Positions 1 through 64,000 of a stretch of 64,000 bases of DNA are shown in pieces (position 1 is the first letter of the stretch; each line of letters opens with the position of its first letter). Source of the stretch: a virus; the IMG/VR virus record IMGVR_UViG_3300017714_002439; one strand, 5' to 3'. The notes beneath the pieces were generated by a model, which had not been told where the DNA came from, searched no databases, and worked only from the letters and a program-made list of their open reading frames with translations. The position numbers were made by a program, and so were the translations under genes.

Positions 1-3000
1 ACAACAGCAACAGAAATTGTTCCTGCTATCAACGAAATTCACGGAGAAGTAGACGCAATTGAAACACGTGTAACTTCAGCAGAAGGCGACATCACTACAC
101 AAACTGGTAGAATTGATGATATCATTTCTAACACAGATCCAGCAGCATTAGACTCGTTGACTGAGATTGTAGCGGCGTTCCAGGCAGCTGATACTAACAT
201 CAATGCTTTGATTACATCAAACACTACAGCTATCTCAACTGAAGCAACTGCAAGAGCAAGTGCTGATACTACACTACAAAATAATATCAACACTGAAGCG
301 GCTTCACGTGCAACAGCAGATACTACATTACAAGGTAATATCGACGCAGAAGCAACTGCAAGAGTTAATGGTGATGCGGCATCTGTAGCAACAGCGGCAG
401 CTGACGCAACTACTAAAGCAAATGCGGCACAGGCGGCAGCGATTGCACACGCAGATACAGAAGATGCAGCACTAATTGGTGATGCAACTGTAGACGGATC
501 AGCAGGCAATACTATTAAAGATCGTATTGAAGATGGTGATGCGGCAGTAACTACAGCGTTTCAGGCAGCTGATACGGCTTTAGATACAGCTTATAAGGCG
601 GCAGACGCAGCTATTCAACTTCAAGTAACAGCTAACGCTGGTGACATATCAACTAACACAAGTGACATTGCAACTAACACGGCAGCAATTGCACAAGAAG
701 TTACAGATAGAACATCTGCAGATAACACGTTACAAGCTAACATTACAGCAGAAGCAACTACAGCCAGAGCGGCAGAACTTGCCAACTCTCAAGCAATTAC
801 GGCGGAAGCCACAACTGCTAGAGCGGCTGAGGCAGCTAACACTACTGCTATTACAAATGAAGTAACTAGAGCAACTGGTATTGAAGCAGGTTTACGCACA
901 GACGTAGATGCTAATACAGTAACTGGTTCTACAAACGCAGCAGCGATTACAACTGAATCTACAGCAAGAGCGGCAGCAGACGCAACGTTACAAGCTAACA
1001 TTGATACTGAAACTGCTCGTGTTGACGCTATCTTGTTAAATGCCGATGGTGCATTAGACACATTAAAAGAAATTGGTGATGCTTTTGCAGCCGCTGATTC
1101 AACTTTACAAGGTCTAATTACAGCTAACGGAACACGTTTAACAACTAACGAAGGCGACATTGACACATTGGAAACAGAAATGGACAATGCAGAAGGTCGT
1201 TTAGATAGCTTAGAAGCAGTAGTGGCAACTGGTGGTCAAACACTAGATACTACAGCAACAACACTAGTTGGCGCTATTAACGAAGTGCATGGCGAAGTAA
1301 ACACTAACACAACTAACATTGGTGTTATTGGTGACTTAGATACTACAGCATCTAACTTAGTTGGTGCAGTAAACGAAGTGCATGGTGAAGTAAATGCTAA
1401 CAAAACAGCAGCAGACACAGATAGAGCGGATATCCGTTCAGAATTTGCGGCAGCTGACGGTGTTGTAACAGCGGCTTATATCGCGGCAGACGTAGTTGTA
1501 ACAAGTGCTTTCCAGGCAGCTGATGCGGCTCAAACAACAGCTTTACAGGCGTATGCAGATACGGCAGAAGCAGATGCTATTACGGCAGCGGCAACTTATA
1601 CTGATGCAGAAGTTCTAACTGAAAAGACTAGAGCAGAAGCGGCAGAATTAGTTCTTACAAACGGTTTGGCAGCTGAAGCAACTACAGCCAGAGCGGCTGA
1701 GCAGGCAAATGCGGCAGCGGCAGCGGCTAACTTGTTAGAAATTACTGCAACACAGGCAGGTTCAGGTTTAGAATTAAACGGAACATATACTGCACACAGT
1801 GGTTCTAACTATATTGACGCTGGTTCTAACTTAAAAGCAGTTGACTTATTACTTGATGCACAAGCTAAAGCAAACGCAGACGCAATTGCAGGCGAGATTA
1901 CTGACAGAACTACAGCGGTAGCGGCAGAGGCAACTACAGCACGTGCGGCAGAGGCAGCAAATGCTACAGCAATTGCGGCAGAAACAACAAGAGCTACAAC
2001 GGCAGAAAATGCCATTGCAGCAGACGTTGTAACTAACGCTAACTCAATTGCAACAGAGTCTTCTAGAGCACAAGCGGCAGAACAAGTAAACGCAACAGCG
2101 ATTGCTAACATTATAAGCAATACTGATCCAGCAGCATTAGATTCACTTAGTGAAATCGTAACTGCTTTCCAAAGTGCAGATAGCACATTGACTGGACTAG
2201 TAAATTCTAACGCAACTGATATTGCAACTAACACGGCAGGTTTAGCTCAAGAGCTAGTTGATCGTGCAGCGGCAGATACAGCATTAGATACAGCTTATAA
2301 GGCAGCAGATACTACATTACAAGCAAACATTGACCTTAAACTAGCACTAGCTGGTGGAACTATGTCAGGTGATATTGCAATGGGTAGTAACAAAGTAACT
2401 GGACTTGCTAACGGCACAGCTAACACTGATGCAATTAACAAAGGTCAGTTAGATGCGGCGATTTCAGCACAAGACATTAGTGTTTATGACACTGGTGATT
2501 TAGCTGAAGGTTCAAACCTATATTACACTGATACTAGATCAAGAGCAGCTATATCTGTAACAGATACAGCAGGCGATGGTAAAGTAAGCTATAACAATAG
2601 CACAGGTGTTATTAGTATTGATACTGATGGAACAGTCCTAGATTTAACAGATGTAAGCGACACAGCATACACTAACAAAGATGGATATGTTTTAACAGTT
2701 AACTCAAATGCTGATGGTATGGAACTTAAAGATCCTTCATTGATATTCACTAACAACTTCCGTCAAACTATTGCAGGTGACGGAACAGCAACACAATTTG
2801 CATTAACGCAAGATATTAATCAAGCTGATGCAATGGTATTTGTTGGCGGTGTTATCCAGGATCCAGTCACACACTATACTGTTTCTAACCAAGTGATTAC
2901 AATGACATCTGCAATGCCGGTAGGCACACAAGCAGTTGTTATTGCTCCTCAAGTAGGACTATCACCAACATTAACAGCAGGCCAGGTAACATCTGATAAA

Positions 3001-3333
3001 TTATCAGCTGATATTAAGGCATACGTGCAAGGTTCAAATGTTTCAACAACAACAGGTGGAGATGTAATCGATACCTTTGCTAAAGCAACATATCGTTCTG
3101 CTAAGTATATCATACAAGCAGATGATGGAAACGGAAACTACGAAACACGTGAAGCACTAGTAACACACGATGGAACTACAGCATACATCACAGAATATGC
3201 GATGGTATACACAGGTTCTAACTTAGTAGGTGATGCAAGTGTTAACATGAACGGAGCAAACGTAGAGTTAACCTATACAACTAACTCAGGAACAGCAACA
3301 GTGAAAGTTATTTCAACTTACATTGATGTGTAA
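1..3333 (+). CDS. Long Ala/Thr-rich tail fibre-like protein (5'-partial)
   Basis: Frame 1 is open from base 1 (TTATEIVPAINEIHGEV...), so the TTG at 157 is an internal Leu. Repeated fibre motifs DPAALDSL(T/S)EI, LDTTA..LVGA(I/V)NEVHGEV, DTGDLAEGSNLYYTD and LAGGTMSGDIAMG; beta-rich C-terminal domain. Confidence 0.8.
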   Translation, partial: TTATEIVPAINEIHGEVDAIETRVTSAEGDITTQTGRIDDIISNTDPAALDSLTEIVAAFQAADTNINALITSNTTAISTEATARASADTTLQNNINTEAASRATADTTLQGNIDAEATARVNGDAASVATAAADATTKANAAQAAAIAHADTEDAALIGDATVDGSAGNTIKDRIEDGDAAVTTAFQAADTALDTAYKAADAAIQLQVTANAGDISTNTSDIATNTAAIAQEVTDRTSADNTLQANITAEATTARAAELANSQAITAEATTARAAEAANTTAITNEVTRATGIEAGLRTDVDANTVTGSTNAAAITTESTARAAADATLQANIDTETARVDAILLNADGALDTLKEIGDAFAAADSTLQGLITANGTRLTTNEGDIDTLETEMDNAEGRLDSLEAVVATGGQTLDTTATTLVGAINEVHGEVNTNTTNIGVIGDLDTTASNLVGAVNEVHGEVNANKTAADTDRADIRSEFAAADGVVTAAYIAADVVVTSAFQAADAAQTTALQAYADTAEADAITAAATYTDAEVLTEKTRAEAAELVLTNGLAAEATTARAAEQANAAAAAANLLEITATQAGSGLELNGTYTAHSGSNYIDAGSNLKAVDLLLDAQAKANADAIAGEITDRTTAVAAEATTARAAEAANATAIAAETTRATTAENAIAADVVTNANSIATESSRAQAAEQVNATAIANIISNTDPAALDSLSEIVTAFQSADSTLTGLVNSNATDIATNTAGLAQELVDRAAADTALDTAYKAADTTLQANIDLKLALAGGTMSGDIAMGSNKVTGLANGTANTDAINKGQLDAAISAQDISVYDTGDLAEGSNLYYTDTRSRAAISVTDTAGDGKVSYNNSTGVISIDTDGTVLDLTDVSDTAYTNKDGYVLTVNSNADGMELKDPSLIFTNNFRQTIAGDGTATQFALTQDINQADAMVFVGGVIQDPVTHYTVSNQVITMTSAMPVGTQAVVIAPQVGLSPTLTAGQVTSDKLSADIKAYVQGSNVSTTTGGDVIDTFAKATYRSAKYIIQADDGNGNYETREALVTHDGTTAYITEYAMVYTGSNLVGDASVNMNGANVELTYTTNSGTATVKVISTYIDV

Positions 3334-3347
3334 TGATAAAACTAACA

Positions 3348-3370
3348 GAGTGCAGCCAGAGGCTGCACTC
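3348..3370 (+). other. Perfect 10-bp GC-rich hairpin between fibre genes (no U-tract)
   Basis: gagtgcagcc-aga-ggctgcactc. Confidence 0.6.
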
Positions 3371-3488
3371 GATATTAACGGAAACTAATTTTATGGCGAA
3401 TATAAAAGCAGTTAATATGTTAAAAATAACGGTAAATACATTGCTACTCAATGTAGCTACTTTTTTCGCGAAAAAGGAAAACTAAAAT

Positions 3489-5297
3489 ATGGCACAAAGA
3501 AAATTTATTATAGACGGCGGCTTTCAAACTAGCGATGATTCTTCAATCTCGGCTAATTTGGAAATGACCGGCCACATTCTTCCTACTGTTGACTCTGACG
3601 GAACTACAGGTTACGACTTAGGTTCAACTACGAAGAAATGGCGAGACTTGTTCTTATCACAAGGCTCATTATATGTTGATGGACAAAAAGTCCTTCACTC
3701 AGACTCTGGAACGATCGTCGTATCGGCGGACAACAACCAAGGTCTATTAACAAGAACTACAGGATCAGGTGTTATTGCATTTGCTTCAGATCAACCAATT
3801 TCAGTTCAACAAACGTTACAAATGGGATCAGGTAAGAAAATTACTGATGCAGATGGAACAGCAGTTGGATTTGGCGACAAGATTGATATGGACAGCAATA
3901 AAATGATTAACGTTGGTGATCCTACAGCAGATCAAGATGCAGCAACTAAGGAATATGTTGATGATGAAATTGATGGTTTAGTAAATGGCGCCCCAGGTGC
4001 CCTTGACACACTAAACGAACTTGCTAACGCATTAGGTGATGACTCAAACTTTGCGGCAACAATGACTACAAGTTTGGCAACTAAAGCAGCAACTACTTAT
4101 GTTGATAGTGCAGACGCTAGTGTGGCTTCAGCCGCATCAACAGACGCAACTACTAAAGCAGACGCGGCTCAAACAGCAGCGGCAAGTGATGCAACTACTA
4201 AAGCAAATGCGGCAGAGGCAAATGCAATTGCACACACTAATACACGTGAAGTAGCAATTACATCTGGATATGAATCATATGCAGATACAGCCGAAGCAGA
4301 TGCAATCAGCACAGCGGCAGCAGATGCAACTACTAAAGCAAATGCGGCACAGGCGGCAGCTGAAGCTACAGCATCAGCAGACGCAACTACTAAAGCAGAC
4401 GCGGCAGAGGCAGATGCAATTTCAACTGCGGCAGCTGACGCAACTACTAAAGCAAATGCGGCCCAGGCAGCAGCGGCAACAGATGCAACTACTAAAGCAG
4501 ACGCGGCATTGTCATCAGCTCAATCGTATGCAGATTCTGCCACTTCAAGTGGTGCAGTAACGGCAGCGGCAACAGATGCAACTACTAAAGCAAATGCGGC
4601 TCAGGCAGCGGCAATTAGTGCGGCGGCAACAGATGCAACTACTAAAGCAAATGCGGCTCAGGCAGCGGCTGAAGCCACAGCAAGTTCAGATGCTACTAAC
4701 AAGGCTAACGCGGCACAACAAGCGGCAATTGATGCAGTAACTAATGGTGCAGGCGCATCATTTGATACGCTAAAAGAAATCCAAGACGCAATGGCAACAG
4801 ATGCTGAACTTTCAGCAGCTATTAGTGGATTAACAATTGGTAATGGAACAATGACAGTAACAGCAGGTGCTGGTATGACAGGTGGTGGATCATTCACTGC
4901 TAACCAAACTGGAAACTCAAGTGTTACATTAAATGCAATTGCAGGTAACGGTATTACTGTTAATGCAGACGATATTGCAATGTCAGGTTCATTCACAGGT
5001 GGCTTTACAGCAACTGGTGATATTACAGCTTACTCAGATGAGAGTTTAAAAACTAACATCCAAACAATTGACAACGCTTTAAACAGAGTTGAAGCAGTTC
5101 GCGGTGTTACTTTTGAAAGACTAGAAGACGGTTCAGTATCAACAGGTGTTGTTGCTCAGGAATTACACGCAGTATTACCTGAAGCAGTAAAAACTGATGA
5201 GAACGGTTTACATCATGTTGCTTATGGTAACATTACAGGTCTATTAATTGAAGCGGTTAAAGAACTATCAGCAGAAGTTAAAGAACTTAAAAAGTAA
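3489..5297 (+). CDS. Tail fibre with DATTKA repeats and C-terminal S74 intramolecular chaperone
   Basis: C-terminal YSDESLKTNIQTIDNALNRVEAVRGVTF...GVVAQE...VAYGNITGLLIEAVKEL is the typical S74 chaperone pattern; GALDTLNELANALGDD motif; RBS aaggaa. Confidence 0.85.
   Translation: MAQRKFIIDGGFQTSDDSSISANLEMTGHILPTVDSDGTTGYDLGSTTKKWRDLFLSQGSLYVDGQKVLHSDSGTIVVSADNNQGLLTRTTGSGVIAFASDQPISVQQTLQMGSGKKITDADGTAVGFGDKIDMDSNKMINVGDPTADQDAATKEYVDDEIDGLVNGAPGALDTLNELANALGDDSNFAATMTTSLATKAATTYVDSADASVASAASTDATTKADAAQTAAASDATTKANAAEANAIAHTNTREVAITSGYESYADTAEADAISTAAADATTKANAAQAAAEATASADATTKADAAEADAISTAAADATTKANAAQAAAATDATTKADAALSSAQSYADSATSSGAVTAAATDATTKANAAQAAAISAAATDATTKANAAQAAAEATASSDATNKANAAQQAAIDAVTNGAGASFDTLKEIQDAMATDAELSAAISGLTIGNGTMTVTAGAGMTGGGSFTANQTGNSSVTLNAIAGNGITVNADDIAMSGSFTGGFTATGDITAYSDESLKTNIQTIDNALNRVEAVRGVTFERLEDGSVSTGVVAQELHAVLPEAVKTDENGLHHVAYGNITGLLIEAVKELSAEVKELKK
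4140..4720 (+). repeat. Coding tandem repeats gcaactactaaagca (DATTKA(N/D)AA), 8 exact peptide copies plus 1 variant
   Basis: Counted in the translation and visible at DNA level; boundaries approximate. Confidence 0.85.
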
Positions 5298-5314
5298 TTA
5301 AATTACTTAAAATT

Positions 5315-5344
5315 AAAAGCAGTGCTTAGGCACTGCTTTTTTTT
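5315..5344 (+). terminator. Intrinsic terminator
   Basis: aaaagcagtgc-ttag-gcactgctttt followed by a T-tract. Confidence 0.85.
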
Positions 5345-5362
5345 GACTAAACTTTCTTTATT

Positions 5363-5370
5363 GATAAATA
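5363..5370 (+). promoter_or_regulatory. Late promoter (T4 TATAAATA-like)
   Basis: GATAAATA upstream of 5396. Confidence 0.6.
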
Positions 5371-5395
5371 CTAACATAACATAGAGAGAGTTTCA

Positions 5396-6595
5396 ATGGC
5401 ATTTAGAGGCATACAATCAACAAATCTTATAAGTAATGACGTTGGGTTTTCTGACCCACTACTTATATTAAACAAAGATAGTAGCCTGCCTACAGATGTA
5501 GGTTGGTTAGGCAAAATAGGTCCTATAAGTTATGCTGGTCTTGTAAGAGACCATGAAACAAATACGTTTTGGTTAATTGATTCAGTTGACTTAACACCAC
5601 AATCACTTAATAGTATAAATGCAGGCGAAGTTACAAAAGGTAATTTACAATTAGGAACACTTACAGTTGATACAATTGTTGGCGGTGGACTTACTTCTAC
5701 ATTAGCTGAATTAACTGATGTTGATAATGGATCAGCTTCAACAGGAGACATGATCTTATATGATGGTTCATCATGGAGTTATGTAAACCTTGAAAGTGAA
5801 ATTAACACACGCATTACTGCATCACAAAATTCACAATCCTTAATTGGCTTATCAGATGTTGGACATACTAGTGATACTATAGCAAATGGAGATTTTCTTT
5901 TATACGACAGTAGCACAAGTAAATTTGGTTTTGTAAACTTTCAAAGTGAAGTAGTTGCATATGCAGATGGTCGTATAGCATCTACACTAAGTGGTAATGT
6001 CACTATAGGTGGAACACTAAACGCTAATGTTACAGGTAATGTTACGGGCAACGTTATAAATCCAAATACTGGCTCAACTGTATTAAACGCTTCTCAGCCG
6101 CAATACACATTAACAGGTAATGTAGCTGGTGATTTATATGGCGATGTAATTTCACCTACTCAAAATACGCCAATTATTACCACTGGTCCAGCATCAGATA
6201 CGTTAACGATACACAACGCACATGTTGAAAAACTAAAAGCACCAGGCAGTAGTGGAGCAACAATAATTGATACAACAGGCTACTACACAGTGCAAGGACA
6301 AAACATTGCACTAACAGGAACCTTATTTGGTGACATTTCTGACAGACTAGCAAATAATCCAGTTTTAACAGTAGGAACAGGTAACAATGATTCTCAATTG
6401 GTTGTGCATGAAGGAATAGTAGATGAGTTAACAGCTACTGATTCATTCACTCTTCCAAAAGGAGCAGCTCATCAACGACCAGCTTCTCCAGTAGAAGGCA
6501 TGATGTTTTTTAATTCAACAACCAAAATGTTTGAAGGATATGATGGAACAAATTGGGTTCAACTTATTCCTTCTACATATCAGCTTATTCCATAA
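5396..6595 (+). CDS. Tail fibre/virion structural protein
   Basis: L..L.DV repeats and C-terminal LPKGAAHQRPASPVEGMMFFNSTTKMFEGYDGTNW motif typical of phage fibre proteins; lies in the fibre cluster. Confidence 0.65.
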   Translation: MAFRGIQSTNLISNDVGFSDPLLILNKDSSLPTDVGWLGKIGPISYAGLVRDHETNTFWLIDSVDLTPQSLNSINAGEVTKGNLQLGTLTVDTIVGGGLTSTLAELTDVDNGSASTGDMILYDGSSWSYVNLESEINTRITASQNSQSLIGLSDVGHTSDTIANGDFLLYDSSTSKFGFVNFQSEVVAYADGRIASTLSGNVTIGGTLNANVTGNVTGNVINPNTGSTVLNASQPQYTLTGNVAGDLYGDVISPTQNTPIITTGPASDTLTIHNAHVEKLKAPGSSGATIIDTTGYYTVQGQNIALTGTLFGDISDRLANNPVLTVGTGNNDSQLVVHEGIVDELTATDSFTLPKGAAHQRPASPVEGMMFFNSTTKMFEGYDGTNWVQLIPSTYQLIP

Positions 6596-6599
6596 CAAG

Positions 6600-6607
6600 C
6601 ATAAATA
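6600..6607 (+). promoter_or_regulatory. Late promoter
   Basis: CATAAATA upstream of 6632. Confidence 0.6.
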
Positions 6608-6631
6608 CATAATATAGGATGGAGACTAAAC

Positions 6632-8206
6632 GTGGCTTTTAAAATTGGTAACAACACAGTAATACATGACGCAGATGCTACAGCGGCTATTGTAACAAAT
6701 AGTGATTTAGATGTATTGCAAATTAATGGAACAGATGTATTAGTCCATGACGGTTCTACAATTACATTAAAAAATGTAACAATAGAAGATGCAGCAGAAA
6801 GCTCAATAAACACTGATAATATTACCGAAGGCTCAACTAATTTATTTTTTACAAATGCAAGAGCTGTTTCAGCCTTAGCGGCAACAACATCTGCATTAGC
6901 TGCCGATATTGTAACAAACACAACAGCTATTACACTCAATACAGGTAACATTAACACTAAGCTACCATTAGCTGGTGGAACATTAACAGGAGCATTAACA
7001 TTAAGTGGTGCACCTACTAGTGCCAATCATGCTTCTACTAAAGCATATGTAGATAGTTCAATATCAAGCGGAGCAATAGCAGACACTGATTCGTTAGCTG
7101 AAGGTTCAACAAATTTATATTACACAGATGCAAGAGTAAACACTTTATTGGGAAGCTATGCCACAGAAGCATATGTAGATCAGGCCGAAGTAGATGCGAA
7201 AGCATATACAGATACACGTGAAACAGCAATTACAACTGCATATGAATCTTATACAGATACACGTGAAACAGCAATTACAACTGCATATGAATCTTATACA
7301 GATACAGCGGTAGCAGGTGTTGTAGATTCAGCACCAGCGGCATTAGATACATTAAACGAACTAGCAGCAGCATTAGGTGATGATCCAAATCTTAGCACAA
7401 CACTAACTACAGCAATAGGAACAAAGGTTGCTAAAGCAGGCGACACTATGACAGGCGCACTTACATTAAGTGGCGCACCAAGTAGTGCCAATCATGCCGC
7501 AACCAAGGCATATGTTGATTCATCAGTATCAGGTGGAACAGGTGCATTAGACACAGACGATATTACAGAAGCCGGAAATTTATATTACACAGATGTAAGA
7601 GCACAAGCAGTTTCAATTAATAACGTAGTAGAAGATACAAGCCCACAGCTAGGTGGATTGTTAAGTGCAAATAGTTTTGATATTGATATGGGCACAAATA
7701 TTATTACTGATGCAAAAGTTGGATTCTGGGATGCGGCGTTTAGTTGGGGCAATCATGCAAGTGCTGGTTACTTAACAAGCTATACAGATACTAATACAAC
7801 ATATACAGCAGGCAACGGATTAACATTAAGTGGAACAGAGTTTCTAATGAGTGGTAACTACACAGGTAGCTTTACAGCATCTGGTGATGTTACAGCATAC
7901 TCAGACGAAAGACTAAAAAGTGATATAACAACAATCGAAGATGCACTAAACAAAGTAAAAAATCTGCGAGGAGTTATGTTTGATAAAACAGATACACTAA
8001 GCAGTGAGCTAAAACGCTCAACTGGAGTTATAGCACAAGAAGTAGAAAAAGTATTACCAGAGGTAGTGCATAACGATATCAATACAGGTTATAAATCTGT
8101 AGCCTACGGAAATATAGTAGGTGTTCTTATCGAAGCTATTAAAGAACAGCAAGAACAAATTGACAAATTAAAACATGACATTGAGTTCTTAAAAGGTATC
8201 AGATAA
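6632..8206 (+). CDS. Tail fibre with C-terminal S74 chaperone
   Basis: GTG start with ggag RBS; three TD.(L/I).E..NL(Y/F)(Y/F)T..R motifs; PAALDTLNELAAALGDD; C-terminal YSDERLKSDITTIEDAL...GVIAQEVEKVLPEVV. Confidence 0.85.
   Translation: MAFKIGNNTVIHDADATAAIVTNSDLDVLQINGTDVLVHDGSTITLKNVTIEDAAESSINTDNITEGSTNLFFTNARAVSALAATTSALAADIVTNTTAITLNTGNINTKLPLAGGTLTGALTLSGAPTSANHASTKAYVDSSISSGAIADTDSLAEGSTNLYYTDARVNTLLGSYATEAYVDQAEVDAKAYTDTRETAITTAYESYTDTRETAITTAYESYTDTAVAGVVDSAPAALDTLNELAAALGDDPNLSTTLTTAIGTKVAKAGDTMTGALTLSGAPSSANHAATKAYVDSSVSGGTGALDTDDITEAGNLYYTDVRAQAVSINNVVEDTSPQLGGLLSANSFDIDMGTNIITDAKVGFWDAAFSWGNHASAGYLTSYTDTNTTYTAGNGLTLSGTEFLMSGNYTGSFTASGDVTAYSDERLKSDITTIEDALNKVKNLRGVMFDKTDTLSSELKRSTGVIAQEVEKVLPEVVHNDINTGYKSVAYGNIVGVLIEAIKEQQEQIDKLKHDIEFLKGIR
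7205..7306 (+). repeat. Perfect in-frame 45-bp tandem duplication (YTDTRETAITTAYES x2, 2.27 copies)
   Basis: tatacagatacacgtgaaacagcaattacaactgcatatgaatct at 7205-7249 and 7250-7294, plus 12 further nt. Confidence 0.95.
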
Positions 8207-8238
8207 TTAAGCATTAACACAATTAATATATCAATTAC

Positions 8239-8246
8239 GATAAATA
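8239..8246 (+). promoter_or_regulatory. Late promoter
   Basis: GATAAATA upstream of 8299. Confidence 0.5.
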
Positions 8247-8298
8247 TAACTAACAAACGATTGTTTGTTAACGTTAATAAACTCGAGGAGTAACAAGA

Positions 8299-8481
8299 AT
8301 GGCATTACCAGCAACCGGAAATCAAATTAGCATGAGCACAGTTCGTGACTATTTTGGACTTAGTGGAACAGTATCACTATACCAACTAGGAACGTTCATC
8401 TCACCTAATGTGACAACTAATATTAAACTATCGGCCACTTTTGGTGGTTGGCAGAACCCTAACTCAACAGGCGCATCATAA
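8299..8481 (+). CDS. Small fibre-associated protein (60 aa)
   Basis: Strong RBS gaggag; N-terminus MALPATGNQISMSTVR resembles small proteins that follow S74-bearing fibres. Confidence 0.6.
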   Translation: MALPATGNQISMSTVRDYFGLSGTVSLYQLGTFISPNVTTNIKLSATFGGWQNPNSTGAS

Positions 8482-8509
8482 TTATATGATTTTTAAAAAA
8501 CACTGTCAA
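8481..8509 (-). promoter_or_regulatory. Leftward (antisense) consensus sigma70 promoter
   Basis: Minus strand TTGACA (8509-8504), 17-nt spacer, TATAAT (8486-8481). Confidence 0.6.
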
Positions 8510-8535
8510 GTAGCTCTTGACAGTGTTTGCTTTTT
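8498..8535. terminator. 13-bp perfect inverted repeat, probable terminator, containing both -35 boxes
   Basis: aaacactgtcaag-tagct-cttgacagtgttt, flanked by A- and T-rich runs. Confidence 0.65.
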
Positions 8536-8545
8536 GTTGTATAAT
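8517..8545 (+). promoter_or_regulatory. Consensus sigma70 promoter for the 8587-10758 operon
   Basis: TTGACA-N17-TATAAT. Confidence 0.85.
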
Positions 8546-8586
8546 TAAACGGATATATACAAGTATACTCAATACAGGAGAAAACT

Positions 8587-9006
8587 ATGAGTCTAAGAAC
8601 ACGATTTGAAATCGAAACATTTTTGTTGGGTGCTCACCCAACAGTTGAAAGACAAGCATTAGAATTACAAAGTGAACTAATGCAAGCTCGATCACAAAAC
8701 CATCCAGACTTAGCAATGTTAGAAGCAGTGGCTACTGACTTTGTTGCTAAAAACGGCGAATTTGACGCCTTAATAGGCGGAATAGAAACAACTGAAGAAG
8801 AATATTGGACACAACGTCTAGCTCGATTGGCAGCAATTGATATTCTTACAATTGGTAAAGTTCAACCAGAGCATATGAATTATATGGCATCGCTTAGTGA
8901 TGATGCATTTGCTTCATGTGTAAAATCAGCAACAACACTTGCTAAATCATTAAATGATTCAGTTCAAGATATTGAAGCAGAACTTGGCCAAGAGCTTACT
9001 GACTAA
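8587..9006 (+). CDS. Hypothetical helical protein
   Basis: RBS aggag, 139 aa, no recognised motif. Confidence 0.7.
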   Translation: MSLRTRFEIETFLLGAHPTVERQALELQSELMQARSQNHPDLAMLEAVATDFVAKNGEFDALIGGIETTEEEYWTQRLARLAAIDILTIGKVQPEHMNYMASLSDDAFASCVKSATTLAKSLNDSVQDIEAELGQELTD

Positions 9007-9014
9007 TTTTTTAG

Positions 9015-9665
9015 ATGGTAAGCATACCCAAGTTTATACAGAAACCTGACCCTACCTCAAATGTTGCAATATGTGTTCCAGTAAGGGACCTTGTAACATC
9101 TACATTTAGTTATAGTTTAGCTATGCTTATGAAAAAGTGTGGAGAACAAGGTCAAAAAGTTTCTCTACATATGGTTATGGGAAGTGAAGTAGCAATGCAA
9201 CGTCAACAATTAGTTGATGAAGTTTTAAATACAAAAGCAACACATTTATTTTGGATTGACAGTGATATAAAATTTCCACCTGATGCATTATTTACATTAC
9301 TATCACATAAAAAAGATATTGTAGGAGCAAATTATAGCACTAGAGTAAAACCACATAGACCAGTAGCGTTTAAAAGTGAAACTAATCTCGATAAGAGAGT
9401 ATTTACCGGCAACGGAGTAGAAGAAGTATTTGCATTAGGTAGTGGTTTGTTATTGGTAAATAAATGTGTATATGAAAATATATCAAGACCACATTATAGT
9501 GTTGAATGGAATGATGACTATACTAGCTTAATGGGTGAAGATATATATTTTTGTAAGAAAGCATCAACGCATGGATATGTATCACATGTTGATAATGCGT
9601 TAAGCGATAGAGTTGCACATATAGGAACAAAAGAATACACAATAAAAGGCGATTGCTATGATTAG
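9015..9665 (+). CDS. GT-A fold glycosyltransferase (GT2-like)
   Basis: VAICVP start strand, FWIDSDI DxD motif, GSGLLLV, GEDIYFC. Confidence 0.75.
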   Translation: MVSIPKFIQKPDPTSNVAICVPVRDLVTSTFSYSLAMLMKKCGEQGQKVSLHMVMGSEVAMQRQQLVDEVLNTKATHLFWIDSDIKFPPDALFTLLSHKKDIVGANYSTRVKPHRPVAFKSETNLDKRVFTGNGVEEVFALGSGLLLVNKCVYENISRPHYSVEWNDDYTSLMGEDIYFCKKASTHGYVSHVDNALSDRVAHIGTKEYTIKGDCYD

Positions 9666-10758
9666 TAAAATTTCAAAAAATAACAATTTACTTAGTTTTA
9701 AAGGACAAAGTGTTATTACACCGTGGGACAGATTAAAGAAGTTTATCTTTAGTCCATATCCAATAGTTTACGTAGATCAAAAAACAACAGATACAGATTT
9801 GTTAATAGAACACGTAGCAGATTATACAGGTAAAACAGATATGGTATGGGTTGTTGTTAATGGCACAACTTTAAATCCTAATTTTCCTTGGCACTATAAA
9901 CCAAGTGATGTAGGACACAATGTTATACATAAATTTCCAAAAGTAATTAAAAGAACAGGACGTCCTGTAAATTGGGGAGATATTCAATTAGTCCCAACAG
10001 GCGGAGTAATACATGGAACAGTAAAAAATAAAGTGATAGGTTCTTATCACGAAGCAGATTTTGATATTGTTATGATTAGCTTCCATGAAGCTGAAGCAGA
10101 TGCAAATTATCAAAAATTAAAATTAAGGTTTCCAGATGCTATTCACGTAAAAAATATTGAAGGTATTGGAAACGCACATAAAAAAGCAGGTGAGATGGCA
10201 AAATCAGAAATGGTATATATTGTTGATGCAGATGCAGACATACATGATGATTTTTGTTTTGACTATATTCCACCTATGGCAAAACGTGCCAATACAACAT
10301 ATGTTTGGTATGCAAAAAATCCAGTTAACGATTTAAAATATGGGTATGGTGGAGTTAAGTTATTTCCAAGACAACAAATTATGGAAATGGGACACGTTCT
10401 TCCAGACTTTAGCACAGGTTCAGCATTTTATCAACCTGTAAGAGACGTTTCTAACACAACAAGATTCAATAGAGATCCTTTTAGAACATGGCGTAGTGCA
10501 TTTCGCGAGTGCGTAAAACTAGCATCACAAATTAATCCTAATGCTCCAGTTAAAGAAACCGAAGATCGGTTAAAAACATGGTGTGAGGTTGATAATGGTG
10601 AACGTTTTGGACGTTATTGTATTAAAGGTGCCAACGAAGGCAAAGCATATGGAGAAGCAAACAAAGATGATGTAGAAGCTCTAAATAAAATTAATGATTT
10701 TGAGTGGTTACGTGAACAGTTTGTAGAAAGTATGAAAAAACGTATTAGTGCCAACTAA
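9658..10758 (+). CDS. Glycosyltransferase-like protein with duplicated GT-A domain
   Basis: C-terminal half FDIVMISFHE...MVYIVDADA (DxD); N-terminal half is a degenerate copy (MVWVVVNGT). Confidence 0.65.
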   Translation: MISKISKNNNLLSFKGQSVITPWDRLKKFIFSPYPIVYVDQKTTDTDLLIEHVADYTGKTDMVWVVVNGTTLNPNFPWHYKPSDVGHNVIHKFPKVIKRTGRPVNWGDIQLVPTGGVIHGTVKNKVIGSYHEADFDIVMISFHEAEADANYQKLKLRFPDAIHVKNIEGIGNAHKKAGEMAKSEMVYIVDADADIHDDFCFDYIPPMAKRANTTYVWYAKNPVNDLKYGYGGVKLFPRQQIMEMGHVLPDFSTGSAFYQPVRDVSNTTRFNRDPFRTWRSAFRECVKLASQINPNAPVKETEDRLKTWCEVDNGERFGRYCIKGANEGKAYGEANKDDVEALNKINDFEWLREQFVESMKKRISAN

Positions 10759-10788
10759 TTAAAATTCCTTAAAAGTAAACTAACTTAG

Positions 10789-10822
10789 AAACTATCTATG
10801 CATTTGCGTAGATAGTTTTTAT
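10789..10822. terminator. Hairpin at convergent junction (probable bidirectional terminator)
   Basis: aaactatctatgc-attt-gcgtagatagttt plus T-tract. Confidence 0.65.
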
Positions 10823-11215
10823 TTTCTTTAAAAAATCCTTTGATTTACACTGTATCTTTGCACCCGGATGTAATGGTTTAGGCCACTTGCCTATATCAAC
10901 CCAAGCAAACCCATCGCTTTCATCATTTAAACTAGGTATAAACTCATTACTAACAGTAACAACAAAACTGTTATATATAAATCTACCATTGCTACTAGTA
11001 AATTTACTTATTGGAATAGTTTTTACTGATTTAGGCCATTTGCCTATTTCTTCTTCAACTTCTCGTTTTAGTGTTTCAATGGGTCTTTCGTCTTTTTCAC
11101 TTTTGCCACCAAAAAACCCCCAAGTTTTTGGATGAGTAACATTGTTACTTCTAAGTTGTAATAAAATTCTTCCTGTGTCTATGCTTAAAAAGATACAGCC
11201 ACTTGCTTCTATCAT
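10796..11215 (-). CDS. NUDIX hydrolase
   Basis: Nudix box GGKSEKDERPIETLKREVEEEIG. Confidence 0.9.
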   Translation of the reverse strand: MIEASGCIFLSIDTGRILLQLRSNNVTHPKTWGFFGGKSEKDERPIETLKREVEEEIGKWPKSVKTIPISKFTSSNGRFIYNSFVVTVSNEFIPSLNDESDGFAWVDIGKWPKPLHPGAKIQCKSKDFLKKIKTIYANA

Positions 11216-12582
11216 TATAAATAGATTCTCCAGAATCCTGCATTGTATACAGCCTCATAGCTATTAACCCATTCTTTACCATTCCACTCTAATTGATCTT
11301 GGGTTGTTAGGTTAAGGCAATGATGTTTAGTTGATTGATTTGCACTAGCATTAAATACTATTGACCAACCACTGCCGTCAAATTCTACAATATCATATTT
11401 ATTAGCAGTTGATAATCCATTCCAATTTGAACTAACTGGAATTGAATCCATTAATAAGTATCTAACTCCTACATTATTTGGAGTAGGAACAGTTCCATCT
11501 CCTGGATAGTTTACCATACCATTTATTACACCGTCAATTGGTTGTAATGTATTAGTTGGCAGTGTTGTTTGGTCTATAGTTACTGATAATTTTTGAGGAT
11601 TATTTGGATGCTCAAATAGTTTTCCTATAATATCATTATCATTATCACCTGGATCTGAACTTTTTCTTAGTCTAATTTGACTGATACCGTTACGTAATAC
11701 TCCAAATTTCTTTAAATCTTCTTCCCATGTAATTTGTTGATCACTTGAATCTAAGTTAGATCCATCAAGAGCAAGTAATGTTACTTCATTATCCTCATAT
11801 CTAATTTTTCTGTTTTCAAATGTAACAACAGTATATTCTAGTGTAGATTTATCAAATGATTCATTTTCTCTAAAACTATCTAAGTCTGCGTCATCTAAAT
11901 TATACATTTGATTAATAATTGTGTGTATAAGTTTTTGTTGTTTAACCTTTGCAGGTGGATTAATTAATACAGGCATATCAAATCCTATTGATGCAACATC
12001 AATAATATCATCTATGCTACTACCTATACTTCTAGTGCTCCATGTAGTGTTTACCATTTCTACATAACTCAATGAACTCCAGTCATATGGATTACTTGAG
12101 GTTTTAATATCAAGTGTTGGATTGAATAATACAAGTATTTGTTCCATTAGTTGTAATTTTTGTTCTGTGTTTGATGTCCATATGTCACAGTTCATTGATA
12201 ACTTATAAGTAACTGGGTTATGTCGTTCAATGGTATATCTATTACCTGGTTCGTTTGAATACTCACCTGTAGTATCATCATATTTCTTTTCTATGACTTG
12301 AACCTTATCTACATGAGATTGTAATGTTCTTAGTTCCGGCGCCATTGCTAAATTAGTTACATAACAACTGATAAAAGGAACGGTGTTAACAATGTTTTCA
12401 CTGTTCTCTCTAGTTATGTGTGCTGCCATACGATTAATATCACCATAACGAACAGGAACTAATTGCATTTGTGCTAGTCCATTTTCGTCTTTGCCCATTT
12501 GCACACTAAATCCACTAAACAGTCTTATAAACTGTTGAATGTATCTTCTAATCTGCCTGTCGTAAAAAAATTGTTGTGCCAT
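11215..12582 (-). CDS. Tail completion/sheath stabiliser, T4 gp15-like
   Basis: N-terminus FFYDRQIRRYIQQFIRLFSGF and VPVRYG resemble gp15; adjacent to the gp14-like gene. Confidence 0.65.
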   Translation of the reverse strand: MAQQFFYDRQIRRYIQQFIRLFSGFSVQMGKDENGLAQMQLVPVRYGDINRMAAHITRENSENIVNTVPFISCYVTNLAMAPELRTLQSHVDKVQVIEKKYDDTTGEYSNEPGNRYTIERHNPVTYKLSMNCDIWTSNTEQKLQLMEQILVLFNPTLDIKTSSNPYDWSSLSYVEMVNTTWSTRSIGSSIDDIIDVASIGFDMPVLINPPAKVKQQKLIHTIINQMYNLDDADLDSFRENESFDKSTLEYTVVTFENRKIRYEDNEVTLLALDGSNLDSSDQQITWEEDLKKFGVLRNGISQIRLRKSSDPGDNDNDIIGKLFEHPNNPQKLSVTIDQTTLPTNTLQPIDGVINGMVNYPGDGTVPTPNNVGVRYLLMDSIPVSSNWNGLSTANKYDIVEFDGSGWSIVFNASANQSTKHHCLNLTTQDQLEWNGKEWVNSYEAVYNAGFWRIYL

Positions 12583-12591
12583 TGTTTATTC

Positions 12592-13674
12592 CTAAAAGTC
12601 TGAATCTAACCCTTTTTTCTTAGGGTCTATTACTTTGCTTAGTGCTTGTCTTTCTGGTTGTTCTTCATTAGATACAACTGTTGTTGCATTGTTATTAATA
12701 AAGTCACCAGCATTATAAGTTTTGTCAGACCAAGTTTTTCCTGTAATATTATCATATAGTCTATGCCATCTACTTCCTCTAAAAACAAATAGTCTTTTTG
12801 GATTGAAGTCACTTCTTATAAAGTATTCACCATCATTTGGATCTTGTGGAAACTGATCACCTTGTGCTAATACTTCTCCATGCTCATACTCTGGTTCATT
12901 CCCATCAGGAACTCCAAATAGATGTTCAGCTAATGGTAAATTATTTGGATTGGCAGCTTCTGCAGATGCCACAATAGCATTACTAATGTTCATTTCAGTT
13001 TCATATGAACTTAGGCTTTGTTTTAAGCTATTTGGATCATTAGCAGTGCCAAGTATATCTTGGTATTCTTGTGTATCTGTTAATGGTGCTACTTTAACTC
13101 TCCAAATGTGCGGATACCAAGTTTGTGAAAATCCTTCACTTCCTCTTGCGGCATCTTGCACTACATAAAATTTATTAACAGCATCTCTGTCGGTGCTTAA
13201 TAGTAATTCATCACGTAAGTGTGGTAATTCTAATACATCACCTGGCATTAATCTTCTACCAAGTTTTTGAACCATGTCATTAATATGAAATGTAATGAAT
13301 AATGTATCGTTTGTTAGGAATAAACCAAACTGTGTTAAGTCAAAGTCGTTATCACTTACATTATATACGCCACGCAATTCAAAAATATCAGGATCGTATT
13401 TACGATCTCTGTTTTCCATGAATAATAAGTCTTGGATTCTAGTTTCATCTACTAAACCTTCTGGATTAATTTCTTCACCAGATAGCATATCCTTTTGTAA
13501 CCCACTTTTATAGTTAGGTTCACTAGGATCGCTAGTTGTATTATCAGAATCAGGGCCAAGATACTTATGGACATGGACCGCAGTGCCGCCAATTAGGAAC
13601 TGTTCTAGGATACTCCTATCCATGAAGTTATAATCATTGCTTTTATATGGTTTATATAGACTTAGTCTGGGCAT
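12592..13674 (-). CDS. Neck protein, T4 gp14-like
   Basis: LFMENRDRKYD, DLTQFGLFLTNDTLFITF and PGDVLELP motifs; late promoter upstream. Confidence 0.6.
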   Translation of the reverse strand: MPRLSLYKPYKSNDYNFMDRSILEQFLIGGTAVHVHKYLGPDSDNTTSDPSEPNYKSGLQKDMLSGEEINPEGLVDETRIQDLLFMENRDRKYDPDIFELRGVYNVSDNDFDLTQFGLFLTNDTLFITFHINDMVQKLGRRLMPGDVLELPHLRDELLLSTDRDAVNKFYVVQDAARGSEGFSQTWYPHIWRVKVAPLTDTQEYQDILGTANDPNSLKQSLSSYETEMNISNAIVASAEAANPNNLPLAEHLFGVPDGNEPEYEHGEVLAQGDQFPQDPNDGEYFIRSDFNPKRLFVFRGSRWHRLYDNITGKTWSDKTYNAGDFINNNATTVVSNEEQPERQALSKVIDPKKKGLDSDF

Positions 13675-13698
13675 ATTTGGTTTTCCTATTATATACAG

Positions 13699-13706
13699 TA
13701 TTTATG
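13699..13706 (-). promoter_or_regulatory. Late promoter
   Basis: CATAAATA on the minus strand upstream of 13674. Confidence 0.6.
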
Positions 13707-13782
13707 CCAAGTGAACTCTTATAACATGCTAAATAGTTATATGCGTAGTTAATCTTAACTAGCATTATAAAGAGGAAAAATT

Positions 13783-14754
13783 ATGTTTAGATTTTTTACA
13801 GTAAAAAAATGGGCTTTATGGTCCTGGCTAGGATCAGCAATAATCCTATCATCGCTTTGGATACAAGTTGAAATTGATGTTAAGATTAACGAATGGTTTG
13901 GCCAATTTTATGATATGATTCAAAAAGCATTAGCAACACCAAACGCAATTACTATAGGTGAGTATTGGGCTAGTTTAGCCAGTTTCTTATACTTGGCGGC
14001 TATTTACGTTGGTATTGCTGTTGTAGTAAGTTTCTTTACAGCACACTATCTATTTAGATGGCGAACTGCAATGGTTGAATGGTATCATAGTGTATATGAC
14101 AAAGCTAGAACTATCGAAGGTGCCGCACAAAGGGTGCAAGAAGATACTATTAAGTTTAGTAGAATTATGGAAGGACTTGGAACAAGTTTTATCGAATCAA
14201 TTATGGTTCTAGTTCAGTTTGTTCCTATTCTATTAGGACTAAGTGTTGGTATTCCTATCTTCTTCTTTGGTGATTGGCAATATGGACTTGTTACAGGTGC
14301 TATTGTTTGGTCAGTAGGTGGAACATTATTCTTAATCGCACTAGGTTGGTTACTACGACTTGTGGGTGTTGAATATGACTTACAAAAGAAAGAAGCAGCA
14401 TATCGAAAGATACTAGTTATTGCAGAAGATGACGGTAATGTTAGACCAAAGACTATTAACGAACTCTTCCAAGATGTTCGTTCAATTCACTTTAAGTCTT
14501 ATTTGCGTTATTTGTATTTTAATGTAGGACGAATTACATATTTACAAGCAAATGTGTTATCAGCTTATGTGTTCTTGGCACCAGCTATTGTAGCCGGTGT
14601 TGTAACACTAGGTGTAATGCAACAGATTATTAGAGCGTTTGGACGTGTTGAAGGTTCTATGCAATATCTCTTTAGAGCGTGGCCAACACTTATCGAATTA
14701 ATGAGTGTGTTTAAGCGTTTAAGAGAATTTGAACGACAAATAAACGAAAAATAA
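13783..14754 (+). CDS. sbmA: SbmA/BacA-family inner-membrane peptide transporter
   Basis: Multi-TM protein with family-diagnostic segments INEWFGQFYDMIQKAL, HYLFRWRTAM, IEGAAQRVQEDT, EAAYRK.LV..EDD and ELMSVFKRLREFE; RBS gagga. Confidence 0.85.
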   Translation: MFRFFTVKKWALWSWLGSAIILSSLWIQVEIDVKINEWFGQFYDMIQKALATPNAITIGEYWASLASFLYLAAIYVGIAVVVSFFTAHYLFRWRTAMVEWYHSVYDKARTIEGAAQRVQEDTIKFSRIMEGLGTSFIESIMVLVQFVPILLGLSVGIPIFFFGDWQYGLVTGAIVWSVGGTLFLIALGWLLRLVGVEYDLQKKEAAYRKILVIAEDDGNVRPKTINELFQDVRSIHFKSYLRYLYFNVGRITYLQANVLSAYVFLAPAIVAGVVTLGVMQQIIRAFGRVEGSMQYLFRAWPTLIELMSVFKRLREFERQINEK

Positions 14755-14778
14755 TTTAAGAAAAATTATAACCTATTG

Positions 14779-14808
14779 AAAACCCAAGATTCTTTTCTTG
14801 GGTTTTTT
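14779..14808 (+). terminator. Intrinsic terminator after sbmA
   Basis: aaaacccaaga-ttcttt-tcttgggtttt plus T run. Confidence 0.8.
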
Positions 14809-14809
14809 C

Positions 14810-14838
14810 TTGACAAATGCACCAAGATATCTTATACT
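14810..14838 (+). promoter_or_regulatory. sigma70 early promoter
   Basis: TTGACA-N17-TATACT; contains AAGA-TA-TCTT. Confidence 0.8.
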
Positions 14839-14869
14839 GTATAAGTAAACTAAGTAAAAAGGAAGAAAA

Positions 14870-15298
14870 ATGTCTAAAGCACTAGGAAAATTTGACGATA
14901 CAGTAGATGATATGATATTGCACTTTGAAGAAGTAAAATTCGAAGACGTTGACGATATGACACTTGAGATTGAACATTGGAATGATCTTAAATGGCAACA
15001 AGGTTATCAAACTGTTTGGTCATTGTTTCAAGGTATTATGCCTTTGGAGCAAGAAATTTTTACTAATAAGCCTCGAATTGTTTCATACAAAGTTATTAGT
15101 GAACTTGGTGATACTTTTGAAGATACTAAATATCAAACATTTACTTGCATGGCCAAAGATGGCACAGTTGGTGGGCTTTGGGCCGCTGCAGAAAGTTGTT
15201 TTAAGCAAGCCAAACTTGCATTAGACGATTGGCATTACTTTGTTGAAGATTTTACAGTGCTAGACGATGGTAACCTTGAACTTGTTACTGGTAGTTAA
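14870..15298 (+). CDS. Hypothetical early protein
   Basis: RBS aagga; acidic 142 aa; no motif. Confidence 0.7.
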   Translation: MSKALGKFDDTVDDMILHFEEVKFEDVDDMTLEIEHWNDLKWQQGYQTVWSLFQGIMPLEQEIFTNKPRIVSYKVISELGDTFEDTKYQTFTCMAKDGTVGGLWAAAESCFKQAKLALDDWHYFVEDFTVLDDGNLELVTGS

Positions 15299-15307
15299 CG
15301 GTAACGG

Positions 15308-15336
15308 TTGACAATACAGAAGATCTGTAATATTAT
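15308..15336 (+). promoter_or_regulatory. sigma70 early promoter
   Basis: TTGACA-N17-TATTAT; spacer palindrome TACAGA-AGA-TCTGTA. Confidence 0.75.
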
Positions 15337-15370
15337 ATTTTAAGAATTTCATTATCATAGGAGAAGCTAC

Positions 15371-16675
15371 ATGGCAACTACAAACTTAAAGCCTCGAAAG
15401 AAAAAGGCGCCACGTAGAGCACCACATATTAAGCGAGGTGCAAAACTTGAAGCTCCAACTTGGGAAGGTTGGGAAGAACTTACAGGTGAACAATTTCATC
15501 GCAAGGCAACAGCTGCACGTGAGTGGTATTATCATAATTATAAGCCAGTAGATCTTTATCCGGCTGTTGAAGAATGGATGAAGCAACAAGGAGAAGAGTT
15601 CTCTAAAGAAGATATAAAAGCAGTTAAGGCTGCACCTGGATATTCTTTAAGTGTAACAGCAGGAATTACAGCCAAATTGTTGTTAGCAGGCATGCCCGCT
15701 TATAACGAAAAAGAAGATAAGTATTGGGAATCGTTGCCTGGCACAATGGGTAATCTTAAACCAGCAACAGAGTTTTTACGAAAGCAAATTAATATCGCAA
15801 TTGAGGCAGGTAAGCCAATACTTGCTGCAAAGAAAGAAGTTGTAAAAGAAAAAGCAAATACATATCAACCTAGTATACAAGAACGTATGCGTGAAGCATG
15901 TGTTATAATGGCAGATGGTATAGAAAATTTTGTAAATATATTCCTAACAGAATATGATGAAAAACTAATGAAAGATTTTGAGCCAGTAAAAATTCTACGT
16001 AGAGAGAATTGCAAGGCCGGACATGCACGTTTAATTAAAACTTGGTATCAAGGTGAGCGTGACGAAATTTATGATTTGGTAAATTTTCCTACTAGTGCTA
16101 AACTAAAGAAGATGAGCGAAGAAGATCAAGATTTGTATGCTCAGCTTAAAGAAGGATATGATCATCTAACACCTAAGCAAGCAAAAACTATACTAGAAAT
16201 GTATCAACGTATTGTGGATGCATGTGATATTATTACAGTAGAAAGTAAAGCACATCGTAAGCCACGCAAAGCAAAATTTAAGCCTGCAGATCAGCTTATT
16301 AAGAAACTTAATTATAAACTTAGTGATAGTAATTATGGGATTGCAAGTATTCCACCTGAAAAACTTATTGGAGCCAACATTGCATTAATATTTAATTGCA
16401 AAAATCGTAAGATTGGCCTTTACTATGCAAGCAACATAGATCCGCTAAATATGGGTAGAGAAGGATCAGGCTTTAGTGTTAAAGGAACAACGCTACAAGG
16501 CTATAACGAAGCAAAAAGTGTGCAACGCACAGTTCGTAAAACAGATGAGTTTTTACCAATGATTAAAAAGACTACAAAGTCTAAAACAGAAAAAATGTTT
16601 GCTACATTAAAAACAACAGAGACAAAACTTAATGGTCGTTTTAATAACGAAACAGTGATATTGGCGGTATTTTAA
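15371..16675 (+). CDS. Hypothetical protein (434 aa, basic N-terminus)
   Basis: RBS aggag; long ORF; no recognised motif. Confidence 0.75.
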   Translation: MATTNLKPRKKKAPRRAPHIKRGAKLEAPTWEGWEELTGEQFHRKATAAREWYYHNYKPVDLYPAVEEWMKQQGEEFSKEDIKAVKAAPGYSLSVTAGITAKLLLAGMPAYNEKEDKYWESLPGTMGNLKPATEFLRKQINIAIEAGKPILAAKKEVVKEKANTYQPSIQERMREACVIMADGIENFVNIFLTEYDEKLMKDFEPVKILRRENCKAGHARLIKTWYQGERDEIYDLVNFPTSAKLKKMSEEDQDLYAQLKEGYDHLTPKQAKTILEMYQRIVDACDIITVESKAHRKPRKAKFKPADQLIKKLNYKLSDSNYGIASIPPEKLIGANIALIFNCKNRKIGLYYASNIDPLNMGREGSGFSVKGTTLQGYNEAKSVQRTVRKTDEFLPMIKKTTKSKTEKMFATLKTTETKLNGRFNNETVILAVF

Positions 16676-17283
16676 TGTTTATGAATCCTTACGAAATATT
16701 TGAAAGAGATGAAGATGATAAATTTGGCATCATAGTAGATTGTAAGCATACAGAGACACCTTCTGTTGATATGGAATTAGATCAGAAGTTAGGACATATA
16801 ACATTAGAATCTGCCAGACAAGCAGGGTTTAAAAATATTATATTATTTGAAGATCGTGGAGATTTTGATATAGCCGCATCAGAATTAACAAAGCTAGGAG
16901 TATGGAAAGTTATATATGTATTCTCTGGAACACTATTTGGAAAGAAGAGTATAAGGAGTATAAGGAGATTCCCACATCTAAGTGCATTTGTAAAAGATAA
17001 TTTTGTTTTTAGAAAGTTCTTTATATTTGAAACTGAAAAGTATAAGTTTTTTGATATTAGAGATCCATTTCTAGGAAATGTAGTAGATGAATTGACACAT
17101 GTAAGTATGGATCAATTAGATATAACCTACTTAAATCCATATGAGGATAATTATCAGTTTTTAGAAACTCTAGCTAATGGTAAAGTGCCAGATATTGATA
17201 CGTTATTAACAAAATCTGAAGTAGATCGCAAATATGCAGAGGTTATAGTGAAACTTTCTGAGGACTTACTGATAAATACATAG
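16675..17283 (+). CDS. Hypothetical protein
   Basis: Start overlaps upstream stop (TAATG). Confidence 0.65.
   Translation: MFMNPYEIFERDEDDKFGIIVDCKHTETPSVDMELDQKLGHITLESARQAGFKNIILFEDRGDFDIAASELTKLGVWKVIYVFSGTLFGKKSIRSIRRFPHLSAFVKDNFVFRKFFIFETEKYKFFDIRDPFLGNVVDELTHVSMDQLDITYLNPYEDNYQFLETLANGKVPDIDTLLTKSEVDRKYAEVIVKLSEDLLINT
17271..17278 (+). promoter_or_regulatory. Late promoter
   Basis: GATAAATA upstream of 17315. Confidence 0.6.
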
Positions 17284-17314
17284 TAAGGAAAACAAATTCC
17301 AGGAGAATGTATTC

Positions 17315-18052
17315 ATGAGTAAAAAAGCAGAGCTACAAAAAGAGATCGAACTTCGTTTAGGCGGAGGAATGGTTGATGTTGAACTTGATCCAGAACATTA
17401 CGAACTTGCTGTAAGAAAAAGTCTTGAGAAATATAGACAGCGAAGTGAAAATGCAGTAGAAGAAAGTTTTATTATTTTAGATCTACTAGAAGACCAAAGC
17501 GAATACACACTCCCAAATGAAGTTATTGAAGTGCGTGATATATACAGACGCACAACAGGTGTAAGTGCAGGATCAGGTAACGATTTTGAACCTTTTCAAT
17601 CAGCATATATGCAAACATACCTACTTGGATCATCACGCAAAGGTAGTTTAGCTACATTTGATTTCCTACAACAAAGCAGAGAAACAATGGGCCGCTTGTT
17701 TGGAGCAGAGCTTATGTTTACTTGGCGTCCACAAGATAAAAAACTTATCATACATAGAAAACTTAAAGCAAATGATAATGCAGTTCTTTGGTGTTACAAC
17801 TACAGAACAGACGAGAGCCTAATTAGCGATCAATATGCAGGTCCTTGGCTTAAAGATTACTCACTGTGTCATGCAAAACTTATGATATCAGAAGCACGTG
17901 GTAAATTTACACAGATTGCAGGTCCACAAGGTGGAACTACAATGAATGCAGATCAACTTAGATCTGATGCAATGGCAGAAATCGATAAATTAGAAACTGA
18001 GCTAACATTATACAGTGATGGACAAAGCGGCTTAGGTTTTGTTATCGGATAA
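17315..18052 (+). CDS. Neck protein, T4 gp13-like
   Basis: ELQKEIELRLGGGMVDVELDPEHYELAVRKSLEKY matches the gp13 N-terminal pattern; C-terminal RGKF...GPQGGTTMNADQL. Confidence 0.75.
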   Translation: MSKKAELQKEIELRLGGGMVDVELDPEHYELAVRKSLEKYRQRSENAVEESFIILDLLEDQSEYTLPNEVIEVRDIYRRTTGVSAGSGNDFEPFQSAYMQTYLLGSSRKGSLATFDFLQQSRETMGRLFGAELMFTWRPQDKKLIIHRKLKANDNAVLWCYNYRTDESLISDQYAGPWLKDYSLCHAKLMISEARGKFTQIAGPQGGTTMNADQLRSDAMAEIDKLETELTLYSDGQSGLGFVIG

Positions 18053-18055
18053 TAC

Positions 18056-18084
18056 TTGACAAATACTCCTATTTCTTTTATAAT
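18056..18084 (+). promoter_or_regulatory. sigma70 promoter
   Basis: TTGACA-N17-TATAAT. Confidence 0.85.
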
Positions 18085-18107
18085 ATATTAAAGTATAGGA
18101 GATCTTA

Positions 18108-18725
18108 ATGAAAAATGTAATTGGTATATGTGGACTAATAGGACACGGTAAAGATACAGCGGCCGGATTCTTAATTGAAGAAGGTTTTCAACGTATTAGT
18201 TTTGCCGGTGTGTTAAAAGATGCATGTGCTAACATATTTCAATGGGATAGAATACTACTAGAAGGCAATACTCCAGAAAGCAGAGTTTGGAGAGAAACTG
18301 TTGATGAATGGTGGGCAGAGCGTTTAAGTATTCCTAACTTCACACCCAGACTAGCACTACAGCAAGTAGGCACAGATGTTATGCGTAGACATTTTCATCC
18401 AGATATATGGGTAGCGGCATGTGAACGTCAAATTGCAATGACAGATAAAAACGTTGTTATTAGTGATTGTAGATTCTTTAATGAACTAAACGTAATAAAA
18501 CGTTTTGGCGGAACTACCGCAGTTGTTTGGCGAGATAGCGAACCCGAATGGTGGGGAAGTGCGTGTAAGGCAAACACAGAACATGCACCACACATAATGG
18601 AAACACAATACCCAAGTGTTCACCCTAGTGAATGGAGCTGGGCTGGTTGGGCATTTGATAAACAGATTAACAATATTGGCACATTAGAAGATTTACGCCA
18701 ACAAACACTAAAATACTTATTGTAA
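18108..18725 (+). CDS. Deoxynucleoside monophosphate kinase (T4 gp1-like)
   Basis: P-loop IGICGLIGHGKDT, SFAGVLKD, PRLALQQVGTD, VVISDCRFFNE. Confidence 0.85.
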   Translation: MKNVIGICGLIGHGKDTAAGFLIEEGFQRISFAGVLKDACANIFQWDRILLEGNTPESRVWRETVDEWWAERLSIPNFTPRLALQQVGTDVMRRHFHPDIWVAACERQIAMTDKNVVISDCRFFNELNVIKRFGGTTAVVWRDSEPEWWGSACKANTEHAPHIMETQYPSVHPSEWSWAGWAFDKQINNIGTLEDLRQQTLKYLL

Positions 18726-18731
18726 TAAATA
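18724..18731 (+). promoter_or_regulatory. Late promoter
   Basis: AATAAATA upstream of 18759. Confidence 0.45.
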
Positions 18732-18758
18732 CATACTATACAATAAGGAATACTCATA

Positions 18759-19373
18759 ATGCGAAACGATTATTACAATGACTCTTTGTTAAAAGAGGTT
18801 TCTAGTTGTCAACGAAACTTTGATCAAAGTAAGCCCATTGAAAGCGAAAAAATGGCTATCTTAGATGAATGGGCTAGTAAACCACCACAGCAAACAGGCA
18901 CACTAAATTGCACAGTGATTAAAATTACCAATCTAGATTGCACAATACATCTAAGCAAATTATTACGTGGTAAAGCAACATATGTAAGAGATAAAATATA
19001 TCAGCCACAAATACATGGAAATGTATGCTATGTTTGGACGGCTTCAAGTGATCCAGACAATGGAGCTGATTTTACTTCAGGATTTGAAAGTGGATTGTTA
19101 GCCGTAAAAGCAACTATGCTAGGACTTAAAACTGGTTTTGCTAAATGTGGTTTAGCATACGATCCATCAGATCAATCTCCAGACTGGAATACATGGAAAC
19201 ATACGTGGGGAATAGATCACAAAAAACATAATAGATTTTTATTTGCAATGGGTATAGGCTACCCCTTGGAAGACAAGCCTTATTATTGGTCAGAAGGTAA
19301 TAACAAAACTGAAGGTAATGAACATTATCATAACAAACCAAATTGGGTAGATCTTACGGTAATAGACCAATAA
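18759..19373 (+). CDS. Nitroreductase-fold protein
   Basis: CQRNFDQSKPI, ATMLGLKTGFAKC, FAMGIGYP. Confidence 0.55.
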   Translation: MRNDYYNDSLLKEVSSCQRNFDQSKPIESEKMAILDEWASKPPQQTGTLNCTVIKITNLDCTIHLSKLLRGKATYVRDKIYQPQIHGNVCYVWTASSDPDNGADFTSGFESGLLAVKATMLGLKTGFAKCGLAYDPSDQSPDWNTWKHTWGIDHKKHNRFLFAMGIGYPLEDKPYYWSEGNNKTEGNEHYHNKPNWVDLTVIDQ

Positions 19374-19428
19374 TACCATAATAAACTATATACTTAACTC
19401 TGTAACCACCCCTTTTTACGGCACCTAC

Positions 19429-19436
19429 CATAAATA
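19429..19436 (+). promoter_or_regulatory. Late promoter
   Basis: CATAAATA upstream of the sheath gene. Confidence 0.65.
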
Positions 19437-19478
19437 CATGTAGACACGATTCTACGTTTTTAATAAAGGAGCTAAATT

Positions 19479-21854
19479 ATGGCAAATCTTGTTTCACCTG
19501 GAGTTCAGGTAACAATCACAGACGAATCAGTTTACGGTCCAACCGGAACAGGCACAGTTCCAATGATGTTCATTGCAACTGGCGAGGACAAGGTTGACCC
19601 GACTGGCACAACGGCTATAGCAGCACAGACTGTTAAGTCAAAAGCAGGTAAACCCGTATTAGTAACATCACAACGTGAATTAACACAAAACTTTGGTAAT
19701 GTGGATTTTCATAAAGTAGGCGGCTCTGTCGTTCAAGGTGATGAGACTAACGAATATGGTTTATTGGCAGCATATTCATTTTTAGGACAAAGCTCAGCAG
19801 CATATATTGTTAGAGCAGATGTTGATTTAACATCTTTACGTCCACAAAGCTCAGCACCAACAGGTCCTGCAGCTAATAACACTTATTGGGTTAACCCAAA
19901 TAGTTCTAACTGGGGGCTGTTTAAATACACTTCAGCAGCAACAGGTTGGGAAGCGGTTACTCCAAAAGTAGAAATTACAGACGGTCAAGGCACACCATCA
20001 GCAACATCAGTTGCAGGCGATTACTTAGTAGAAGTAGCCGTAGGTGCAGCTGAAACCGAAATTAAGTATTGGAAAGCACACTCTACACCAGGCGCAGGCG
20101 CATGGGTAACAGCAGCAATTGATACATTTGCACCACACTACAGTGAACCAAGTTCACCAAGTGCAGGTGATACATGGGTTAAAACAACTACACCAGGTAG
20201 CGGTTTTGATTTAGCTATTTCACAATACACAACAACAGCAGGTTCATTTGTAAATCAAACAGTTGATTATGCAGATGATGCCGCACCAGACGGAACTACA
20301 GGCGACATTCCTCAAAATGGATCAGCCGGCGTAGCTAGAACATTAATTGAAGGTGATATGTGGTTAGATCACGACACTGACAAACTTGTTCTTAAAGTTT
20401 ACACTTCAGGTGCATGGGCAGATGTTGTTGTAACTGGTTCAAACACAGAGCCAACAGGCACACCAGTAAATGGAACTGTTTGGCATGATGGCGACATCAA
20501 CGAATTAGCTATCTACGAAGTTGAAGATGATAGCGGAACACAAAAATGGAAACGTGCAACAAACGTTTCATATGCAACATCGGCACCAGCACCAGGTTCA
20601 GCAGGCGACTATTGGATTGATACTGATGCAGCCGGATACCCATTAATTTATCGTTCAAACGGTAGTGCATGGGTAGTAAAAGATAACGCAGACCAATCAA
20701 CATCAAGCGGTGTTGTATTTGGTGACATTACTGCTAATGATACAACAGCAGGACAATTTGAAGCAACTCTATTAGCAGGTGCTCCAAATCCATTGTTGCA
20801 TCCAGCAGGAACAACTGGTATTAATATGTGTCGTTCTGGTGGAACAGTTCGTAAATACGATACATCATTAACAACTACTTGGAAATGGCGTAACCATGCT
20901 CCAAACCAAACAGACGGTTCGGGATCATTTGGTCGTCACGCCCAAAGAGCAGTAGTAGTAGCGGCTATGCAAGCAAGTGCAAGTGCTTCAGAAATACTTG
21001 AAGAAACAGTAGCATTTAGCTTAATTGCAGCTCCTGGATATCCAGAAATGACTGACGAAATGGTAACAATAAACAGTAACAGAAATGAAACAGGTTTTGT
21101 TATTATTGATGCTCCATTACGTGTAAGTCCAACAGAAGCAGTTAATTGGGTTAACGGCGTAGGCGTAAGTGCAAACGGCGAATCAGGATTAGCTACTAAG
21201 AATACTTACAGTGCAGTATACTATCCGCATGCATTAACAACAAATCCAGCAACAGGAGATAACGTTGTTGCTCCAGCATCACACATTGCATTATATACAT
21301 ATGCATACAGTGATAACGTGAGCTTCCAATGGTTCTCACCAGCAGGTTTAACTCGAGGCCAAGTTCAAAACGCTTCAGGTGTTGGATATTTAGATGCAGA
21401 GGATGAATTTAAATCAGTTTCACTTACACAAGGAAACAGAGATACTATGTATGCAGCTAAAATGAACCCTATCGCAAGATTTCCTGCAGAAGGTGTTGTA
21501 GTGTTTGGTCAAAAAACTTTACACCCATCAGCAAGTGCATTAGATAGAGTTAACGTTGCTCGTTTAACAGCTTACTTACGTGAAAGATTTGCAGTTATTG
21601 CCAGACCTTTCTTGTTTGAGCAAAACGACGAAACTACTAGAAGAAATGCCAAAGGAGCTTTTGATGGTTTCTTACAAGGTATCTTATCTTCTAGAGGAGT
21701 TTACGACTTCGCAGTTGTGTGTGATGAAACTAACAACACACCAGCAAGAATTGACGCAAATGAATTTTGGATTGACGTGGCAATTGAGCCAACTAAATCA
21801 GCAGAGTTTATTTACATTCCAATTAGAATTGTAAACACTGGCGAATTAAGCTAA
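19479..21854 (+). CDS. Contractile tail sheath protein (gp18-like)
   Basis: LVSPGVQVTITDES N-terminus; C-terminal WFSPAGLTRG, NPIARFPAEGVVVFGQKTL, LDRVNVARL, FLFEQNDETTR, VVCDETNNTPARIDANEF, PTKSAEFIYI. Confidence 0.95.
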   Translation: MANLVSPGVQVTITDESVYGPTGTGTVPMMFIATGEDKVDPTGTTAIAAQTVKSKAGKPVLVTSQRELTQNFGNVDFHKVGGSVVQGDETNEYGLLAAYSFLGQSSAAYIVRADVDLTSLRPQSSAPTGPAANNTYWVNPNSSNWGLFKYTSAATGWEAVTPKVEITDGQGTPSATSVAGDYLVEVAVGAAETEIKYWKAHSTPGAGAWVTAAIDTFAPHYSEPSSPSAGDTWVKTTTPGSGFDLAISQYTTTAGSFVNQTVDYADDAAPDGTTGDIPQNGSAGVARTLIEGDMWLDHDTDKLVLKVYTSGAWADVVVTGSNTEPTGTPVNGTVWHDGDINELAIYEVEDDSGTQKWKRATNVSYATSAPAPGSAGDYWIDTDAAGYPLIYRSNGSAWVVKDNADQSTSSGVVFGDITANDTTAGQFEATLLAGAPNPLLHPAGTTGINMCRSGGTVRKYDTSLTTTWKWRNHAPNQTDGSGSFGRHAQRAVVVAAMQASASASEILEETVAFSLIAAPGYPEMTDEMVTINSNRNETGFVIIDAPLRVSPTEAVNWVNGVGVSANGESGLATKNTYSAVYYPHALTTNPATGDNVVAPASHIALYTYAYSDNVSFQWFSPAGLTRGQVQNASGVGYLDAEDEFKSVSLTQGNRDTMYAAKMNPIARFPAEGVVVFGQKTLHPSASALDRVNVARLTAYLRERFAVIARPFLFEQNDETTRRNAKGAFDGFLQGILSSRGVYDFAVVCDETNNTPARIDANEFWIDVAIEPTKSAEFIYIPIRIVNTGELS

Positions 21855-21882
21855 TATTTTATATATTAAGCAAATAATTACC

Positions 21883-21922
21883 AATAAGGGTTACTTTTTT
21901 TAAAGTAGCCCTTATTTTTTTT
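21883..21922 (+). terminator. Intrinsic terminator after sheath
   Basis: aataagggttact...agtagcccttatt plus T-tract. Confidence 0.75.
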
Positions 21923-21931
21923 ACCTTTTTG

Positions 21932-21939
21932 CATAAATA
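21932..21939 (+). promoter_or_regulatory. Late promoter
   Basis: CATAAATA upstream of the tube gene. Confidence 0.65.
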
Positions 21940-22009
21940 CAATATATAGAAAAACTTTAAGTTTTTCTAGTAGAAGAAAAACTTATACAGTTTACAAGGA
22001 GAAAATAAC

Positions 22010-22600
22010 ATGGCTGTAACAACAAACTTTGGAATACCAGCTACACCAGAAGGGACAGCAACATTAATGCCTAAGTTGCAATATCGTTTTCGTGTAGTGT
22101 TCACTAACATGGGCGGAGCAGGTAATAATACAGATACTACTACGCAAAATGTTATATCAGTTGGTCGTCCATCATTAACACACGAAGAAGTTATAATTGA
22201 CTCTTATAACTCAAAGACATATATTGCAGGTAAACATACATGGGAACCAATTACATTGGTTATGAGGGATGATATGAACTCAAATGTTGTTAAAGCAATT
22301 GGTAATCAATTGCAAATGCAACTAGATCATGATTCTCAAGGTGCTAAATCACACACTACTTCCGACCAAGCAGGTATGCCATACAAGTTCGCAATGAAAA
22401 TTGAAACACTAGATGGTTCATCAAAACCCAACGTTTTAGATACATGGGAAGTAGTTGGAGCGTATCTATCAAATGTTCAATATGGTGATTTAAACTATGG
22501 AACATCTGATATGGTTCAGGTTACTGTAACAATACGTTACGACAACGCATCTAATACAATTGTGTTTGGCGAAACAGACGAAGATACTTTATCAGCATAA
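22010..22600 (+). CDS. Tail tube protein (gp19-like)
   Basis: PKLQYRFRVVF, GKHTWEPITLVMRDD, WEVVGAY...YGDLNY, VTVTIRYD; follows the sheath gene. Confidence 0.8.
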   Translation: MAVTTNFGIPATPEGTATLMPKLQYRFRVVFTNMGGAGNNTDTTTQNVISVGRPSLTHEEVIIDSYNSKTYIAGKHTWEPITLVMRDDMNSNVVKAIGNQLQMQLDHDSQGAKSHTTSDQAGMPYKFAMKIETLDGSSKPNVLDTWEVVGAYLSNVQYGDLNYGTSDMVQVTVTIRYDNASNTIVFGETDEDTLSA

Positions 22601-22612
22601 GAGTTTAACTTC

Positions 22613-22637
22613 AACAGCTTAACCTAGTTAAGCTGTT
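22613..22637 (+). terminator. Hairpin after tube gene (weak U-tract)
   Basis: aacagcttaac-cta-gttaagctgtt. Confidence 0.5.
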
Positions 22638-22669
22638 TGTTGTGCTTTTAAAATTAAGGTAGCAAGACG

Positions 22670-23245
22670 ATGAGAGTTAATTACGCTTATGACAAATATA
22701 ATCAAGGCCAAATAGCTGGCACTGTAAAGGGCGTACCAAGAAATAAGTATTCATTTACTGCTAGTCTAGATACGAAAGACGGTATTGTGGAACTTGATAA
22801 AATAGCAAGTATTACAATGCCTGGTTGGAGTTCTGCGGCAATGACTATGAATTCCTATAACCGCAAAAAAGTTGTTCAAACAAATTTTGACTATAGTCCT
22901 ATAACTGTTGTCGCATACGACACTAGAGATCCAGCATACATAGAAACATTCCTTAAAAAATATTCAAATTACTATTTTGCAGGACCAATGAATTCAGAAG
23001 ATAGACTAGATCATCTTAATAAACCAAAAGGCTTTAAATTACAAGCCGACCGTAATTACATAAGAGAGTTAACAATTTATAGATCAGGTAGTAAAACAGA
23101 TTTAAATACAATATCAGTTTATAATCCATATGTTACAAACATTGATGCAGATACATTGGACTATTCAGACAGCCAACTAGTCCAATACAGGCTTACCTTC
23201 ATGTATGAAGGATACGACATAGTATCAACAAATTCAGGACAGTAA
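22670..23245 (+). CDS. Tube-fold baseplate/tube-initiator protein (gp48/gp54-like)
   Basis: ITMPG, YNRKKVVQTNFDYSPITVVAYD, TLDYSDSQLVQYRLTFMYE parallel the tube protein pattern. Confidence 0.55.
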   Translation: MRVNYAYDKYNQGQIAGTVKGVPRNKYSFTASLDTKDGIVELDKIASITMPGWSSAAMTMNSYNRKKVVQTNFDYSPITVVAYDTRDPAYIETFLKKYSNYYFAGPMNSEDRLDHLNKPKGFKLQADRNYIRELTIYRSGSKTDLNTISVYNPYVTNIDADTLDYSDSQLVQYRLTFMYEGYDIVSTNSGQ

Positions 23246-23248
23246 CTT

Positions 23249-23695
23249 ATGCCTAATTATATGAGGGGCATATATGAGGTTTCTAATCCCAATAAATACT
23301 TAGGTAAAAAAGCACCACGTTATAGAAGTGGGTGGGAGTTAGCAGTATTTCGTATGTGTGATAATCATCCAGCCGTATTAGGTTGGGGTAGCGAAACACA
23401 TAGAATTCCTTATAAAAATCCACTTACTGGTAAACAAACTGTTTATGTGCCTGATATATTATTAGTGTATAAAGATGCAAAAGGTGGCAACCATGCAGAA
23501 ATGGTTGAGATAAAACCAGCAAAACAAACATTAGGTGAAGCTAAAAGTCAAATTGATAAAGCACAAGCCGTAATAAATCATGCAAAATGGACAGCCGCTA
23601 GAGCTTGGTGTAAATCACAAGGCATGGGTTTTAGAGTTATAACAGAACATCAGATATTTAATAAACCCAAAAACACTAAAAAGAGGAAAAAATGA
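23249..23695 (+). CDS. Head completion nuclease, T4 gp4-like (TnsA-type PD-(D/E)xK)
   Basis: NPNKYLG, YRSGWE, WGSE...IPY, YVPD, VEIKP, KWTAA..WC...GMGFRVITE. Confidence 0.85.
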   Translation: MPNYMRGIYEVSNPNKYLGKKAPRYRSGWELAVFRMCDNHPAVLGWGSETHRIPYKNPLTGKQTVYVPDILLVYKDAKGGNHAEMVEIKPAKQTLGEAKSQIDKAQAVINHAKWTAARAWCKSQGMGFRVITEHQIFNKPKNTKKRKK

Positions 23696-24423
23696 TACAA
23701 GAAGATTTAGTAATGACGGAGCCTACTAGTCAAGGCGATGTTAAAATATATATTCCTGGCAGTAGAGATGTAATTGTAAAAATGTCAGGAGGAGCAGATA
23801 GTTCAATACTTATGTTCCTTTTAGCAAAATATAAAAATGAATATAATACGGAACTTAATTTTAAAATTACAAGCACAGTAGGATCAACTAAACCATATCA
23901 GTATGAATTTGCAAATCAAGTAGTAAAGTTTATAGACAAAATATATCCATTAGGTGATTATGAACATCATCATAATGAAAGTTTACCTTCTGGTGAATTT
24001 CCAGACGGTGAGGATGAAAATGGTTTTGATGCTAATAAAGAAGCATATAGTGATGACATAGAAAATCTAGTGAAAAGTTTACACAACAAGGATTCTGTTC
24101 AATACATGGGTATTACAGCAAATCCATCAGCTGAACAATTAGAATTACACAATATTGCAGACGGCAGAGATTTAGAAAGAGATTCAGATGTTGCAGTTCC
24201 TAATAATGAACTTTGGATGGGACCTGGCTTTTACAAATACAACAGACCATTTGCAAAATATGACAAATTGGTAGTAGCAGAACTATACGATAGATATAAT
24301 TTAACAGATACATTATTTCCTTTGACTAGAAGTTGTGAAGAAGCTACATTTGATTTCTCTGAACATTGCGGAACATGTTGGTGGTGTAAAGAACGTAAAT
24401 GGGCCTTTGGCAAACTAGCATAA
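23692..24423 (+). CDS. QueC-like PP-loop ATPase
   Basis: MSGGADSS PP-loop; C-terminal TRSCE...HCGTCWWCKER zinc motif. Confidence 0.7.
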   Translation: MIQEDLVMTEPTSQGDVKIYIPGSRDVIVKMSGGADSSILMFLLAKYKNEYNTELNFKITSTVGSTKPYQYEFANQVVKFIDKIYPLGDYEHHHNESLPSGEFPDGEDENGFDANKEAYSDDIENLVKSLHNKDSVQYMGITANPSAEQLELHNIADGRDLERDSDVAVPNNELWMGPGFYKYNRPFAKYDKLVVAELYDRYNLTDTLFPLTRSCEEATFDFSEHCGTCWWCKERKWAFGKLA

Positions 24424-24426
24424 ATA
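24419..24426 (+). promoter_or_regulatory. Late promoter
   Basis: CATAAATA upstream of 24446. Confidence 0.6.
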
Positions 24427-24445
24427 CTACTATAATGAGGTTAAC

Positions 24446-24994
24446 ATGACAAAAAAATTAGAAGAAGAATTTAATTTACCTTCAATAGAAGATTTAATGC
24501 CTAATATTCCTGAGCAAGAAGTAGAACCAGAAGAACCAACTACAGAAGACGCACAAAAGGAAATAGTTAAGTATAAAGATGATCTTAGTATAGCCGAACG
24601 TGCCGACGCAGCACTTCCAATGGTAACAGGAATGGAAGAGCTTGACAGAGAAATGGATGCATATGCTACAAAGGCTATGGCAACTTTTGATGATTTAGTA
24701 GATTTAGGTAGAAATGTAGAAGATAGACACGCTGCACCAATATTTGATAGTGCAAGTAAGATGCTTGCGGCCGCATTACAGGCCAAACAAGCTAAAATGG
24801 ACAAAAAAATGAAAATGATTGAACTACAAATGCGTCAACAACGAATACAGCAAGAAGAAAAGAAAACAGATGCATATGTTAAAGATAAATTAGGCACAGA
24901 TGATGAAACGGAAGAAGTTTCAGGTCGTATCATTGGAGATAGGTCAGAATTGTTAGCCGAAATTATGAATAAAATGAAGAACGATGATAAATAG
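24446..24994 (+). CDS. Probable terminase small subunit (gp16-like)
   Basis: Helical; DLGRNVEDRHAAPIFDSASKML and IIGDRSELLAEI resemble gp16 segments; lies near terL. Confidence 0.45.
   Translation: MTKKLEEEFNLPSIEDLMPNIPEQEVEPEEPTTEDAQKEIVKYKDDLSIAERADAALPMVTGMEELDREMDAYATKAMATFDDLVDLGRNVEDRHAAPIFDSASKMLAAALQAKQAKMDKKMKMIELQMRQQRIQQEEKKTDAYVKDKLGTDDETEEVSGRIIGDRSELLAEIMNKMKNDDK
24986..24993 (+). promoter_or_regulatory. Late promoter
   Basis: GATAAATA upstream of 25013. Confidence 0.55.
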
Positions 24995-25012
24995 TATTAT
25001 GGAGAAGACGTT

Positions 25013-25468
25013 ATGAAATCATTTACACAATATCTAGCAGAATCAGATAAAACTTGGAATTTCTGCATTAAAACAGTTCATCAATTAACTGATGAGCAAT
25101 GTGATCGCATAGAGAACCACTTGATGAAATATGACTCTAAAGGACTTAGTGGTGAGAAGAAAACCATACTACAAAGCACACCAAGAGACTTTCCTAAACA
25201 TAAAGGCTATGAAGTATATATGTATGAATTTTCAACAGACAGAATAGCAACAGCAAGCCAAATTCAAAATGAAATTGGAAATATGTTAGGATTAAGAGAT
25301 GGTGTTTTAAAAGTAAAAGGCGATGGCGAAACAGATGTTGATGAAAAAGAAGAACACTTTGAACCAGAAGAAGTTCCAGCAGATGACATGTCAGGTGACA
25401 AGTATAACGCTTCATTAATTAAAGAATTGTTAAAGTTACGTAAAGAAAAGGAAAAAGGCAATGAGTGA
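25013..25468 (+). CDS. Hypothetical head-associated protein
   Basis: MKSFTQYLAES propeptide-like N-terminus; RBS ggag. Confidence 0.65.
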   Translation: MKSFTQYLAESDKTWNFCIKTVHQLTDEQCDRIENHLMKYDSKGLSGEKKTILQSTPRDFPKHKGYEVYMYEFSTDRIATASQIQNEIGNMLGLRDGVLKVKGDGETDVDEKEEHFEPEEVPADDMSGDKYNASLIKELLKLRKEKEKGNE

Positions 25469-26381
25469 ATTAGAGAGAATATTAAAACTTGCTGGTAGCC
25501 AAGCAAAGGTCGAAACACCAAGCCCGGCTCCTGAAGCAACACAAAGAGAAATGAAACCAGTGGCACAAGAAGCAGTTGGTGAATTTGCAGAACCAATTTA
25601 TGATTTAATTGATATGCATTTTGAAGGCGATTGTCAACCAGTATTTGACGATTTAGTTCGTTATTTAAGTGGCGATCAAATTGAAGATTTTGTTGCAGAC
25701 TTTAGACGCAACCATGATTTAAATGACATGGACGATGACATGGACGAAGCACAACAACTAAATGCATCAGACTACAGTTGTGAAGACTGTGGCGACACAA
25801 TGCATCAACCAACTACAGATTGTGGACATGATTGTGATGATGAAACAGGTAGCTGGTGGAAAGACAAAGACGGCAACGGCGTTCCAGATTCATTAGAAGA
25901 AGCTCCAAACGAAGGCAATGAATTCTCAGGCGAGTTAGCTAAGGCTAAAGCAGCTGGCAAAAAAGAATTTGAAGTTGACGGCAAAAAATACAAAGTAGAA
26001 TCTGAAGAAGCAGATACTGACGCAGAAGAGCTTGAAGAAGAAGTTGAAGAAGTTGAAGAGCTTGAAGAAGTAGCAGTAGCTGAAGACGATAAAGAAGAAT
26101 TAGAAGAGTCTCCAACAATGGATACTACACAATTAGTTAACATGATGAAAAACGCAGGTTTATCAGAAGAAGCAATTAATGAAAAATTAAACGAATGGGC
26201 AAATAGTGGAGATCACGTAAATGGCGATCCAGAAGTAATTGGCGAGCCATATGAAAACTTTGCACAAAGCGTTAATACAAGTTTGAAGCGTTATTTAGAC
26301 GCAGAAGACATGAAAGTAGGACTAAAAGAGCATACAGTAGAAGAGCTCAAAGAAGCCTACAAAGCAAAAAAAGAACAATAA
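25461..26381 (+). CDS. Highly acidic prohead/scaffold-like protein
   Basis: E/D-rich with many LxE motifs; Cys/His-rich insert; late operon. Confidence 0.6.
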   Translation: MSELERILKLAGSQAKVETPSPAPEATQREMKPVAQEAVGEFAEPIYDLIDMHFEGDCQPVFDDLVRYLSGDQIEDFVADFRRNHDLNDMDDDMDEAQQLNASDYSCEDCGDTMHQPTTDCGHDCDDETGSWWKDKDGNGVPDSLEEAPNEGNEFSGELAKAKAAGKKEFEVDGKKYKVESEEADTDAEELEEEVEEVEELEEVAVAEDDKEELEESPTMDTTQLVNMMKNAGLSEEAINEKLNEWANSGDHVNGDPEVIGEPYENFAQSVNTSLKRYLDAEDMKVGLKEHTVEELKEAYKAKKEQ

Positions 26382-26408
26382 AAGTTAACCTCCCCCCGGT
26401 AAAAGCAG

Positions 26409-26445
26409 AACGGTTTAGTTTTAATTAACTAAGCCGTTTTTCTTT
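26409..26445 (+). terminator. Intrinsic terminator
   Basis: aacggtttagtt-ttaatt-aactaagccgtt plus T-rich tail. Confidence 0.75.
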
Positions 26446-26453
26446 ACTAAATA
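26446..26453 (+). promoter_or_regulatory. Late-like promoter variant 5 nt before terL ATG
   Basis: ACTAAATA-ctagt-ATG. Confidence 0.5.
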
Positions 26454-26458
26454 CTAGT

Positions 26459-28021
26459 ATGAGCACAGCAGATACTAAATTAACTAAAACCCCATACAAA
26501 AAAGAAAAGTTTACAGAAGAACAACTGTTGGATCTGGCCAGATGTGCAGAAGATCCAAAATTCTTTATGATAAACTATTGTTGGATTCAACATCCAACAA
26601 AAGGTCGTGTAAAATTTGATTTATTTGATTATCAAAAAGAACTTGTAGACTGTTATCACAAAAATAGATACAGTATTGCATTAGTAAGCAGACAGATGGG
26701 TAAATCAACAGCAGCAGCAGGATATCTATTATGGTATGCTATGTTTGTCCCTGATCAAACTATTCTTATTGCAGCACACAAATATTCAGGTGCTAGTGAA
26801 ATTATGCAACGTATACGTTTTGCATACGAAACACTTCCAGACTTTATACGTGCTGGTGTAACAAGCTATAACAAAGGTAGTTTAGAGTTTGATAACGGTT
26901 CACGTATTATTGCACAATCAACAACAGAAAATACTGGACGTGGTTTAAGTATATCGTTAGCATACTTAGACGAATTTGCATTTGTGCGTCCTAACATAGC
27001 CAAAGAATTTTGGACAGCACTATCACCTACATTATCAACTGGTGGTAAATGTATTATTACAAGCACACCAAATCAGGATGATGACCAATTTGCACAAATT
27101 TATAGAGAGGCTGCTAAAGCACAAGATGAATTTGGTAACGACACAGATAATGGATTGGGATTAAATGGATTCAAAGCCTTTAATGCTGATTGGAAATACC
27201 ACCCAGATAGGGATGAAGAATGGGCAGAAGAAGAACGTAATAAAATTGGCGAAGAACGTTTTAGACGTGAACACTTAAATGAGTTTATTGCATTTGATGA
27301 AACACTAATTGACAGTATTAAACTATCTTTAATGGAAACAAAACAACCTTTTGCTAAAATGGGACAAGTGCGTTGGTATAGGCCAATACGCAAAGATAAA
27401 ATATACATGTCAGCATTAGATCCTAGTTTGGGAACAGGTGGCGACTCTGCAGCAATACAAGTATATGAAATGCCAGGAATGAAACAAGTAGCAGAATGGC
27501 AACATAATAAAACAACAGTGCAAGGCCAAATTAAAATATTACGTGAAATATTAATGTATATTGAAACTGAAACAGATGGTGAAGCAGAACAATATTATAG
27601 TGTAGAGAATAACACACTAGGTGAAGCGGCTTTAGTTGTAATTTCAGAAACCGGCGAAGAATTTTTTCCAGGCACATTCCTTAGTGAAACAAAACGGCAC
27701 GGCAATGCACGTAGGTTTAGAAAAGGATTTACTACAACACATAAAAGTAAACTTACAGCATGTAGTAAACTAAAACACTGGATAGAAACTGACAAATTAG
27801 AAATAGCAAGTCAAAACCTGTTGGGTGAACTTAAAGTTTTTATTGCACGTGGTAATAGTTATGCGGCAAAAGATGGCGAACATGATGATTTAGTTATGGC
27901 ACTTATATTAATAGTGCGTATGGCACAAGAAATTGTTAACTATGAAGAATCAGCATTTGAATACTTGGTTGATGACGAAGATGATGATTTTATGCAGCCA
28001 ATGCCATTTAGTATGTTGTAA
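26459..28021 (+). CDS. terL: Terminase large subunit (gp17-like)
   Basis: Walker A SRQMGKST, Walker B LAYLDEFAF, TSTPN motif III, nuclease ALDPSLG and DDLVMAL. Confidence 0.95.
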   Translation: MSTADTKLTKTPYKKEKFTEEQLLDLARCAEDPKFFMINYCWIQHPTKGRVKFDLFDYQKELVDCYHKNRYSIALVSRQMGKSTAAAGYLLWYAMFVPDQTILIAAHKYSGASEIMQRIRFAYETLPDFIRAGVTSYNKGSLEFDNGSRIIAQSTTENTGRGLSISLAYLDEFAFVRPNIAKEFWTALSPTLSTGGKCIITSTPNQDDDQFAQIYREAAKAQDEFGNDTDNGLGLNGFKAFNADWKYHPDRDEEWAEEERNKIGEERFRREHLNEFIAFDETLIDSIKLSLMETKQPFAKMGQVRWYRPIRKDKIYMSALDPSLGTGGDSAAIQVYEMPGMKQVAEWQHNKTTVQGQIKILREILMYIETETDGEAEQYYSVENNTLGEAALVVISETGEEFFPGTFLSETKRHGNARRFRKGFTTTHKSKLTACSKLKHWIETDKLEIASQNLLGELKVFIARGNSYAAKDGEHDDLVMALILIVRMAQEIVNYEESAFEYLVDDEDDDFMQPMPFSML

Positions 28022-28036
28022 TTTTTTACGTTTTGG

Positions 28037-28044
28037 CATAAATA
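28037..28044 (+). promoter_or_regulatory. Late promoter
   Basis: CATAAATA upstream of 28063. Confidence 0.6.
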
Positions 28045-28062
28045 GTATAAAGAGGAATTACA

Positions 28063-29343
28063 ATGGACTCAGTTGCACAAGAAATATTTAATATTATAAA
28101 AGGCGCCAATTATGACGTAGTGCTTTTTACAGATGCTGGAGAAAAAACATTAGACTCATCAGCAGCAACAAGATTTTATGTCCAAGATCAGGATATAATG
28201 GTTTCATTACGTTCAGAAGATAACAAGTTAGAATTACTGGTTCAAGTAGGATCAGATTTTGACATTAACGCAAATAAAACACTATTAAATAGTTTTAAGA
28301 GTGCAGTGCATAAACAAATGGGTGAATATACAGTGAAAAGATTTGATAAAAACATAGAACCAAAAGACTTCTCGCACCAAAGTGTTACAGAAGGATATAG
28401 CAAAGCATTTGGTGGCGTAAAAACAAGCTACATCCAAATGGAAAATGCAAGACTAATTATTAGACACAGTAAAGGTGTTAACGAAGAAAAGCGTGGAGCA
28501 AGAAGCAGAAATATACATAGTTTGTTTATTGAAAACGCAAATAAAGAGCAAACAAGATTCCCATACAAATATATGGCAGGCGCTAAAGCTATGGCCATGC
28601 ACGTTAACCATGGTGGAACATTTGAAGATGCTAAAGGCACAGGTATTATGAATATGTGTAAAGAAGCAACAGAAATGGCACAGTTCCTTACACATGTAAG
28701 AACAAACAAATTAGTTAACGAAGGCAATGCTAATGTAGTAGAAACAATAAAAGCACAGTTAAAACAAATTAAAGAAACAGTTCGTGGTCTTCAAACTTTG
28801 AGAGGTTATAACAGCTTTGAATCAAAAGAAATAATTGAAAATGACGAAAAACCGGTTGACATATCCGATAAATTCTTATATAATACGTTTGAGAATGTAG
28901 ATATGAATGATGTTCTATCTACAGTATCTCGTATATTTAACGAACGAGAGGGTAAAGATACTATGCATGATAAACTATTAAATGATACAATGGCTATAAT
29001 CAAATCCGGTGATGATTTAAAATTGAATATTGATGCAAACGATCCAGATAACCCCAATAACGAAGATCCAGTAAAATGGAGCGGAGGAATGGGCCCACTT
29101 GCTAAGTTAAGTGCAATGTTATCTTATATTGGTATGACAACTAAAAATGATTCATTATTTAATGTGCTAACGCAAATGAGTAATGATGTGCATGATATGA
29201 AAACCGATAATACAATGTTAGCGGCAAAAATTGCTAACTATTTGTATAAAAAAGGCTCAGCAAAAACAATGGAAGTAGCTGTAAGCAGAGAAGAATCAAT
29301 TACTGATTCGGTACTTGCAGAACTTCAAAAAAGAATTTCTTAA
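28063..29343 (+). CDS. Hypothetical late protein (426 aa)
   Basis: RBS gagga; late promoter; no motif recognised. Confidence 0.75.
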   Translation: MDSVAQEIFNIIKGANYDVVLFTDAGEKTLDSSAATRFYVQDQDIMVSLRSEDNKLELLVQVGSDFDINANKTLLNSFKSAVHKQMGEYTVKRFDKNIEPKDFSHQSVTEGYSKAFGGVKTSYIQMENARLIIRHSKGVNEEKRGARSRNIHSLFIENANKEQTRFPYKYMAGAKAMAMHVNHGGTFEDAKGTGIMNMCKEATEMAQFLTHVRTNKLVNEGNANVVETIKAQLKQIKETVRGLQTLRGYNSFESKEIIENDEKPVDISDKFLYNTFENVDMNDVLSTVSRIFNEREGKDTMHDKLLNDTMAIIKSGDDLKLNIDANDPDNPNNEDPVKWSGGMGPLAKLSAMLSYIGMTTKNDSLFNVLTQMSNDVHDMKTDNTMLAAKIANYLYKKGSAKTMEVAVSREESITDSVLAELQKRIS

Positions 29344-29361
29344 TTTATTAAGAAATAGTGC

Positions 29362-29390
29362 TTGACAGTAAGCACTTAAAGTAGTATACT
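29362..29390 (+). promoter_or_regulatory. sigma70 promoter of the gp32-uvsX operon
   Basis: TTGACA-N17-TATACT. Confidence 0.8.
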
Positions 29391-29484
29391 GTATAGGCTA
29401 ACAAAGGCAAAACAACTGTATGCAATGATTGTATACTTTATAAAACTAATAAAGGCTAACATAGGCTAACAAAGGAGAAATACT

Positions 29485-30495
29485 ATGGCAACACTAGCAG
29501 AAATACGTGCTAAATTACAAGCACAAGACTCACGCCCAAGCGGCGGGTCACAAACAGGCGATAACGCCATCTTTGCACATTGGAACATCGCAGAAGGTTC
29601 AAGTGCAACATTAAGATTCCTACCAGACGCAGACGAAAGCAATACGTTCTTTTGGAAAGAACGTCAAATGATTCGTTTGAGTTTTCCAGGAGTCAAAGGC
29701 CAAGACGAGAACAAACCAGTAATGGTTCAAGTTCCTTGTGTTGAAATGTGGGGCGAGCAATGTCCTGTTCACGCAGAGATTCGTCCTTGGTTTAAAGATC
29801 CAGCTTTAGAAGATACTGCACGTAAGTATTGGAAAAAGCGTAGTTATATCTTTCAAGGTTTTGTTACACAAAACGATTCACCAGAAGATAACATCCCTGA
29901 AAATCCAATTCGTAGGTTTGTTATTTCACCTCAAATTTATAAAATCATTAGTTCAGCATTAATGGATCCGGAGTTTGAAGAAATTCCTACAGACTATGAA
30001 GCTGGCACTGATTTTAAAGTGGTTAAATCTAGCAAAGGCGGATATGCTGATTATAGCACATCTAACTGGAGCAGACGTTCACGTGGTTTAGACCAAACAG
30101 AACGTGATGCAATTGCAGCCAATGGATTATATAATCTAAATGACTTCTTACCAAAGAAGCCAGACGCAGATCACTTAAATGCTATCTTTGAGATGTTTGA
30201 AGCAAGTGTAAATGGTGAACTTTATGATGTAGACCGTTTTGGATCGTTTTATCGTCCATACGGTGTAGATGCACCTACAGGTGCACCTAAAGTAACACCA
30301 GCACCAGCTGAACAAGTTGCGGCACCAGTTACAGCAGCGGCACCAGTTGCAGAAGCGGCTCCGGCAGCTCCAGTGGCACCAGTTGCTCCTGTTACACCTC
30401 CACCAGCACCAGCACCAGCTCCGGCTCCTGCTGCAGACAGTGGAACGGCACCGAGTGCAGAAGACATCCTAGCAGCGATTCGTAATCGTAAGTAA
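29485..30495 (+). CDS. Single-stranded DNA-binding protein (T4 gp32-like)
   Basis: ATLRFLP, PCVEMWGEQCPVH, KYWKKRSY, GTDFKVVK...GGYADYSTS; Ala/Pro-rich C-terminal linker. Confidence 0.9.
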   Translation: MATLAEIRAKLQAQDSRPSGGSQTGDNAIFAHWNIAEGSSATLRFLPDADESNTFFWKERQMIRLSFPGVKGQDENKPVMVQVPCVEMWGEQCPVHAEIRPWFKDPALEDTARKYWKKRSYIFQGFVTQNDSPEDNIPENPIRRFVISPQIYKIISSALMDPEFEEIPTDYEAGTDFKVVKSSKGGYADYSTSNWSRRSRGLDQTERDAIAANGLYNLNDFLPKKPDADHLNAIFEMFEASVNGELYDVDRFGSFYRPYGVDAPTGAPKVTPAPAEQVAAPVTAAAPVAEAAPAAPVAPVAPVTPPPAPAPAPAPAADSGTAPSAEDILAAIRNRK

Positions 30496-30501
30496 ATAAC
30501 A

Positions 30502-30536
30502 AAACTTGGGCATGCACAAGCATGTCCAAGTTTCTT
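30502..30536 (+). terminator. Hairpin/terminator between gp32 and uvsX
   Basis: aaacttgggcatgc-acaa-gcatgtccaagttt. Confidence 0.65.
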
Positions 30537-30551
30537 AGATTGGAGATATAA

Positions 30552-31652
30552 ATGGCAAAACCTTTTGACGTAAGCAAATTCCGTAAAAGTATTACTAAAT
30601 CTGTTCCAGGTTTAAGTGTTGGTTTTAACGATCCAGACACATGGATTTCAACAGGTAATTACACACTGAACAAATTGATCAGTAATGATTTTAACAAAGG
30701 TGTTCCTTTGGGTAAAGTTACTGTTCTTGCAGGAGAATCAGGTGCAGGTAAAAGTTATATAGCGGCAGGAAACGTAGTAAAAGCAGCACAAGACCAAGGT
30801 ATTTTTGTTGTCTTAATTGATAGTGAAAATGCACTTGATGAAAAATGGCTACATGCATTAGATGTAGATACAGCAGAAGATAAACTTCTAAAACTTAACA
30901 TGAGTATGATTGATGATGTTGCACGAACAGTAAGTGACTTCATGAAAGATTACAAAGCAGAATACACCGACAAAGACAAGGACGAACGTCCTAAAGTATT
31001 GTTTGTTGTGGATTCGCTAGGCATGTTACTTACTCCTACTGATGTAGATCAGTTCCAAAAAGGCGATATGAAGGGTGACATGGGTCGTAAGCCTAAGGCT
31101 CTAACTGCATTAGTAAGAAATACAGTAAACATGTTTGGCGAGTTCAATGTTGGTATGTTATGCACAAATCATACATACGCATCGCAAGATATGTTTGATC
31201 CAGATGATAAAATATCTGGTGGACAAGGCTTTATCTATGCAAGTAGTATTGTTATTGCAATGCGTAAACTTAAACTAAAAGTAGACGCAGATGGAAATAA
31301 AACATCACAAGTTCATGGTATTAGAGCGGCGTGTAAAGTAATGAAAACACGTTATTCTAAACCATTTGAAAGTGTGCAAGTTGAAATTCCATATGAAACA
31401 GGAATGAGTCCACACAGTGGATTAACAGATTTCTTTGAAGGCAAAGGTGCATTAAAGAAAACTGGTAATAGGCTTGAGTATACAAGTCCTGTAACTGGAG
31501 AAGTAATAACACAATTTCGTAAAGCATGGGAACATAACACAGATGGATGTTTAGATACTATTATGAATGAATGGGAAAAACAACCAGATGCTATTAAAGA
31601 CCATGACGGCGACAACGATGATACCCAGGAGGTAGTTAATGAATCTGAGTGA
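30552..31652 (+). CDS. uvsX: RecA-like recombinase UvsX
   Basis: Walker A AGESGAGKS, LIDSENAL, VVDSLG, GGQGFIYASS, KTRYSKPF. Confidence 0.92.
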   Translation: MAKPFDVSKFRKSITKSVPGLSVGFNDPDTWISTGNYTLNKLISNDFNKGVPLGKVTVLAGESGAGKSYIAAGNVVKAAQDQGIFVVLIDSENALDEKWLHALDVDTAEDKLLKLNMSMIDDVARTVSDFMKDYKAEYTDKDKDERPKVLFVVDSLGMLLTPTDVDQFQKGDMKGDMGRKPKALTALVRNTVNMFGEFNVGMLCTNHTYASQDMFDPDDKISGGQGFIYASSIVIAMRKLKLKVDADGNKTSQVHGIRAACKVMKTRYSKPFESVQVEIPYETGMSPHSGLTDFFEGKGALKKTGNRLEYTSPVTGEVITQFRKAWEHNTDGCLDTIMNEWEKQPDAIKDHDGDNDDTQEVVNESE

Positions 31653-31905
31653 TAACGATTTAGAGTTATTTTTACAGATATTTGATAAGGCAATTGCACA
31701 TATACCTGATAAAGCTAAAGAAAAATTTTCTGAAGACTTTATTTTTACACTAGATGATTATGGTGTAGATTTGAAAAGGCATGCAATTGAAATAGGTGAT
31801 CATGATGAACACTTAGATGAAGCACTTGCAGATCATTTTGAAGTTAATGAAGACCATGATTCTGATGAAGAATATGCAGAAGAATATTGGGAAGAAGACG
31901 AATAA
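31639..31905 (+). CDS. Small acidic hypothetical protein
   Basis: Overlaps uvsX end; RBS ggagg. Confidence 0.65.
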   Translation: MNLSDNDLELFLQIFDKAIAHIPDKAKEKFSEDFIFTLDDYGVDLKRHAIEIGDHDEHLDEALADHFEVNEDHDSDEEYAEEYWEEDE

Positions 31906-32363
31906 TGAGTGACTGGTATCGTAGAGTTTCAGGTAACATGGGAGAGATAGTTAACGCTATCTCTCACTATGAAAAAGAAATAGATCAAGCAAAGTTTGAA
32001 TGTAGTATGAAAGGTGTTTTAGAAAAGCAGAGTAGAGATATGCCTGGTATTGTAGAACATAGATTTAATCAATTACAAGAAGTAGAAGCGATACTAGAAC
32101 ACTTAAACACAGAAATGCGTAAATTACGTAGTCAAACATTTAGAAAGTTTTTAGAAAACTACAACAAGGCATTAAGTAGCCGTGATGCAGAAAAATATGT
32201 AGACGGAGAAGCACCAGTTGTGGATTTACAATATCTCATTAACGAATTTAGTTTAGTGAGAAACAAATATATTGGTATAATCAAAGCATTAGAGGCCAAG
32301 CAGTTTCAAATCAATAACGTAGTTAAACTACGTGCCGCAGGATTAGAAGATATATCACTCTGA
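31905..32363 (+). CDS. uvsY: Recombination mediator UvsY-like
   Basis: Real start probably the ATG at 31905 (TAATG overlap), not 31887. ALSSRDAEKYVDGE...KALEAKQFQINNVVKLRAAG matches UvsY. Confidence 0.75.
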   Translation: MSDWYRRVSGNMGEIVNAISHYEKEIDQAKFECSMKGVLEKQSRDMPGIVEHRFNQLQEVEAILEHLNTEMRKLRSQTFRKFLENYNKALSSRDAEKYVDGEAPVVDLQYLINEFSLVRNKYIGIIKALEAKQFQINNVVKLRAAGLEDISL

Positions 32364-32369
32364 TAAATA
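32362..32369 (+). promoter_or_regulatory. Late promoter
   Basis: GATAAATA upstream of 32412. Confidence 0.5.
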
Positions 32370-32411
32370 ATACTGAGCACAATGATGTGTTACTAAACTC
32401 AAGAGTAATAA

Positions 32412-33116
32412 ATGCCCTCACCATTTAAAAAACCCTGGCACTTCGATAAATTCAAAGAAGATAAAGAAGGCGACTATGTTAAAATAGTAGGGATATTAGC
32501 AGGTGACTGGAAAGCAGAAATAGAACACGCTCGTAGCAAAGGTGTAACAAATCAAAACTACAACGAACAAAGATACGAGCATGCGGCTAATGTTAAAAGC
32601 AAAGATCATGTTGTAGAAGATGCAGACAATCCAGATGGAAAGCCAGAAGCAACTATGTTTCGTAAAGTTAATTACGATAAGTTTCCAGGAGAGTTTCCAC
32701 AGTTTACAAAGATTACAGACATGTTTTGTTTCAACACAGATGAGAAACTAACATGTAAATTTAACGATCAGTATCCAAATGATCAGCTAATGTGGCACAT
32801 TGATAACTTACCCGGAAACCCACGCAAGGATAGAGTTATTGATAACCCAGAGTTTAAGTATCAGCATCCTGATAAGATACGTTTTTTAATTACATTAGAA
32901 GATTGGGAGCCAGGACAGATATTTCAATTTGGTAATCGTGTATATACACAATGGAAAGCAGGAACAATATTTGCATGGGAATGGAGCACACTGCCGCATG
33001 TTACATGGAATGGTAGTTGGACTAAAAGACCTTGTTTGCAGATAACAGGAACAGCAACAGAAACAACATGGAATTTGGTTGCAAAAGGTAATAAAGAAAC
33101 TATATATAAAATTTAA
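32412..33116 (+). CDS. 2OG-Fe(II) oxygenase/cupin-fold protein
   Basis: HxD (WHIDN), RFLITLEDWEPGQIF, distal His (LPHVTWN), R (KRPCLQITG). Confidence 0.7.
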   Translation: MPSPFKKPWHFDKFKEDKEGDYVKIVGILAGDWKAEIEHARSKGVTNQNYNEQRYEHAANVKSKDHVVEDADNPDGKPEATMFRKVNYDKFPGEFPQFTKITDMFCFNTDEKLTCKFNDQYPNDQLMWHIDNLPGNPRKDRVIDNPEFKYQHPDKIRFLITLEDWEPGQIFQFGNRVYTQWKAGTIFAWEWSTLPHVTWNGSWTKRPCLQITGTATETTWNLVAKGNKETIYKI

Positions 33117-33135
33117 AAAAAGTTTAAAAAAAAGG

Positions 33136-33164
33136 TTGACCTTTTGTTAAAAGTATTGTATATT
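33136..33164 (+). promoter_or_regulatory. sigma70 promoter of the candidate ncRNA
   Basis: TTGACC-N17-TATATT with upstream A-tracts. Confidence 0.7.
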
Positions 33165-33170
33165 AATAAA

Positions 33171-33390
33171 CATAAGCAACAAAGAGTTTAGCGGCTCAAT
33201 GTTTATAGTGCAAGGAAGAGGCGTTACCTAGGCGTCGAACTTGACTGCTCAGGGGTTATACCCAGGCTTTACCCGGAAAACGGAGGGAGTCACATTGCGG
33301 ATACGCAGGAGTAGGTGGTAGTGTAGTTAGAAAAGGTATCTAGATGTGCTACTTGGAGGTGCACCCCAGTCCTCCCTATTTTGCTTATTT
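33171..33390 (+). ncRNA. Candidate structured non-coding RNA (~220 nt), family unidentified
   Basis: About 50% GC (99/200 counted for 33181-33380) in an AT-rich genome; own promoter and terminator; ends pair (ataagcaa/ttgcttat); several internal hairpins; no convincing ORF. Confidence 0.7.
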
Positions 33391-33419
33391 AAAAACCCAG
33401 TTTTAGGACTGGGTTTTTT
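33391..33419 (+). terminator. Intrinsic terminator
   Basis: aaaaacccagt-tttagg-actgggttttt. Confidence 0.85.
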
Positions 33420-33434
33420 CTTGACTAAAAAAGG

Positions 33435-33463
33435 TTGACAAGTAAGACTTCTTACCGTATACT
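33435..33463 (+). promoter_or_regulatory. sigma70 early promoter with spacer palindrome
   Basis: TTGACA-N17-TATACT; GTAAGA-CT-TCTTAC. Confidence 0.85.
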
Positions 33464-33496
33464 GTTATTATAAAGTTTAATTAGCAGGAGAATACT

Positions 33497-34231
33497 ATGC
33501 CAGCAACACAAGTAAAAAATGATATAAGCAATTATACACCAGCTGAAATACTAGCTATCTCATTTGAGGTGTTTGATGCACAAGGTTTTGTTAAAAGTGG
33601 ATTTGGGTATAAAGAACCTACTAATACAGTAGACGAAGAAGGAAATCAAATTTACACTGATATTAAAGATAACAAAACAGTTATTCTTGAAACAGTAAAA
33701 AACTTTAATGGAAAATACATTCCTAATCAAAAATACGTAGATCAAGCAACAGCAGAAATTGAACGCATTAATGGTAAATTAATGATGAAGAAACTAAGTG
33801 GTGATCTTAGTAATTTTGAAGGTGGATTAGTTAAAGCATTAGAAGAAGATGTTAACAACTTCCATGTAAGTATTATTGCAAGTGTTCCAAATTCAGTTAA
33901 GATTGATAAGAAGCGTGAAGCACTAAATGACAGATTAATTCAACTAAAACATACCAGTCAATTTATAGGTAAAAAAGGTGTTCGTTACGATATAGATGTT
34001 GATGTAATTGATGTTAAATTTATTCAATCTAGCGATGTTTATATGATTACGTGTGTATCAGATAACAGAGATATTGTTAAGTTTTGGTGGAGAGAACAGC
34101 CAGATTTAACTGATATTATTGAAGGTAAAACAATATCAATTCGTGGAACAGTAAATAAGCAAGAAATCAGCAAATACAGTAACGCAAAAGAGACTCTTTT
34201 CAATAGAGTTAAGCTATCTAATATAAAATAA
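33497..34231 (+). CDS. Hypothetical early protein (possible C-terminal OB fold)
   Basis: RBS aggag; beta-rich C-terminus (ISIRGTVNKQE...TLFNRVK). Confidence 0.7.
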   Translation: MPATQVKNDISNYTPAEILAISFEVFDAQGFVKSGFGYKEPTNTVDEEGNQIYTDIKDNKTVILETVKNFNGKYIPNQKYVDQATAEIERINGKLMMKKLSGDLSNFEGGLVKALEEDVNNFHVSIIASVPNSVKIDKKREALNDRLIQLKHTSQFIGKKGVRYDIDVDVIDVKFIQSSDVYMITCVSDNRDIVKFWWREQPDLTDIIEGKTISIRGTVNKQEISKYSNAKETLFNRVKLSNIK

Positions 34232-34288
34232 TTTCAAAAAAAAATGCTAAATGCTTGAAAAATAAGGGTTTTTTTCTTGCTGATTTAG

Positions 34289-34317
34289 TTGACAACCAAG
34301 ACATCTTGCTGTATAAT
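34289..34317 (+). promoter_or_regulatory. sigma70 early promoter with spacer palindrome
   Basis: TTGACA-N17-TATAAT; CAAGA-CA-TCTTG. Confidence 0.85.
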
Positions 34318-34350
34318 ATAACTATATTAACAATAAAAAAGGACGTAAAA

Positions 34351-34701
34351 ATGGCACAATTTAAACTATACCAAATACACTTAACAGATGCTGAAATTGA
34401 CTTAATTAATGCAGAAGGACATGATGCAGTTCATAAACAGTCTTTAAAATTAGATATGAATTTGCGTAAAACTGATACAGGTGCAGTTGCCAGCGATGCG
34501 TTTACTCGTGGGTATTACACACACGTATCAAACATTACTGCTGATGATCTTAATGGTGTATTTCATATAGGTAACATGGGTCCAGAAGAAAATATTGAGA
34601 GATTAGCTCCAATGTATTCATGTTCAGTAGGCGACATTATTGAAGACGAAGTAGGTAACAAACAAGTTGTTGCTAACTTTGGTTTTGCGGAAGTGGCGTA
34701 A
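34351..34701 (+). CDS. Hypothetical early protein (116 aa)
   Basis: Start reassigned from 34255 to the ATG at 34351 (RBS aagga, downstream of the 34289 promoter). Confidence 0.7.
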   Translation: MAQFKLYQIHLTDAEIDLINAEGHDAVHKQSLKLDMNLRKTDTGAVASDAFTRGYYTHVSNITADDLNGVFHIGNMGPEENIERLAPMYSCSVGDIIEDEVGNKQVVANFGFAEVA

Positions 34702-34709
34702 ATAAAAGG

Positions 34710-34738
34710 TTGACAAGTAAGAAGTCTTACTGTAATAT
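34710..34738 (+). promoter_or_regulatory. sigma70 early promoter with spacer palindrome
   Basis: TTGACA-N17-TAATAT; AGTAAGA-AG-TCTTACT. Confidence 0.8.
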
Positions 34739-34773
34739 ATTAATATAAACTAAAAAACAGGAGTTTTTAATAA

Positions 34774-35640
34774 ATGACACAGATGCAATTAAAAAAAGTT
34801 CGTAAAAGTAAAAAAGGCGAAACAATTGTTGAAGTTCTTCCTAATAATGTGAAGGATAATCCAAACGAAACAGATGCACAAATTATTGAGCGTATGAGAG
34901 AACGTTTTAATATTTTAGACGATATGACACAAGCATCAATTGATGGTGTTGTTAGAGGTATGGTAGTAACAGGACCTCCAGGAGTTGGTAAGTCATTTGG
35001 TGTTGAACAAGTATTAGAAAAGAATAACTTGTTTGATAAAATTGCTGGTAACAAATTAAAGTTTGAAGTCATTAAAGGTGCCAGTTCTGCAATAGGATTA
35101 TATAAAGTATTGTATGATAATGCAGATAAAAATAGTGTCCTAGTTTTAGATGACTGTGATACAGTGTTGTATGATGAGACAAGTCTTAACTTGCTTAAAG
35201 CGGCACTTGACTCTTGTAAGAAAAGAAAACTAAGTTGGAACACAGATAGTGCATTACTAAGACGTGAAGGTATTCCAGATACTTTTGAATTTAAAGGTAG
35301 TGTTATCTTTATTACTAACCTTAAGTTTGATAATGTTAGAGGTAAGATTAAAGATCACTTAGCGGCAATCATGTCAAGATGTCATTACTTAGATCTTACA
35401 ATGGATACAATGCGTGAGAAAGTTCTAAGATGTAAGCAGATTGTTGCAGATGGTATGCTTAATGAATATCAGTTTACACAAGAAGAACAAGACGACTTAA
35501 TGAACTTTATGTTTGAGAACAAAGAAAAGATGAGAGAGATTAGTTTGAGAATGGTAACTAAACTTGCAGATCTTAAGAAAAGTTTTGGAACTGACAAGTG
35601 GAAAAGAACTGCAGAAGTCACATGTATGCGTAGAGTATAA
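34774..35640 (+). CDS. AAA+ ATPase
   Basis: Walker A GPPGVGKS, Walker B VLVLDDCD, sensor VIFITN, Arg finger AIMSRC. Confidence 0.85.
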   Translation: MTQMQLKKVRKSKKGETIVEVLPNNVKDNPNETDAQIIERMRERFNILDDMTQASIDGVVRGMVVTGPPGVGKSFGVEQVLEKNNLFDKIAGNKLKFEVIKGASSAIGLYKVLYDNADKNSVLVLDDCDTVLYDETSLNLLKAALDSCKKRKLSWNTDSALLRREGIPDTFEFKGSVIFITNLKFDNVRGKIKDHLAAIMSRCHYLDLTMDTMREKVLRCKQIVADGMLNEYQFTQEEQDDLMNFMFENKEKMREISLRMVTKLADLKKSFGTDKWKRTAEVTCMRRV

Positions 35641-35661
35641 TAACAAAATACGATACATGGT

Positions 35662-35686
35662 AAAAGGCCCTTAACGGGCCTTTTTT
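35662..35686. terminator. Bidirectional terminator
   Basis: aaaaggccc-ttaac-gggcctttt between convergent genes. Confidence 0.8.
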
Positions 35687-36801
35687 AATTGCTCTGCTAA
35701 TTCAGGATTGTAATCTTCCAGCCGTGTTCCATACATACGATCTGATATTTTTATTAAATCAATAAATTCCTGCCATTTCTTTGGATTATACTTTCTTTCT
35801 TGGCGTCCTTGAAAGTAACTTCGAACTTCAGGACAATCGTTTGATTCTAATATCCACGCTTCATACCAATCTGGTGCATGACAAACACTAAGATCACCTT
35901 CTCCCCAATTACTAAATGTTTCAAGTTCGTTTTGTTTGAACCACTGTATAGTATCAGTATAATTATTTAAATTAAGCAACGTAAATGTATTTAAAAATGT
36001 AAACCAATTAATATTGTCAAACGTAGATTTTATTGTGTTTGCATTTTCAATAATAGTTTCAAAGTTACTGCCCCATCGTTGATAATCGTTGTATTTGTAA
36101 ATTCCATCACAGCTAATTATAAAATTTAATTCTTTTACACTGTGCATTATATCTAGGGTTTCTCCCTTGGGTAAAATAGTAGCATTAGTATTATATAGTA
36201 GACTTAAATTCTGCTTGTTTGGAAACTTCTTTAAGAATGGTAAATGATGTTTTGATAACAACGGTTCACCACCAACAAACTTAATTTGTTCTACATGACT
36301 TAGATCAAATTCATCAAGTAAATCTGGGTCAAACACCCAGGTTGGATGCACATTCTTACCTAACAATTGATCTCGACGCCGTAATTTAGTTGAATTAAAA
36401 CTGCTACACATCTTGCATTCTAGGTTGCATGTGTTGTCTAGACTTACTTCAATATACTTTGTATGGAAGAATTCTTGTGTTAAACTTTCTCTGGCTATAT
36501 CGTATGAATCATTTGCACTTGTTCGCATTGACTTTCCGTGTATTTTGTCATCTTCATAACAGTTTATACATCCTTTAACAGGTATTCCTGCCAGCATCTC
36601 ACTTCTAATTTGACGGAATGCACTTTGATTCATGCGTTCAAGCAACTGTTTGCCATCTTCAATTTCACTGTCATCTTGTCGCATGTTATCCCATTCTTCT
36701 TGATTGAATTTACAACACGGACTTACACCACCGGTTTGTCCATCATAACTTGGATCTAACCGTAAATGCACCCAAGGAAGACTACAAAAATAATTATTCA
36801 T
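35671..36801 (-). CDS. Radical SAM protein with N-terminal Twitch/SPASM-like domain
   Basis: CNLECKMC (CxxxCxxC), FVGGEPLL, YNTNAT; N-terminal CSLPW...PCC...CINC. Confidence 0.9.
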   Translation of the reverse strand: MNNYFCSLPWVHLRLDPSYDGQTGGVSPCCKFNQEEWDNMRQDDSEIEDGKQLLERMNQSAFRQIRSEMLAGIPVKGCINCYEDDKIHGKSMRTSANDSYDIARESLTQEFFHTKYIEVSLDNTCNLECKMCSSFNSTKLRRRDQLLGKNVHPTWVFDPDLLDEFDLSHVEQIKFVGGEPLLSKHHLPFLKKFPNKQNLSLLYNTNATILPKGETLDIMHSVKELNFIISCDGIYKYNDYQRWGSNFETIIENANTIKSTFDNINWFTFLNTFTLLNLNNYTDTIQWFKQNELETFSNWGEGDLSVCHAPDWYEAWILESNDCPEVRSYFQGRQERKYNPKKWQEFIDLIKISDRMYGTRLEDYNPELAEQLKKAR

Positions 36802-36806
36802 ACTAA

Positions 36807-36821
36807 TATTTATAATAAATA
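36807..36821. promoter_or_regulatory. Overlapping divergent late promoters
   Basis: TATAAATA on minus (36814-36807) and AATAAATA on plus (36814-36821), each 5 nt from an ATG. Confidence 0.6.
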
Positions 36822-36826
36822 TTATT

Positions 36827-37546
36827 ATGTCAAAAATAGCATTTATAGGTGATAGTTTTTCTGCATATAAACAAGCAGGTCAATTTGAAAATCATTGGTC
36901 ATGGAAATTAGCACAAAAATATCCACAACATACATATATAAATTATGCCACGGGCGGAATAGGGCATAACTATTATCAGTATGCTTTACTTGATGCAAAA
37001 ATGAATGGAGTAGATATTGTATTTGTTAGCAGAACATACAACCATCGTGTAGGCTTTCTTATTAATGATTATGAATTCAAATTTAATAAAGAAGCTCTAA
37101 CAGATAATTACACACTAGCATGTCTACAAGGTGACAGGTATGTATATTATTGTGGTTCTTCTGTATCTGGTGCTAAACATTTTTTACAAAGGTCATCAAC
37201 ATTTTTAAATTTAAGTAAATCTTTAAATCAGAAAATAGTAGATATATTACAGAATAAGAGTGTTTCGTTAACTAGTCAACAATACAATGATAAATGGTTT
37301 GATAACATAAAGGATTTATATAATTTTAAACACATAATACCATTAGAACTAATGAATATCACAGACGATAATGCTTTTAAACAAATGGCATCAGCACATG
37401 GTGTTGATAATTGTGAAATTGATGCTGACATGTTTAACTCTGGATTAATAGTATCTTTAACTGATAATCATTTGTCTCCCAAAGGTAATGATTGGGTTCT
37501 AGAAAATTATATTTTGACACTTGACACTATTAAGATACTAGAATAA
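36827..37546 (+). CDS. SGNH/GDSL hydrolase-like protein
   Basis: IAFIGDSFS block I, NYATGGIG block II, DNHLSPKGN block V. Confidence 0.65.
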   Translation: MSKIAFIGDSFSAYKQAGQFENHWSWKLAQKYPQHTYINYATGGIGHNYYQYALLDAKMNGVDIVFVSRTYNHRVGFLINDYEFKFNKEALTDNYTLACLQGDRYVYYCGSSVSGAKHFLQRSSTFLNLSKSLNQKIVDILQNKSVSLTSQQYNDKWFDNIKDLYNFKHIIPLELMNITDDNAFKQMASAHGVDNCEIDADMFNSGLIVSLTDNHLSPKGNDWVLENYILTLDTIKILE

Positions 37547-37549
37547 ATA
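37542..37549 (+). promoter_or_regulatory. Late promoter 5 nt before ATG 37555
   Basis: AATAAATA-ttaac-ATG. Confidence 0.5.
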
Positions 37550-37554
37550 TTAAC

Positions 37555-37887
37555 ATGGAATTTATAATTAAAGCAATCATAGGTGGACTAATCGTTGCAG
37601 GAGTTGTTACAGCGGCTCAGCGTGGAAACCCTACACTAGGCGCTTTAATACTTGGCATACCACTAGGTAGTGTTATCAGTCTTATCTTTATGTATTACTC
37701 AGGAGTTGATGTTAAAACATTTCAACAACTAGCACAAGAAACAGTTTATTTTGTTTTAGTTAGTTTGGTATTCTTTCCATTATTTGTTATTACATTAAAT
37801 CACTGGAATTTTTGGATGGCAATGTTAAGCTCTATTTCAGTAACAATGGTTGCATTATTATTCCTAAAACATTTCTTAGAAGGTTAA
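37555..37887 (+). CDS. Small 4-TM membrane protein (DUF3147-like)
   Basis: Four hydrophobic segments; KAIIGGLIVA...PTLGALILGIPLGS pattern. Confidence 0.65.
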   Translation: MEFIIKAIIGGLIVAGVVTAAQRGNPTLGALILGIPLGSVISLIFMYYSGVDVKTFQQLAQETVYFVLVSLVFFPLFVITLNHWNFWMAMLSSISVTMVALLFLKHFLEG

Positions 37888-37895
37888 TAGATCAA

Positions 37896-37924
37896 TTGAC
37901 AACTAAACTAAACTGTAGTATACT
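37896..37924 (+). promoter_or_regulatory. sigma70 promoter of uvsW (predicted leaderless mRNA)
   Basis: TTGACA-N17-TATACT-N6-ATG. Confidence 0.8.
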
Positions 37925-37930
37925 TGTAGT

Positions 37931-39385
37931 ATGAATTGTGCAATAGTAATAAAAGATGAAGTAAATTGTAAAATTGAAGGTCTCGACTTAAACACTAGAA
38001 AAAAATGCGAGAAAGAACTAAAGTTCTTTATGCCATATGCATTTCATGTGCCAGCATATAAGTTAGGTAGATGGGATGGGTGTGTAAGTTTTTTCAGTGT
38101 TGGTGGTGTTACTTATGTTAATCTACTTGATAGAGTCTTGCCCATTATTATGGATGCTGGATATCAAATCACAGTAGACGATAAGCGACAACAAAATGAA
38201 TCATTTGATTTTGCGGCTGTAGATGAATCTACATTTGCACATAAAGTTTGGCCAGATAATCATCAATTAGCAGGCGAGCCAGTTGTGCTTAGAGATTATC
38301 AGATTACTATTGTTAATAAATATTTAACCACACCACAATGTTTGCAAGAAATTGCCACAGGTGCAGGTAAGACACTTATCACAGCTGCTCTATCCGAACG
38401 TGTAGAAAAGTATGGAAGATCAATTGTTATTGTCCCAAACAAAGATTTGGTAAGGCAGACATTTGATGATTATGAAAACTTAGGACTTGACGTTGGAGTT
38501 TATTTTGGCGACAAAAAAGATATAGGACGCACCCATACAATATGCACATGGCAAAGTTTAAATAGTATCAAGAAAAGATTCAGAGATGGTCTAGACGATA
38601 TGAGTTTAAGAGAGTTTTCAGATGGAGTAGTTTGTGTTATTGTAGACGAAGTCCATCAAGCAAAAGCAGATGTTTTAAAAGACATGCTTACTAAGGAATT
38701 TGCACATATTCCTTTACGTTGGGGACTTACTGGAACTATACCAAAAGAAGATCATGCTAAAGCAAGTTTACAAGCATGTCTTGGAGAAGTTACAAATAAA
38801 TTAAGTGCAAGCGAATTACAAGACATGGGAGTTTTAAGTAACTGTCACGTTAATGTAGTTCAACTAAAAGAAACGGCGGTATACAATAATTATCAAAGTG
38901 AGTTAACTTACTTAACTACAGATAAAGAACGTATGAAGTATCTCAGTAGTTTTATTCAAACAGTTGCTGAAACAGGTAATACACTTGTATTAGTAGATAG
39001 AATTAAAGCAGGAGAAATAATTGCAGAAAATATACCAGATGTTACTTTTGTTAAAGGTGCTATGAAAGTCACCGACAGAAAGGACGCATATGATGAGATT
39101 AATGAAGCAACTAATAGCATCACTGTCGCAACCTACGGTGTGGCTGCCGTTGGTATTAATATTCCACGTATATTTAACCTTATACTTCTTGAACCTGGGA
39201 AGTCGTTTGTTAGAGTTATCCAGTCAATAGGACGTGGAGTTCGTAAAGCCGAAGATAAAGATTTTGTTCAAATTTGGGATGTGACAAGCACAGCCAAGTT
39301 CAGCAAAAAGCATCTTACAGAACGTAAGAAATTTTACAAAGAAGCTAATTATCCTTTTACTATTGAGAAGACTGATTGGCGTTAA
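37931..39385 (+). CDS. uvsW: SF2 DNA helicase, UvsW-like
   Basis: LRDYQ Q-motif, IATGAGKT, VDEVH, GLTGT, GINIP, QSIGRGVR. Confidence 0.9.
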   Translation: MNCAIVIKDEVNCKIEGLDLNTRKKCEKELKFFMPYAFHVPAYKLGRWDGCVSFFSVGGVTYVNLLDRVLPIIMDAGYQITVDDKRQQNESFDFAAVDESTFAHKVWPDNHQLAGEPVVLRDYQITIVNKYLTTPQCLQEIATGAGKTLITAALSERVEKYGRSIVIVPNKDLVRQTFDDYENLGLDVGVYFGDKKDIGRTHTICTWQSLNSIKKRFRDGLDDMSLREFSDGVVCVIVDEVHQAKADVLKDMLTKEFAHIPLRWGLTGTIPKEDHAKASLQACLGEVTNKLSASELQDMGVLSNCHVNVVQLKETAVYNNYQSELTYLTTDKERMKYLSSFIQTVAETGNTLVLVDRIKAGEIIAENIPDVTFVKGAMKVTDRKDAYDEINEATNSITVATYGVAAVGINIPRIFNLILLEPGKSFVRVIQSIGRGVRKAEDKDFVQIWDVTSTAKFSKKHLTERKKFYKEANYPFTIEKTDWR

Positions 39386-39398
39386 GAGAGAAATATAA

Positions 39399-39899
39399 AT
39401 GAAAATATTAACCGTAGAAAACAAGACCTACGATTTGGATGAGATACCCGAGACTATTGACGATTTAAGATATGGTATTCTTGATTATACAAATCCAAGC
39501 AACGTAGATTATTATTTTATTCCACTAGTGTTTTTAGAAAGCTTCTATGCACCAGCGGCAATATTACAAATTGGACAAGTAACTATTAGCATGCCACTTG
39601 ATTGGCATATTGTTATATGTGATTCAGAAGTAGGCGATCCAGAGGTGATGAGTCTTATGAGTCTAAACGATAGAGGATTTACAGCATTTGCATTTAATCC
39701 AATTACAGGATTTAAACCAGAATATGTAGATATTTCAATTGTAAACATATACAGTGATGTTAAATGGTATGCACCTAAACTAAAATATGGACACCTATTA
39801 TGTGTTCCATTAAGCGACAAACCAAATTCGCCTTGTGTATTATTTGTTAAAGATGCAAACAAGTTACCAGAAGTGCTTGACATTGCAGAGCTTTGGTAG
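39399..39899 (+). CDS. Hypothetical beta-rich protein
   Basis: 166-aa ORF in the replication operon. Confidence 0.7.
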   Translation: MKILTVENKTYDLDEIPETIDDLRYGILDYTNPSNVDYYFIPLVFLESFYAPAAILQIGQVTISMPLDWHIVICDSEVGDPEVMSLMSLNDRGFTAFAFNPITGFKPEYVDISIVNIYSDVKWYAPKLKYGHLLCVPLSDKPNSPCVLFVKDANKLPEVLDIAELW

Positions 39900-39905
39900 T
39901 ATAGT

Positions 39906-40019
39906 ATGTATTGGGCATGGTATAGCAAATTAAGAAAACAAGGATATCCTTGGTGGAATTGTTTGTTATGGGCTCGATATAATAATAAGCATTACGACAT
40001 AGATGGAAATTATAAATGA
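39906..40019 (+). CDS. Unannotated 37-aa Trp/Tyr-rich peptide
   Basis: MYWAWYSKLRKQGYPWWNCLLWARYNNKHYDIDGNYK*; fills the gap exactly and its TGA overlaps the next ATG (ATGA 40016-40019). Confidence 0.5.
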   Translation: MYWAWYSKLRKQGYPWWNCLLWARYNNKHYDIDGNYK

Positions 40020-40474
40020 GTAAGTTAAACATCAAAGAAGAAATGAGATCTATTGATCAAAAAGATCGAGCTTGGTATGATAGTCTTACAGATGATGAGA
40101 AAAAGAAACTTGGCTTATGGTTATTAATGCGTTATACAAGTAATGCAAGCGGCAAGCATGCAGAACATTATTTAGAATGGACTAATGAAGCAGTTAATGT
40201 GCATTTTAATACAATAAGAAAACACCCACAGTTGCAATATCAATTGCTACAACTGGTTGGAATTGGTTCTACGGTATTCCATCCTTGGATAGCACCAGGT
40301 AAAGCGGGTAAGAAAAATAAACTACAGAGCTGGTTTGTAGAAAATTATTCACATCTAAATGATGATGAGATTGATATTATGTTAAGCAGTAGCAAAGATG
40401 AAATTAAAGCATTGCTACGTGAATACGGATTAAAGGACAAAGAAATAAAAGATCTCATTGGTAAACTTAAATGA
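40016..40474 (+). CDS. Clamp-loader small subunit-like (T4 gp62-like)
   Basis: WLLMRYTS...HPQLQYQLL...FHPWI pattern, size and position in the replication module. Confidence 0.5.
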   Translation: MSKLNIKEEMRSIDQKDRAWYDSLTDDEKKKLGLWLLMRYTSNASGKHAEHYLEWTNEAVNVHFNTIRKHPQLQYQLLQLVGIGSTVFHPWIAPGKAGKKNKLQSWFVENYSHLNDDEIDIMLSSSKDEIKALLREYGLKDKEIKDLIGKLK

Positions 40475-41151
40475 CAGAAGTTTTTAAATGCGAATATTGT
40501 AATAAAGTATTTAAGCGTGAAAGCACTTTGTCTGTGCATATGTGCGAACGTAAACGCAGATACATGGCCAAAGAAGATAAAGACGTGCAACTTGCATTTA
40601 GATCATATCAATTGTTTTATCGTATAGGAACAAATTCAAAAAGTGCTAAATCATTTAATGACTTTGCATCAAGTCAGTATTATACTGCATTTGTAAAGTA
40701 TGCAAAATATTGTATAGAATTACGTGTAGATGATGTTCCTGAATATACACGTTGGTTATTAAAAAACCAAGTAAGAATTGATAGATGGACAAGCGATAGA
40801 AATTTTGCGTCTTGGATTAAAACAAGATTAAAAACAGAAAGTCCAGATAGAGCTATTGAAAGAACAGTTTTATTCTTAAAAGAATGGAGTAATGAATCTG
40901 GATATAATTGGAACGAATACTTCCGCACAGTGGCGCCAAATCTTGCTGTATTTCACATTTGTAGTGGTAAGATTAGTCCATGGATAGTATATGGAAGTTC
41001 GCAAGCACAAGGGCTATTAGACAAGCTCTCAAGTGAACAAATAAAGATGGTAACAGACTACATAGACCCATATCATTGGCAAAGAGTAATGAAAACAAAT
41101 GCTGAAGATTTTACATGGGTAGAAGGAATTTTAGAAGAGGCAAATTTATGA
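40471..41151 (+). CDS. Zinc-finger protein (C2H2/C2HC-type N-terminus)
   Basis: FKCEYCNKVFKRESTLSVHMC = C-x2-C-x3-F-x5-L-x2-H. Confidence 0.75.
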   Translation: MTEVFKCEYCNKVFKRESTLSVHMCERKRRYMAKEDKDVQLAFRSYQLFYRIGTNSKSAKSFNDFASSQYYTAFVKYAKYCIELRVDDVPEYTRWLLKNQVRIDRWTSDRNFASWIKTRLKTESPDRAIERTVLFLKEWSNESGYNWNEYFRTVAPNLAVFHICSGKISPWIVYGSSQAQGLLDKLSSEQIKMVTDYIDPYHWQRVMKTNAEDFTWVEGILEEANL

Positions 41152-41732
41152 TAGTAAACACAGACATTGACATTGATGTAGCAGATAGAAATAAGTTATT
41201 AGATTTAATTAAACATACACCTGCAATGATTAATGACAATGGTAGACGTAAGAAACACAACACTGGTGTATATTTCCATGAAATGCCAAGTGATCCATTT
41301 ACAGGGTTAAGCACAATAGATCATAAAGAAGCAGAAACCAAAGGTTATTTTAAATTAGATGTGTTAAATGTAAGTGTTTACAAAGATGTTGAAAGCTATG
41401 AACAATTAGATAAATTACTTGCAATGGAACCAATGTGGGATTTGCTTGAACACAAAGAAGTAGTTGAAAAACTATTTCATATACATGCACATTATGGTAT
41501 TGTAAGTAAAATGAAACCTACTAGTGTTGAAGAACTAGCGGCTGTGCTGGCAATTATTAGACCAGCTAAACGTGGGTTGTTAGGAAAAGATTGGAATACA
41601 GTATTTGCTACAGTATGGGATAAGCCTACAGATGGAACATATTATTTTAAAAAAGCACATGCAATAAGTTATGCAATGGCTATTGTATTACAGCTTAATA
41701 TGTTGGTTATGGGTTTTTCTTTAAAAGACTAA
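41148..41732 (+). CDS. Miniature DnaE/PolIII-alpha-like catalytic core (194 aa)
   Basis: Start 41148 (ATGA overlap). TDIDID, KHNTGV, GYFKLDVL, LAAVLAIIRP and YFKKAHAISYA are collinear with DnaE PDIDxD, HAGG, GLxKFDFLG, ALxRPG and FNKSHxxAY. Confidence 0.75.
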   Translation: MIVNTDIDIDVADRNKLLDLIKHTPAMINDNGRRKKHNTGVYFHEMPSDPFTGLSTIDHKEAETKGYFKLDVLNVSVYKDVESYEQLDKLLAMEPMWDLLEHKEVVEKLFHIHAHYGIVSKMKPTSVEELAAVLAIIRPAKRGLLGKDWNTVFATVWDKPTDGTYYFKKAHAISYAMAIVLQLNMLVMGFSLKD

Positions 41733-42078
41733 TATTACGTCTTTTAATTCTTTTAGTAATACTATCACTTAATCTTACTTCAGGACCTGCAACCACTTCC
41801 ATTTGTTTTATATTAAAACTTTGGCTAGTATAACTAAACGGCCATCTATTTAAAAGTGCTATATTAATAGGTAACTTTCTATTTGTCTCCCACCACCATT
41901 CATCACCAAGTGCTAAAAACTTTTGTCTTTCAGGATTGGTTTGAATTCTATCGTAAACATACATAGTAGCAATTTGGTTATCAATATTTTGCATAATTCC
42001 CAGATACTCATTGCCTGCATATTCAATTACAGTCAAAAACGGAAATTCTTCTAATAATGTTTGATATTTTTTTATCAT
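41707..42078 (-). CDS. Hypothetical protein
   Basis: Probable start at 42078 (MIKKYQ), 8 nt downstream of minus-strand AATAAATA at 42094-42087. Confidence 0.6.
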   Translation of the reverse strand: MIKKYQTLLEEFPFLTVIEYAGNEYLGIMQNIDNQIATMYVYDRIQTNPERQKFLALGDEWWWETNRKLPINIALLNRWPFSYTSQSFNIKQMEVVAGPEVRLSDSITKRIKRRNISLLKKNP

Positions 42079-42117
42079 TGTATATATATTTATTTTAAAT
42101 TTTTTCTGTGGTTTTTG

Positions 42118-42125
42118 CATAAATA
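42118..42125 (+). promoter_or_regulatory. Late promoter
   Basis: CATAAATA upstream of 42145. Confidence 0.6.
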
Positions 42126-42144
42126 CATACACAGGAGAACATGA

Positions 42145-42978
42145 ATGTCAAATTACGCAACCACTTATAATATCAATCAAACAGGCGACCTTTACGCCGT
42201 TGATGCCACTAGTAGCAAAGCAGGACTAGGCAACTATGCTTCATCCACTGGCACTACTATAAACGCTCCTGTTAATTACAGGTTCTTAAAGCTATTTACC
42301 GGTTTAGATAATGAGTTCTTTTTTTACATTAAGAACATAGATCGTAAACCAATACAGTTGCAAGGACATACTATTACTGCTAATGTAGTTAATAGAGAAA
42401 CCCAGGCAAAATTATTATCAAAGAAATGTCAAATTGTTGACTATGATGAAGGCAAAGTTAAACTGGTTATTACATCCGGTGAAATGGCTGCAATTCAAAA
42501 CGGCTTCCTTGATCTAGTATTTACCTATGTAAATTCTCAAGGTTTAAATCTTCCATTATTTGTTGATCAAAATCTTAGACCAAATTATACAATAGAAGTA
42601 AGTAACCAAACACAAAGTATTCCACTACTATCAGCAGAAACAACTACATTTAATACTAGAGTAGAAGGAACAGACACATACTATTATAGTGGACACCTAC
42701 CAGGACCCGGTGCAAAAAACAAAGTTAATGGAATGGTTACTATAGCAGTATACACCACTAACTTTACAGGTAACTTTTTTATACAGGGTGCATTAGAAGA
42801 AAATCCAGCAGAATCCGATTGGTTTAACATTATATTAGGAACTTACACGGAAGAACATTACCCATATATCAATAGATCTGGAATTGATCCATGGACATTC
42901 AGAACTAATATTAAATATATTAGAGCAAGATTCACACAAACACAAGGAACACTTGACAAAGTCATCATAAGAGTGTAG
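42145..42978 (+). CDS. Probable virion structural protein (beta-sandwich, baseplate-associated)
   Basis: Late promoter, RBS aggag, beta-strand-rich. Confidence 0.55.
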   Translation: MSNYATTYNINQTGDLYAVDATSSKAGLGNYASSTGTTINAPVNYRFLKLFTGLDNEFFFYIKNIDRKPIQLQGHTITANVVNRETQAKLLSKKCQIVDYDEGKVKLVITSGEMAAIQNGFLDLVFTYVNSQGLNLPLFVDQNLRPNYTIEVSNQTQSIPLLSAETTTFNTRVEGTDTYYYSGHLPGPGAKNKVNGMVTIAVYTTNFTGNFFIQGALEENPAESDWFNIILGTYTEEHYPYINRSGIDPWTFRTNIKYIRARFTQTQGTLDKVIIRV

Positions 42979-42981
42979 TAT
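42953..42981 (+). promoter_or_regulatory. sigma70 promoter of primase-helicase (predicted leaderless mRNA)
   Basis: TTGACA-N17-TAGTAT-N6-ATG. Confidence 0.7.
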
Positions 42982-42987
42982 ATACAC

Positions 42988-43995
42988 ATGAGCTTAATGA
43001 TCGACTACGTTAGAAATCTGGTTCCGGTTAACTGGAAACAAAATCCAAGTGGCTGGACTTCTGGCAATTGTCCTATGTGTATAACAAATGGACAATCAAG
43101 ACCAGATACACGTGGACGAGGTGGTTTTCATTTTGAAGATGATAAGTTTCAATATCATTGTTTTAATTGTCATTATAAAACAGGGTTTTCGCCCGGTAAT
43201 AAAATTAATGATAGATTAAAAAAACTATTAGTGCAATTTGGTGCAGATCCTACACAAGTGCAACGTTTACAACTAGAGTTGTTGCGTGAACAAGATATTG
43301 CACAAACATTAATGGTGCAAGAGCGTAGAAAGAAACTAGTAATTGATTGGCCTACAGTAGCATTGCCAGACAATGCTAAACCTTTTATGGAACATACACC
43401 AACACCTGACTGGACAGAAGCAGTAACATATCTAACAGATAGAGGATTTGATATAACAGATCCTAGGCTGATGTATAGCCCTGCTAAATTGCCGGCTAGA
43501 ATGTTCAAACGTTTTGTAGTTCCATTTTATTATAAAGGTAATGTTGTAGGATATACAGCAAGATGGATAGGTAATCCACCAGATAAAATGCCAAAATATT
43601 TTAATCAACAACCACCTAAAAATTTTGTGTATGGGTTAGATAGACAGCATGCTGACAAAGAAATTGTTATATTGACAGAAGGCCCATTAGATGCTATAAT
43701 AACAGATGGAATCAGTGCAGGCACTAATACTATTAGCGATGAACAAGCAGACGTTATTTTAAGTTTAAACAAACAAATTGTTGTGTTACCTGATGCCGAT
43801 AAGGCAGGCATGCAAATGGTTAACGCAGCAGTTAAGTATGGTTGGAGTGTTGCATTTCCTGAATGGGATAATTGCAATGATGCCGGCGATGCCTTAACAA
43901 AATACGGTAGATTATTTACAGTGCGTAGTATATTAAATAGTGCAGTAAGTAACCCAACAAAAATACAAGTTTTAGGAAGGAATTATTGTAAATGA
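42988..43995 (+). CDS. DNA primase (gp61/DnaG-like)
   Basis: Zn ribbon CPMC...HCFNC; TOPRIM LTEGPLDA and PDADKAG. Confidence 0.9.
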   Translation: MSLMIDYVRNLVPVNWKQNPSGWTSGNCPMCITNGQSRPDTRGRGGFHFEDDKFQYHCFNCHYKTGFSPGNKINDRLKKLLVQFGADPTQVQRLQLELLREQDIAQTLMVQERRKKLVIDWPTVALPDNAKPFMEHTPTPDWTEAVTYLTDRGFDITDPRLMYSPAKLPARMFKRFVVPFYYKGNVVGYTARWIGNPPDKMPKYFNQQPPKNFVYGLDRQHADKEIVILTEGPLDAIITDGISAGTNTISDEQADVILSLNKQIVVLPDADKAGMQMVNAAVKYGWSVAFPEWDNCNDAGDALTKYGRLFTVRSILNSAVSNPTKIQVLGRNYCK

Positions 43996-45389
43996 GTGAA
44001 CAAAAAGAATACACACTAGAACTACAAAAATTATTTGTAGAGTTTTTGGCACATGATCAAGATTTATTTGTTCGTGTAAATGGTATATGTAATTCAGAAT
44101 ACTTTACAAGGGAATTACGTAAAACAGTAGAGTTCATTCAAGACCATGCAAACGAATATGGTGCATTACCAACACATGAGCAGATTGTAGCAACAACTGG
44201 GTTGGAATTACAAAGTTTAAAAGATATTGATCCTAGACATCACGATTGGTTTATAGACGAGTTTGAAACATTTTGTAAACATAAGGCATTAGAAAGTGCT
44301 ATATTAACTTCAACTGATTTACTTGAACAAGGTGAGTTTGGCGCAGTTGAGAAAATGATTAAAGATGCTGTAGGTATTGGACTTGCTAAACACATGGGAA
44401 CAGATTATTGGGAAAACCCAATGGAACGCATCGAACGTGTTCGTAACCAACGAGGTGGAACAAGCACAGGTTGGACTGAAATTGATAAAAAACTATATGG
44501 TGGATTTAATAGAGGCGAATTAAATATATTTGCTGCACCGTCAGGCGGTGGTAAGAGTTTATTTTTGCAGAACTTAGCATTAAACTGGGCATTAGAAGGA
44601 CATAATGTATTATATATTAGTTTAGAGCTTAGTGAAGAACTATGCAGTATGCGTCTTGATAGTATGTTAACAGGATACAACACAAAAGAAGTATTTAAAA
44701 ATGCAGAAGATGTTGGATTAAAAGTAGGAGCAATTAGTAAAAAAGCAGGCAACTTACAAATTGTGCAAATGCCTAATGGTGTAACAATAAATGATTTAAA
44801 TAGTTATATGAAAGAGTTTGAAGTAAAGAATAATGTTAAATTAGATGCAGTATTACTTGATTATTTAGACTTAATGATGCCAGCACAACGTAAAGTTCCG
44901 CCAAGTGACTTGTTTATTAAAGATAAATTTGTATCTGAAGAGTTACGTAACTTTGCAGTGGAAAAAGATTTGCTATTTGCAACCGCATCTCAGCTAAACA
45001 GAGCGGCAGTAGAAGAAGTAGAGTTTGATCACTCTCATATTGCAGGCGGTATTAGTAAAATTCAGACAGCTGATAACGTAATTGGTATTTTTACAAGCAC
45101 AGCAATGCGTGAACGTGGAAGATATCAAATTCAATTTATGAAAACACGTAGTAGTGCAGGTGTTGGACAAAAAGTTGATTTAGCATTTGATATTGCGGGC
45201 TTACGTATAACAGATCTGCCAGAAGATGAAGAACAAACACCTATGCATCAACCTAGTGCAATGATGGATAAAATAAAAAGAAATACAAATGTAACGCACC
45301 AAGAAAAAACTATTGCAGAAGAGAGCATTATTGAAGACACTGACGCTACCGACAGATTACGCAATATGTTGAAAAAAGTCAACAAATAA
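43992..45389 (+). CDS. Replicative helicase (gp41/DnaB-like)
   Basis: APSGGGKS, YISLEL, LLDYLDL, TASQLNR, FMKTR. Confidence 0.92.
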   Translation: MSEQKEYTLELQKLFVEFLAHDQDLFVRVNGICNSEYFTRELRKTVEFIQDHANEYGALPTHEQIVATTGLELQSLKDIDPRHHDWFIDEFETFCKHKALESAILTSTDLLEQGEFGAVEKMIKDAVGIGLAKHMGTDYWENPMERIERVRNQRGGTSTGWTEIDKKLYGGFNRGELNIFAAPSGGGKSLFLQNLALNWALEGHNVLYISLELSEELCSMRLDSMLTGYNTKEVFKNAEDVGLKVGAISKKAGNLQIVQMPNGVTINDLNSYMKEFEVKNNVKLDAVLLDYLDLMMPAQRKVPPSDLFIKDKFVSEELRNFAVEKDLLFATASQLNRAAVEEVEFDHSHIAGGISKIQTADNVIGIFTSTAMRERGRYQIQFMKTRSSAGVGQKVDLAFDIAGLRITDLPEDEEQTPMHQPSAMMDKIKRNTNVTHQEKTIAEESIIEDTDATDRLRNMLKKVNK

Positions 45390-45399
45390 CAGTAGAATA

Positions 45400-45407
45400 G
45401 ATAAATA
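45400..45407 (+). promoter_or_regulatory. Late promoter
   Basis: GATAAATA upstream of the 45435-49162 operon. Confidence 0.6.
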
Positions 45408-45434
45408 CAAGTAATAACAGTTGGAGTTGAGCTG

Positions 45435-45683
45435 ATGAAAAAAAGAACACGTAGTCTATTAGAAGAAATTAATAATCTATCACCTACAAAAGATAGAATT
45501 AATATACTAGAATCACGTGGCACTAATGCCATTAGTGCAATTATGAATGTATTAGAAATGGTAGATACAAATTATAGTTCAGAAGACGCTCAAGACATCC
45601 AAAAAAGAATAATGCTTAGTATTAAAAACAGAGATCCTGAACGTTTTAATAGAGGTATTAAGAATTTAAGGAATAAAAAATGA
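45435..45683 (+). CDS. Hypothetical protein
   Basis: RBS ggag; ATGA-coupled to the next gene. Confidence 0.65.
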   Translation: MKKRTRSLLEEINNLSPTKDRINILESRGTNAISAIMNVLEMVDTNYSSEDAQDIQKRIMLSIKNRDPERFNRGIKNLRNKK

Positions 45684-46627
45684 ATATCCAAGATATTGTA
45701 GGCACAGTTAAGCGTAAAGATCGCAATAACAGAAAACATCGTAAGATTCAGCCTGACAATTTATATAAAGTAAACGTTAAAAACTTAAAAGAAGGCGGAG
45801 CAATGCCGGGCGTTGGGTTAATACATCATACTGAAATAGATGCTACATTAGATGCATTAGAAAAATCGTTGGGTATGCCATTAAAAGCAAATGTATTAGG
45901 TTCTGTAGGTAAAAAAGAATTTAGTGGAGATATTGATGTTGCAATTAATATACCAAAAGAAAAATTACAAGATTTTGCTTCAAAATTAGAAGCATCACCG
46001 CTTATACAAGACATAAAAAAATCAAGTGTGTTTATGACATCAGTTGATATTGTTGGATATAATGCAGAAAATACTAAACCAGGATTAAACAGAACAGGTA
46101 AAGTTCAAATTGACTTTATGCCAGGTGATCCAGATTGGATGAAAACATATTATCACAGCCCACATGAAAAAGGTTTTGATAAAGAAGGCGGACGCTCAAG
46201 CCAATATAAAGGCACATTCCGTAACATTATGTTAGCAACTATGGCCGCAATATATCAATCAAAAGAATCAGCTGAAAAAATTGAAGACGGACGTCCAGTA
46301 GAACAACAACGTTGGTTATGGAGTCCTGCAGATGGACTAAACTGGATATCACGTAAACCTAAACCTAAAGCAAATGGTGAAGGATATACTAAAGCAAGGA
46401 TTGACACTGTATTAAAAGGTCCGATTACAAACACACAAGAAATTGCAAAAGCACTTGGGTTAGATGGTCCAGAAGATTTATATAGTTTTGAAACGCTATT
46501 AGCAACGATCAAGAAAAACTATCCAAGTGATGTTTATACCAAAATAGTAGATGCATTTAAAGATAATGGACAAGTAAAAGACATGGGTATCCCATCAGAA
46601 TTAGAGGATACACCAAATGAAAATTAA
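45680..46627 (+). CDS. Pol-beta superfamily nucleotidyltransferase
   Basis: LGSVGKKEFSGDIDV (GS...DxD) and third Asp in KVQIDFM. Confidence 0.7.
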   Translation: MNIQDIVGTVKRKDRNNRKHRKIQPDNLYKVNVKNLKEGGAMPGVGLIHHTEIDATLDALEKSLGMPLKANVLGSVGKKEFSGDIDVAINIPKEKLQDFASKLEASPLIQDIKKSSVFMTSVDIVGYNAENTKPGLNRTGKVQIDFMPGDPDWMKTYYHSPHEKGFDKEGGRSSQYKGTFRNIMLATMAAIYQSKESAEKIEDGRPVEQQRWLWSPADGLNWISRKPKPKANGEGYTKARIDTVLKGPITNTQEIAKALGLDGPEDLYSFETLLATIKKNYPSDVYTKIVDAFKDNGQVKDMGIPSELEDTPNEN

Positions 46628-47732
46628 TGAAATTTTAATGGAAAAGGCCAGTGGTGCCAGAATCCAACATTTAGAAGATTTAATTATTTGGGACGGTAAA
46701 GCAGGTGCCCAAAAAGCAATCGCATCATTACATAGTTTAGAAAGTAATCCAGCAGATACAACTATCAAATGGGATGGATCGCCAGCAGTTATATTTGGAC
46801 GCAACGAAAATGGTGAGTTTATATTAACTGATAAAAGTGGATTTGGTGCAAAAGGATATGATGGTAGATCAAAATCACCAGATGAAATGGAATCCATGTT
46901 AAAGAATCGTCCAGGATATGCTAAAAATCCACAAGGGTATGGAGACTTCATTGGACAAATGAAAAAAGTTTGGCCTGCATTTGAACAAGCAACGCCAGAA
47001 GATTTTAGAGGCTATGTTCATGGTGATTTACTTTGGTTTGATAAACCAGGCACAGAAGAAGGTAGATTAATGTTCAAACCAAATACAACACAATACTCAG
47101 TTGATCCTGCAAGCGACATTGGAAAACAAATAGCAAACAGTCAAGTAGGTGTTGTGCTACATGCACATATCGACTTAGAAGGAAATAAAAGTAAAGTAGA
47201 TACTACTAGATTTCAAGAAGGTCCATTGTTAGCAATGCCTCCAGTATCAATTACAGATGTTCCAGATATTGAAAGTTCCAAATTAAGTGAACTTGAAAGT
47301 TTTATTACACAAGCAGGCAATGATATTGATGCAGTATTATCGCCACCAGCAGAACTTAAAATGAAAAACTTTGATGATATACTATACATGTATATGAACA
47401 ATTTAGCAAAAAATAGATCGGTAAATAGTATTGGTAGTAAGCACTTTGTTAAGTGGTTAACATCAGATGGGTCCAAAGTAAGTAGTGCTAAACAAGGTAG
47501 ACTTGTTGAATATTTAAAGCAACACCAAAAAGGACTTGATGCCATATTTGCATTTATACGCAGTATAGGACCTATTAAAGATAATATTATTGCACAACTT
47601 GATGCCAATCCAGCTGATATAGAAGCAACAACAGATGGACAAAAAGGCGGCGAAGGTTATGTAATTGGCAAAGATGTCAAACTAGTAAATAGATCAGGCT
47701 TTACAGCTGCAAACATGGCAAGGAATAATTAG
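46617..47732 (+). CDS. RNA/DNA ligase-like covalent nucleotidyltransferase (DUF6267-like)
   Basis: Motif I TIKWDGSP, III VHGDLL, IV GEGYVI, V VKLVNR. Confidence 0.65.
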   Translation: MKINEILMEKASGARIQHLEDLIIWDGKAGAQKAIASLHSLESNPADTTIKWDGSPAVIFGRNENGEFILTDKSGFGAKGYDGRSKSPDEMESMLKNRPGYAKNPQGYGDFIGQMKKVWPAFEQATPEDFRGYVHGDLLWFDKPGTEEGRLMFKPNTTQYSVDPASDIGKQIANSQVGVVLHAHIDLEGNKSKVDTTRFQEGPLLAMPPVSITDVPDIESSKLSELESFITQAGNDIDAVLSPPAELKMKNFDDILYMYMNNLAKNRSVNSIGSKHFVKWLTSDGSKVSSAKQGRLVEYLKQHQKGLDAIFAFIRSIGPIKDNIIAQLDANPADIEATTDGQKGGEGYVIGKDVKLVNRSGFTAANMARNN

Positions 47733-47927
47733 ATGTTAAGTAAACAATGCAAATTACACCTAGAAGAAGTAGGCGAAACACGTTGGGAACATTTTAAACA
47801 TGCAATGTGGGTTTCATGGCAACTAGAAAAGGCCGCATATGCGTGTTTTATACATGCGTTTGCACCACGCTGGTTCAAAACATATGCTAGTGGCAAATGC
47901 ACAGAAATATTAGAGAGTAGAAAATGA
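47733..47927 (+). CDS. Small protein, DUF6356-like
   Basis: HLEEVGETRWEHF...ACFIHAFAPRWF...AS pattern. Confidence 0.55.
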   Translation: MLSKQCKLHLEEVGETRWEHFKHAMWVSWQLEKAAYACFIHAFAPRWFKTYASGKCTEILESRK

Positions 47928-48691
47928 GTGAAGAAAAATATACATTAAGGCAATATGCACAAATGCAAGGAGGACATGAAATGGATAATATGTATTCTAA
48001 TGATAATAGTTTAAGTTTTATGCAATCACTTGGTGAAGCTCGTATGTTTAAATCAAGAGCTCAAATTGCAGGCGAAGGTGCTCAGAGTATTACTAATCAT
48101 GCTTTTGTTAGTATGTTAACTTTATATGCAATGAGTCAAGACTATAACTCGGCTCCAATAGCATCTAACTATGCAAAAGCAACAATATCAAGAGGTAGTT
48201 TTGCAAGTGCTAGTCCGGGCGGAACAGATCTATATCAAACATTGTTTACATTAAGTAAACCAGACGGACTATTTAAAAATTCAAAAGATACCTTACTAAT
48301 GAATAAAGTCAGATTTGATCAAACTAAAACCAAAGCGTTTTTAAGAAGAATTCAAACAGGACAAATAACACAAGGTGAAGCTCAAACATTCTTCTTTAGA
48401 ATGGAAAGAGATTTAGCAATATCTGATCCTAAATTACGTGCGGCAAGACGATTAACACAGAATTGGGGCAAACTAACTACAGCACAGCGAACACTTGTAG
48501 CTACACAATTAGATAGACATTTTAGAGCAAATGCATTACGTAGCGACATATATCCGCATTTTAAAAGGTTTGCAAAAGGTGGTAATCTTATTGTTGGACA
48601 AGGAACAGTTAAGAAAATTGCTAAACGTGTTGCCAGAGGCGCAGCGGCATTTGCCGTTGGATACGCTGCCGGCAAAGCTACAGAATTATAA
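47924..48691 (+). CDS. Hypothetical protein
   Basis: ATGA-coupled; basic amphipathic C-terminus. Confidence 0.7.
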   Translation: MSEEKYTLRQYAQMQGGHEMDNMYSNDNSLSFMQSLGEARMFKSRAQIAGEGAQSITNHAFVSMLTLYAMSQDYNSAPIASNYAKATISRGSFASASPGGTDLYQTLFTLSKPDGLFKNSKDTLLMNKVRFDQTKTKAFLRRIQTGQITQGEAQTFFFRMERDLAISDPKLRAARRLTQNWGKLTTAQRTLVATQLDRHFRANALRSDIYPHFKRFAKGGNLIVGQGTVKKIAKRVARGAAAFAVGYAAGKATEL

Positions 48692-48694
48692 GAC

Positions 48695-49162
48695 ATGTAT
48701 ACAAAAAGTAATCAGCGACCTACAGAAGTCATTGGTCGTAACACGGCATTCTATTCAATTTATACTCTAATAGATGTAACTGATTCTGATGTATCAAGTC
48801 CTAAAATAAATGCAAAAAAGCTCCATCAAAGTCAGAACTTAAATACATTTATGCAAGTTATAGGACTAAGAACACAACCTATAATAAGTAGTGTTACTAA
48901 ATTGCAGTCACAAACTATGGCAGACTACGATTTTGGTAATAATTTTACAGGTTCACATACTGTTTGGTTATTAAAATTTGTATCAGAAACAGAAGGTGCA
49001 TGGAAAAAAGAAGAAAATGAAACAACCCTTTTATTAGATGACTTTAATCTAGTTCCTATACATGATGGATTAGACGAAACAGCAACAATAGATGGAGATA
49101 TTATAAATACTGATAACGAAGATAGGTTAAATACTTACTTCAAATTTAGTGAAAACATATAA
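48695..49162 (+). CDS. Hypothetical protein
   Basis: ORF in operon. Confidence 0.65.
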   Translation: MYTKSNQRPTEVIGRNTAFYSIYTLIDVTDSDVSSPKINAKKLHQSQNLNTFMQVIGLRTQPIISSVTKLQSQTMADYDFGNNFTGSHTVWLLKFVSETEGAWKKEENETTLLLDDFNLVPIHDGLDETATIDGDIINTDNEDRLNTYFKFSENI

Positions 49163-49165
49163 ATA
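49158..49165 (+). promoter_or_regulatory. Late promoter (exact T4 consensus)
   Basis: TATAAATA. Confidence 0.6.
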
Positions 49166-49237
49166 GTAGTATATACTACGAAAGTATATTTAAAGCAAAT
49201 CAGCTCTTTATGAGACTGCAAAAAGGATAGACGGAAT

Positions 49238-49525
49238 ATGTCAATGCAACAGTCAAGACTAGAGCGTGAAAACCTAGAAGCACACGTAGATTTATGTGCA
49301 GAGAGGTACCGCGTTTTGGAAGAAAAATTTACAAGATTAGAAAACAAGGTTGATGACCTTGTGGACTCTGTTCAAAAGTTAGCCGACAAAGCTACAGCAG
49401 ATAAAGTATCAGGTAATAAATTAGTCCTTGGAGCAGCTGCAACAGTGATTGCAGGATTGCTATCAACAATAGTATTACTATTGTTAAACCTTCAAGGTAT
49501 GCAAGGGTTTATACCACCGGGATAA
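49238..49525 (+). CDS. Coiled-coil protein with C-terminal TM helix (holin-like candidate)
   Basis: Heptad N-terminal region followed by VLGAAATVIAGLLSTIVLLLL. Confidence 0.5.
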   Translation: MSMQQSRLERENLEAHVDLCAERYRVLEEKFTRLENKVDDLVDSVQKLADKATADKVSGNKLVLGAAATVIAGLLSTIVLLLLNLQGMQGFIPPG

Positions 49526-49530
49526 TAGTA

Positions 49531-49818
49531 ATGATATTAAATGAGTCATATAGTAACGTTGTTACAGAAGCTAAAGTAGTATATGCCAGAAGAGGCAAGA
49601 GTGTTACTACTAAGTTTAGATGCACAGTAGGACCTAGAAAAGGTCGTGTTGTAGCCTCTCCAGCTCAATGCACTAAACCTATAGACTTAAAAAAGAGATT
49701 CGTGCTTAAAAAAACGAGAATGTCAAAAGGTTCACGTATGATGAAAAAAGCACAAAGAACAAAAAGAGTAAATCCACAGAGTAGAATTGTGAGACAATTA
49801 AACAAAGCGAGAAGATAA
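49531..49818 (+). CDS. Basic prohead core-like protein (gp68-like)
   Basis: Short acidic leader (ILNE/VTE) then K/R-rich body ending KKAQRTKRVNP... Confidence 0.45.
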   Translation: MILNESYSNVVTEAKVVYARRGKSVTTKFRCTVGPRKGRVVASPAQCTKPIDLKKRFVLKKTRMSKGSRMMKKAQRTKRVNPQSRIVRQLNKARR

Positions 49819-49819
49819 C

Positions 49820-50518
49820 ATGGCAGATTCATTAATAAACACATTACAAGATTTTTTATCAAAACAAGATATAAAAGTAGATCAAGATTTATTATCTTCT
49901 TCCCTTAGAGAATTAAACTTTAGTCAAACACTTGAGTTAATGAAAAAAATAAAAGAACTTGACGTTGAAGGTGTAACATCTATGGTAAATGTAGATTATG
50001 ATGCACCAGTTACAGAAGAAGGATCACCGTGGACAACAACAGGTAAACATCCTGAAGATATGGACGCAGATGAATTAAGAGATGAGCTCGCAGTATTTGA
50101 CGAATTAAGAAATAGAGGTGATTATTTGTCACCAAAAGAATTAGCACGTGAAGATTCATTATATGATTATTTAGAACAGATTGATGGACCACAAATGGAT
50201 GAAGCATATGGAACAGTTGGAACACAACAACCATCAGCTTCGGCAATTAAAGCACAAACAACAAAAGATAACAATAATCAAAGAGACTTTACAAACAATC
50301 AACAAAAGCAACAAAGAGGTGCTTCAGTAGTTCCTCGCACAGTAGCAGGTGGAAATAAACAAGCTACAGGACAAGGTGCAGCAAGATCAACTGGCGCAGA
50401 TCCAGATGATGTCGAACGTGGAAATAATGCAGCACAGTCAAATGCAAACGCAGAATTATCAAATCAAAATGCACAAGAAATTGAGCGATTAAAACAACTC
50501 GCATACGGGAGACGTTAA
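49820..50518 (+). CDS. Hypothetical acidic and Q/N-rich protein
   Basis: ORF in late operon. Confidence 0.65.
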   Translation: MADSLINTLQDFLSKQDIKVDQDLLSSSLRELNFSQTLELMKKIKELDVEGVTSMVNVDYDAPVTEEGSPWTTTGKHPEDMDADELRDELAVFDELRNRGDYLSPKELAREDSLYDYLEQIDGPQMDEAYGTVGTQQPSASAIKAQTTKDNNNQRDFTNNQQKQQRGASVVPRTVAGGNKQATGQGAARSTGADPDDVERGNNAAQSNANAELSNQNAQEIERLKQLAYGRR

Positions 50519-50727
50519 TGAGATCTATATTAGGCCCAGGCGGAATCCCGACATTTGTAAACAAATTAGAAAACAAAGTATATGAATGCATGATGGAAGA
50601 AAGAGTATGCAAAGATGACCTTTCTGAACGTGATGCATATCTAATGCAAAGTCTAATAAACAAAAACTTAGTTAACAAACAAGTAGAAGGCAAGAAAGTC
50701 TACTATACAAAAGCGAGGAGTATATAA
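50518..50727 (+). CDS. Small protein, possible winged helix
   Basis: LSERDAYLMQSLINKNLV...GKKVYY pattern. Confidence 0.5.
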   Translation: MRSILGPGGIPTFVNKLENKVYECMMEERVCKDDLSERDAYLMQSLINKNLVNKQVEGKKVYYTKARSI

Positions 50728-51335
50728 TGCCAACATCAGATGATGTCCGTGGAATGCAGGACATATTAAATAAATTAGCAAACGCATCAGAAAGAAAACC
50801 AACAACTGATACTAAACAATCAGTTCCAGGAAATGTTTCATCTGACGCCAAGGCTATGTATCAAATATTACAAAAATTAGATGAGGCAACTACTAAAGCT
50901 ACTAAGAAAATGGTAACAGAAGAAGACACAGAATCTTCTATGTTGACGGCAGTAGCACTCAAAGAAAATGATAATATTACTATCAATGGTAATTATAATG
51001 TTGAAATAGTTCAAAAATATGTTATTGATGGTGTTAAAAAGAAATACTATAATGTTAAAGACGCAGAAGGTAATGTATTATACGAGGACGTAGCATTATT
51101 TGAAAGTGCGATGGGTATTGTAAAACATTTAATGTTTGGCAAAACCGCACACAAAGTTGATGAGATTGCAAAGTTAGACGAGCGTTATGCTGGATATTTA
51201 ACAGAAGCAGCCATGTATAAACAAAAGTCACTTATGATTACCGAAGATTATAAAGTAGATGTGTTTGTTGCAAAGCAAGGAAATGCAATACAAAAGATGG
51301 CAAATTGTAAAAAACAGATCAAATCACTGCTCTAA
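50727..51335 (+). CDS. Hypothetical protein
   Basis: RBS gaggag; TAATG overlap. Confidence 0.7.
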   Translation: MPTSDDVRGMQDILNKLANASERKPTTDTKQSVPGNVSSDAKAMYQILQKLDEATTKATKKMVTEEDTESSMLTAVALKENDNITINGNYNVEIVQKYVIDGVKKKYYNVKDAEGNVLYEDVALFESAMGIVKHLMFGKTAHKVDEIAKLDERYAGYLTEAAMYKQKSLMITEDYKVDVFVAKQGNAIQKMANCKKQIKSLL

Positions 51336-51336
51336 G

Positions 51337-51344
51337 CATAAATA
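51337..51344 (+). promoter_or_regulatory. Late promoter
   Basis: CATAAATA upstream of 51383. Confidence 0.6.
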
Positions 51345-51382
51345 CAATATAAGTATATTAATCAGAAAAATGGGGTTCTAAA

Positions 51383-52141
51383 ATGGAATTACAACAATTA
51401 AAAGAAAACAAACTTTCAACACTCAAGCGTGTGCTTGATGATGTTTTTAGTTTGAAGTTAGATTTTAATGCTCCTAGTTCAAAACTAGAGGCTATTAAAG
51501 AGTCTACACAACGAAAAATTACAGATCTTCGTGAAAACGGTCAAGACGTTAGTAACAAAGATTTTCAAAAGCTACTACTAATTGCGGAAGGAATGGATAT
51601 GGCAATAGAAAAAAAGAAGCTAGAAGAATCAGCTGATTTAGATCAAGCTGAAGTCTTATTAGCCGCAAAGCAAATGGCAGATGATTTACAAAAAATGGCT
51701 GAAAACTTAGCAAGTATGCAAGTTGAGGACTTAATGAGTATTCATAATGCTATGAAAGAACAAGTTGGAACAGCAGAAGCAGACGCATTTAATTCAAGTG
51801 CCGAAGCGGCTATTGGCTCAGCTCTAGAGGCAGTTAAATCTGCTAATGAGCAAGTTGGTAATGCAGTGTTAACAGCTCAAGGAATGGCACCAGAAACATC
51901 AGACATGGATATGCCTGTAGAACCAGAAGGCGACCTAGGTTTAGATGCACCAATGGACGAACCAGCAATGGATGACGATTTTGGTGGTGCAGACGCAGCC
52001 GAAGTTGATACAGACATGGACGGACGTGAGATGAAAGAAGATGCATATTTGGCAGCAGTTCGCACAATTAAAGAAGCACAAGCTGAAGGCAAAGTTTCTC
52101 CAAGTATTCTTAAGCAAGCATTTGCACAGTTAAAGAAGTAA
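51383..52141 (+). CDS. Acidic helical head-assembly/scaffold-like protein
   Basis: Helical, acidic, LxE motifs, late promoter. Confidence 0.55.
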   Translation: MELQQLKENKLSTLKRVLDDVFSLKLDFNAPSSKLEAIKESTQRKITDLRENGQDVSNKDFQKLLLIAEGMDMAIEKKKLEESADLDQAEVLLAAKQMADDLQKMAENLASMQVEDLMSIHNAMKEQVGTAEADAFNSSAEAAIGSALEAVKSANEQVGNAVLTAQGMAPETSDMDMPVEPEGDLGLDAPMDEPAMDDDFGGADAAEVDTDMDGREMKEDAYLAAVRTIKEAQAEGKVSPSILKQAFAQLKK

Positions 52142-52144
52142 AAA

Positions 52145-52444
52145 ATGAGGTATAACGATTTGATAAGGCATACTCTAATAGATATGTTGTCAGTATTGAC
52201 AGCAGAAGAAGCCACATCAGTATCGTTAGAAACATTAGAAAAAACATTAGATGCACAAAACATGCATGTCGATGAGCAAGAACTACGTGAATTACTTGAC
52301 ACTATCCCCATTGTAAACACAGTCAAGGATAATGTAGTTTTCTTTAACAACGACGGAGATGTTGATGCACCAGATCCAGAAAAGCAAGATAAAACAGTTG
52401 CAAAACTGGCCAAGAAAAAAGTAGATAAAGAGATGAGCAAATGA
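52145..52444 (+). CDS. Hypothetical protein
   Basis: ORF in operon. Confidence 0.65.
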   Translation: MRYNDLIRHTLIDMLSVLTAEEATSVSLETLEKTLDAQNMHVDEQELRELLDTIPIVNTVKDNVVFFNNDGDVDAPDPEKQDKTVAKLAKKKVDKEMSK

Positions 52445-53058
52445 ACATAGGATTAAATGCAGCACAGGCAAGAGCAAAAAGTTCACAAGATATGATTGTA
52501 TTCGACGAATGCACGTCGATTATGAAAGCCGTTATTACTCATAGTGCAGCAGGCAGTTACGATACATATGTATCAGACTCTACCACAATGACAGAGTCTA
52601 CACCATCTACAACTAAAATTGGCACAACAAATAATCCTACAGTATCAGTTGGCGATACTTTTATTATTAATGGAACTACAATCACATTAGGTTCTTCAGG
52701 AACAAATTTAAATTCTGTTATAGCAGATATAAATGATGCTTCAGTTACAGGTGTAACTGCAAGTAAAGATGCAGGATACTTAGTATTAACTATTGTATTA
52801 CCAGCATCAACAACATGGTCATATGAAATAGGATCAGGAACGGCCAATACTGCATTAGGTTTTACAGATGGCATATATGTCCCTCCCACACCTAGTAGCA
52901 CTACCTATTTTACATCATGGCAAGGCACTATCACAGATAGAGCTTTAGAAAATCAAATGAATTCAGTTATTAAATATTTTAATAACTTGGGTTATAAATT
53001 AGAAAGACTAACTAACTCAGCTACAGGAAAAACATTCAAGTGGCATATATATTGGTAA
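52441..53058 (+). CDS. Probable virion structural protein
   Basis: Thr/Ser/Gly-rich; TFIINGTTITLG...LNSVIADINDA..TGVTAS segment typical of tail proteins. Confidence 0.55.
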   Translation: MNIGLNAAQARAKSSQDMIVFDECTSIMKAVITHSAAGSYDTYVSDSTTMTESTPSTTKIGTTNNPTVSVGDTFIINGTTITLGSSGTNLNSVIADINDASVTGVTASKDAGYLVLTIVLPASTTWSYEIGSGTANTALGFTDGIYVPPTPSSTTYFTSWQGTITDRALENQMNSVIKYFNNLGYKLERLTNSATGKTFKWHIYW

Positions 53059-53074
53059 TTAAAGGAGCATAACA

Positions 53075-53377
53075 ATGGCACACAAATATACATTTAAAGT
53101 AACACCGACCGCACTAGTAAGAGATGAGACGGGCGTTGCAGACGAAGATCAAAACCTAACACCAGAAGCAATCGCAATTCACGATCAATTCGTTGCAGAA
53201 GGAAAAGTAACAGGTCAAGCTCAATCAGAAGAAAAAGAAGAAGATGGAAGCTATGTCCAAAGTATTACATTTTTAGATTCAGCAACATGTGATGAATACT
53301 TAGCAGCAATGGCAGGTATTGGCGAAGTTGAAAGAAGTGGTGCATCAAGATCAGATCATTCTAGAGAAGACGTTTAA
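53075..53377 (+). CDS. Hypothetical protein
   Basis: RBS aaggag. Confidence 0.7.
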   Translation: MAHKYTFKVTPTALVRDETGVADEDQNLTPEAIAIHDQFVAEGKVTGQAQSEEKEEDGSYVQSITFLDSATCDEYLAAMAGIGEVERSGASRSDHSREDV

Positions 53378-53399
53378 TTAACACCTGGAGCGGCAACTG

Positions 53400-54164
53400 A
53401 TGTCTTACGACCTTCAAAATAGTATAGACGCAGTAAATAGATCAAAGATTTGTGCGAGAAACTATGCTGATAAAGAAGTCCCAGAAGAACTCATTGAGCA
53501 TCTTCTAAAAGTCGCTACAGGCGGCCCATATAAACAAGGCAGACGATGGTTTGATTTATATGCTATAACAAACAAAGAAAAATGTCTAGAACTCTGGAAG
53601 CACACAGCTCGTCCAGATGAAGACACTCAATTATTAAGAACCTCCAGAAAAAATAGAGACGGAACTGAAGCAACTTTTATTGGTAATGCACAGGTATTAG
53701 CACCAGTATTGTTTGTGTTTACAGTGCCAGAAAAACCTACTCCAGACTATCCAATAGATGAGTGGTATGAGCCATCTAAAGAAATGCAACGAGCAGAAGA
53801 ATATCAAAATCAAAATTTAGCCATAGGTAGTTCAATGGGTATGTTGGTATTTGAGGCTAATAGGACAGGACTACAAACAGGCTGTTGTGTATGTTATGAT
53901 GCAGACGCTATTACAACACAATTTAAAAGATATGTCCTACACAAAAATAAAAATATACATGAGGTTATGCTTATGGTAGGAGTAGGATATCCAGAATTAC
54001 CATGGTCTGAAAAAGATAACTATACTAATACTGGAACTGAACAAGAACCTAAATATGCACATAATCCACAATGGCAAATGAGAGAACATCCTTTGTCAGA
54101 AAGTCGATACGATCCACCTGATTCTAATCTAAGAGATAATCCAAGAACACAAAGAATTTATTAA
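53400..54164 (+). CDS. Nitroreductase-family protein
   Basis: RSKICARNYADKEVPEELIEHLLKVATGGP, AIGSSMG...GLQTGCCVC, MVGVGYP. Confidence 0.75.
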   Translation: MSYDLQNSIDAVNRSKICARNYADKEVPEELIEHLLKVATGGPYKQGRRWFDLYAITNKEKCLELWKHTARPDEDTQLLRTSRKNRDGTEATFIGNAQVLAPVLFVFTVPEKPTPDYPIDEWYEPSKEMQRAEEYQNQNLAIGSSMGMLVFEANRTGLQTGCCVCYDADAITTQFKRYVLHKNKNIHEVMLMVGVGYPELPWSEKDNYTNTGTEQEPKYAHNPQWQMREHPLSESRYDPPDSNLRDNPRTQRIY

Positions 54165-55048
54165 TGCAAGAAAAAAAGATAGCCTTTATTGGCTGTAGTC
54201 ACTTAGCTACACATGATCAGCCAACACAGCAGAAAAATAATTGGACTTATCAATTATATCAAAAATATCCACATCATCAATATAGAAGCTACGCTTTAGG
54301 CGGACAAGGAATAGAACAATTTCAATGGCATTTATTAGATGCTAAAAAATGGGGTGCAGATATTGTATTCATGAATAGAACATATCTAGGTCGTTGGGCA
54401 ATGTTAACGCAAGCCGAAGGCAATCTATGTGGTGAATTTGAATATGTTTCTAACGAAAAATTTGAAGAAGATAATTGGTCAGAAATGTTAGCCAGGTATG
54501 AGTGTTATTGGGGAACAATTAAAGATGATATAAGATATAAGAGAGCTGCGCCGCCGGCTCCTCAACAAATATATTATGATGACTCAGATGCAAGAATTCT
54601 ATGCGATAAACTTAATACGCATCAGCCATATTGGAGATTACATTCAGGATCACAAACACGATTGAAATGGGAACTTGAATGGTATTCAAATATAGAGAGA
54701 TTATATAATTTTGATAATTTATTTTTATTAGATTGGGCAGCAGGTAGCCATCAAGTACCAAAAGAATATGCTGATAAGCACAACTATAAATTAGGTCCTG
54801 ATCCATATGAAGAAATTGAAGATGGTAAAACAATAGAGCATTATTCAATTTATACCTCAACTACATGGGATATGCCAGTAGAAGATTGGTTTTATAAAAA
54901 ATATAAACTTAATATACACAAGGGTGATAAGTTATGGAAAATTGGTATACAAACATCAATAACAGATAATCATTTTAGTCCAAGAGGAAATACAGAATTA
55001 CTTAACGAATATATTTTAACTAATAAAAAAGTTCTAGATGTGTTATAG
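54164..55048 (+). CDS. SGNH-like protein (paralog of 36827)
   Basis: KIAFIGCSH, QKYPHHQY, LLDAK..G.DIVF..RTY and TDNHFSPRGN shared with 36827..37546. Confidence 0.6.
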   Translation: MQEKKIAFIGCSHLATHDQPTQQKNNWTYQLYQKYPHHQYRSYALGGQGIEQFQWHLLDAKKWGADIVFMNRTYLGRWAMLTQAEGNLCGEFEYVSNEKFEEDNWSEMLARYECYWGTIKDDIRYKRAAPPAPQQIYYDDSDARILCDKLNTHQPYWRLHSGSQTRLKWELEWYSNIERLYNFDNLFLLDWAAGSHQVPKEYADKHNYKLGPDPYEEIEDGKTIEHYSIYTSTTWDMPVEDWFYKKYKLNIHKGDKLWKIGIQTSITDNHFSPRGNTELLNEYILTNKKVLDVL

Positions 55049-55050
55049 TA

Positions 55051-55695
55051 ATGAAGTTAATCTTACATCAAAGTAAATCTATTAAATCTAACAATTCTAC
55101 ATTTCCAAGATGGGTGTATGATTGTGATACACATATACTTAAAATTATTCCAAATGGAACTTCCGCTTTATTCACAGCAGAACAGCTAAACAAAAATGCT
55201 AATGTAATTAATGAAACATTAGGTTTTAAATATTTTTATGGTATTGAAACTGTTGATAATTTTATCCACATGAATATCCACAAATTGGATAATGCAAATT
55301 ACAATCATACTATTAAAGAAGATTTTTTAGAAATGTTAGATATATGGATAGATATAAATCTGAAAATATTTCCATTATGTAATGTTGATATTAATGAAAA
55401 TAATATTAGGCTATATAAAGATAAGCCTGTATTAATTGATTGGGATGATGCATTACAAGGTAATAAGCATACAGCATTTTATATTATAGCAGAATTATAT
55501 AGGCATTGTATGGTATTTTTAGATCAACAAGAAGTTGTTGATTGTATACAACACCGCATACAATCAACTTGTTTAGAAATTGATATAAAACAATGGGATT
55601 GGATAATCAATAACTACCAACTTCGCGGATATGACTTTGAAAAAGTTTTGCATTGGAGTGAACTTCCTGACAGTTGGTTACTTAAAAAAGATTGA
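55051..55695 (+). CDS. Kinase-like (APH/protein kinase fold) protein
   Basis: CNVDINENNI catalytic-loop-like and VLIDWDD Mg-binding-like motifs. Confidence 0.5.
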   Translation: MKLILHQSKSIKSNNSTFPRWVYDCDTHILKIIPNGTSALFTAEQLNKNANVINETLGFKYFYGIETVDNFIHMNIHKLDNANYNHTIKEDFLEMLDIWIDINLKIFPLCNVDINENNIRLYKDKPVLIDWDDALQGNKHTAFYIIAELYRHCMVFLDQQEVVDCIQHRIQSTCLEIDIKQWDWIINNYQLRGYDFEKVLHWSELPDSWLLKKD

Positions 55696-55720
55696 CAACA
55701 TAAAGGTTTTAGTGTAACAT
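55692..55720 (+). promoter_or_regulatory. sigma70 promoter of exonuclease (predicted leaderless mRNA)
   Basis: TTGACA-N17-TAACAT-N6-ATG. Confidence 0.7.
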
Positions 55721-55726
55721 ATAAGC

Positions 55727-56419
55727 ATGGCTGAATTAATCAAAATCTACGACTATAAAGAACTAAAGCGTCAAAGTGTAGACGGAAAGCGTCTATATGA
55801 AAATCCATATGGCGACCCAGTTCCAAGTGTCACAACAATTTTAGGTGCTACACAACCAGCAGAAAAGCGACAAGCATTAGCTAACTGGCGTAAACGTGTT
55901 GGAACAGAAGAAGCACAACGCATTACTACAACTGCCGCAAATCGTGGAACAGTTATGCACAATATATTAGAACATTGGGCATTGGGAGAATACGAAACAT
56001 ATAATCCTGGAAACAATATTGTTCATAGACAAGCCAAAGATATGGCACAAGTTGTTATTGAAAATATAGAAAATGATATTGATGAAATTTGGGGCACAGA
56101 AGTAAACTTATGTGCGGCAAATCTATATGCAGGAACAACAGATTTAGTTGGCATGTATAAAGGCAAGCCAACTATTATGGACTTTAAACAAACCAACAAA
56201 CCTAAAAAGCGTGAATGGATTGATGATTATTTCCTACAGGGTGCTGCATATGGATTAGCACACAACGAAATGTTTGGAACAGATATTAAGAATATTGCTA
56301 TTTTTATGTGCAGTGGAGATTGCGAATGGCAGTTGTTTGAGTCAGAAGAAGATGAATTTTCTTATTGGGCAACGCAATGGGCTAAAAGATTAGAGAAGTT
56401 TTATGGCATGTCTTCATAA
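55727..56419 (+). CDS. PD-(D/E)xK exonuclease (RecB/Cas4-like fold)
   Basis: PSVTTIL, RGTVMHNILE, AGTTDLV...IMDFKQT, QGAAY. Confidence 0.85.
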   Translation: MAELIKIYDYKELKRQSVDGKRLYENPYGDPVPSVTTILGATQPAEKRQALANWRKRVGTEEAQRITTTAANRGTVMHNILEHWALGEYETYNPGNNIVHRQAKDMAQVVIENIENDIDEIWGTEVNLCAANLYAGTTDLVGMYKGKPTIMDFKQTNKPKKREWIDDYFLQGAAYGLAHNEMFGTDIKNIAIFMCSGDCEWQLFESEEDEFSYWATQWAKRLEKFYGMSS

Positions 56420-56422
56420 ATA
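56415..56422 (+). promoter_or_regulatory. Late promoter
   Basis: CATAAATA upstream of 56448. Confidence 0.6.
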
Positions 56423-56447
56423 CAGTATATAGAAACGAGGAACAATT

Positions 56448-57218
56448 ATGGCAATAACAACAAAAGTATCGCAGATTATTATTAGAAAAGATAACGCCTC
56501 TGCAATTCCTACTTTAGGAGCAGGCGAATTTATGCTTGCGGAAGATGAACAAAGACTTTTTCTAGGACAAGCACCAGTAACAGGTGTTGTAGAAAGTTCA
56601 ACCACTACTAATGCAAGTGTATCATTTGCAGTTCCAATTGGTGGAATCTCTACTCCGTTATATCTAAGTAATTTAGCAGACTATTCAATTGTTGTAACCA
56701 AAGCCGCAGATTCCTCAACAACTACAATTGCATCAAATAACGTAACAGTAAGTGATGCAGATGGAGAAGGTAGCAACCCACCAATTTATACATTTGCTCA
56801 TGGACTAGGCGGAGCAGTTGCAGGTGGTGACACATTTGTATTGCATTACAATAAAGAAATAACAAGTTCACCAACAGACGACAGAGTTAAAAGAAATACT
56901 ATAAAATTTACTAACACTGGCAATCAAACTGAAACAACAGGTATTAATTTTTCTAGTGCTGTTGTAAATGATATTAGTATTGATTATGCATTGTTTAATG
57001 CAACACATATGCGTAAAGGAACATTAAGTGTTCTAGTTAATGGAAATACAGCCAGTAATATTGAAGACAAGTTTTTTGGCGACAATGAACTAACTGATGT
57101 TGAATTTTCACTAACAAATAATGGATCAGGAACATTTACATTAAAATTTAAGACAGCATTAACTACTGAATTACAATTTAACTATACACAGACTGCATCA
57201 AAGTTCGTTACAACGTAA
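56448..57218 (+). CDS. Virion/fibre-associated protein
   Basis: N-terminal QIIIRK...PTLGAGEFMLAEDEQRLFLG motif seen in phage fibre/Mtd-type N-termini. Confidence 0.6.
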   Translation: MAITTKVSQIIIRKDNASAIPTLGAGEFMLAEDEQRLFLGQAPVTGVVESSTTTNASVSFAVPIGGISTPLYLSNLADYSIVVTKAADSSTTTIASNNVTVSDADGEGSNPPIYTFAHGLGGAVAGGDTFVLHYNKEITSSPTDDRVKRNTIKFTNTGNQTETTGINFSSAVVNDISIDYALFNATHMRKGTLSVLVNGNTASNIEDKFFGDNELTDVEFSLTNNGSGTFTLKFKTALTTELQFNYTQTASKFVTT

Positions 57219-57227
57219 GATAATAAT

Positions 57228-57662
57228 ATGAACGAATTTTGGCAGTGTTCGCCAAAGCAACGTCTTAGTTTGTGGAGGCAATTCCGAAAAACTTTAGCGA
57301 GTATGGAATATCTAGAAAGACTACAAGAAGTCGTAGACTTTTGGAGAATGGCACCTATGTCTAGTATGCATACAGACATATATGATTCCTCTACTTGGTT
57401 AGGTCCTTGGGATTTTATATGGAATGGCGAATACGATGAAAATAGTGTAGCGTTAGGAATAGCGTATACATTACAGTTAGAAAGTTATTCACAATGTGAA
57501 ATTTGGTTAGTGCAAAACACTAAAAAAAGTTATATTAACTTAATAGTTTCTGTTGACAACAAGCATATTCTAAACTATAATTATGGTATAGTAAATAGTA
57601 TAAATGATCTAAATGAAGACACAACTATTTTACAAAAAACACAGGTTAGCACGTTAACATAA
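57228..57662 (+). CDS. Hypothetical protein, transglutaminase/BTLCP-like fold (catalytic Cys absent)
   Basis: WLGPWDFIWNGEYDENSVALGIAYTL resembles W.TP.E....GDCEDYAI..Y..L. Confidence 0.4.
   Translation: MNEFWQCSPKQRLSLWRQFRKTLASMEYLERLQEVVDFWRMAPMSSMHTDIYDSSTWLGPWDFIWNGEYDENSVALGIAYTLQLESYSQCEIWLVQNTKKSYINLIVSVDNKHILNYNYGIVNSINDLNEDTTILQKTQVSTLT
57553..57581 (+). promoter_or_regulatory. sigma70 promoter for nrdAB, inside the upstream ORF
   Basis: TTGACA-N17-TATAAT. Confidence 0.7.
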
Positions 57663-57720
57663 CACTTTATACTTTTAGTGTTTATGTAAATAACTAATAC
57701 GCTAACTAAAGAATGGAAAG

Positions 57721-60045
57721 ATGATGACAAATAATATTACAGTTATTAAACGTGATCAAACTAGCGAACAGCTTGATCTAGAAAAAATGCACAAGGTAGT
57801 ATTTTACGCATGTGAAGGAATCACAGGAGTAAGTGCAAGTGAAGTAGAATTAAAAAGTCATTTGCAATTTTATAATGGAATTGAAAGTGCAAATATTCAA
57901 GAAACATTAATTAAAGCAGCCGCAGATCTCATTGAAGAAGAAACACCAAATTACCAATGGGTTGCAGGCAGACTTATCAATTATCATTTACGTAAAGAAG
58001 TATATGGCAAGTTTGAACCATGTAGTCTTAATGAAATTGCTAAACGTAATGTAGAATTAGGTTATTACGATAAAAGTTTTTTTGCCGTTTATAACCCCGA
58101 AGAAATTTTTCAGCTTGATAGTTATATTAGACACGAACGTGATGAGAATATTGCATTCGCAGGAATGGAACAATTTAGAGGAAAGTATCTAGTTCAAAAC
58201 AGAGTAACAGGTGAAATATACGAAACACCACAAATAGCATACATGATGATTTCAGCAACATTGTTTGCTAACTACCCTCAAAAAGTAAGAATGAAATATG
58301 TAAAGGATTTTTATGACGCTATTAGTAATTTCGATATTAGTTTACCTACTCCTATTATGGCCGGACTACGCACACCACAACGTCAATTCAGTAGTTGCGT
58401 TCTTATTGAAACCGACGACAGTCTTGATAGTATTAATGCTACTTCTAGTAGTATTGTAAAGTATGTCAGTCAAAAGGCTGGTATAGGTATTGGCGCAGGG
58501 TCTATTCGTGCCATTAACTCACCAATTAGAAATGGTGATGCAAGTCACACAGGTGTAATTCCTTTTTATAAAATGTTTCAAAGTGCGGTTAAATCATGTA
58601 GCCAAGGTGGTGTCCGTGGTGGAGCGGCAACTTTGTATTATCCAATATGGCATTTAGAAGTTGAAGATCTTTTAGTATTAAAAAATAATAAAGGAACAGA
58701 AGATAACCGTGTTAGACACATGGACTATGGAGTTCAGTTTAATAAACTTATGTATGAACGTGTATTATCTGGTGGTGACATTACTTTATTCTCACCCAGT
58801 GATGTTCCAGGACTATATGAATCTTTTTTTAGTGATCAAAACAAGTTTAAAGAACTATACGAAACAGCAGAACGCAATACTAGATTGCGTAAAAAAACAG
58901 TTCCAGCAATTGAATTGTTTAGTCAATTTATTGAAGAACGTAAAAACACAGGTCGTGTATACCTAATGAATGTAGATCATGCAAACACACATGGTGCATT
59001 TGTAGAAGACGTAGCACCTGTTAAACAAAGTAATTTATGTTGTGAAATTAATCTACCTACAAAACCACTTAAATCAGTTGAAGACGAAGAAGGCGAAATT
59101 AGTTTATGCACTTTGGCAGCTATCAATTGGGGTAACATTAAAACACCTAAGGACTTTGAACGTGTTTGTAGACTTTCAGTAAGAGCATTAGATGAACTAT
59201 TAACATATCAAAATTATCCAGTAAATGCTGCAGAAATTAGCACAATGAAAAGACGGCCATTAGGTATTGGTATTATTAACTTTGCATACTGGTTAGCTAA
59301 GAATGATTTAAACTATCAAGACATAGATGAGAATGGTCTAGCATTAGTAGACGAGTGGGCAGAAGCATGGAGTTATTATTTAATTAAAGCAAGTGCTGAT
59401 CTGGCCGCTGAACAAGGTGCAATACCCGGAACAAATGAAACAAAGTATGGGCAAGGTATTACACCAAATATGACATACAAAACAGAAGTAGATGAATTAG
59501 TTCCACACAAAGAACGTATGCCGTGGAAGAGTTTGCGTAAGCAACTACAAAAAACAGGTATAAGAAATAGCACATTAATGGCATTAATGCCAGCTGAAAC
59601 TTCAGCACAAATTAGTAATAGCACAAATGGAGTAGAACCTCCACGTAGCTTAGTAAGTGTTAAACAAAGCAAACATGGTGTTTTAAAGCAAGTAGTTCCA
59701 GGTTTTGCTAGGTTAAAGAATAAATATGACTTACTATGGAATCAAAAATCTCCAGAAGGTTATTTAAAGATTATGGCTGTATTACAAAAATATATCGATC
59801 AAGGTATTAGTGTTAATACAAGTTATAATCCACAGTTTTACGAAGATGACAAGATACCAATGTCAGTAATGATTCAACACTTGTTGATGTTTTACAAATA
59901 TGGTGGAAAACAATTGTATTATTTTAATACATATGATGGGCAAGGCGAACTCAATATAGATGAACTTAATAATTCAGATAGCTTGCCAGAATACGAAGGA
60001 ACATCAGACCTCGATGACGAGGACTGTGATAGTTGTAAGATATAA
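57721..60045 (+). CDS. nrdA: Class Ia ribonucleotide reductase alpha subunit with ATP cone
   Basis: VIKRD ATP cone, PTPIMAG, FSSCVL, QGGVRGG, SNLCCEI, CTLAAIN, LMPAETS, YYF, C-terminal CDSC. Confidence 0.97.
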   Translation: MMTNNITVIKRDQTSEQLDLEKMHKVVFYACEGITGVSASEVELKSHLQFYNGIESANIQETLIKAAADLIEEETPNYQWVAGRLINYHLRKEVYGKFEPCSLNEIAKRNVELGYYDKSFFAVYNPEEIFQLDSYIRHERDENIAFAGMEQFRGKYLVQNRVTGEIYETPQIAYMMISATLFANYPQKVRMKYVKDFYDAISNFDISLPTPIMAGLRTPQRQFSSCVLIETDDSLDSINATSSSIVKYVSQKAGIGIGAGSIRAINSPIRNGDASHTGVIPFYKMFQSAVKSCSQGGVRGGAATLYYPIWHLEVEDLLVLKNNKGTEDNRVRHMDYGVQFNKLMYERVLSGGDITLFSPSDVPGLYESFFSDQNKFKELYETAERNTRLRKKTVPAIELFSQFIEERKNTGRVYLMNVDHANTHGAFVEDVAPVKQSNLCCEINLPTKPLKSVEDEEGEISLCTLAAINWGNIKTPKDFERVCRLSVRALDELLTYQNYPVNAAEISTMKRRPLGIGIINFAYWLAKNDLNYQDIDENGLALVDEWAEAWSYYLIKASADLAAEQGAIPGTNETKYGQGITPNMTYKTEVDELVPHKERMPWKSLRKQLQKTGIRNSTLMALMPAETSAQISNSTNGVEPPRSLVSVKQSKHGVLKQVVPGFARLKNKYDLLWNQKSPEGYLKIMAVLQKYIDQGISVNTSYNPQFYEDDKIPMSVMIQHLLMFYKYGGKQLYYFNTYDGQGELNIDELNNSDSLPEYEGTSDLDDEDCDSCKI

Positions 60046-60061
60046 TAGAGAGTAATATAAA

Positions 60062-61195
60062 ATGACATCAGTCTTTAACGCAGACAATAAAACAGACCAT
60101 ACTAAAGCAATGGCTTTTATGGACCCAGCAGGTGCAGTTGCTATTCAGCGATATGACACTATGAAGTATAAACAATTTGACAAGCTAACCGATAAACAGT
60201 TGGGATTCTTTTGGCGTCCTGAGGAAGTTGATGTAACCAAAGATGCAAACGACTTTAAAAACATAACAGAACACGAACGTCATATTTTTACAAGTAATCT
60301 AAAAAGACAAATTTTATTAGATAGTGTTCAAGGTAGAGCACCAGTAGAAGCGTTTGGTCCATTAGTATGTTTACCAGAACTAGAAGCATGGATTCAAACA
60401 TGGACATTTAGTGAAACAATTCATTCACGTTCATATACACATATCATTCGTAATGTATATTCCAATCCAAGTATTGTATTTGATGAAATGATGGATATTC
60501 CAGAAATAATGGATTGTGCAGGAGATATATCAGAGTGCTATGATCAACTTATAGAATTAACTTCTTATTATAACCTACTAGGCGAAGGAACACATACTAT
60601 TAATGGTAAAAAAATTAAAATAAGTAAATATGAAATTAAAAAGTTGTTATATAAAACATTAATGAGTGTAAACATTCTAGAAGGTGTTCGTTTCTATGTA
60701 AGTTTTGCGTGTTCATGGGCATTTGCAGAACTTAAAAAGATGGAAGGTAATGCTAAGATTATTAAACTAATTGCACGTGATGAAAACTTGCACTTAGCAA
60801 GCACACAGTCACTTTTAAAGATTTTACCAAAAGACGATAAAGATTATATTAAGATTGCAAAAGAAACAGAAGATGATTGTATCAAAATGTTTGTTGATGC
60901 AGTAAACCAAGAAAAAGCATGGGCTGAATACTTATTTAAAGACGGCTCAATGATTGGACTTAACACACAATTGCTTAACGATTATATTGAATGGATTGCA
61001 GCAAAACGTATGACGGCTGTAGGATTAAAATGTCCATATAGTATATCACAAGCAAACCCACTACCATGGACACAAAAATGGATCAGCGGTGCAGAAGTGC
61101 AAGTTGCTCCACAAGAAACTGAAATAAGTTCTTATGTTGTTGGTGGTGTTAAACAGGACGTATCGGAAGATACATTTAAAGGATTTAGTTTATGA
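60062..61195 (+). CDS. nrdB: Class Ia ribonucleotide reductase beta subunit
   Basis: FFWRPEE, LLDSVQGR, ETIHSRSY, ILEGVRFY, RDENLH, PQETEISSY. Confidence 0.97.
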   Translation: MTSVFNADNKTDHTKAMAFMDPAGAVAIQRYDTMKYKQFDKLTDKQLGFFWRPEEVDVTKDANDFKNITEHERHIFTSNLKRQILLDSVQGRAPVEAFGPLVCLPELEAWIQTWTFSETIHSRSYTHIIRNVYSNPSIVFDEMMDIPEIMDCAGDISECYDQLIELTSYYNLLGEGTHTINGKKIKISKYEIKKLLYKTLMSVNILEGVRFYVSFACSWAFAELKKMEGNAKIIKLIARDENLHLASTQSLLKILPKDDKDYIKIAKETEDDCIKMFVDAVNQEKAWAEYLFKDGSMIGLNTQLLNDYIEWIAAKRMTAVGLKCPYSISQANPLPWTQKWISGAEVQVAPQETEISSYVVGGVKQDVSEDTFKGFSL

Positions 61196-61446
61196 CAATA
61201 CAAATATACGGAAAACCAGTATGCCCTTATTGTGTAAAAGCAAAGGCGTTATGTGAAAGCAGAGGTTTTGAGTATGAATACAAAGAACTAGGAAAAGACT
61301 TTGACCGTGAATTAATTATGGAAGAATTCCCTACAGCAAGAACATTTCCACAGATTGTAATTAACGGTCAAAAGATCGGCGGTTACGATCAGATGGTAAA
61401 ATATATAGAAGACACAAATTTTAACGGAACAGGATATACATTATGA
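61192..61446 (+). CDS. Glutaredoxin
   Basis: CPYC, TFPQI, IGGYD. Confidence 0.92.
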   Translation: MTIQIYGKPVCPYCVKAKALCESRGFEYEYKELGKDFDRELIMEEFPTARTFPQIVINGQKIGGYDQMVKYIEDTNFNGTGYTL

Positions 61447-61736
61447 TAATTGAAACATCTTACAAAGTCGGAGACATAGTAAGTATTAAGCTCAACAGCG
61501 GCGAAGAAATGATTGCAAAATTTGAAGAACAAACAGCAACACACATTGTATTAAAGAAACCACTTATTTTAGTGGCGGCAGAAAAAGGCGTCGGCCTATC
61601 ACCATTTATGTTTACAGTTAGCCCAGAAGCTAAAGTGCGTTTGAATATAAATAGTATTATATGTGTAGTTGAATCAGCGAAGGACGCCAGTAATACATAT
61701 ATCTCACAAACAACAGGTATTCATATAGCAAAATAA
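61443..61736 (+). CDS. Small Sm/SH3-like beta-barrel protein
   Basis: GDIVSIKLNSGEEMIAKF pattern. Confidence 0.55.
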   Translation: MIIETSYKVGDIVSIKLNSGEEMIAKFEEQTATHIVLKKPLILVAAEKGVGLSPFMFTVSPEAKVRLNINSIICVVESAKDASNTYISQTTGIHIAK

Positions 61737-61737
61737 T

Positions 61738-62028
61738 ATGGCAGGAGTTCACAGAAATACAGATAGTCGTTCATGCGGCGCCGCAAATAACGTTGTAGGC
61801 CAAAGCACTGTTTATGTCAATAATAAATTATGTAGTGTAGACAGAGATCCTAATAGTCATGGCGGTGGTGAACTAAAAGCAGCAAATCCACAAGTTTATG
61901 TTAACAACAAACTTGTTGTTATTAAAGGTAATAGTGCAAACGGTGATAACTATTGTCCTTTGCCTGGAGGAGACCACTGTAATCCAAAGGCTACAGGAGC
62001 AAGTGGCGACACATACGTAGGCGGTTAA
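61738..62028 (+). CDS. PAAR-like spike-tip protein (gp5.4-like)
   Basis: HRNTDSRSCGA, QSTVYVNNK, SHGGG, HC...ATGASGDTYVGG with Cys/His metal ligands. Confidence 0.75.
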   Translation: MAGVHRNTDSRSCGAANNVVGQSTVYVNNKLCSVDRDPNSHGGGELKAANPQVYVNNKLVVIKGNSANGDNYCPLPGGDHCNPKATGASGDTYVGG

Positions 62029-62029
62029 T

Positions 62030-63313
62030 ATGGCAGATTTTGAAACAGCGGCTAATTACTTAAAGAACACTGATGTTGATATAGTCACAGGTGTTACTGT
62101 TGATGCAGGCACAGGTGAAGTAGAAACTACAACAACCAGCATGAGTTTAAGAGAAATTATCTGTAGTTTACTTGCAGGTAATGGAATTAAACTTCCTAAC
62201 TTACAGTTATGTTTAAAAATTAACTTAGGTAGATTGTTAGGTATATCAGGAGTTCCACCAGAATTATATAAAGCACTTGCAGAAGCTGAAGCGGCCCTAG
62301 ACGAATTTATAGCACATACAAATATTGATAATGTATTAGCAAGACTTAATGCAGCAATCGCCGAGTTTGCCGCAATTGCTAATATGATTAATTTCTGTGG
62401 AACACCAGTTAATCCAAAACCTATTCCAAACGTATTGAAAGAAGTATTTGGTTCATATTTAGGTGCAGGTAAAGACATACTTGATAAACTAGGAACTATG
62501 TTAGACAGTGACGTAGGTGGTTGCACATCAGGTAGTGGATTTAATGCAGGTATTTTTCAAGGTGGCATTCTTAAAGATTTAGGCGATATTATAGATGATT
62601 TTGGTAGTTTAGCAAACGCACCACAGGCTACTATTGATAGTATGGTTAGCCAACTTAACACATTCTCTTCAGATATGAAGGATTTAGTTACACTTGAAAA
62701 TAACTTTAGTGGAACAAACTCAAATGGTGGTAGTGCATTTACAGATCCAACCACACAAGCAACACATACAGGTGTTGGAACTGCAATTGATACAAGCACA
62801 TTAACATTGGCAAAAGCACAAGGACTTGCAGCGGCATTAAAAGCCGCATATGATAGTTTAAGTGGATATCCAGTTGATGATCTAGGAAACAGTATATTTG
62901 ACTATTTGTTAGATCAGCAAATGTTGGCTAAATTAAAGCAAAATGATTTACCTTCAGTTGACTCAATAGAAAGAACACCAGTTTATGATTATTGTGGAGT
63001 AATTGTAGGATATACAACATCTCCAGATTATTCAGTTCCTAAAAGTTCTGGATCAGCCCCTACAACATCTACAGATCCAGGAATAACCGGACTAGCAGAA
63101 GGCGGAATAGTAAGTAATAGTTCGCCAACTACAACAACAAACCTAACTAATCCTAATCCAATGATACGAAATGGCGTTCCAGCTACTAGTATTGGCAGTC
63201 CAGGCGACAAAAAGGGTGATCTAGCTTCAGATAGCACATATATCTACATTGCAAGTGCAGATTATGACGGATCTACTAGTATTTGGGCAAGAGCTTCACT
63301 AAGTTCTTGGTAA
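62030..63313 (+). CDS. Hypothetical baseplate/tail-associated protein
   Basis: Follows PAAR; C-terminal P.TSIGSPGDKKGDLASDSTYIYIA...WAR motif typical of virion proteins. Confidence 0.55.
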   Translation: MADFETAANYLKNTDVDIVTGVTVDAGTGEVETTTTSMSLREIICSLLAGNGIKLPNLQLCLKINLGRLLGISGVPPELYKALAEAEAALDEFIAHTNIDNVLARLNAAIAEFAAIANMINFCGTPVNPKPIPNVLKEVFGSYLGAGKDILDKLGTMLDSDVGGCTSGSGFNAGIFQGGILKDLGDIIDDFGSLANAPQATIDSMVSQLNTFSSDMKDLVTLENNFSGTNSNGGSAFTDPTTQATHTGVGTAIDTSTLTLAKAQGLAAALKAAYDSLSGYPVDDLGNSIFDYLLDQQMLAKLKQNDLPSVDSIERTPVYDYCGVIVGYTTSPDYSVPKSSGSAPTTSTDPGITGLAEGGIVSNSSPTTTTNLTNPNPMIRNGVPATSIGSPGDKKGDLASDSTYIYIASADYDGSTSIWARASLSSW

Positions 63314-63357
63314 AATCCTAAAAAACCCAAAAAACCCTAAAAAACAAGACATTTCGG

Positions 63358-63386
63358 TTGACAAAAGAGTGTCTTACTGTTATATT
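63358..63386 (+). promoter_or_regulatory. sigma70 early promoter with phased upstream A-tracts
   Basis: TTGACA-N17-TATATT; spacer carries gtcttactg. Confidence 0.75.
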
Positions 63387-63422
63387 ATATATAATTGTAT
63401 TAAATAAAGAAATGACAAGGAT

Positions 63423-63710
63423 ATGAGAGCACAAATATATAATGATGGAATTAAGCGGATTAATGCTAAAATTGAGGTACCGCTTAGTGATGAAGATGTA
63501 GGGGATTATATCTTAAGCGCCTTAACTGGTGAGTCTATAGATTTACATACTTTACAAAGAATGAATAAACGACAACTTTTGCATCTTGCCAAAGAAGAAA
63601 TTAAAACGTTTGGAACAGAAACTCCAAGAGAACGTATTGATGAAATTGACAATGATACAAAGGCTATTGTTAAAAACTATGTGAAACAAATGTTTCCAGA
63701 ACTGCAATGA
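63423..63710 (+). CDS. Hypothetical early protein
   Basis: RBS aagga; downstream of the promoter. Confidence 0.7.
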   Translation: MRAQIYNDGIKRINAKIEVPLSDEDVGDYILSALTGESIDLHTLQRMNKRQLLHLAKEEIKTFGTETPRERIDEIDNDTKAIVKNYVKQMFPELQ

Positions 63711-63724
63711 TTAGGAGATCAATT

Positions 63725-64000
63725 ATGAATAAACTTAAATACGGTATTATATTAACAGCGGTATTATTTGCACAATCAGTGTTAGCAAATACTACACAGA
63801 CTACTATACAGGTTGAATCATATGTGACTAACGTTCAACCGTTACAACAAGAAACTAGAAAAATTGTTAAACCAGTTAAATCTTGTTCAATTGTTGAAGT
63901 TCCAATATACGGCACAACTGGTGGTGCACAAACTGGTGAAGTATTAGGTGGTGCAATTATTGGTGGAATATTGGGTAATCAAGTTGGCGGCGGATCAGGT
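63725..64000 (+). CDS. Exported glycine-zipper 2TM (YcfJ-like) protein, 3'-partial
   Basis: Not in the ORF track. RBS aggag; MNKLKYGIILTAVLFAQSVLA signal peptide; GEVLGGAIIGGILGNQVGGGSG at the window end. Confidence 0.75.
   Translation, partial: MNKLKYGIILTAVLFAQSVLANTTQTTIQVESYVTNVQPLQQETRKIVKPVKSCSIVEVPIYGTTGGAQTGEVLGGAIIGGILGNQVGGGSG

Follow-up and report, generated by a model that had tools for sequence, protein, structure and literature searches.

What is encoded by a short GC-rich stretch of viral DNA that lies between a promoter and a terminator and holds no credible reading frame? The question is raised by positions 33136 to 33419 of a 64,000-nucleotide stretch of IMG/VR virus record IMGVR_UViG_3300017714_002439 (hereafter, the window; the RNA and the transcription signals around it lie on its plus strand). 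The original prediction placed there a stand-alone structured RNA gene of unknown family, possibly a protein sponge, an anti-defense decoy or a new motif class. The reading that we find likely, built on sequence comparison, is that of a divergent manA RNA copy whose carrier is an uncultured T4-like myophage of marine origin and a relative of pelagiphage Mosig, an RNA that would act as a free product and whose copies probably pair with one another.

Transcription signals and coding potential

The locus opens with a sigma70-type promoter (TTGACC-17-TATATT, 33136 to 33164, 10/12 matches), and the predicted transcription start of the window RNA, at approximately 33170-33172, is the first base of helix P1 of the fold described below. 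It closes with an intrinsic terminator at 33391 to 33419, where a 12-pair hairpin is followed by six U; this element was recognized by sequence, by folding and by our own script (-9.4 kcal/mol, 25 nt past the RNA) and is not listed in an automated terminator scan of the window. The GC content over 33180-33399 is 47.7%, as compared with 28-38% in the flanks. A separate promoter (TTGACA-17-TATACT, 33435 to 33463, 11/12 matches) serves the next gene, at 33497-34231, and marks the edge of the transcription unit of the RNA. As the RNA has its own promoter and a terminator just past its last helix, a discrete product of about 220-250 nt is predicted.

The only window ORFs at the RNA locus are one 26-codon frame starting with TTG and one 24-codon frame starting with GTG. 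When a conserved ORF was sought in 75 distinct homologs, no ORF position was common to more than 30 of them, and 71 of the 75 contain stops in all three forward frames. Coding of a small peptide was thus rejected. With regard to the promoter, the terminator, the GC-rich tract and the lack of a credible ORF, the original prediction was borne out, and its stand-alone structured phage RNA gene behind an early-type sigma70 promoter is supported.

Further downstream, near-consensus sigma70 promoters (10-12/12) are found at 33435-33463, 34289-34317, 34710-34738 and 35936-35963. As these precede several successive small genes, each such gene seems to be an early transcription unit of its own.

The fold and its comparative support

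The fold of this RNA is real and not a product of chance, and the comparative evidence for it is strong. The folded RNA, of about 217 nt from the 5' strand to the 3' strand of P1 (33172 to 33388), was defined by covariation and by our own model R1, which was built from 66 distinct full-length copies (222-226 nt in length) and which matches window positions 33165-33388 at 186 bits (E 7e-63). Folding of the single sequence yields a z-score of only -2.4 relative to shuffles, which is modest. RNAalifold returns 50 pairs, and 31 of these are backed by compensatory changes. For a 65-pair structure in the 66 copies, 94.7% of the pair cells are standard, as compared with 36-52% when the structure is slid along the alignment, and 40 of the 65 pairs show changes on both sides; none of 500 shuffles reached the observed pairing or covariation values. 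Homologs with compensatory changes in marine viromes, on which the original prediction had made its own case depend, were thus found.

The window RNA folds into nine helices, namely P1, P2, P1b, P3, P4 (holding P5, P6 and P7), P8 and P9. The 5' strand of P1, AUAAGCAA (33172 to 33179), pairs with 33381-33388, with four of five pairs changing on both sides; this outer helix is not in the Rfam model discussed below and is missing from the classic-type relatives L012, L020 and L019. P2 (33178 to 33203) is a hairpin that includes GAGU 33184-33187 and GCUC 33194-33197; changes on both sides are seen in six of its seven pairs. The multi-branch core is closed, in the Rfam model, by P1b, whose 5' strand AUAG (33205 to 33208) pairs with CUAU (33376-33379); it is invariant within the clade, while divergent members present UUUG/CAAA, GUAG/CUAC, UGGG/CCCA or GUGG/CCAC. 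An invariant core of 19 bases begins at 33204. P3 (33211 to 33243), supported by covariation, consists of CAAG/CUUG, an internal loop GAAGA/GAA and the hairpin GGCGUU..GGCGUC, at the tip of which loop L3 carries an invariant ACC.

P4 spans 33244 to 33316, pairing 33244-33250 with 33309-33316 with G33315 bulged; both partners vary in six of its seven pairs, and pairing holds in 99.8% of its cells. It closes a four-way junction with three hairpins, each placed by the covariation analysis: P5 (33252-33263, loop GUUAUA), P6 (33265-33291, GAAAA loop) and P7 (33296-33307, loop GAUA). The same analysis gives P8 (33317 to 33353), a long, variable hairpin at whose apex GGUAU (loop L8) is conserved. Last comes P9 (33355 to 33375), a GGAGG/CCUCC helix with an 11-nt loop L9, UGCACCCCAGU, which covaries to GUAGG/CCUAC and GUGGG/CCCAC.

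Much of this fold had been drawn by hand in the original prediction. The closing stem 33172-33179/33381-33388 agrees with covariation as drawn, and the hairpins GAGU/GCUC, GGCGUU/GGCGUC, GGGU..ACCC, CCG-GAAAA-CGG and UGCG-GAUA-CGCA, as well as the long hairpin at 33317-33353 and GGAGG/CCUCC, had all been positioned correctly. The helix UGACU/AGUCA, proposed to close the junction, is unsupported, as covariation instead pairs CAAG 33211-33214 with CUUG 33240-33243, and 33244-33250 with 33309-33316. The suggested pseudoknot between ACCCC and GGGGU shows no co-variation (L5-L9 test, p=0.98); in this regard, it should be noted that shared ancestry drowned the signal when all positions were naively compared with all others for covarying pseudoknots. 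An apparent likeness of GGGUGGUACC to the T-box core, a presumed k-turn in the P3 internal loop and supposed replication-origin or pRNA-like roles were ideas that we dropped as unsupported.

The fold also bears on the proposal that the RNA titrates a host RNA-binding protein of the CsrA/RsmA type or a defense protein. The early promoter, a discrete RNA gene of the abundant type, conserved single-stranded loops and seven GGA triplets in the window copy would all suit such a sponge or decoy. The seven triplets are indeed all present, as had been reported, but their number lies within chance (4.8 +/- 1.9 in shuffles), and among 73 sequences only one GGA is conserved, within an invariant AAGGAAG in the P3 internal loop, with family members typically holding 2-3 GGA. 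In addition, there are no repeated hairpin units, and a search among the neighbors across the family found no protein gene that co-occurs with the RNA. We thus consider titration of a protein very unlikely, and the CsrA/RsmA sponge of the original prediction is not upheld; for its anti-defense decoy, the results speak neither for nor against. A sponge of the CsrB/RsmZ type specifically, which requires many conserved GGA in hairpin loops, was rejected, given the one found in the 73-sequence set, in an internal loop.

Membership in the manA family and distribution

Can this RNA be assigned to a described family? Scans of the whole 64-kb window against Rfam at gathering scores, together with a 451-nt scan by E-value, returned only terminator look-alikes, and ARAGORN reported no tRNA or tmRNA. 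A match to manA (RF01745) surfaced when relatives were scanned and when the 236-nt stretch 33160-33395 was scanned alone. It covers 33187 to 33385 and model positions 1-192 of 192, with 38.3 bits and an E-value of 9.2e-9. The score lies below the RF01745 gathering cut-off of 55.2 bits, which is an annotation threshold rather than a biological feature, and for this reason the copy was missed in the whole-window scan. Sub-threshold members of known families can thus escape detection unless the exact stretch is scanned.

In the Rfam scan of ten relatives, manA was found in nine (40-81 bits), the exception being the window-type L008, and three of the ten exceed the cut-off (L020 at 80.9, L012 at 67.5 and L075 at 57.7 bits). 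The copy in Pelagibacter phage Mosig scores 64 bits against RF01745. In the other direction, model R1 gives 236 bits for Mosig and 81-132 bits for more classic-looking manA members. As full-length homologs pass the cut-off, the window copy can be filed as a divergent manA member through a chain of homology. Judged by these sequence matches, the window RNA is a divergent, sub-threshold member of the known family RF01745. The original prediction had looked to Rfam as arbiter, and the match there makes the family a known one, so that its 'unknown family', 'new motif class' and 'undescribed system' do not hold. A class unrelated to any described family, for which the empty whole-window scans of this stretch might speak, is refuted by the full-length match in the narrow scan and by homologs that pass the curated cut-off, and is almost certainly not what the window encodes.

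manA RNA was described from marine metagenomes, T4-like cyanophages and two gamma-proteobacteria, where it was placed in potential 5' UTRs and listed as a riboswitch candidate (Weinberg et al. 2010, PMC2864571). Its structure was corrected in Rfam release 14.3 (PMC7779021), and the paper on cyanophage S-CREM1 still treats it as cis-regulatory, with its role unverified (PMC9964418). The likeness of the window RNA to RF01745 extends to the same helices in the same order, with all 192 model positions aligned: the first hairpin, the core-closing helix, P3 with its internal loop, the three-hairpin junction with a GNRA-type loop, the long hairpin and then a 5-bp hairpin with an 11-nt loop are shared. 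The helix architecture of RF01745 is backed by covariation, which extends to the core-closing helix when divergent members are included. As with classic manA, the carriers are marine T4-like myophages with one copy per genome. Nonetheless, several differences should be considered. The core-closing helix is AUAG/CUAU in the window, whereas it is G/C-rich in the Rfam consensus; the outer helix P1 is extra; loops L5 and L7 differ; the carriers of the window clade are pelagiphage-like and possibly jumbo phages, as opposed to cyanophages; and the window RNA has its own promoter and terminator, as opposed to the 5'-UTR position of classic manA. From its sequence relationships, the window RNA is thus a new manA member, and the clade to which it belongs is divergent and for the most part unannotated. 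As most copies of this clade fall below the Rfam cut-off and are unannotated, marine phages hold far more of the manA family than the databases record.

In IMG/VR, more than 119 contigs contain the 19-base core, which is also present in phage Mosig. Of the 50,697 phage records searched, the only cultured phage with a match is Pelagibacter phage Mosig EXVC030M, in which an unannotated intergenic homolog lies at 108164-108371 (MT647606.1); it is full-length, with 72% identity to the window RNA over 236 nt. A cultured system is thus available for one member, namely Mosig on Pelagibacter HTCC1062. The Mosig RNA has the same promoter placement as the window RNA, but it does not come after UvsY: it is flanked on one side by a hypothetical gene that lies downstream of gp59 and on the other by a putative rubrerythrin gene with gp32 behind it. 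Unlike the window RNA, it is without a terminator, the next gene following about 15 nt on.

A pattern scan of 185,579 bacterial and archaeal genomes gave 16 matches, of which the only true ones are two phage-like contigs in one MAG. The other 14 have no full-length match, and in six of these the model matches only over the P3 hairpin, which the search pattern itself specifies. The MAG is 'Candidatus Neomarinimicrobiota' RS350 (Tara Red Sea), with contigs L150 (PBPT01000082.1, 153 kb) and L153 (PBPT01000016.1, 335 kb). On both contigs, gp21-gp22-gp23 is followed by a manA-type RNA that scores 236 bits with model R1. Both are thus pieces of T4-like phage genomes, which were mis-binned or stem from a phage infecting the host.

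Throughout, one copy of the RNA is found per genome or long contig, and neighbors such as gp21, gp23, gp32, gp59 and UvsX confirm the occurrence in marine T4-like phages. Carriers L017, L022, L080 and L007 measure 268, 186, 185 and 112 kb and are 75, 53, 51 and 30% complete according to CheckV, which suggests genomes near 350 kb. The best match of the UvsX region in the window is to jumbo phages of about 350 kb (GAP32, RaK2), so that the carriers may be T4-like jumbo phages of marine origin.

Free product or leader of the next gene

Since manA is cataloged by Rfam as type 'Cis-reg', the window RNA has to be weighed as a riboswitch or leader whose fold binds a metabolite and governs whether transcription continues past the terminator at 33391-33419 to reach gene 33497-34231. 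Considered across the family, the genome context points elsewhere. Of 70 distinct contexts in the family, 60 have a promoter (at least 9/12 matches) whose distance from the RNA is constant. A terminator follows 22-36 nt past the RNA in at least 30 of the 70, a number obtained with a crude test that missed obvious cases; the terminator sequences lie outside the fold and vary freely between close relatives. Three contexts are known for the RNA gene: about 75 loci have it after gp21-gp22-gp23, about 25 have it between gp59 and gp32, as in Mosig, and about 17 have it, as in the window, after UvsX-UvsY and a hypothetical gene. Grouping of the ORFs that come first on the downstream side gave 17 unrelated groups, and grouping of the upstream ORFs gave 16. 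The abutting promoter, the frequent terminator and the three contexts with unrelated neighbors together argue for a free-standing RNA, and such movement of the RNA gene between contexts argues that the RNA itself is the product. It would then act independently of its neighbors and would not serve the next gene as its leader or switch.

For the riboswitch reading, one can cite the classification of manA as a probable cis-regulatory riboswitch candidate (Rfam; Weinberg et al. 2010, PMC2864571), a complex fold whose junction bases are invariant, a terminator that shares its strand with the next gene, and the Mosig-type copies. In this gp59/gp32 context, no terminator was seen and a gene begins 13-22 nt (or about 64-87 nt) past the RNA, such that the RNA may be co-transcribed there as a 5' leader, as first proposed. 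In the window, however, the terminator begins after the end of P1, with no conserved alternative pairing to the fold, its sequence is among those that vary freely between close relatives, and the downstream gene has a near-consensus promoter of its own. Neither a terminator or ribosome-binding site that competes with the fold nor a consistent set of downstream genes, as a riboswitch should have, was found, and no manA ligand has been found since 2010. We therefore regard control of the next gene as unlikely for the window copy. Its terminator, the separate downstream promoter and the varied neighbors do not correspond to the 5'-UTR position, a difference that bears on the cataloged function of manA and not on homology.

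The genes flanking the window RNA, 32412-33116 (234 aa) and 33497-34231 (244 aa), belong to no Pfam family, and the downstream one has only weak matches, to PHROG families with no assigned function. Both are found beside the RNA only in window-type contigs.

manA, an orphan riboswitch candidate since 2010, is now also reported to form a 60-subunit cage in vitro with no biology attached to it, and the clade described here, with a self-contained gene, a strong early promoter and its own terminator, offers a handle on that biology.

Probable pairing between copies, and neighboring structured RNAs

A July 2026 preprint (bioRxiv 10.64898/2026.07.01.735769) describes manA assemblies made of RNA alone and solved by cryo-EM: octamers, decamers and an icosahedral-like cage of 60 subunits, with manA_A0F1 as the 60-mer and pho34_A767 as the decamer. 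These assemblies are built from pentamers via L5-L7', L8-L9' or L3-L8' kissing loops and a GNRA-receptor contact. It should be noted that the oligomers were obtained in vitro only, after refolding at 10 mM Mg2+ and about 3 mg/mL RNA, and that the preprint is silent on a role in cells (10.64898/2026.07.01.735769). The window RNA belongs to the same family and contains all of the interface loops, namely L3, L5, L7, L8, L9 and the GNRA loop L6, although the constructs come from other clades.

In the window RNA, L3 and L8 are complementary over 4 bp (ACCU/AGGU) and L8 and L9 over 3 bp (GGU/ACC), while L5-L7 (UAU/AUA) offers only three A-U pairs and is weak. In the family alignment, within-sequence loop complementarity rises above permutation for L5-L7 (p=0.032), L8-L9 (p=0.044) and L3-L8 (p=0.038), values that are weak as they are corrected neither for shared ancestry nor for ten tests; the other seven loop pairs gave p=0.19-0.98 in the same permutation test. 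The three pairs above permutation are exactly the interface pairs of the preprint. L5 and L7 change together, for example, as GGUA/UACC, UUGUC/GACAG, UAGU/ACUA and UGC/GCA, and L8 and L9 as UGGU/ACCA in one case and UGGAA/UUCCA in another.

Given the homology to the manA RNAs of the cryo-EM assemblies, copies of the window RNA probably bind one another through loop-loop pairing. Candidate contacts in the window are L3-L8, L8-L9 and L5-L7, and pairing through them would lead to pentamer-based closed assemblies. One can go further and suppose that the RNA is made abundantly early in infection and forms, in the cell, the pentamer-based shells that other manA RNAs form in vitro, an RNA-only cage that would sequester a small molecule, a factor of the host or some component of the phage. 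We hold this extension to be speculative and rather improbable, yet if true, it would represent a virus-encoded RNA cage, serving as compartment or scaffold, with a role in takeover.

Other structured RNAs are found near manA RNA in several relatives. A freshwater-2 RNA (RF02980, 52-77 bits, above cut-off) lies 3' of the manA RNA at L036:954-1040, L062:3324-3406, L099:1221-1293 and L101:2622-2684 (incomplete), with a spacing of about 60 nt in L062, L099 and L101 and of about 500 nt in L036. On the 5' side of the manA RNA in L062, about 180 nt away, a glutamine riboswitch (RF01739, 50 bits) occupies 2831-2878. These phages thus carry small clusters of structured RNAs.

Follow-up and report, generated by a model that had tools for sequence, protein, structure and literature searches.

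The open reading frame at positions 41148 to 41732 of the window (the whole 64,000-nucleotide stretch of viral DNA analyzed here, IMG/VR record IMGVR_UViG_3300017714_002439) is very probably the gene for the C-terminal subunit of a "minimal DNA polymerase III alpha" that consists of two pieces and is typical of Rak2-like (group 2.2) phages. This family is not new: its description from comparative genomics in 2021, as a minimal Pol III alpha of the Rak2-like (group 2.2) jumbo phages, already included the split (Iyer et al. 2021, Viruses 13:63, PMC7824862), and the window contains another member. The encoded protein, here termed the C-unit, is 39 to 55% identical to copies in the phages Phosso, MIJ3, Atu_ph07, 121Q, GAP32, and others. 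It shares with the published system the family, the gene neighborhood, the split point, and, in relatives, the coexistence with a family B polymerase (PolB); we found no essential difference, the present copy stemming from a marine phage that has not been cultured. Atu_ph07 had previously been annotated as encoding a Pol III alpha subunit, which was noted in most Rak2-like phages (Attai et al. 2018), and PF07733 was found in 52% of one marine jumbo phage cluster (Weinheimer and Aylward 2022). The earlier guess that short DnaE-like ORFs might already be annotated in related phages was thus correct, as such ORFs are covered by phrog_11778, by GenBank entries, and by Iyer et al. 2021. Our literature search found no paper with biochemistry of any family member, and the gene is not mentioned in the PA5oct omics paper. 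What is added here are natural fusions of the two units, a complex prediction with controls, selection figures, and the occurrence of both units in a 141-kb phage.

The C-unit gene lies on the plus strand and has a stop-free translation of 194 aa. Its ATG at 41148 overlaps the TGA of an upstream zinc-finger ORF (ATGA, 41148 to 41151), a GAGG is located 7 nt 5' of this ATG, and a first alignment showed this start methionine to be shared by 14 of 15 homologues from metagenomes. Because of these three features, the 194-aa reading was preferred over a 205-aa frame from 41115, which is not a likely start. The source is an uncultured marine phage: at least 11 marine or viral metagenome studies contain nearly all sampled words of the stretch, IMG/VR contigs carry sequences 99% identical to this C-unit copy, and a megablast search of positions 40000 to 44000 against 50,697 phage records revealed no cultured close relative. 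Short contigs from marine RNA-seq (4 runs, 2 studies) fell on 40483 to 42051, and 3 of them spanned the junction between the zinc-finger ORF and the C-unit; their depth was low and carry-over of DNA is possible, so that transcription does not follow from them.

The C-unit is a genuine, though strongly shortened, homologue of the core formed by palm and fingers in DnaE and PolC. Derivation from DnaE had been proposed from the letters alone, and it was borne out by profile, PHROGs, and fold comparisons, all of which led to family C polymerases. In PHROGs, the "DNA polymerase" family phrog_11778 matched the protein with an E value of 1.1e-67 (residues 4 to 187 on profile positions 6 to 192 of 197), and a second, weak match was to the full-length DnaE family phrog_405 (E = 1.2e-5). 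The Pfam profile DNA_pol3_alpha (PF07733), which had been suggested as a check, gave no match on the C-unit protein, and DNA_pol3_finger (PF17657) remained below the cut-off (13.5 bits versus 22, E = 0.047). A phmmer search of the PDB with the single C-unit sequence likewise returned only a chance match, to an NAD-dependent deacetylase (E = 0.61). A profile built from relatives did, however, align to Pol III alpha chains. This profile was made from an alignment of 93 C-unit relatives with 28 to 80% identity (alignment A2), drawn from the 429 matches (E ≤0.001) of a HMMER search that covered 1.84 billion cluster representatives exhaustively. When run against 177,635 PDB sequences, it matched solely Pol III alpha chains (E = 3.9e-5) and paired K69 and D71 with K553 and D555 of Escherichia coli, R138 and P139 with R639 and P640, and F167 to A176 with F756 to A765.

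An AlphaFold2 model of the C-unit derived from the same alignment was confident (pLDDT 95.0, pTM 0.86), and its nearest folds were those of family C enzymes, so that the structural check proposed earlier had a positive outcome. The best 16 rows of a Foldseek search were all family C polymerases, with marginal E values (best, 1.9e-3). In VIA-align, the best 13 rows were all family C structures with Z scores of 6.2 to 9.9, the next unrelated fold having a Z score of 3.5. Thermus aquaticus (Taq) Pol III alpha (3e0d_A, residues 458 to 838) ranked highest, with a Z score of 9.9 and an rmsd of 3.9 Å over 191 aligned residues of the 194, and PolC (3f2b, 968 to 1296; Z = 9.5) and E. coli alpha (4jom, 397 to 781; Z = 8.9) also scored well, all at a sequence identity to family C structures of 14 to 20%. 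Like DnaE (E. coli, Taq Pol III alpha, Mycobacterium tuberculosis DnaE1) and PolC, the C-unit thus has a polymerase-beta-like palm with the DxD and KxD aspartates in DnaE order, and it likewise possesses the RP and FNKSH-type finger motifs.

In contrast to DnaE and PolC, which exceed 1,000 aa, the C-unit comprises only 194 aa, its thumb and about half of its fingers are deleted, and the GRGS part of the palm resides on another polypeptide. Its 194 residues cover positions 397 to 781 of E. coli alpha with ∼190 residues deleted; compared with the E. coli protein, it has ∼89 residues fewer from the DxD strand to the strand of the third aspartate, the site of the DnaE thumb, and ∼87 fewer from the RP to the FNKSH motif. 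Also unlike in DnaE and PolC, no PHP, HhH/clamp-binding, OB, or tau-binding domain was found. The previously noted absence of PHP, HhH/clamp-binding, and OB domains therefore holds, and it extends to relatives: PHP (PF02811) and HHH_6 (PF14579) had no match in 5 complete related genomes, while they were positive in 14 and 11 control genomes, respectively. Matches to DNA_pol3_finger in complete relatives occurred only inside the C-unit genes.

All motifs named in the original prediction (D-I-D, K-L-D, AIIRP, and FKKAHAISYA) are present in the C-unit. The strand T5-D6-I7-D8-I9-D10 (41160 to 41177, plus strand) contains the counterparts of D401 (D6), D403 (D8, catalytic like D6), and D405 (D10) of E. 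coli alpha; this correspondence was fixed via the fused relative P0180, which aligned across its junction without a break to residues 319 to 417 of E. coli alpha. K69-L70-D71 (41352 to 41360, plus strand) corresponds to E. coli K553-F554-D555 in an HMM alignment to residues 539 to 641 of E. coli alpha, D71 being the third catalytic aspartate. According to the profile alignment, the finger motif I137-R138-P139-A-K-R (41556 to 41573, plus strand) is equivalent to E. coli F638-R639-P640-G641. The finger helix F167-K-K-A-H171-A-I-S-Y175-A (41646 to 41675, plus strand) formed the second aligned stretch of the profile and equals E. coli F756-N-K758-S-H760-S-A-A-Y764-A. Within alignment A2, D6, D8, K69, D71, R138, and P139 were invariant (93/93), D10 and H171 were each retained in 91 sequences and K141 and Y175 each in 83, and position 168 was K in 85 and R in 6 more. 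The catalytic aspartates D6, D8, and D71 have thus been kept selectively, as originally proposed. E. coli H760, the counterpart of the conserved H171, has been discussed as the sugar-discriminating residue; if this is right, H171 would favor dNTPs.

This degree of conservation bears on two readings in which the C-unit has no catalytic function. According to the first, it is a noncatalytic DnaE derivative that, for example, interferes with the host Pol III holoenzyme, as a decoy or inhibitor, or serves as a scaffold of the phage replisome. A protein devoid of PHP, clamp, and tau-binding parts could compete only for DNA or nucleotides, which is compatible with a decoy. Retention of the catalytic triad together with K69 in all 93 diverse sequences, however, reflects a need of catalysis rather than of a decoy, and the hosts are very different (Sinorhizobium, Agrobacterium, Pseudomonas, Escherichia, and marine hosts), so that a host-specific inhibitor would not be expected to remain so conserved. 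We therefore regard this reading as highly improbable. According to the second, the gene is what is left of a host dnaE that was captured and is now decaying, as might be suspected from the coverage of only about one sixth of DnaE. Against this, the dN/dS ratio of the C-unit in the window compared with 18 IMG/VR relatives ranged from 0.02 to 0.20, and over 158 C-unit pairs it had a median of 0.144 and a maximum of 0.229, that is, far from the value of 1 that had been set as the mark of a decayed gene. Moreover, clustering at 90% identity gives at least 7,858 C-unit clusters, nearly all of them listed at 190 to 206 aa, and at 50% identity there are 429. The start and stop of the gene have been retained, as has synteny from marine phages to 121Q and Phosso. 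Purifying selection on the C-unit is supported by these comparisons of sequences, in agreement with the earlier view that it is not a decayed fragment; decay as such is refuted by the selection figures, the cluster counts, the conserved ends, and the synteny, and its probability is close to nil.

The C-unit begins at the DxD strand and does not contain the GRGS loop. In DnaE, this loop is located ∼40 residues upstream of DxD and binds the triphosphate. In the relatives, this segment was found on a separate ORF of ∼170 to 180 aa, here termed the N-unit, which matched PF07733 above the cut-off at profile positions ∼16 to 100, the GRGS region. Its counterpart, residues 320 to 392 of E. coli alpha, belongs to the same palm as DxD in DnaE. 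Exactly one N-unit was present in each of seven complete cultured relatives (121Q, Phosso, Atu_ph07, MIJ3, RsoM2USA, Slicko01, and GAP32) and in a 205-kb IMG/VR contig (G001), the C-unit of which is 71% identical to that of the window. The distance between the N- and C-unit genes ranged from ∼4 kb in RsoM2USA to 224 kb in Phosso and was 117 kb in G001. The earlier statement that no adjacent ORF supplies the missing parts is therefore true with respect to adjacency, but in the relatives a distant ORF does supply the nucleotide-binding palm segment. In the 64-kb window itself, a tblastn search with two N-units as queries found nothing better than E = 0.6, and the N-unit was also unmatched in four further contigs (G002, G003, G004, and G005), which are fragments 19 to 60% complete. 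At least 1,698 N-unit clusters were counted; this count and that of the C-unit clusters at 90% identity come from a capped, word-seeded search and are not comparable with each other.

Several features point to the N-unit as the missing half of the same enzyme. An alignment of 37 N-units revealed an invariant G-x-G-R-G-S-S-V, and all 37 ended at a conserved ...EFLK that corresponds to E. coli residue 392. Since the C-unit starts at about E. coli residue 397 to 400, the break removes only a short linker before P400-D401. In addition, three single-chain proteins of 375 to 376 aa (P0180, P0272, and P0273) contain both units in one frame, joined by a 9-residue linker; they are rare, 78 to 81% identical to each other, and stem from different assemblies. 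Judged by their sequences, these proteins are a classic fusion link between the N-unit and C-unit families.

We also predicted the complex of the cognate N- and C-units from G001, with our own alignments supplied, in three runs and with 3 controls. The ipSAE was 0.89 in each of the 3 runs, versus 0.00 for the best control; the mark used for this test is reached by 58 of 80 solved complexes and by 2 of 110 mismatched pairs, counts that are only roughly valid with own alignments. The runs agreed in at least 93% of contacts, partner pLDDT was at least 88, and the interface comprised 173 to 181 contacts. In the model, N-unit residues 129 to 142, containing the GRGS loop, are placed against C-unit residues 5 to 13 (DxDxD) and 168 to 171 (KKAH). 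The prediction supports binding of the C-unit by the N-unit, but the pass may just reflect the likeness of the pair to solved single-chain DnaE and PolC structures.

These results disagree with the central claim of the original prediction, namely, that the 194-aa protein is a self-contained minimal polymerase of family C, complete without a partner. This one chain does combine all three catalytic aspartates with the finger motifs, and the AlphaFold2 model of the C-unit folds confidently on its own. The GRGS loop, which in DnaE is part of the same palm, is absent from it, however, and in 8 of 8 relatives it resides on a separate protein of ∼170 aa; a split dnaE with its remainder elsewhere in relatives was one of the outcomes named beforehand as refuting the prediction. 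Together with the natural fusions that join both units and the large predicted interface, this makes a stand-alone polymerase very unlikely. We instead favor an arrangement in which the C-unit brings the three metal-binding aspartates (D6, D8, and D71), K69, and a shortened finger module (RP and FKKxH..Y), while the distant N-unit of ∼170 aa would supply in trans the GRGS loop together with the initial portion of the palm. Judging from the relatives, the fusions, and the model, both units would assemble into a single nucleotidyltransferase active site of the polymerase-beta fold.

A catalytic subunit from two genes has a precedent in family C. In cyanobacteria, the intein-split DnaE is encoded by two distant genes, and the halves are rejoined to full length by protein trans-splicing. 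The phage pair resembles this system in that a family C catalytic subunit comes from two distant genes. In contrast to cyanobacterial DnaE, its break is located elsewhere, at about E. coli residues 393 to 399, and the N-units stop at ...EFLK and the C-units start with Met-x-x-x-(T/P)-D-I-D, without intein-sized extra sequence. Assembly of the N- and C-units would therefore have to be noncovalent.

The gene is located in a replication module. In the 5' direction, it is preceded, in order, by genes for a gp32-like single-stranded DNA-binding protein (SSB), RecA, a clamp-loader-type ATPase, a UvsW-like helicase, two conserved unknowns, and the zinc-finger protein; on its 3' side, a small conserved opposite-strand ORF and a structural-protein homologue are followed by primase and a DnaB-like helicase. 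The same gene order was found in 121Q, GAP32, MIJ3, Atu_ph07, Phosso, and Slicko01. The replication module that had been recognized earlier was thus recovered in the window, and the SSB, RecA, clamp loader, helicases, and primase in it are T4-like. The ORF at 36827 to 37546 was considered as an equivalent of the DnaQ-like "polymerase exonuclease subunit" that occupies the same position in 121Q, and it was rejected, with no similarity (E = 0.42) and no Pfam match.

The zinc-finger neighbor (40471 to 41151, plus strand; 226 aa) has a C2HC/C2H2 zinc finger at its N terminus, the body being helical, and matched phrog_11058 (E = 5e-64) and zf-C2H2 (E = 2.7e-5). This neighbor preceded the C-unit in 76 of 80 IMG/VR loci and in 7 of 8 other relatives. 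Its AlphaFold2 model had a pLDDT of 89.7; the best Foldseek match had an E value of 0.37, and a wide VIA search reached at best a Z score of 5.1, which lies within noise for helical proteins, with T4 gp59 at a Z score of only 3.6. In the Atlas, it matched solely unnamed viral clusters. A "YGSS" of this protein had been considered as the GS loop and was dropped once canonical GRGS units turned up elsewhere.

PolB was detected in 5 of 5 relatives tested, and none was found among the window ORFs scanned (the ten largest, 8 around the C-unit, and 10 further). The proposed check for a family B polymerase therefore showed coexistence with the C-unit in the relatives, but no such gene among the ORFs scanned in the window. 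The heterodimer of N- and C-unit would most likely add dNTPs in a templated manner, as a second, nonprocessive DNA polymerase beside the family B replicase, with short-patch synthesis, primer extension, and repair as candidate jobs. Iyer et al. (2021) suggest that the minimal Pol III may act together with PolB when one of the strands is synthesized or when DNA is repaired. As thumb, PHP, clamp-binding, HhH, and OB parts are missing, weak DNA binding is expected unless other phage proteins help, and the ∼89 plus ∼87 missing residues make efficient binding of a primer-template doubtful.

The loss of the thumb and of the parts that bind duplex DNA and the clamp calls for caution, and it keeps a nontemplated transferase as the chief rival. 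In that case, the heterodimer would be an active nucleotidyltransferase, serving as a terminal transferase or tailing enzyme, as a primer-independent oligonucleotide synthase, or as a nucleotide-signal synthase. Besides the absence of the DnaE thumb and of all duplex-binding modules, this would agree with the fact that other polymerase-beta-fold transferases use just the catalytic core. On the other hand, the near-invariant RP and FKKxH..Y are the DnaE motifs beside the incoming nucleotide and the template, every structural match was a replicative family C enzyme, and all relatives examined had the gene close to those for primase and helicase, within a conserved replication module, which together make a nontemplated activity rather unlikely. 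Within templated synthesis, a more specific role is conceivable, in which the N- and C-units form a hand-off polymerase that elongates the primers made by primase and then leaves them to the family B replicase, as a bacterial-virus counterpart of eukaryotic Pol alpha and possibly with the zinc-finger protein as its missing DNA-binding module. The fixed position near the primase and helicase genes as well as the lack of thumb and clamp-binding parts would fit such a role, which we propose only tentatively and consider an outside possibility.

If active, the two-chain enzyme (∼360 aa) would be smaller than any other family C polymerase core known, and it would reveal the parts of DnaE that catalysis cannot do without; it also bears on the evolution of the bacterial replicase. 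The C-unit is very abundant in marine metagenomes and always occurs within the replication modules of phages in which a family B replicase is present as well. Finally, both units were also present in a phage of 141 kb, and the enzyme is therefore not confined to jumbo genomes.

The gene encoding the C-unit, the C-terminal half of the split minimal Pol III alpha, is directly preceded by a gene for a 226-aa zinc-finger protein (phrog_11058; 40471-41151, plus strand), which combines an N-terminal C-x2-C-x12-H-x-C zinc finger with a helical body. This gene lies immediately 5' of the C-unit in 76 of the 80 IMG/VR loci and in 7 of 8 other relatives, and its stop codon frequently overlaps the start of the C-unit. 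Four marine RNA-seq libraries, from two studies, contained short contigs matching window positions 40483-42051 at 95 to 100% identity, and three of these contigs spanned the zinc-finger/C-unit junction; depth was low and DNA carry-over possible. These contigs are compatible with co-transcription of the two genes. AF2 modeled the zinc-finger protein confidently (pLDDT 89.7), and structure comparison of this model revealed no convincing fold match. T4 gp59, the helicase loader, aligned with the model through its C-terminal domain over 96 residues, but only at Z 3.6, a resemblance that we regard as a lead at most.

On the downstream side, the last 26 nt of the C-unit gene also belong to a small ORF encoded antisense to it (41707-42132, minus strand; phrog_11637, E = 1.7e-31; listed as 141 aa). 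Its position is maintained in the 205-kb contig G001 and in the cultured phages Phosso, Atu_ph07, MIJ3, 121Q, and GAP32. Between the C-unit and the primase lies a gene (42145-42978, plus strand) whose product is homologous to a "virion structural protein" (phrog_14467, E = 1.9e-13), an arrangement shared with G001, MIJ3, and Phosso; in 121Q and GAP32, genes at this position carry structural annotations. This is an odd location for a structural gene.

The distance between the C-unit gene and that of the N-unit, its separate GRGS-bearing partner, varied widely among relatives. In Ralstonia phage RsoM2USA (L089, L093), the two genes share a strand and the N-unit precedes the C-unit by only ∼4 kb, showing that they are sometimes near each other; they are 11 kb apart in Alishewanella phage Slicko01 (L090, L092) and 31 to 224 kb apart in other genomes. 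Slicko01 also encodes a family B DNA polymerase. Since its genome of 141,431 bp, well under the 200-kb jumbo threshold, encodes both units, possession of the split mini-Pol III does not depend on a genome of jumbo size. Both units also occur naturally as a single chain of 375 to 376 aa (P0180, P0272, and P0273; L086 1066-2193, plus strand), from a contig that is very AT-rich (25% GC versus 35.5% in the window). These fusions are perhaps the simplest construct for biochemical or structural work. A word-seeded database search yielded at least 7,858 C-unit and 1,698 N-unit clusters, two counts that are not directly comparable. The excess of C-unit clusters may be a search artefact, or may reflect some lineages with more divergent N-units or without any.

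Elsewhere in the window, a gene for a radical SAM-like protein (35671-36801, minus strand; PF04055, E = 1.3e-6, just below the cut-off) is situated inside the replication module on the opposite strand, with the clamp-loader-type ATPase gene on one side and that of the UvsW-like helicase on the other. A very long ORF of at least 1,058 aa (157-3333, plus strand), open at its 5' end from base 1, had no PHROG match at an E value of 1e-5 or lower. After this ORF come two tail-fibre-like genes (3489-5297 and 6632-8206) and two tail-sheath-family genes (11215-12582, minus strand, and 19479-21854).
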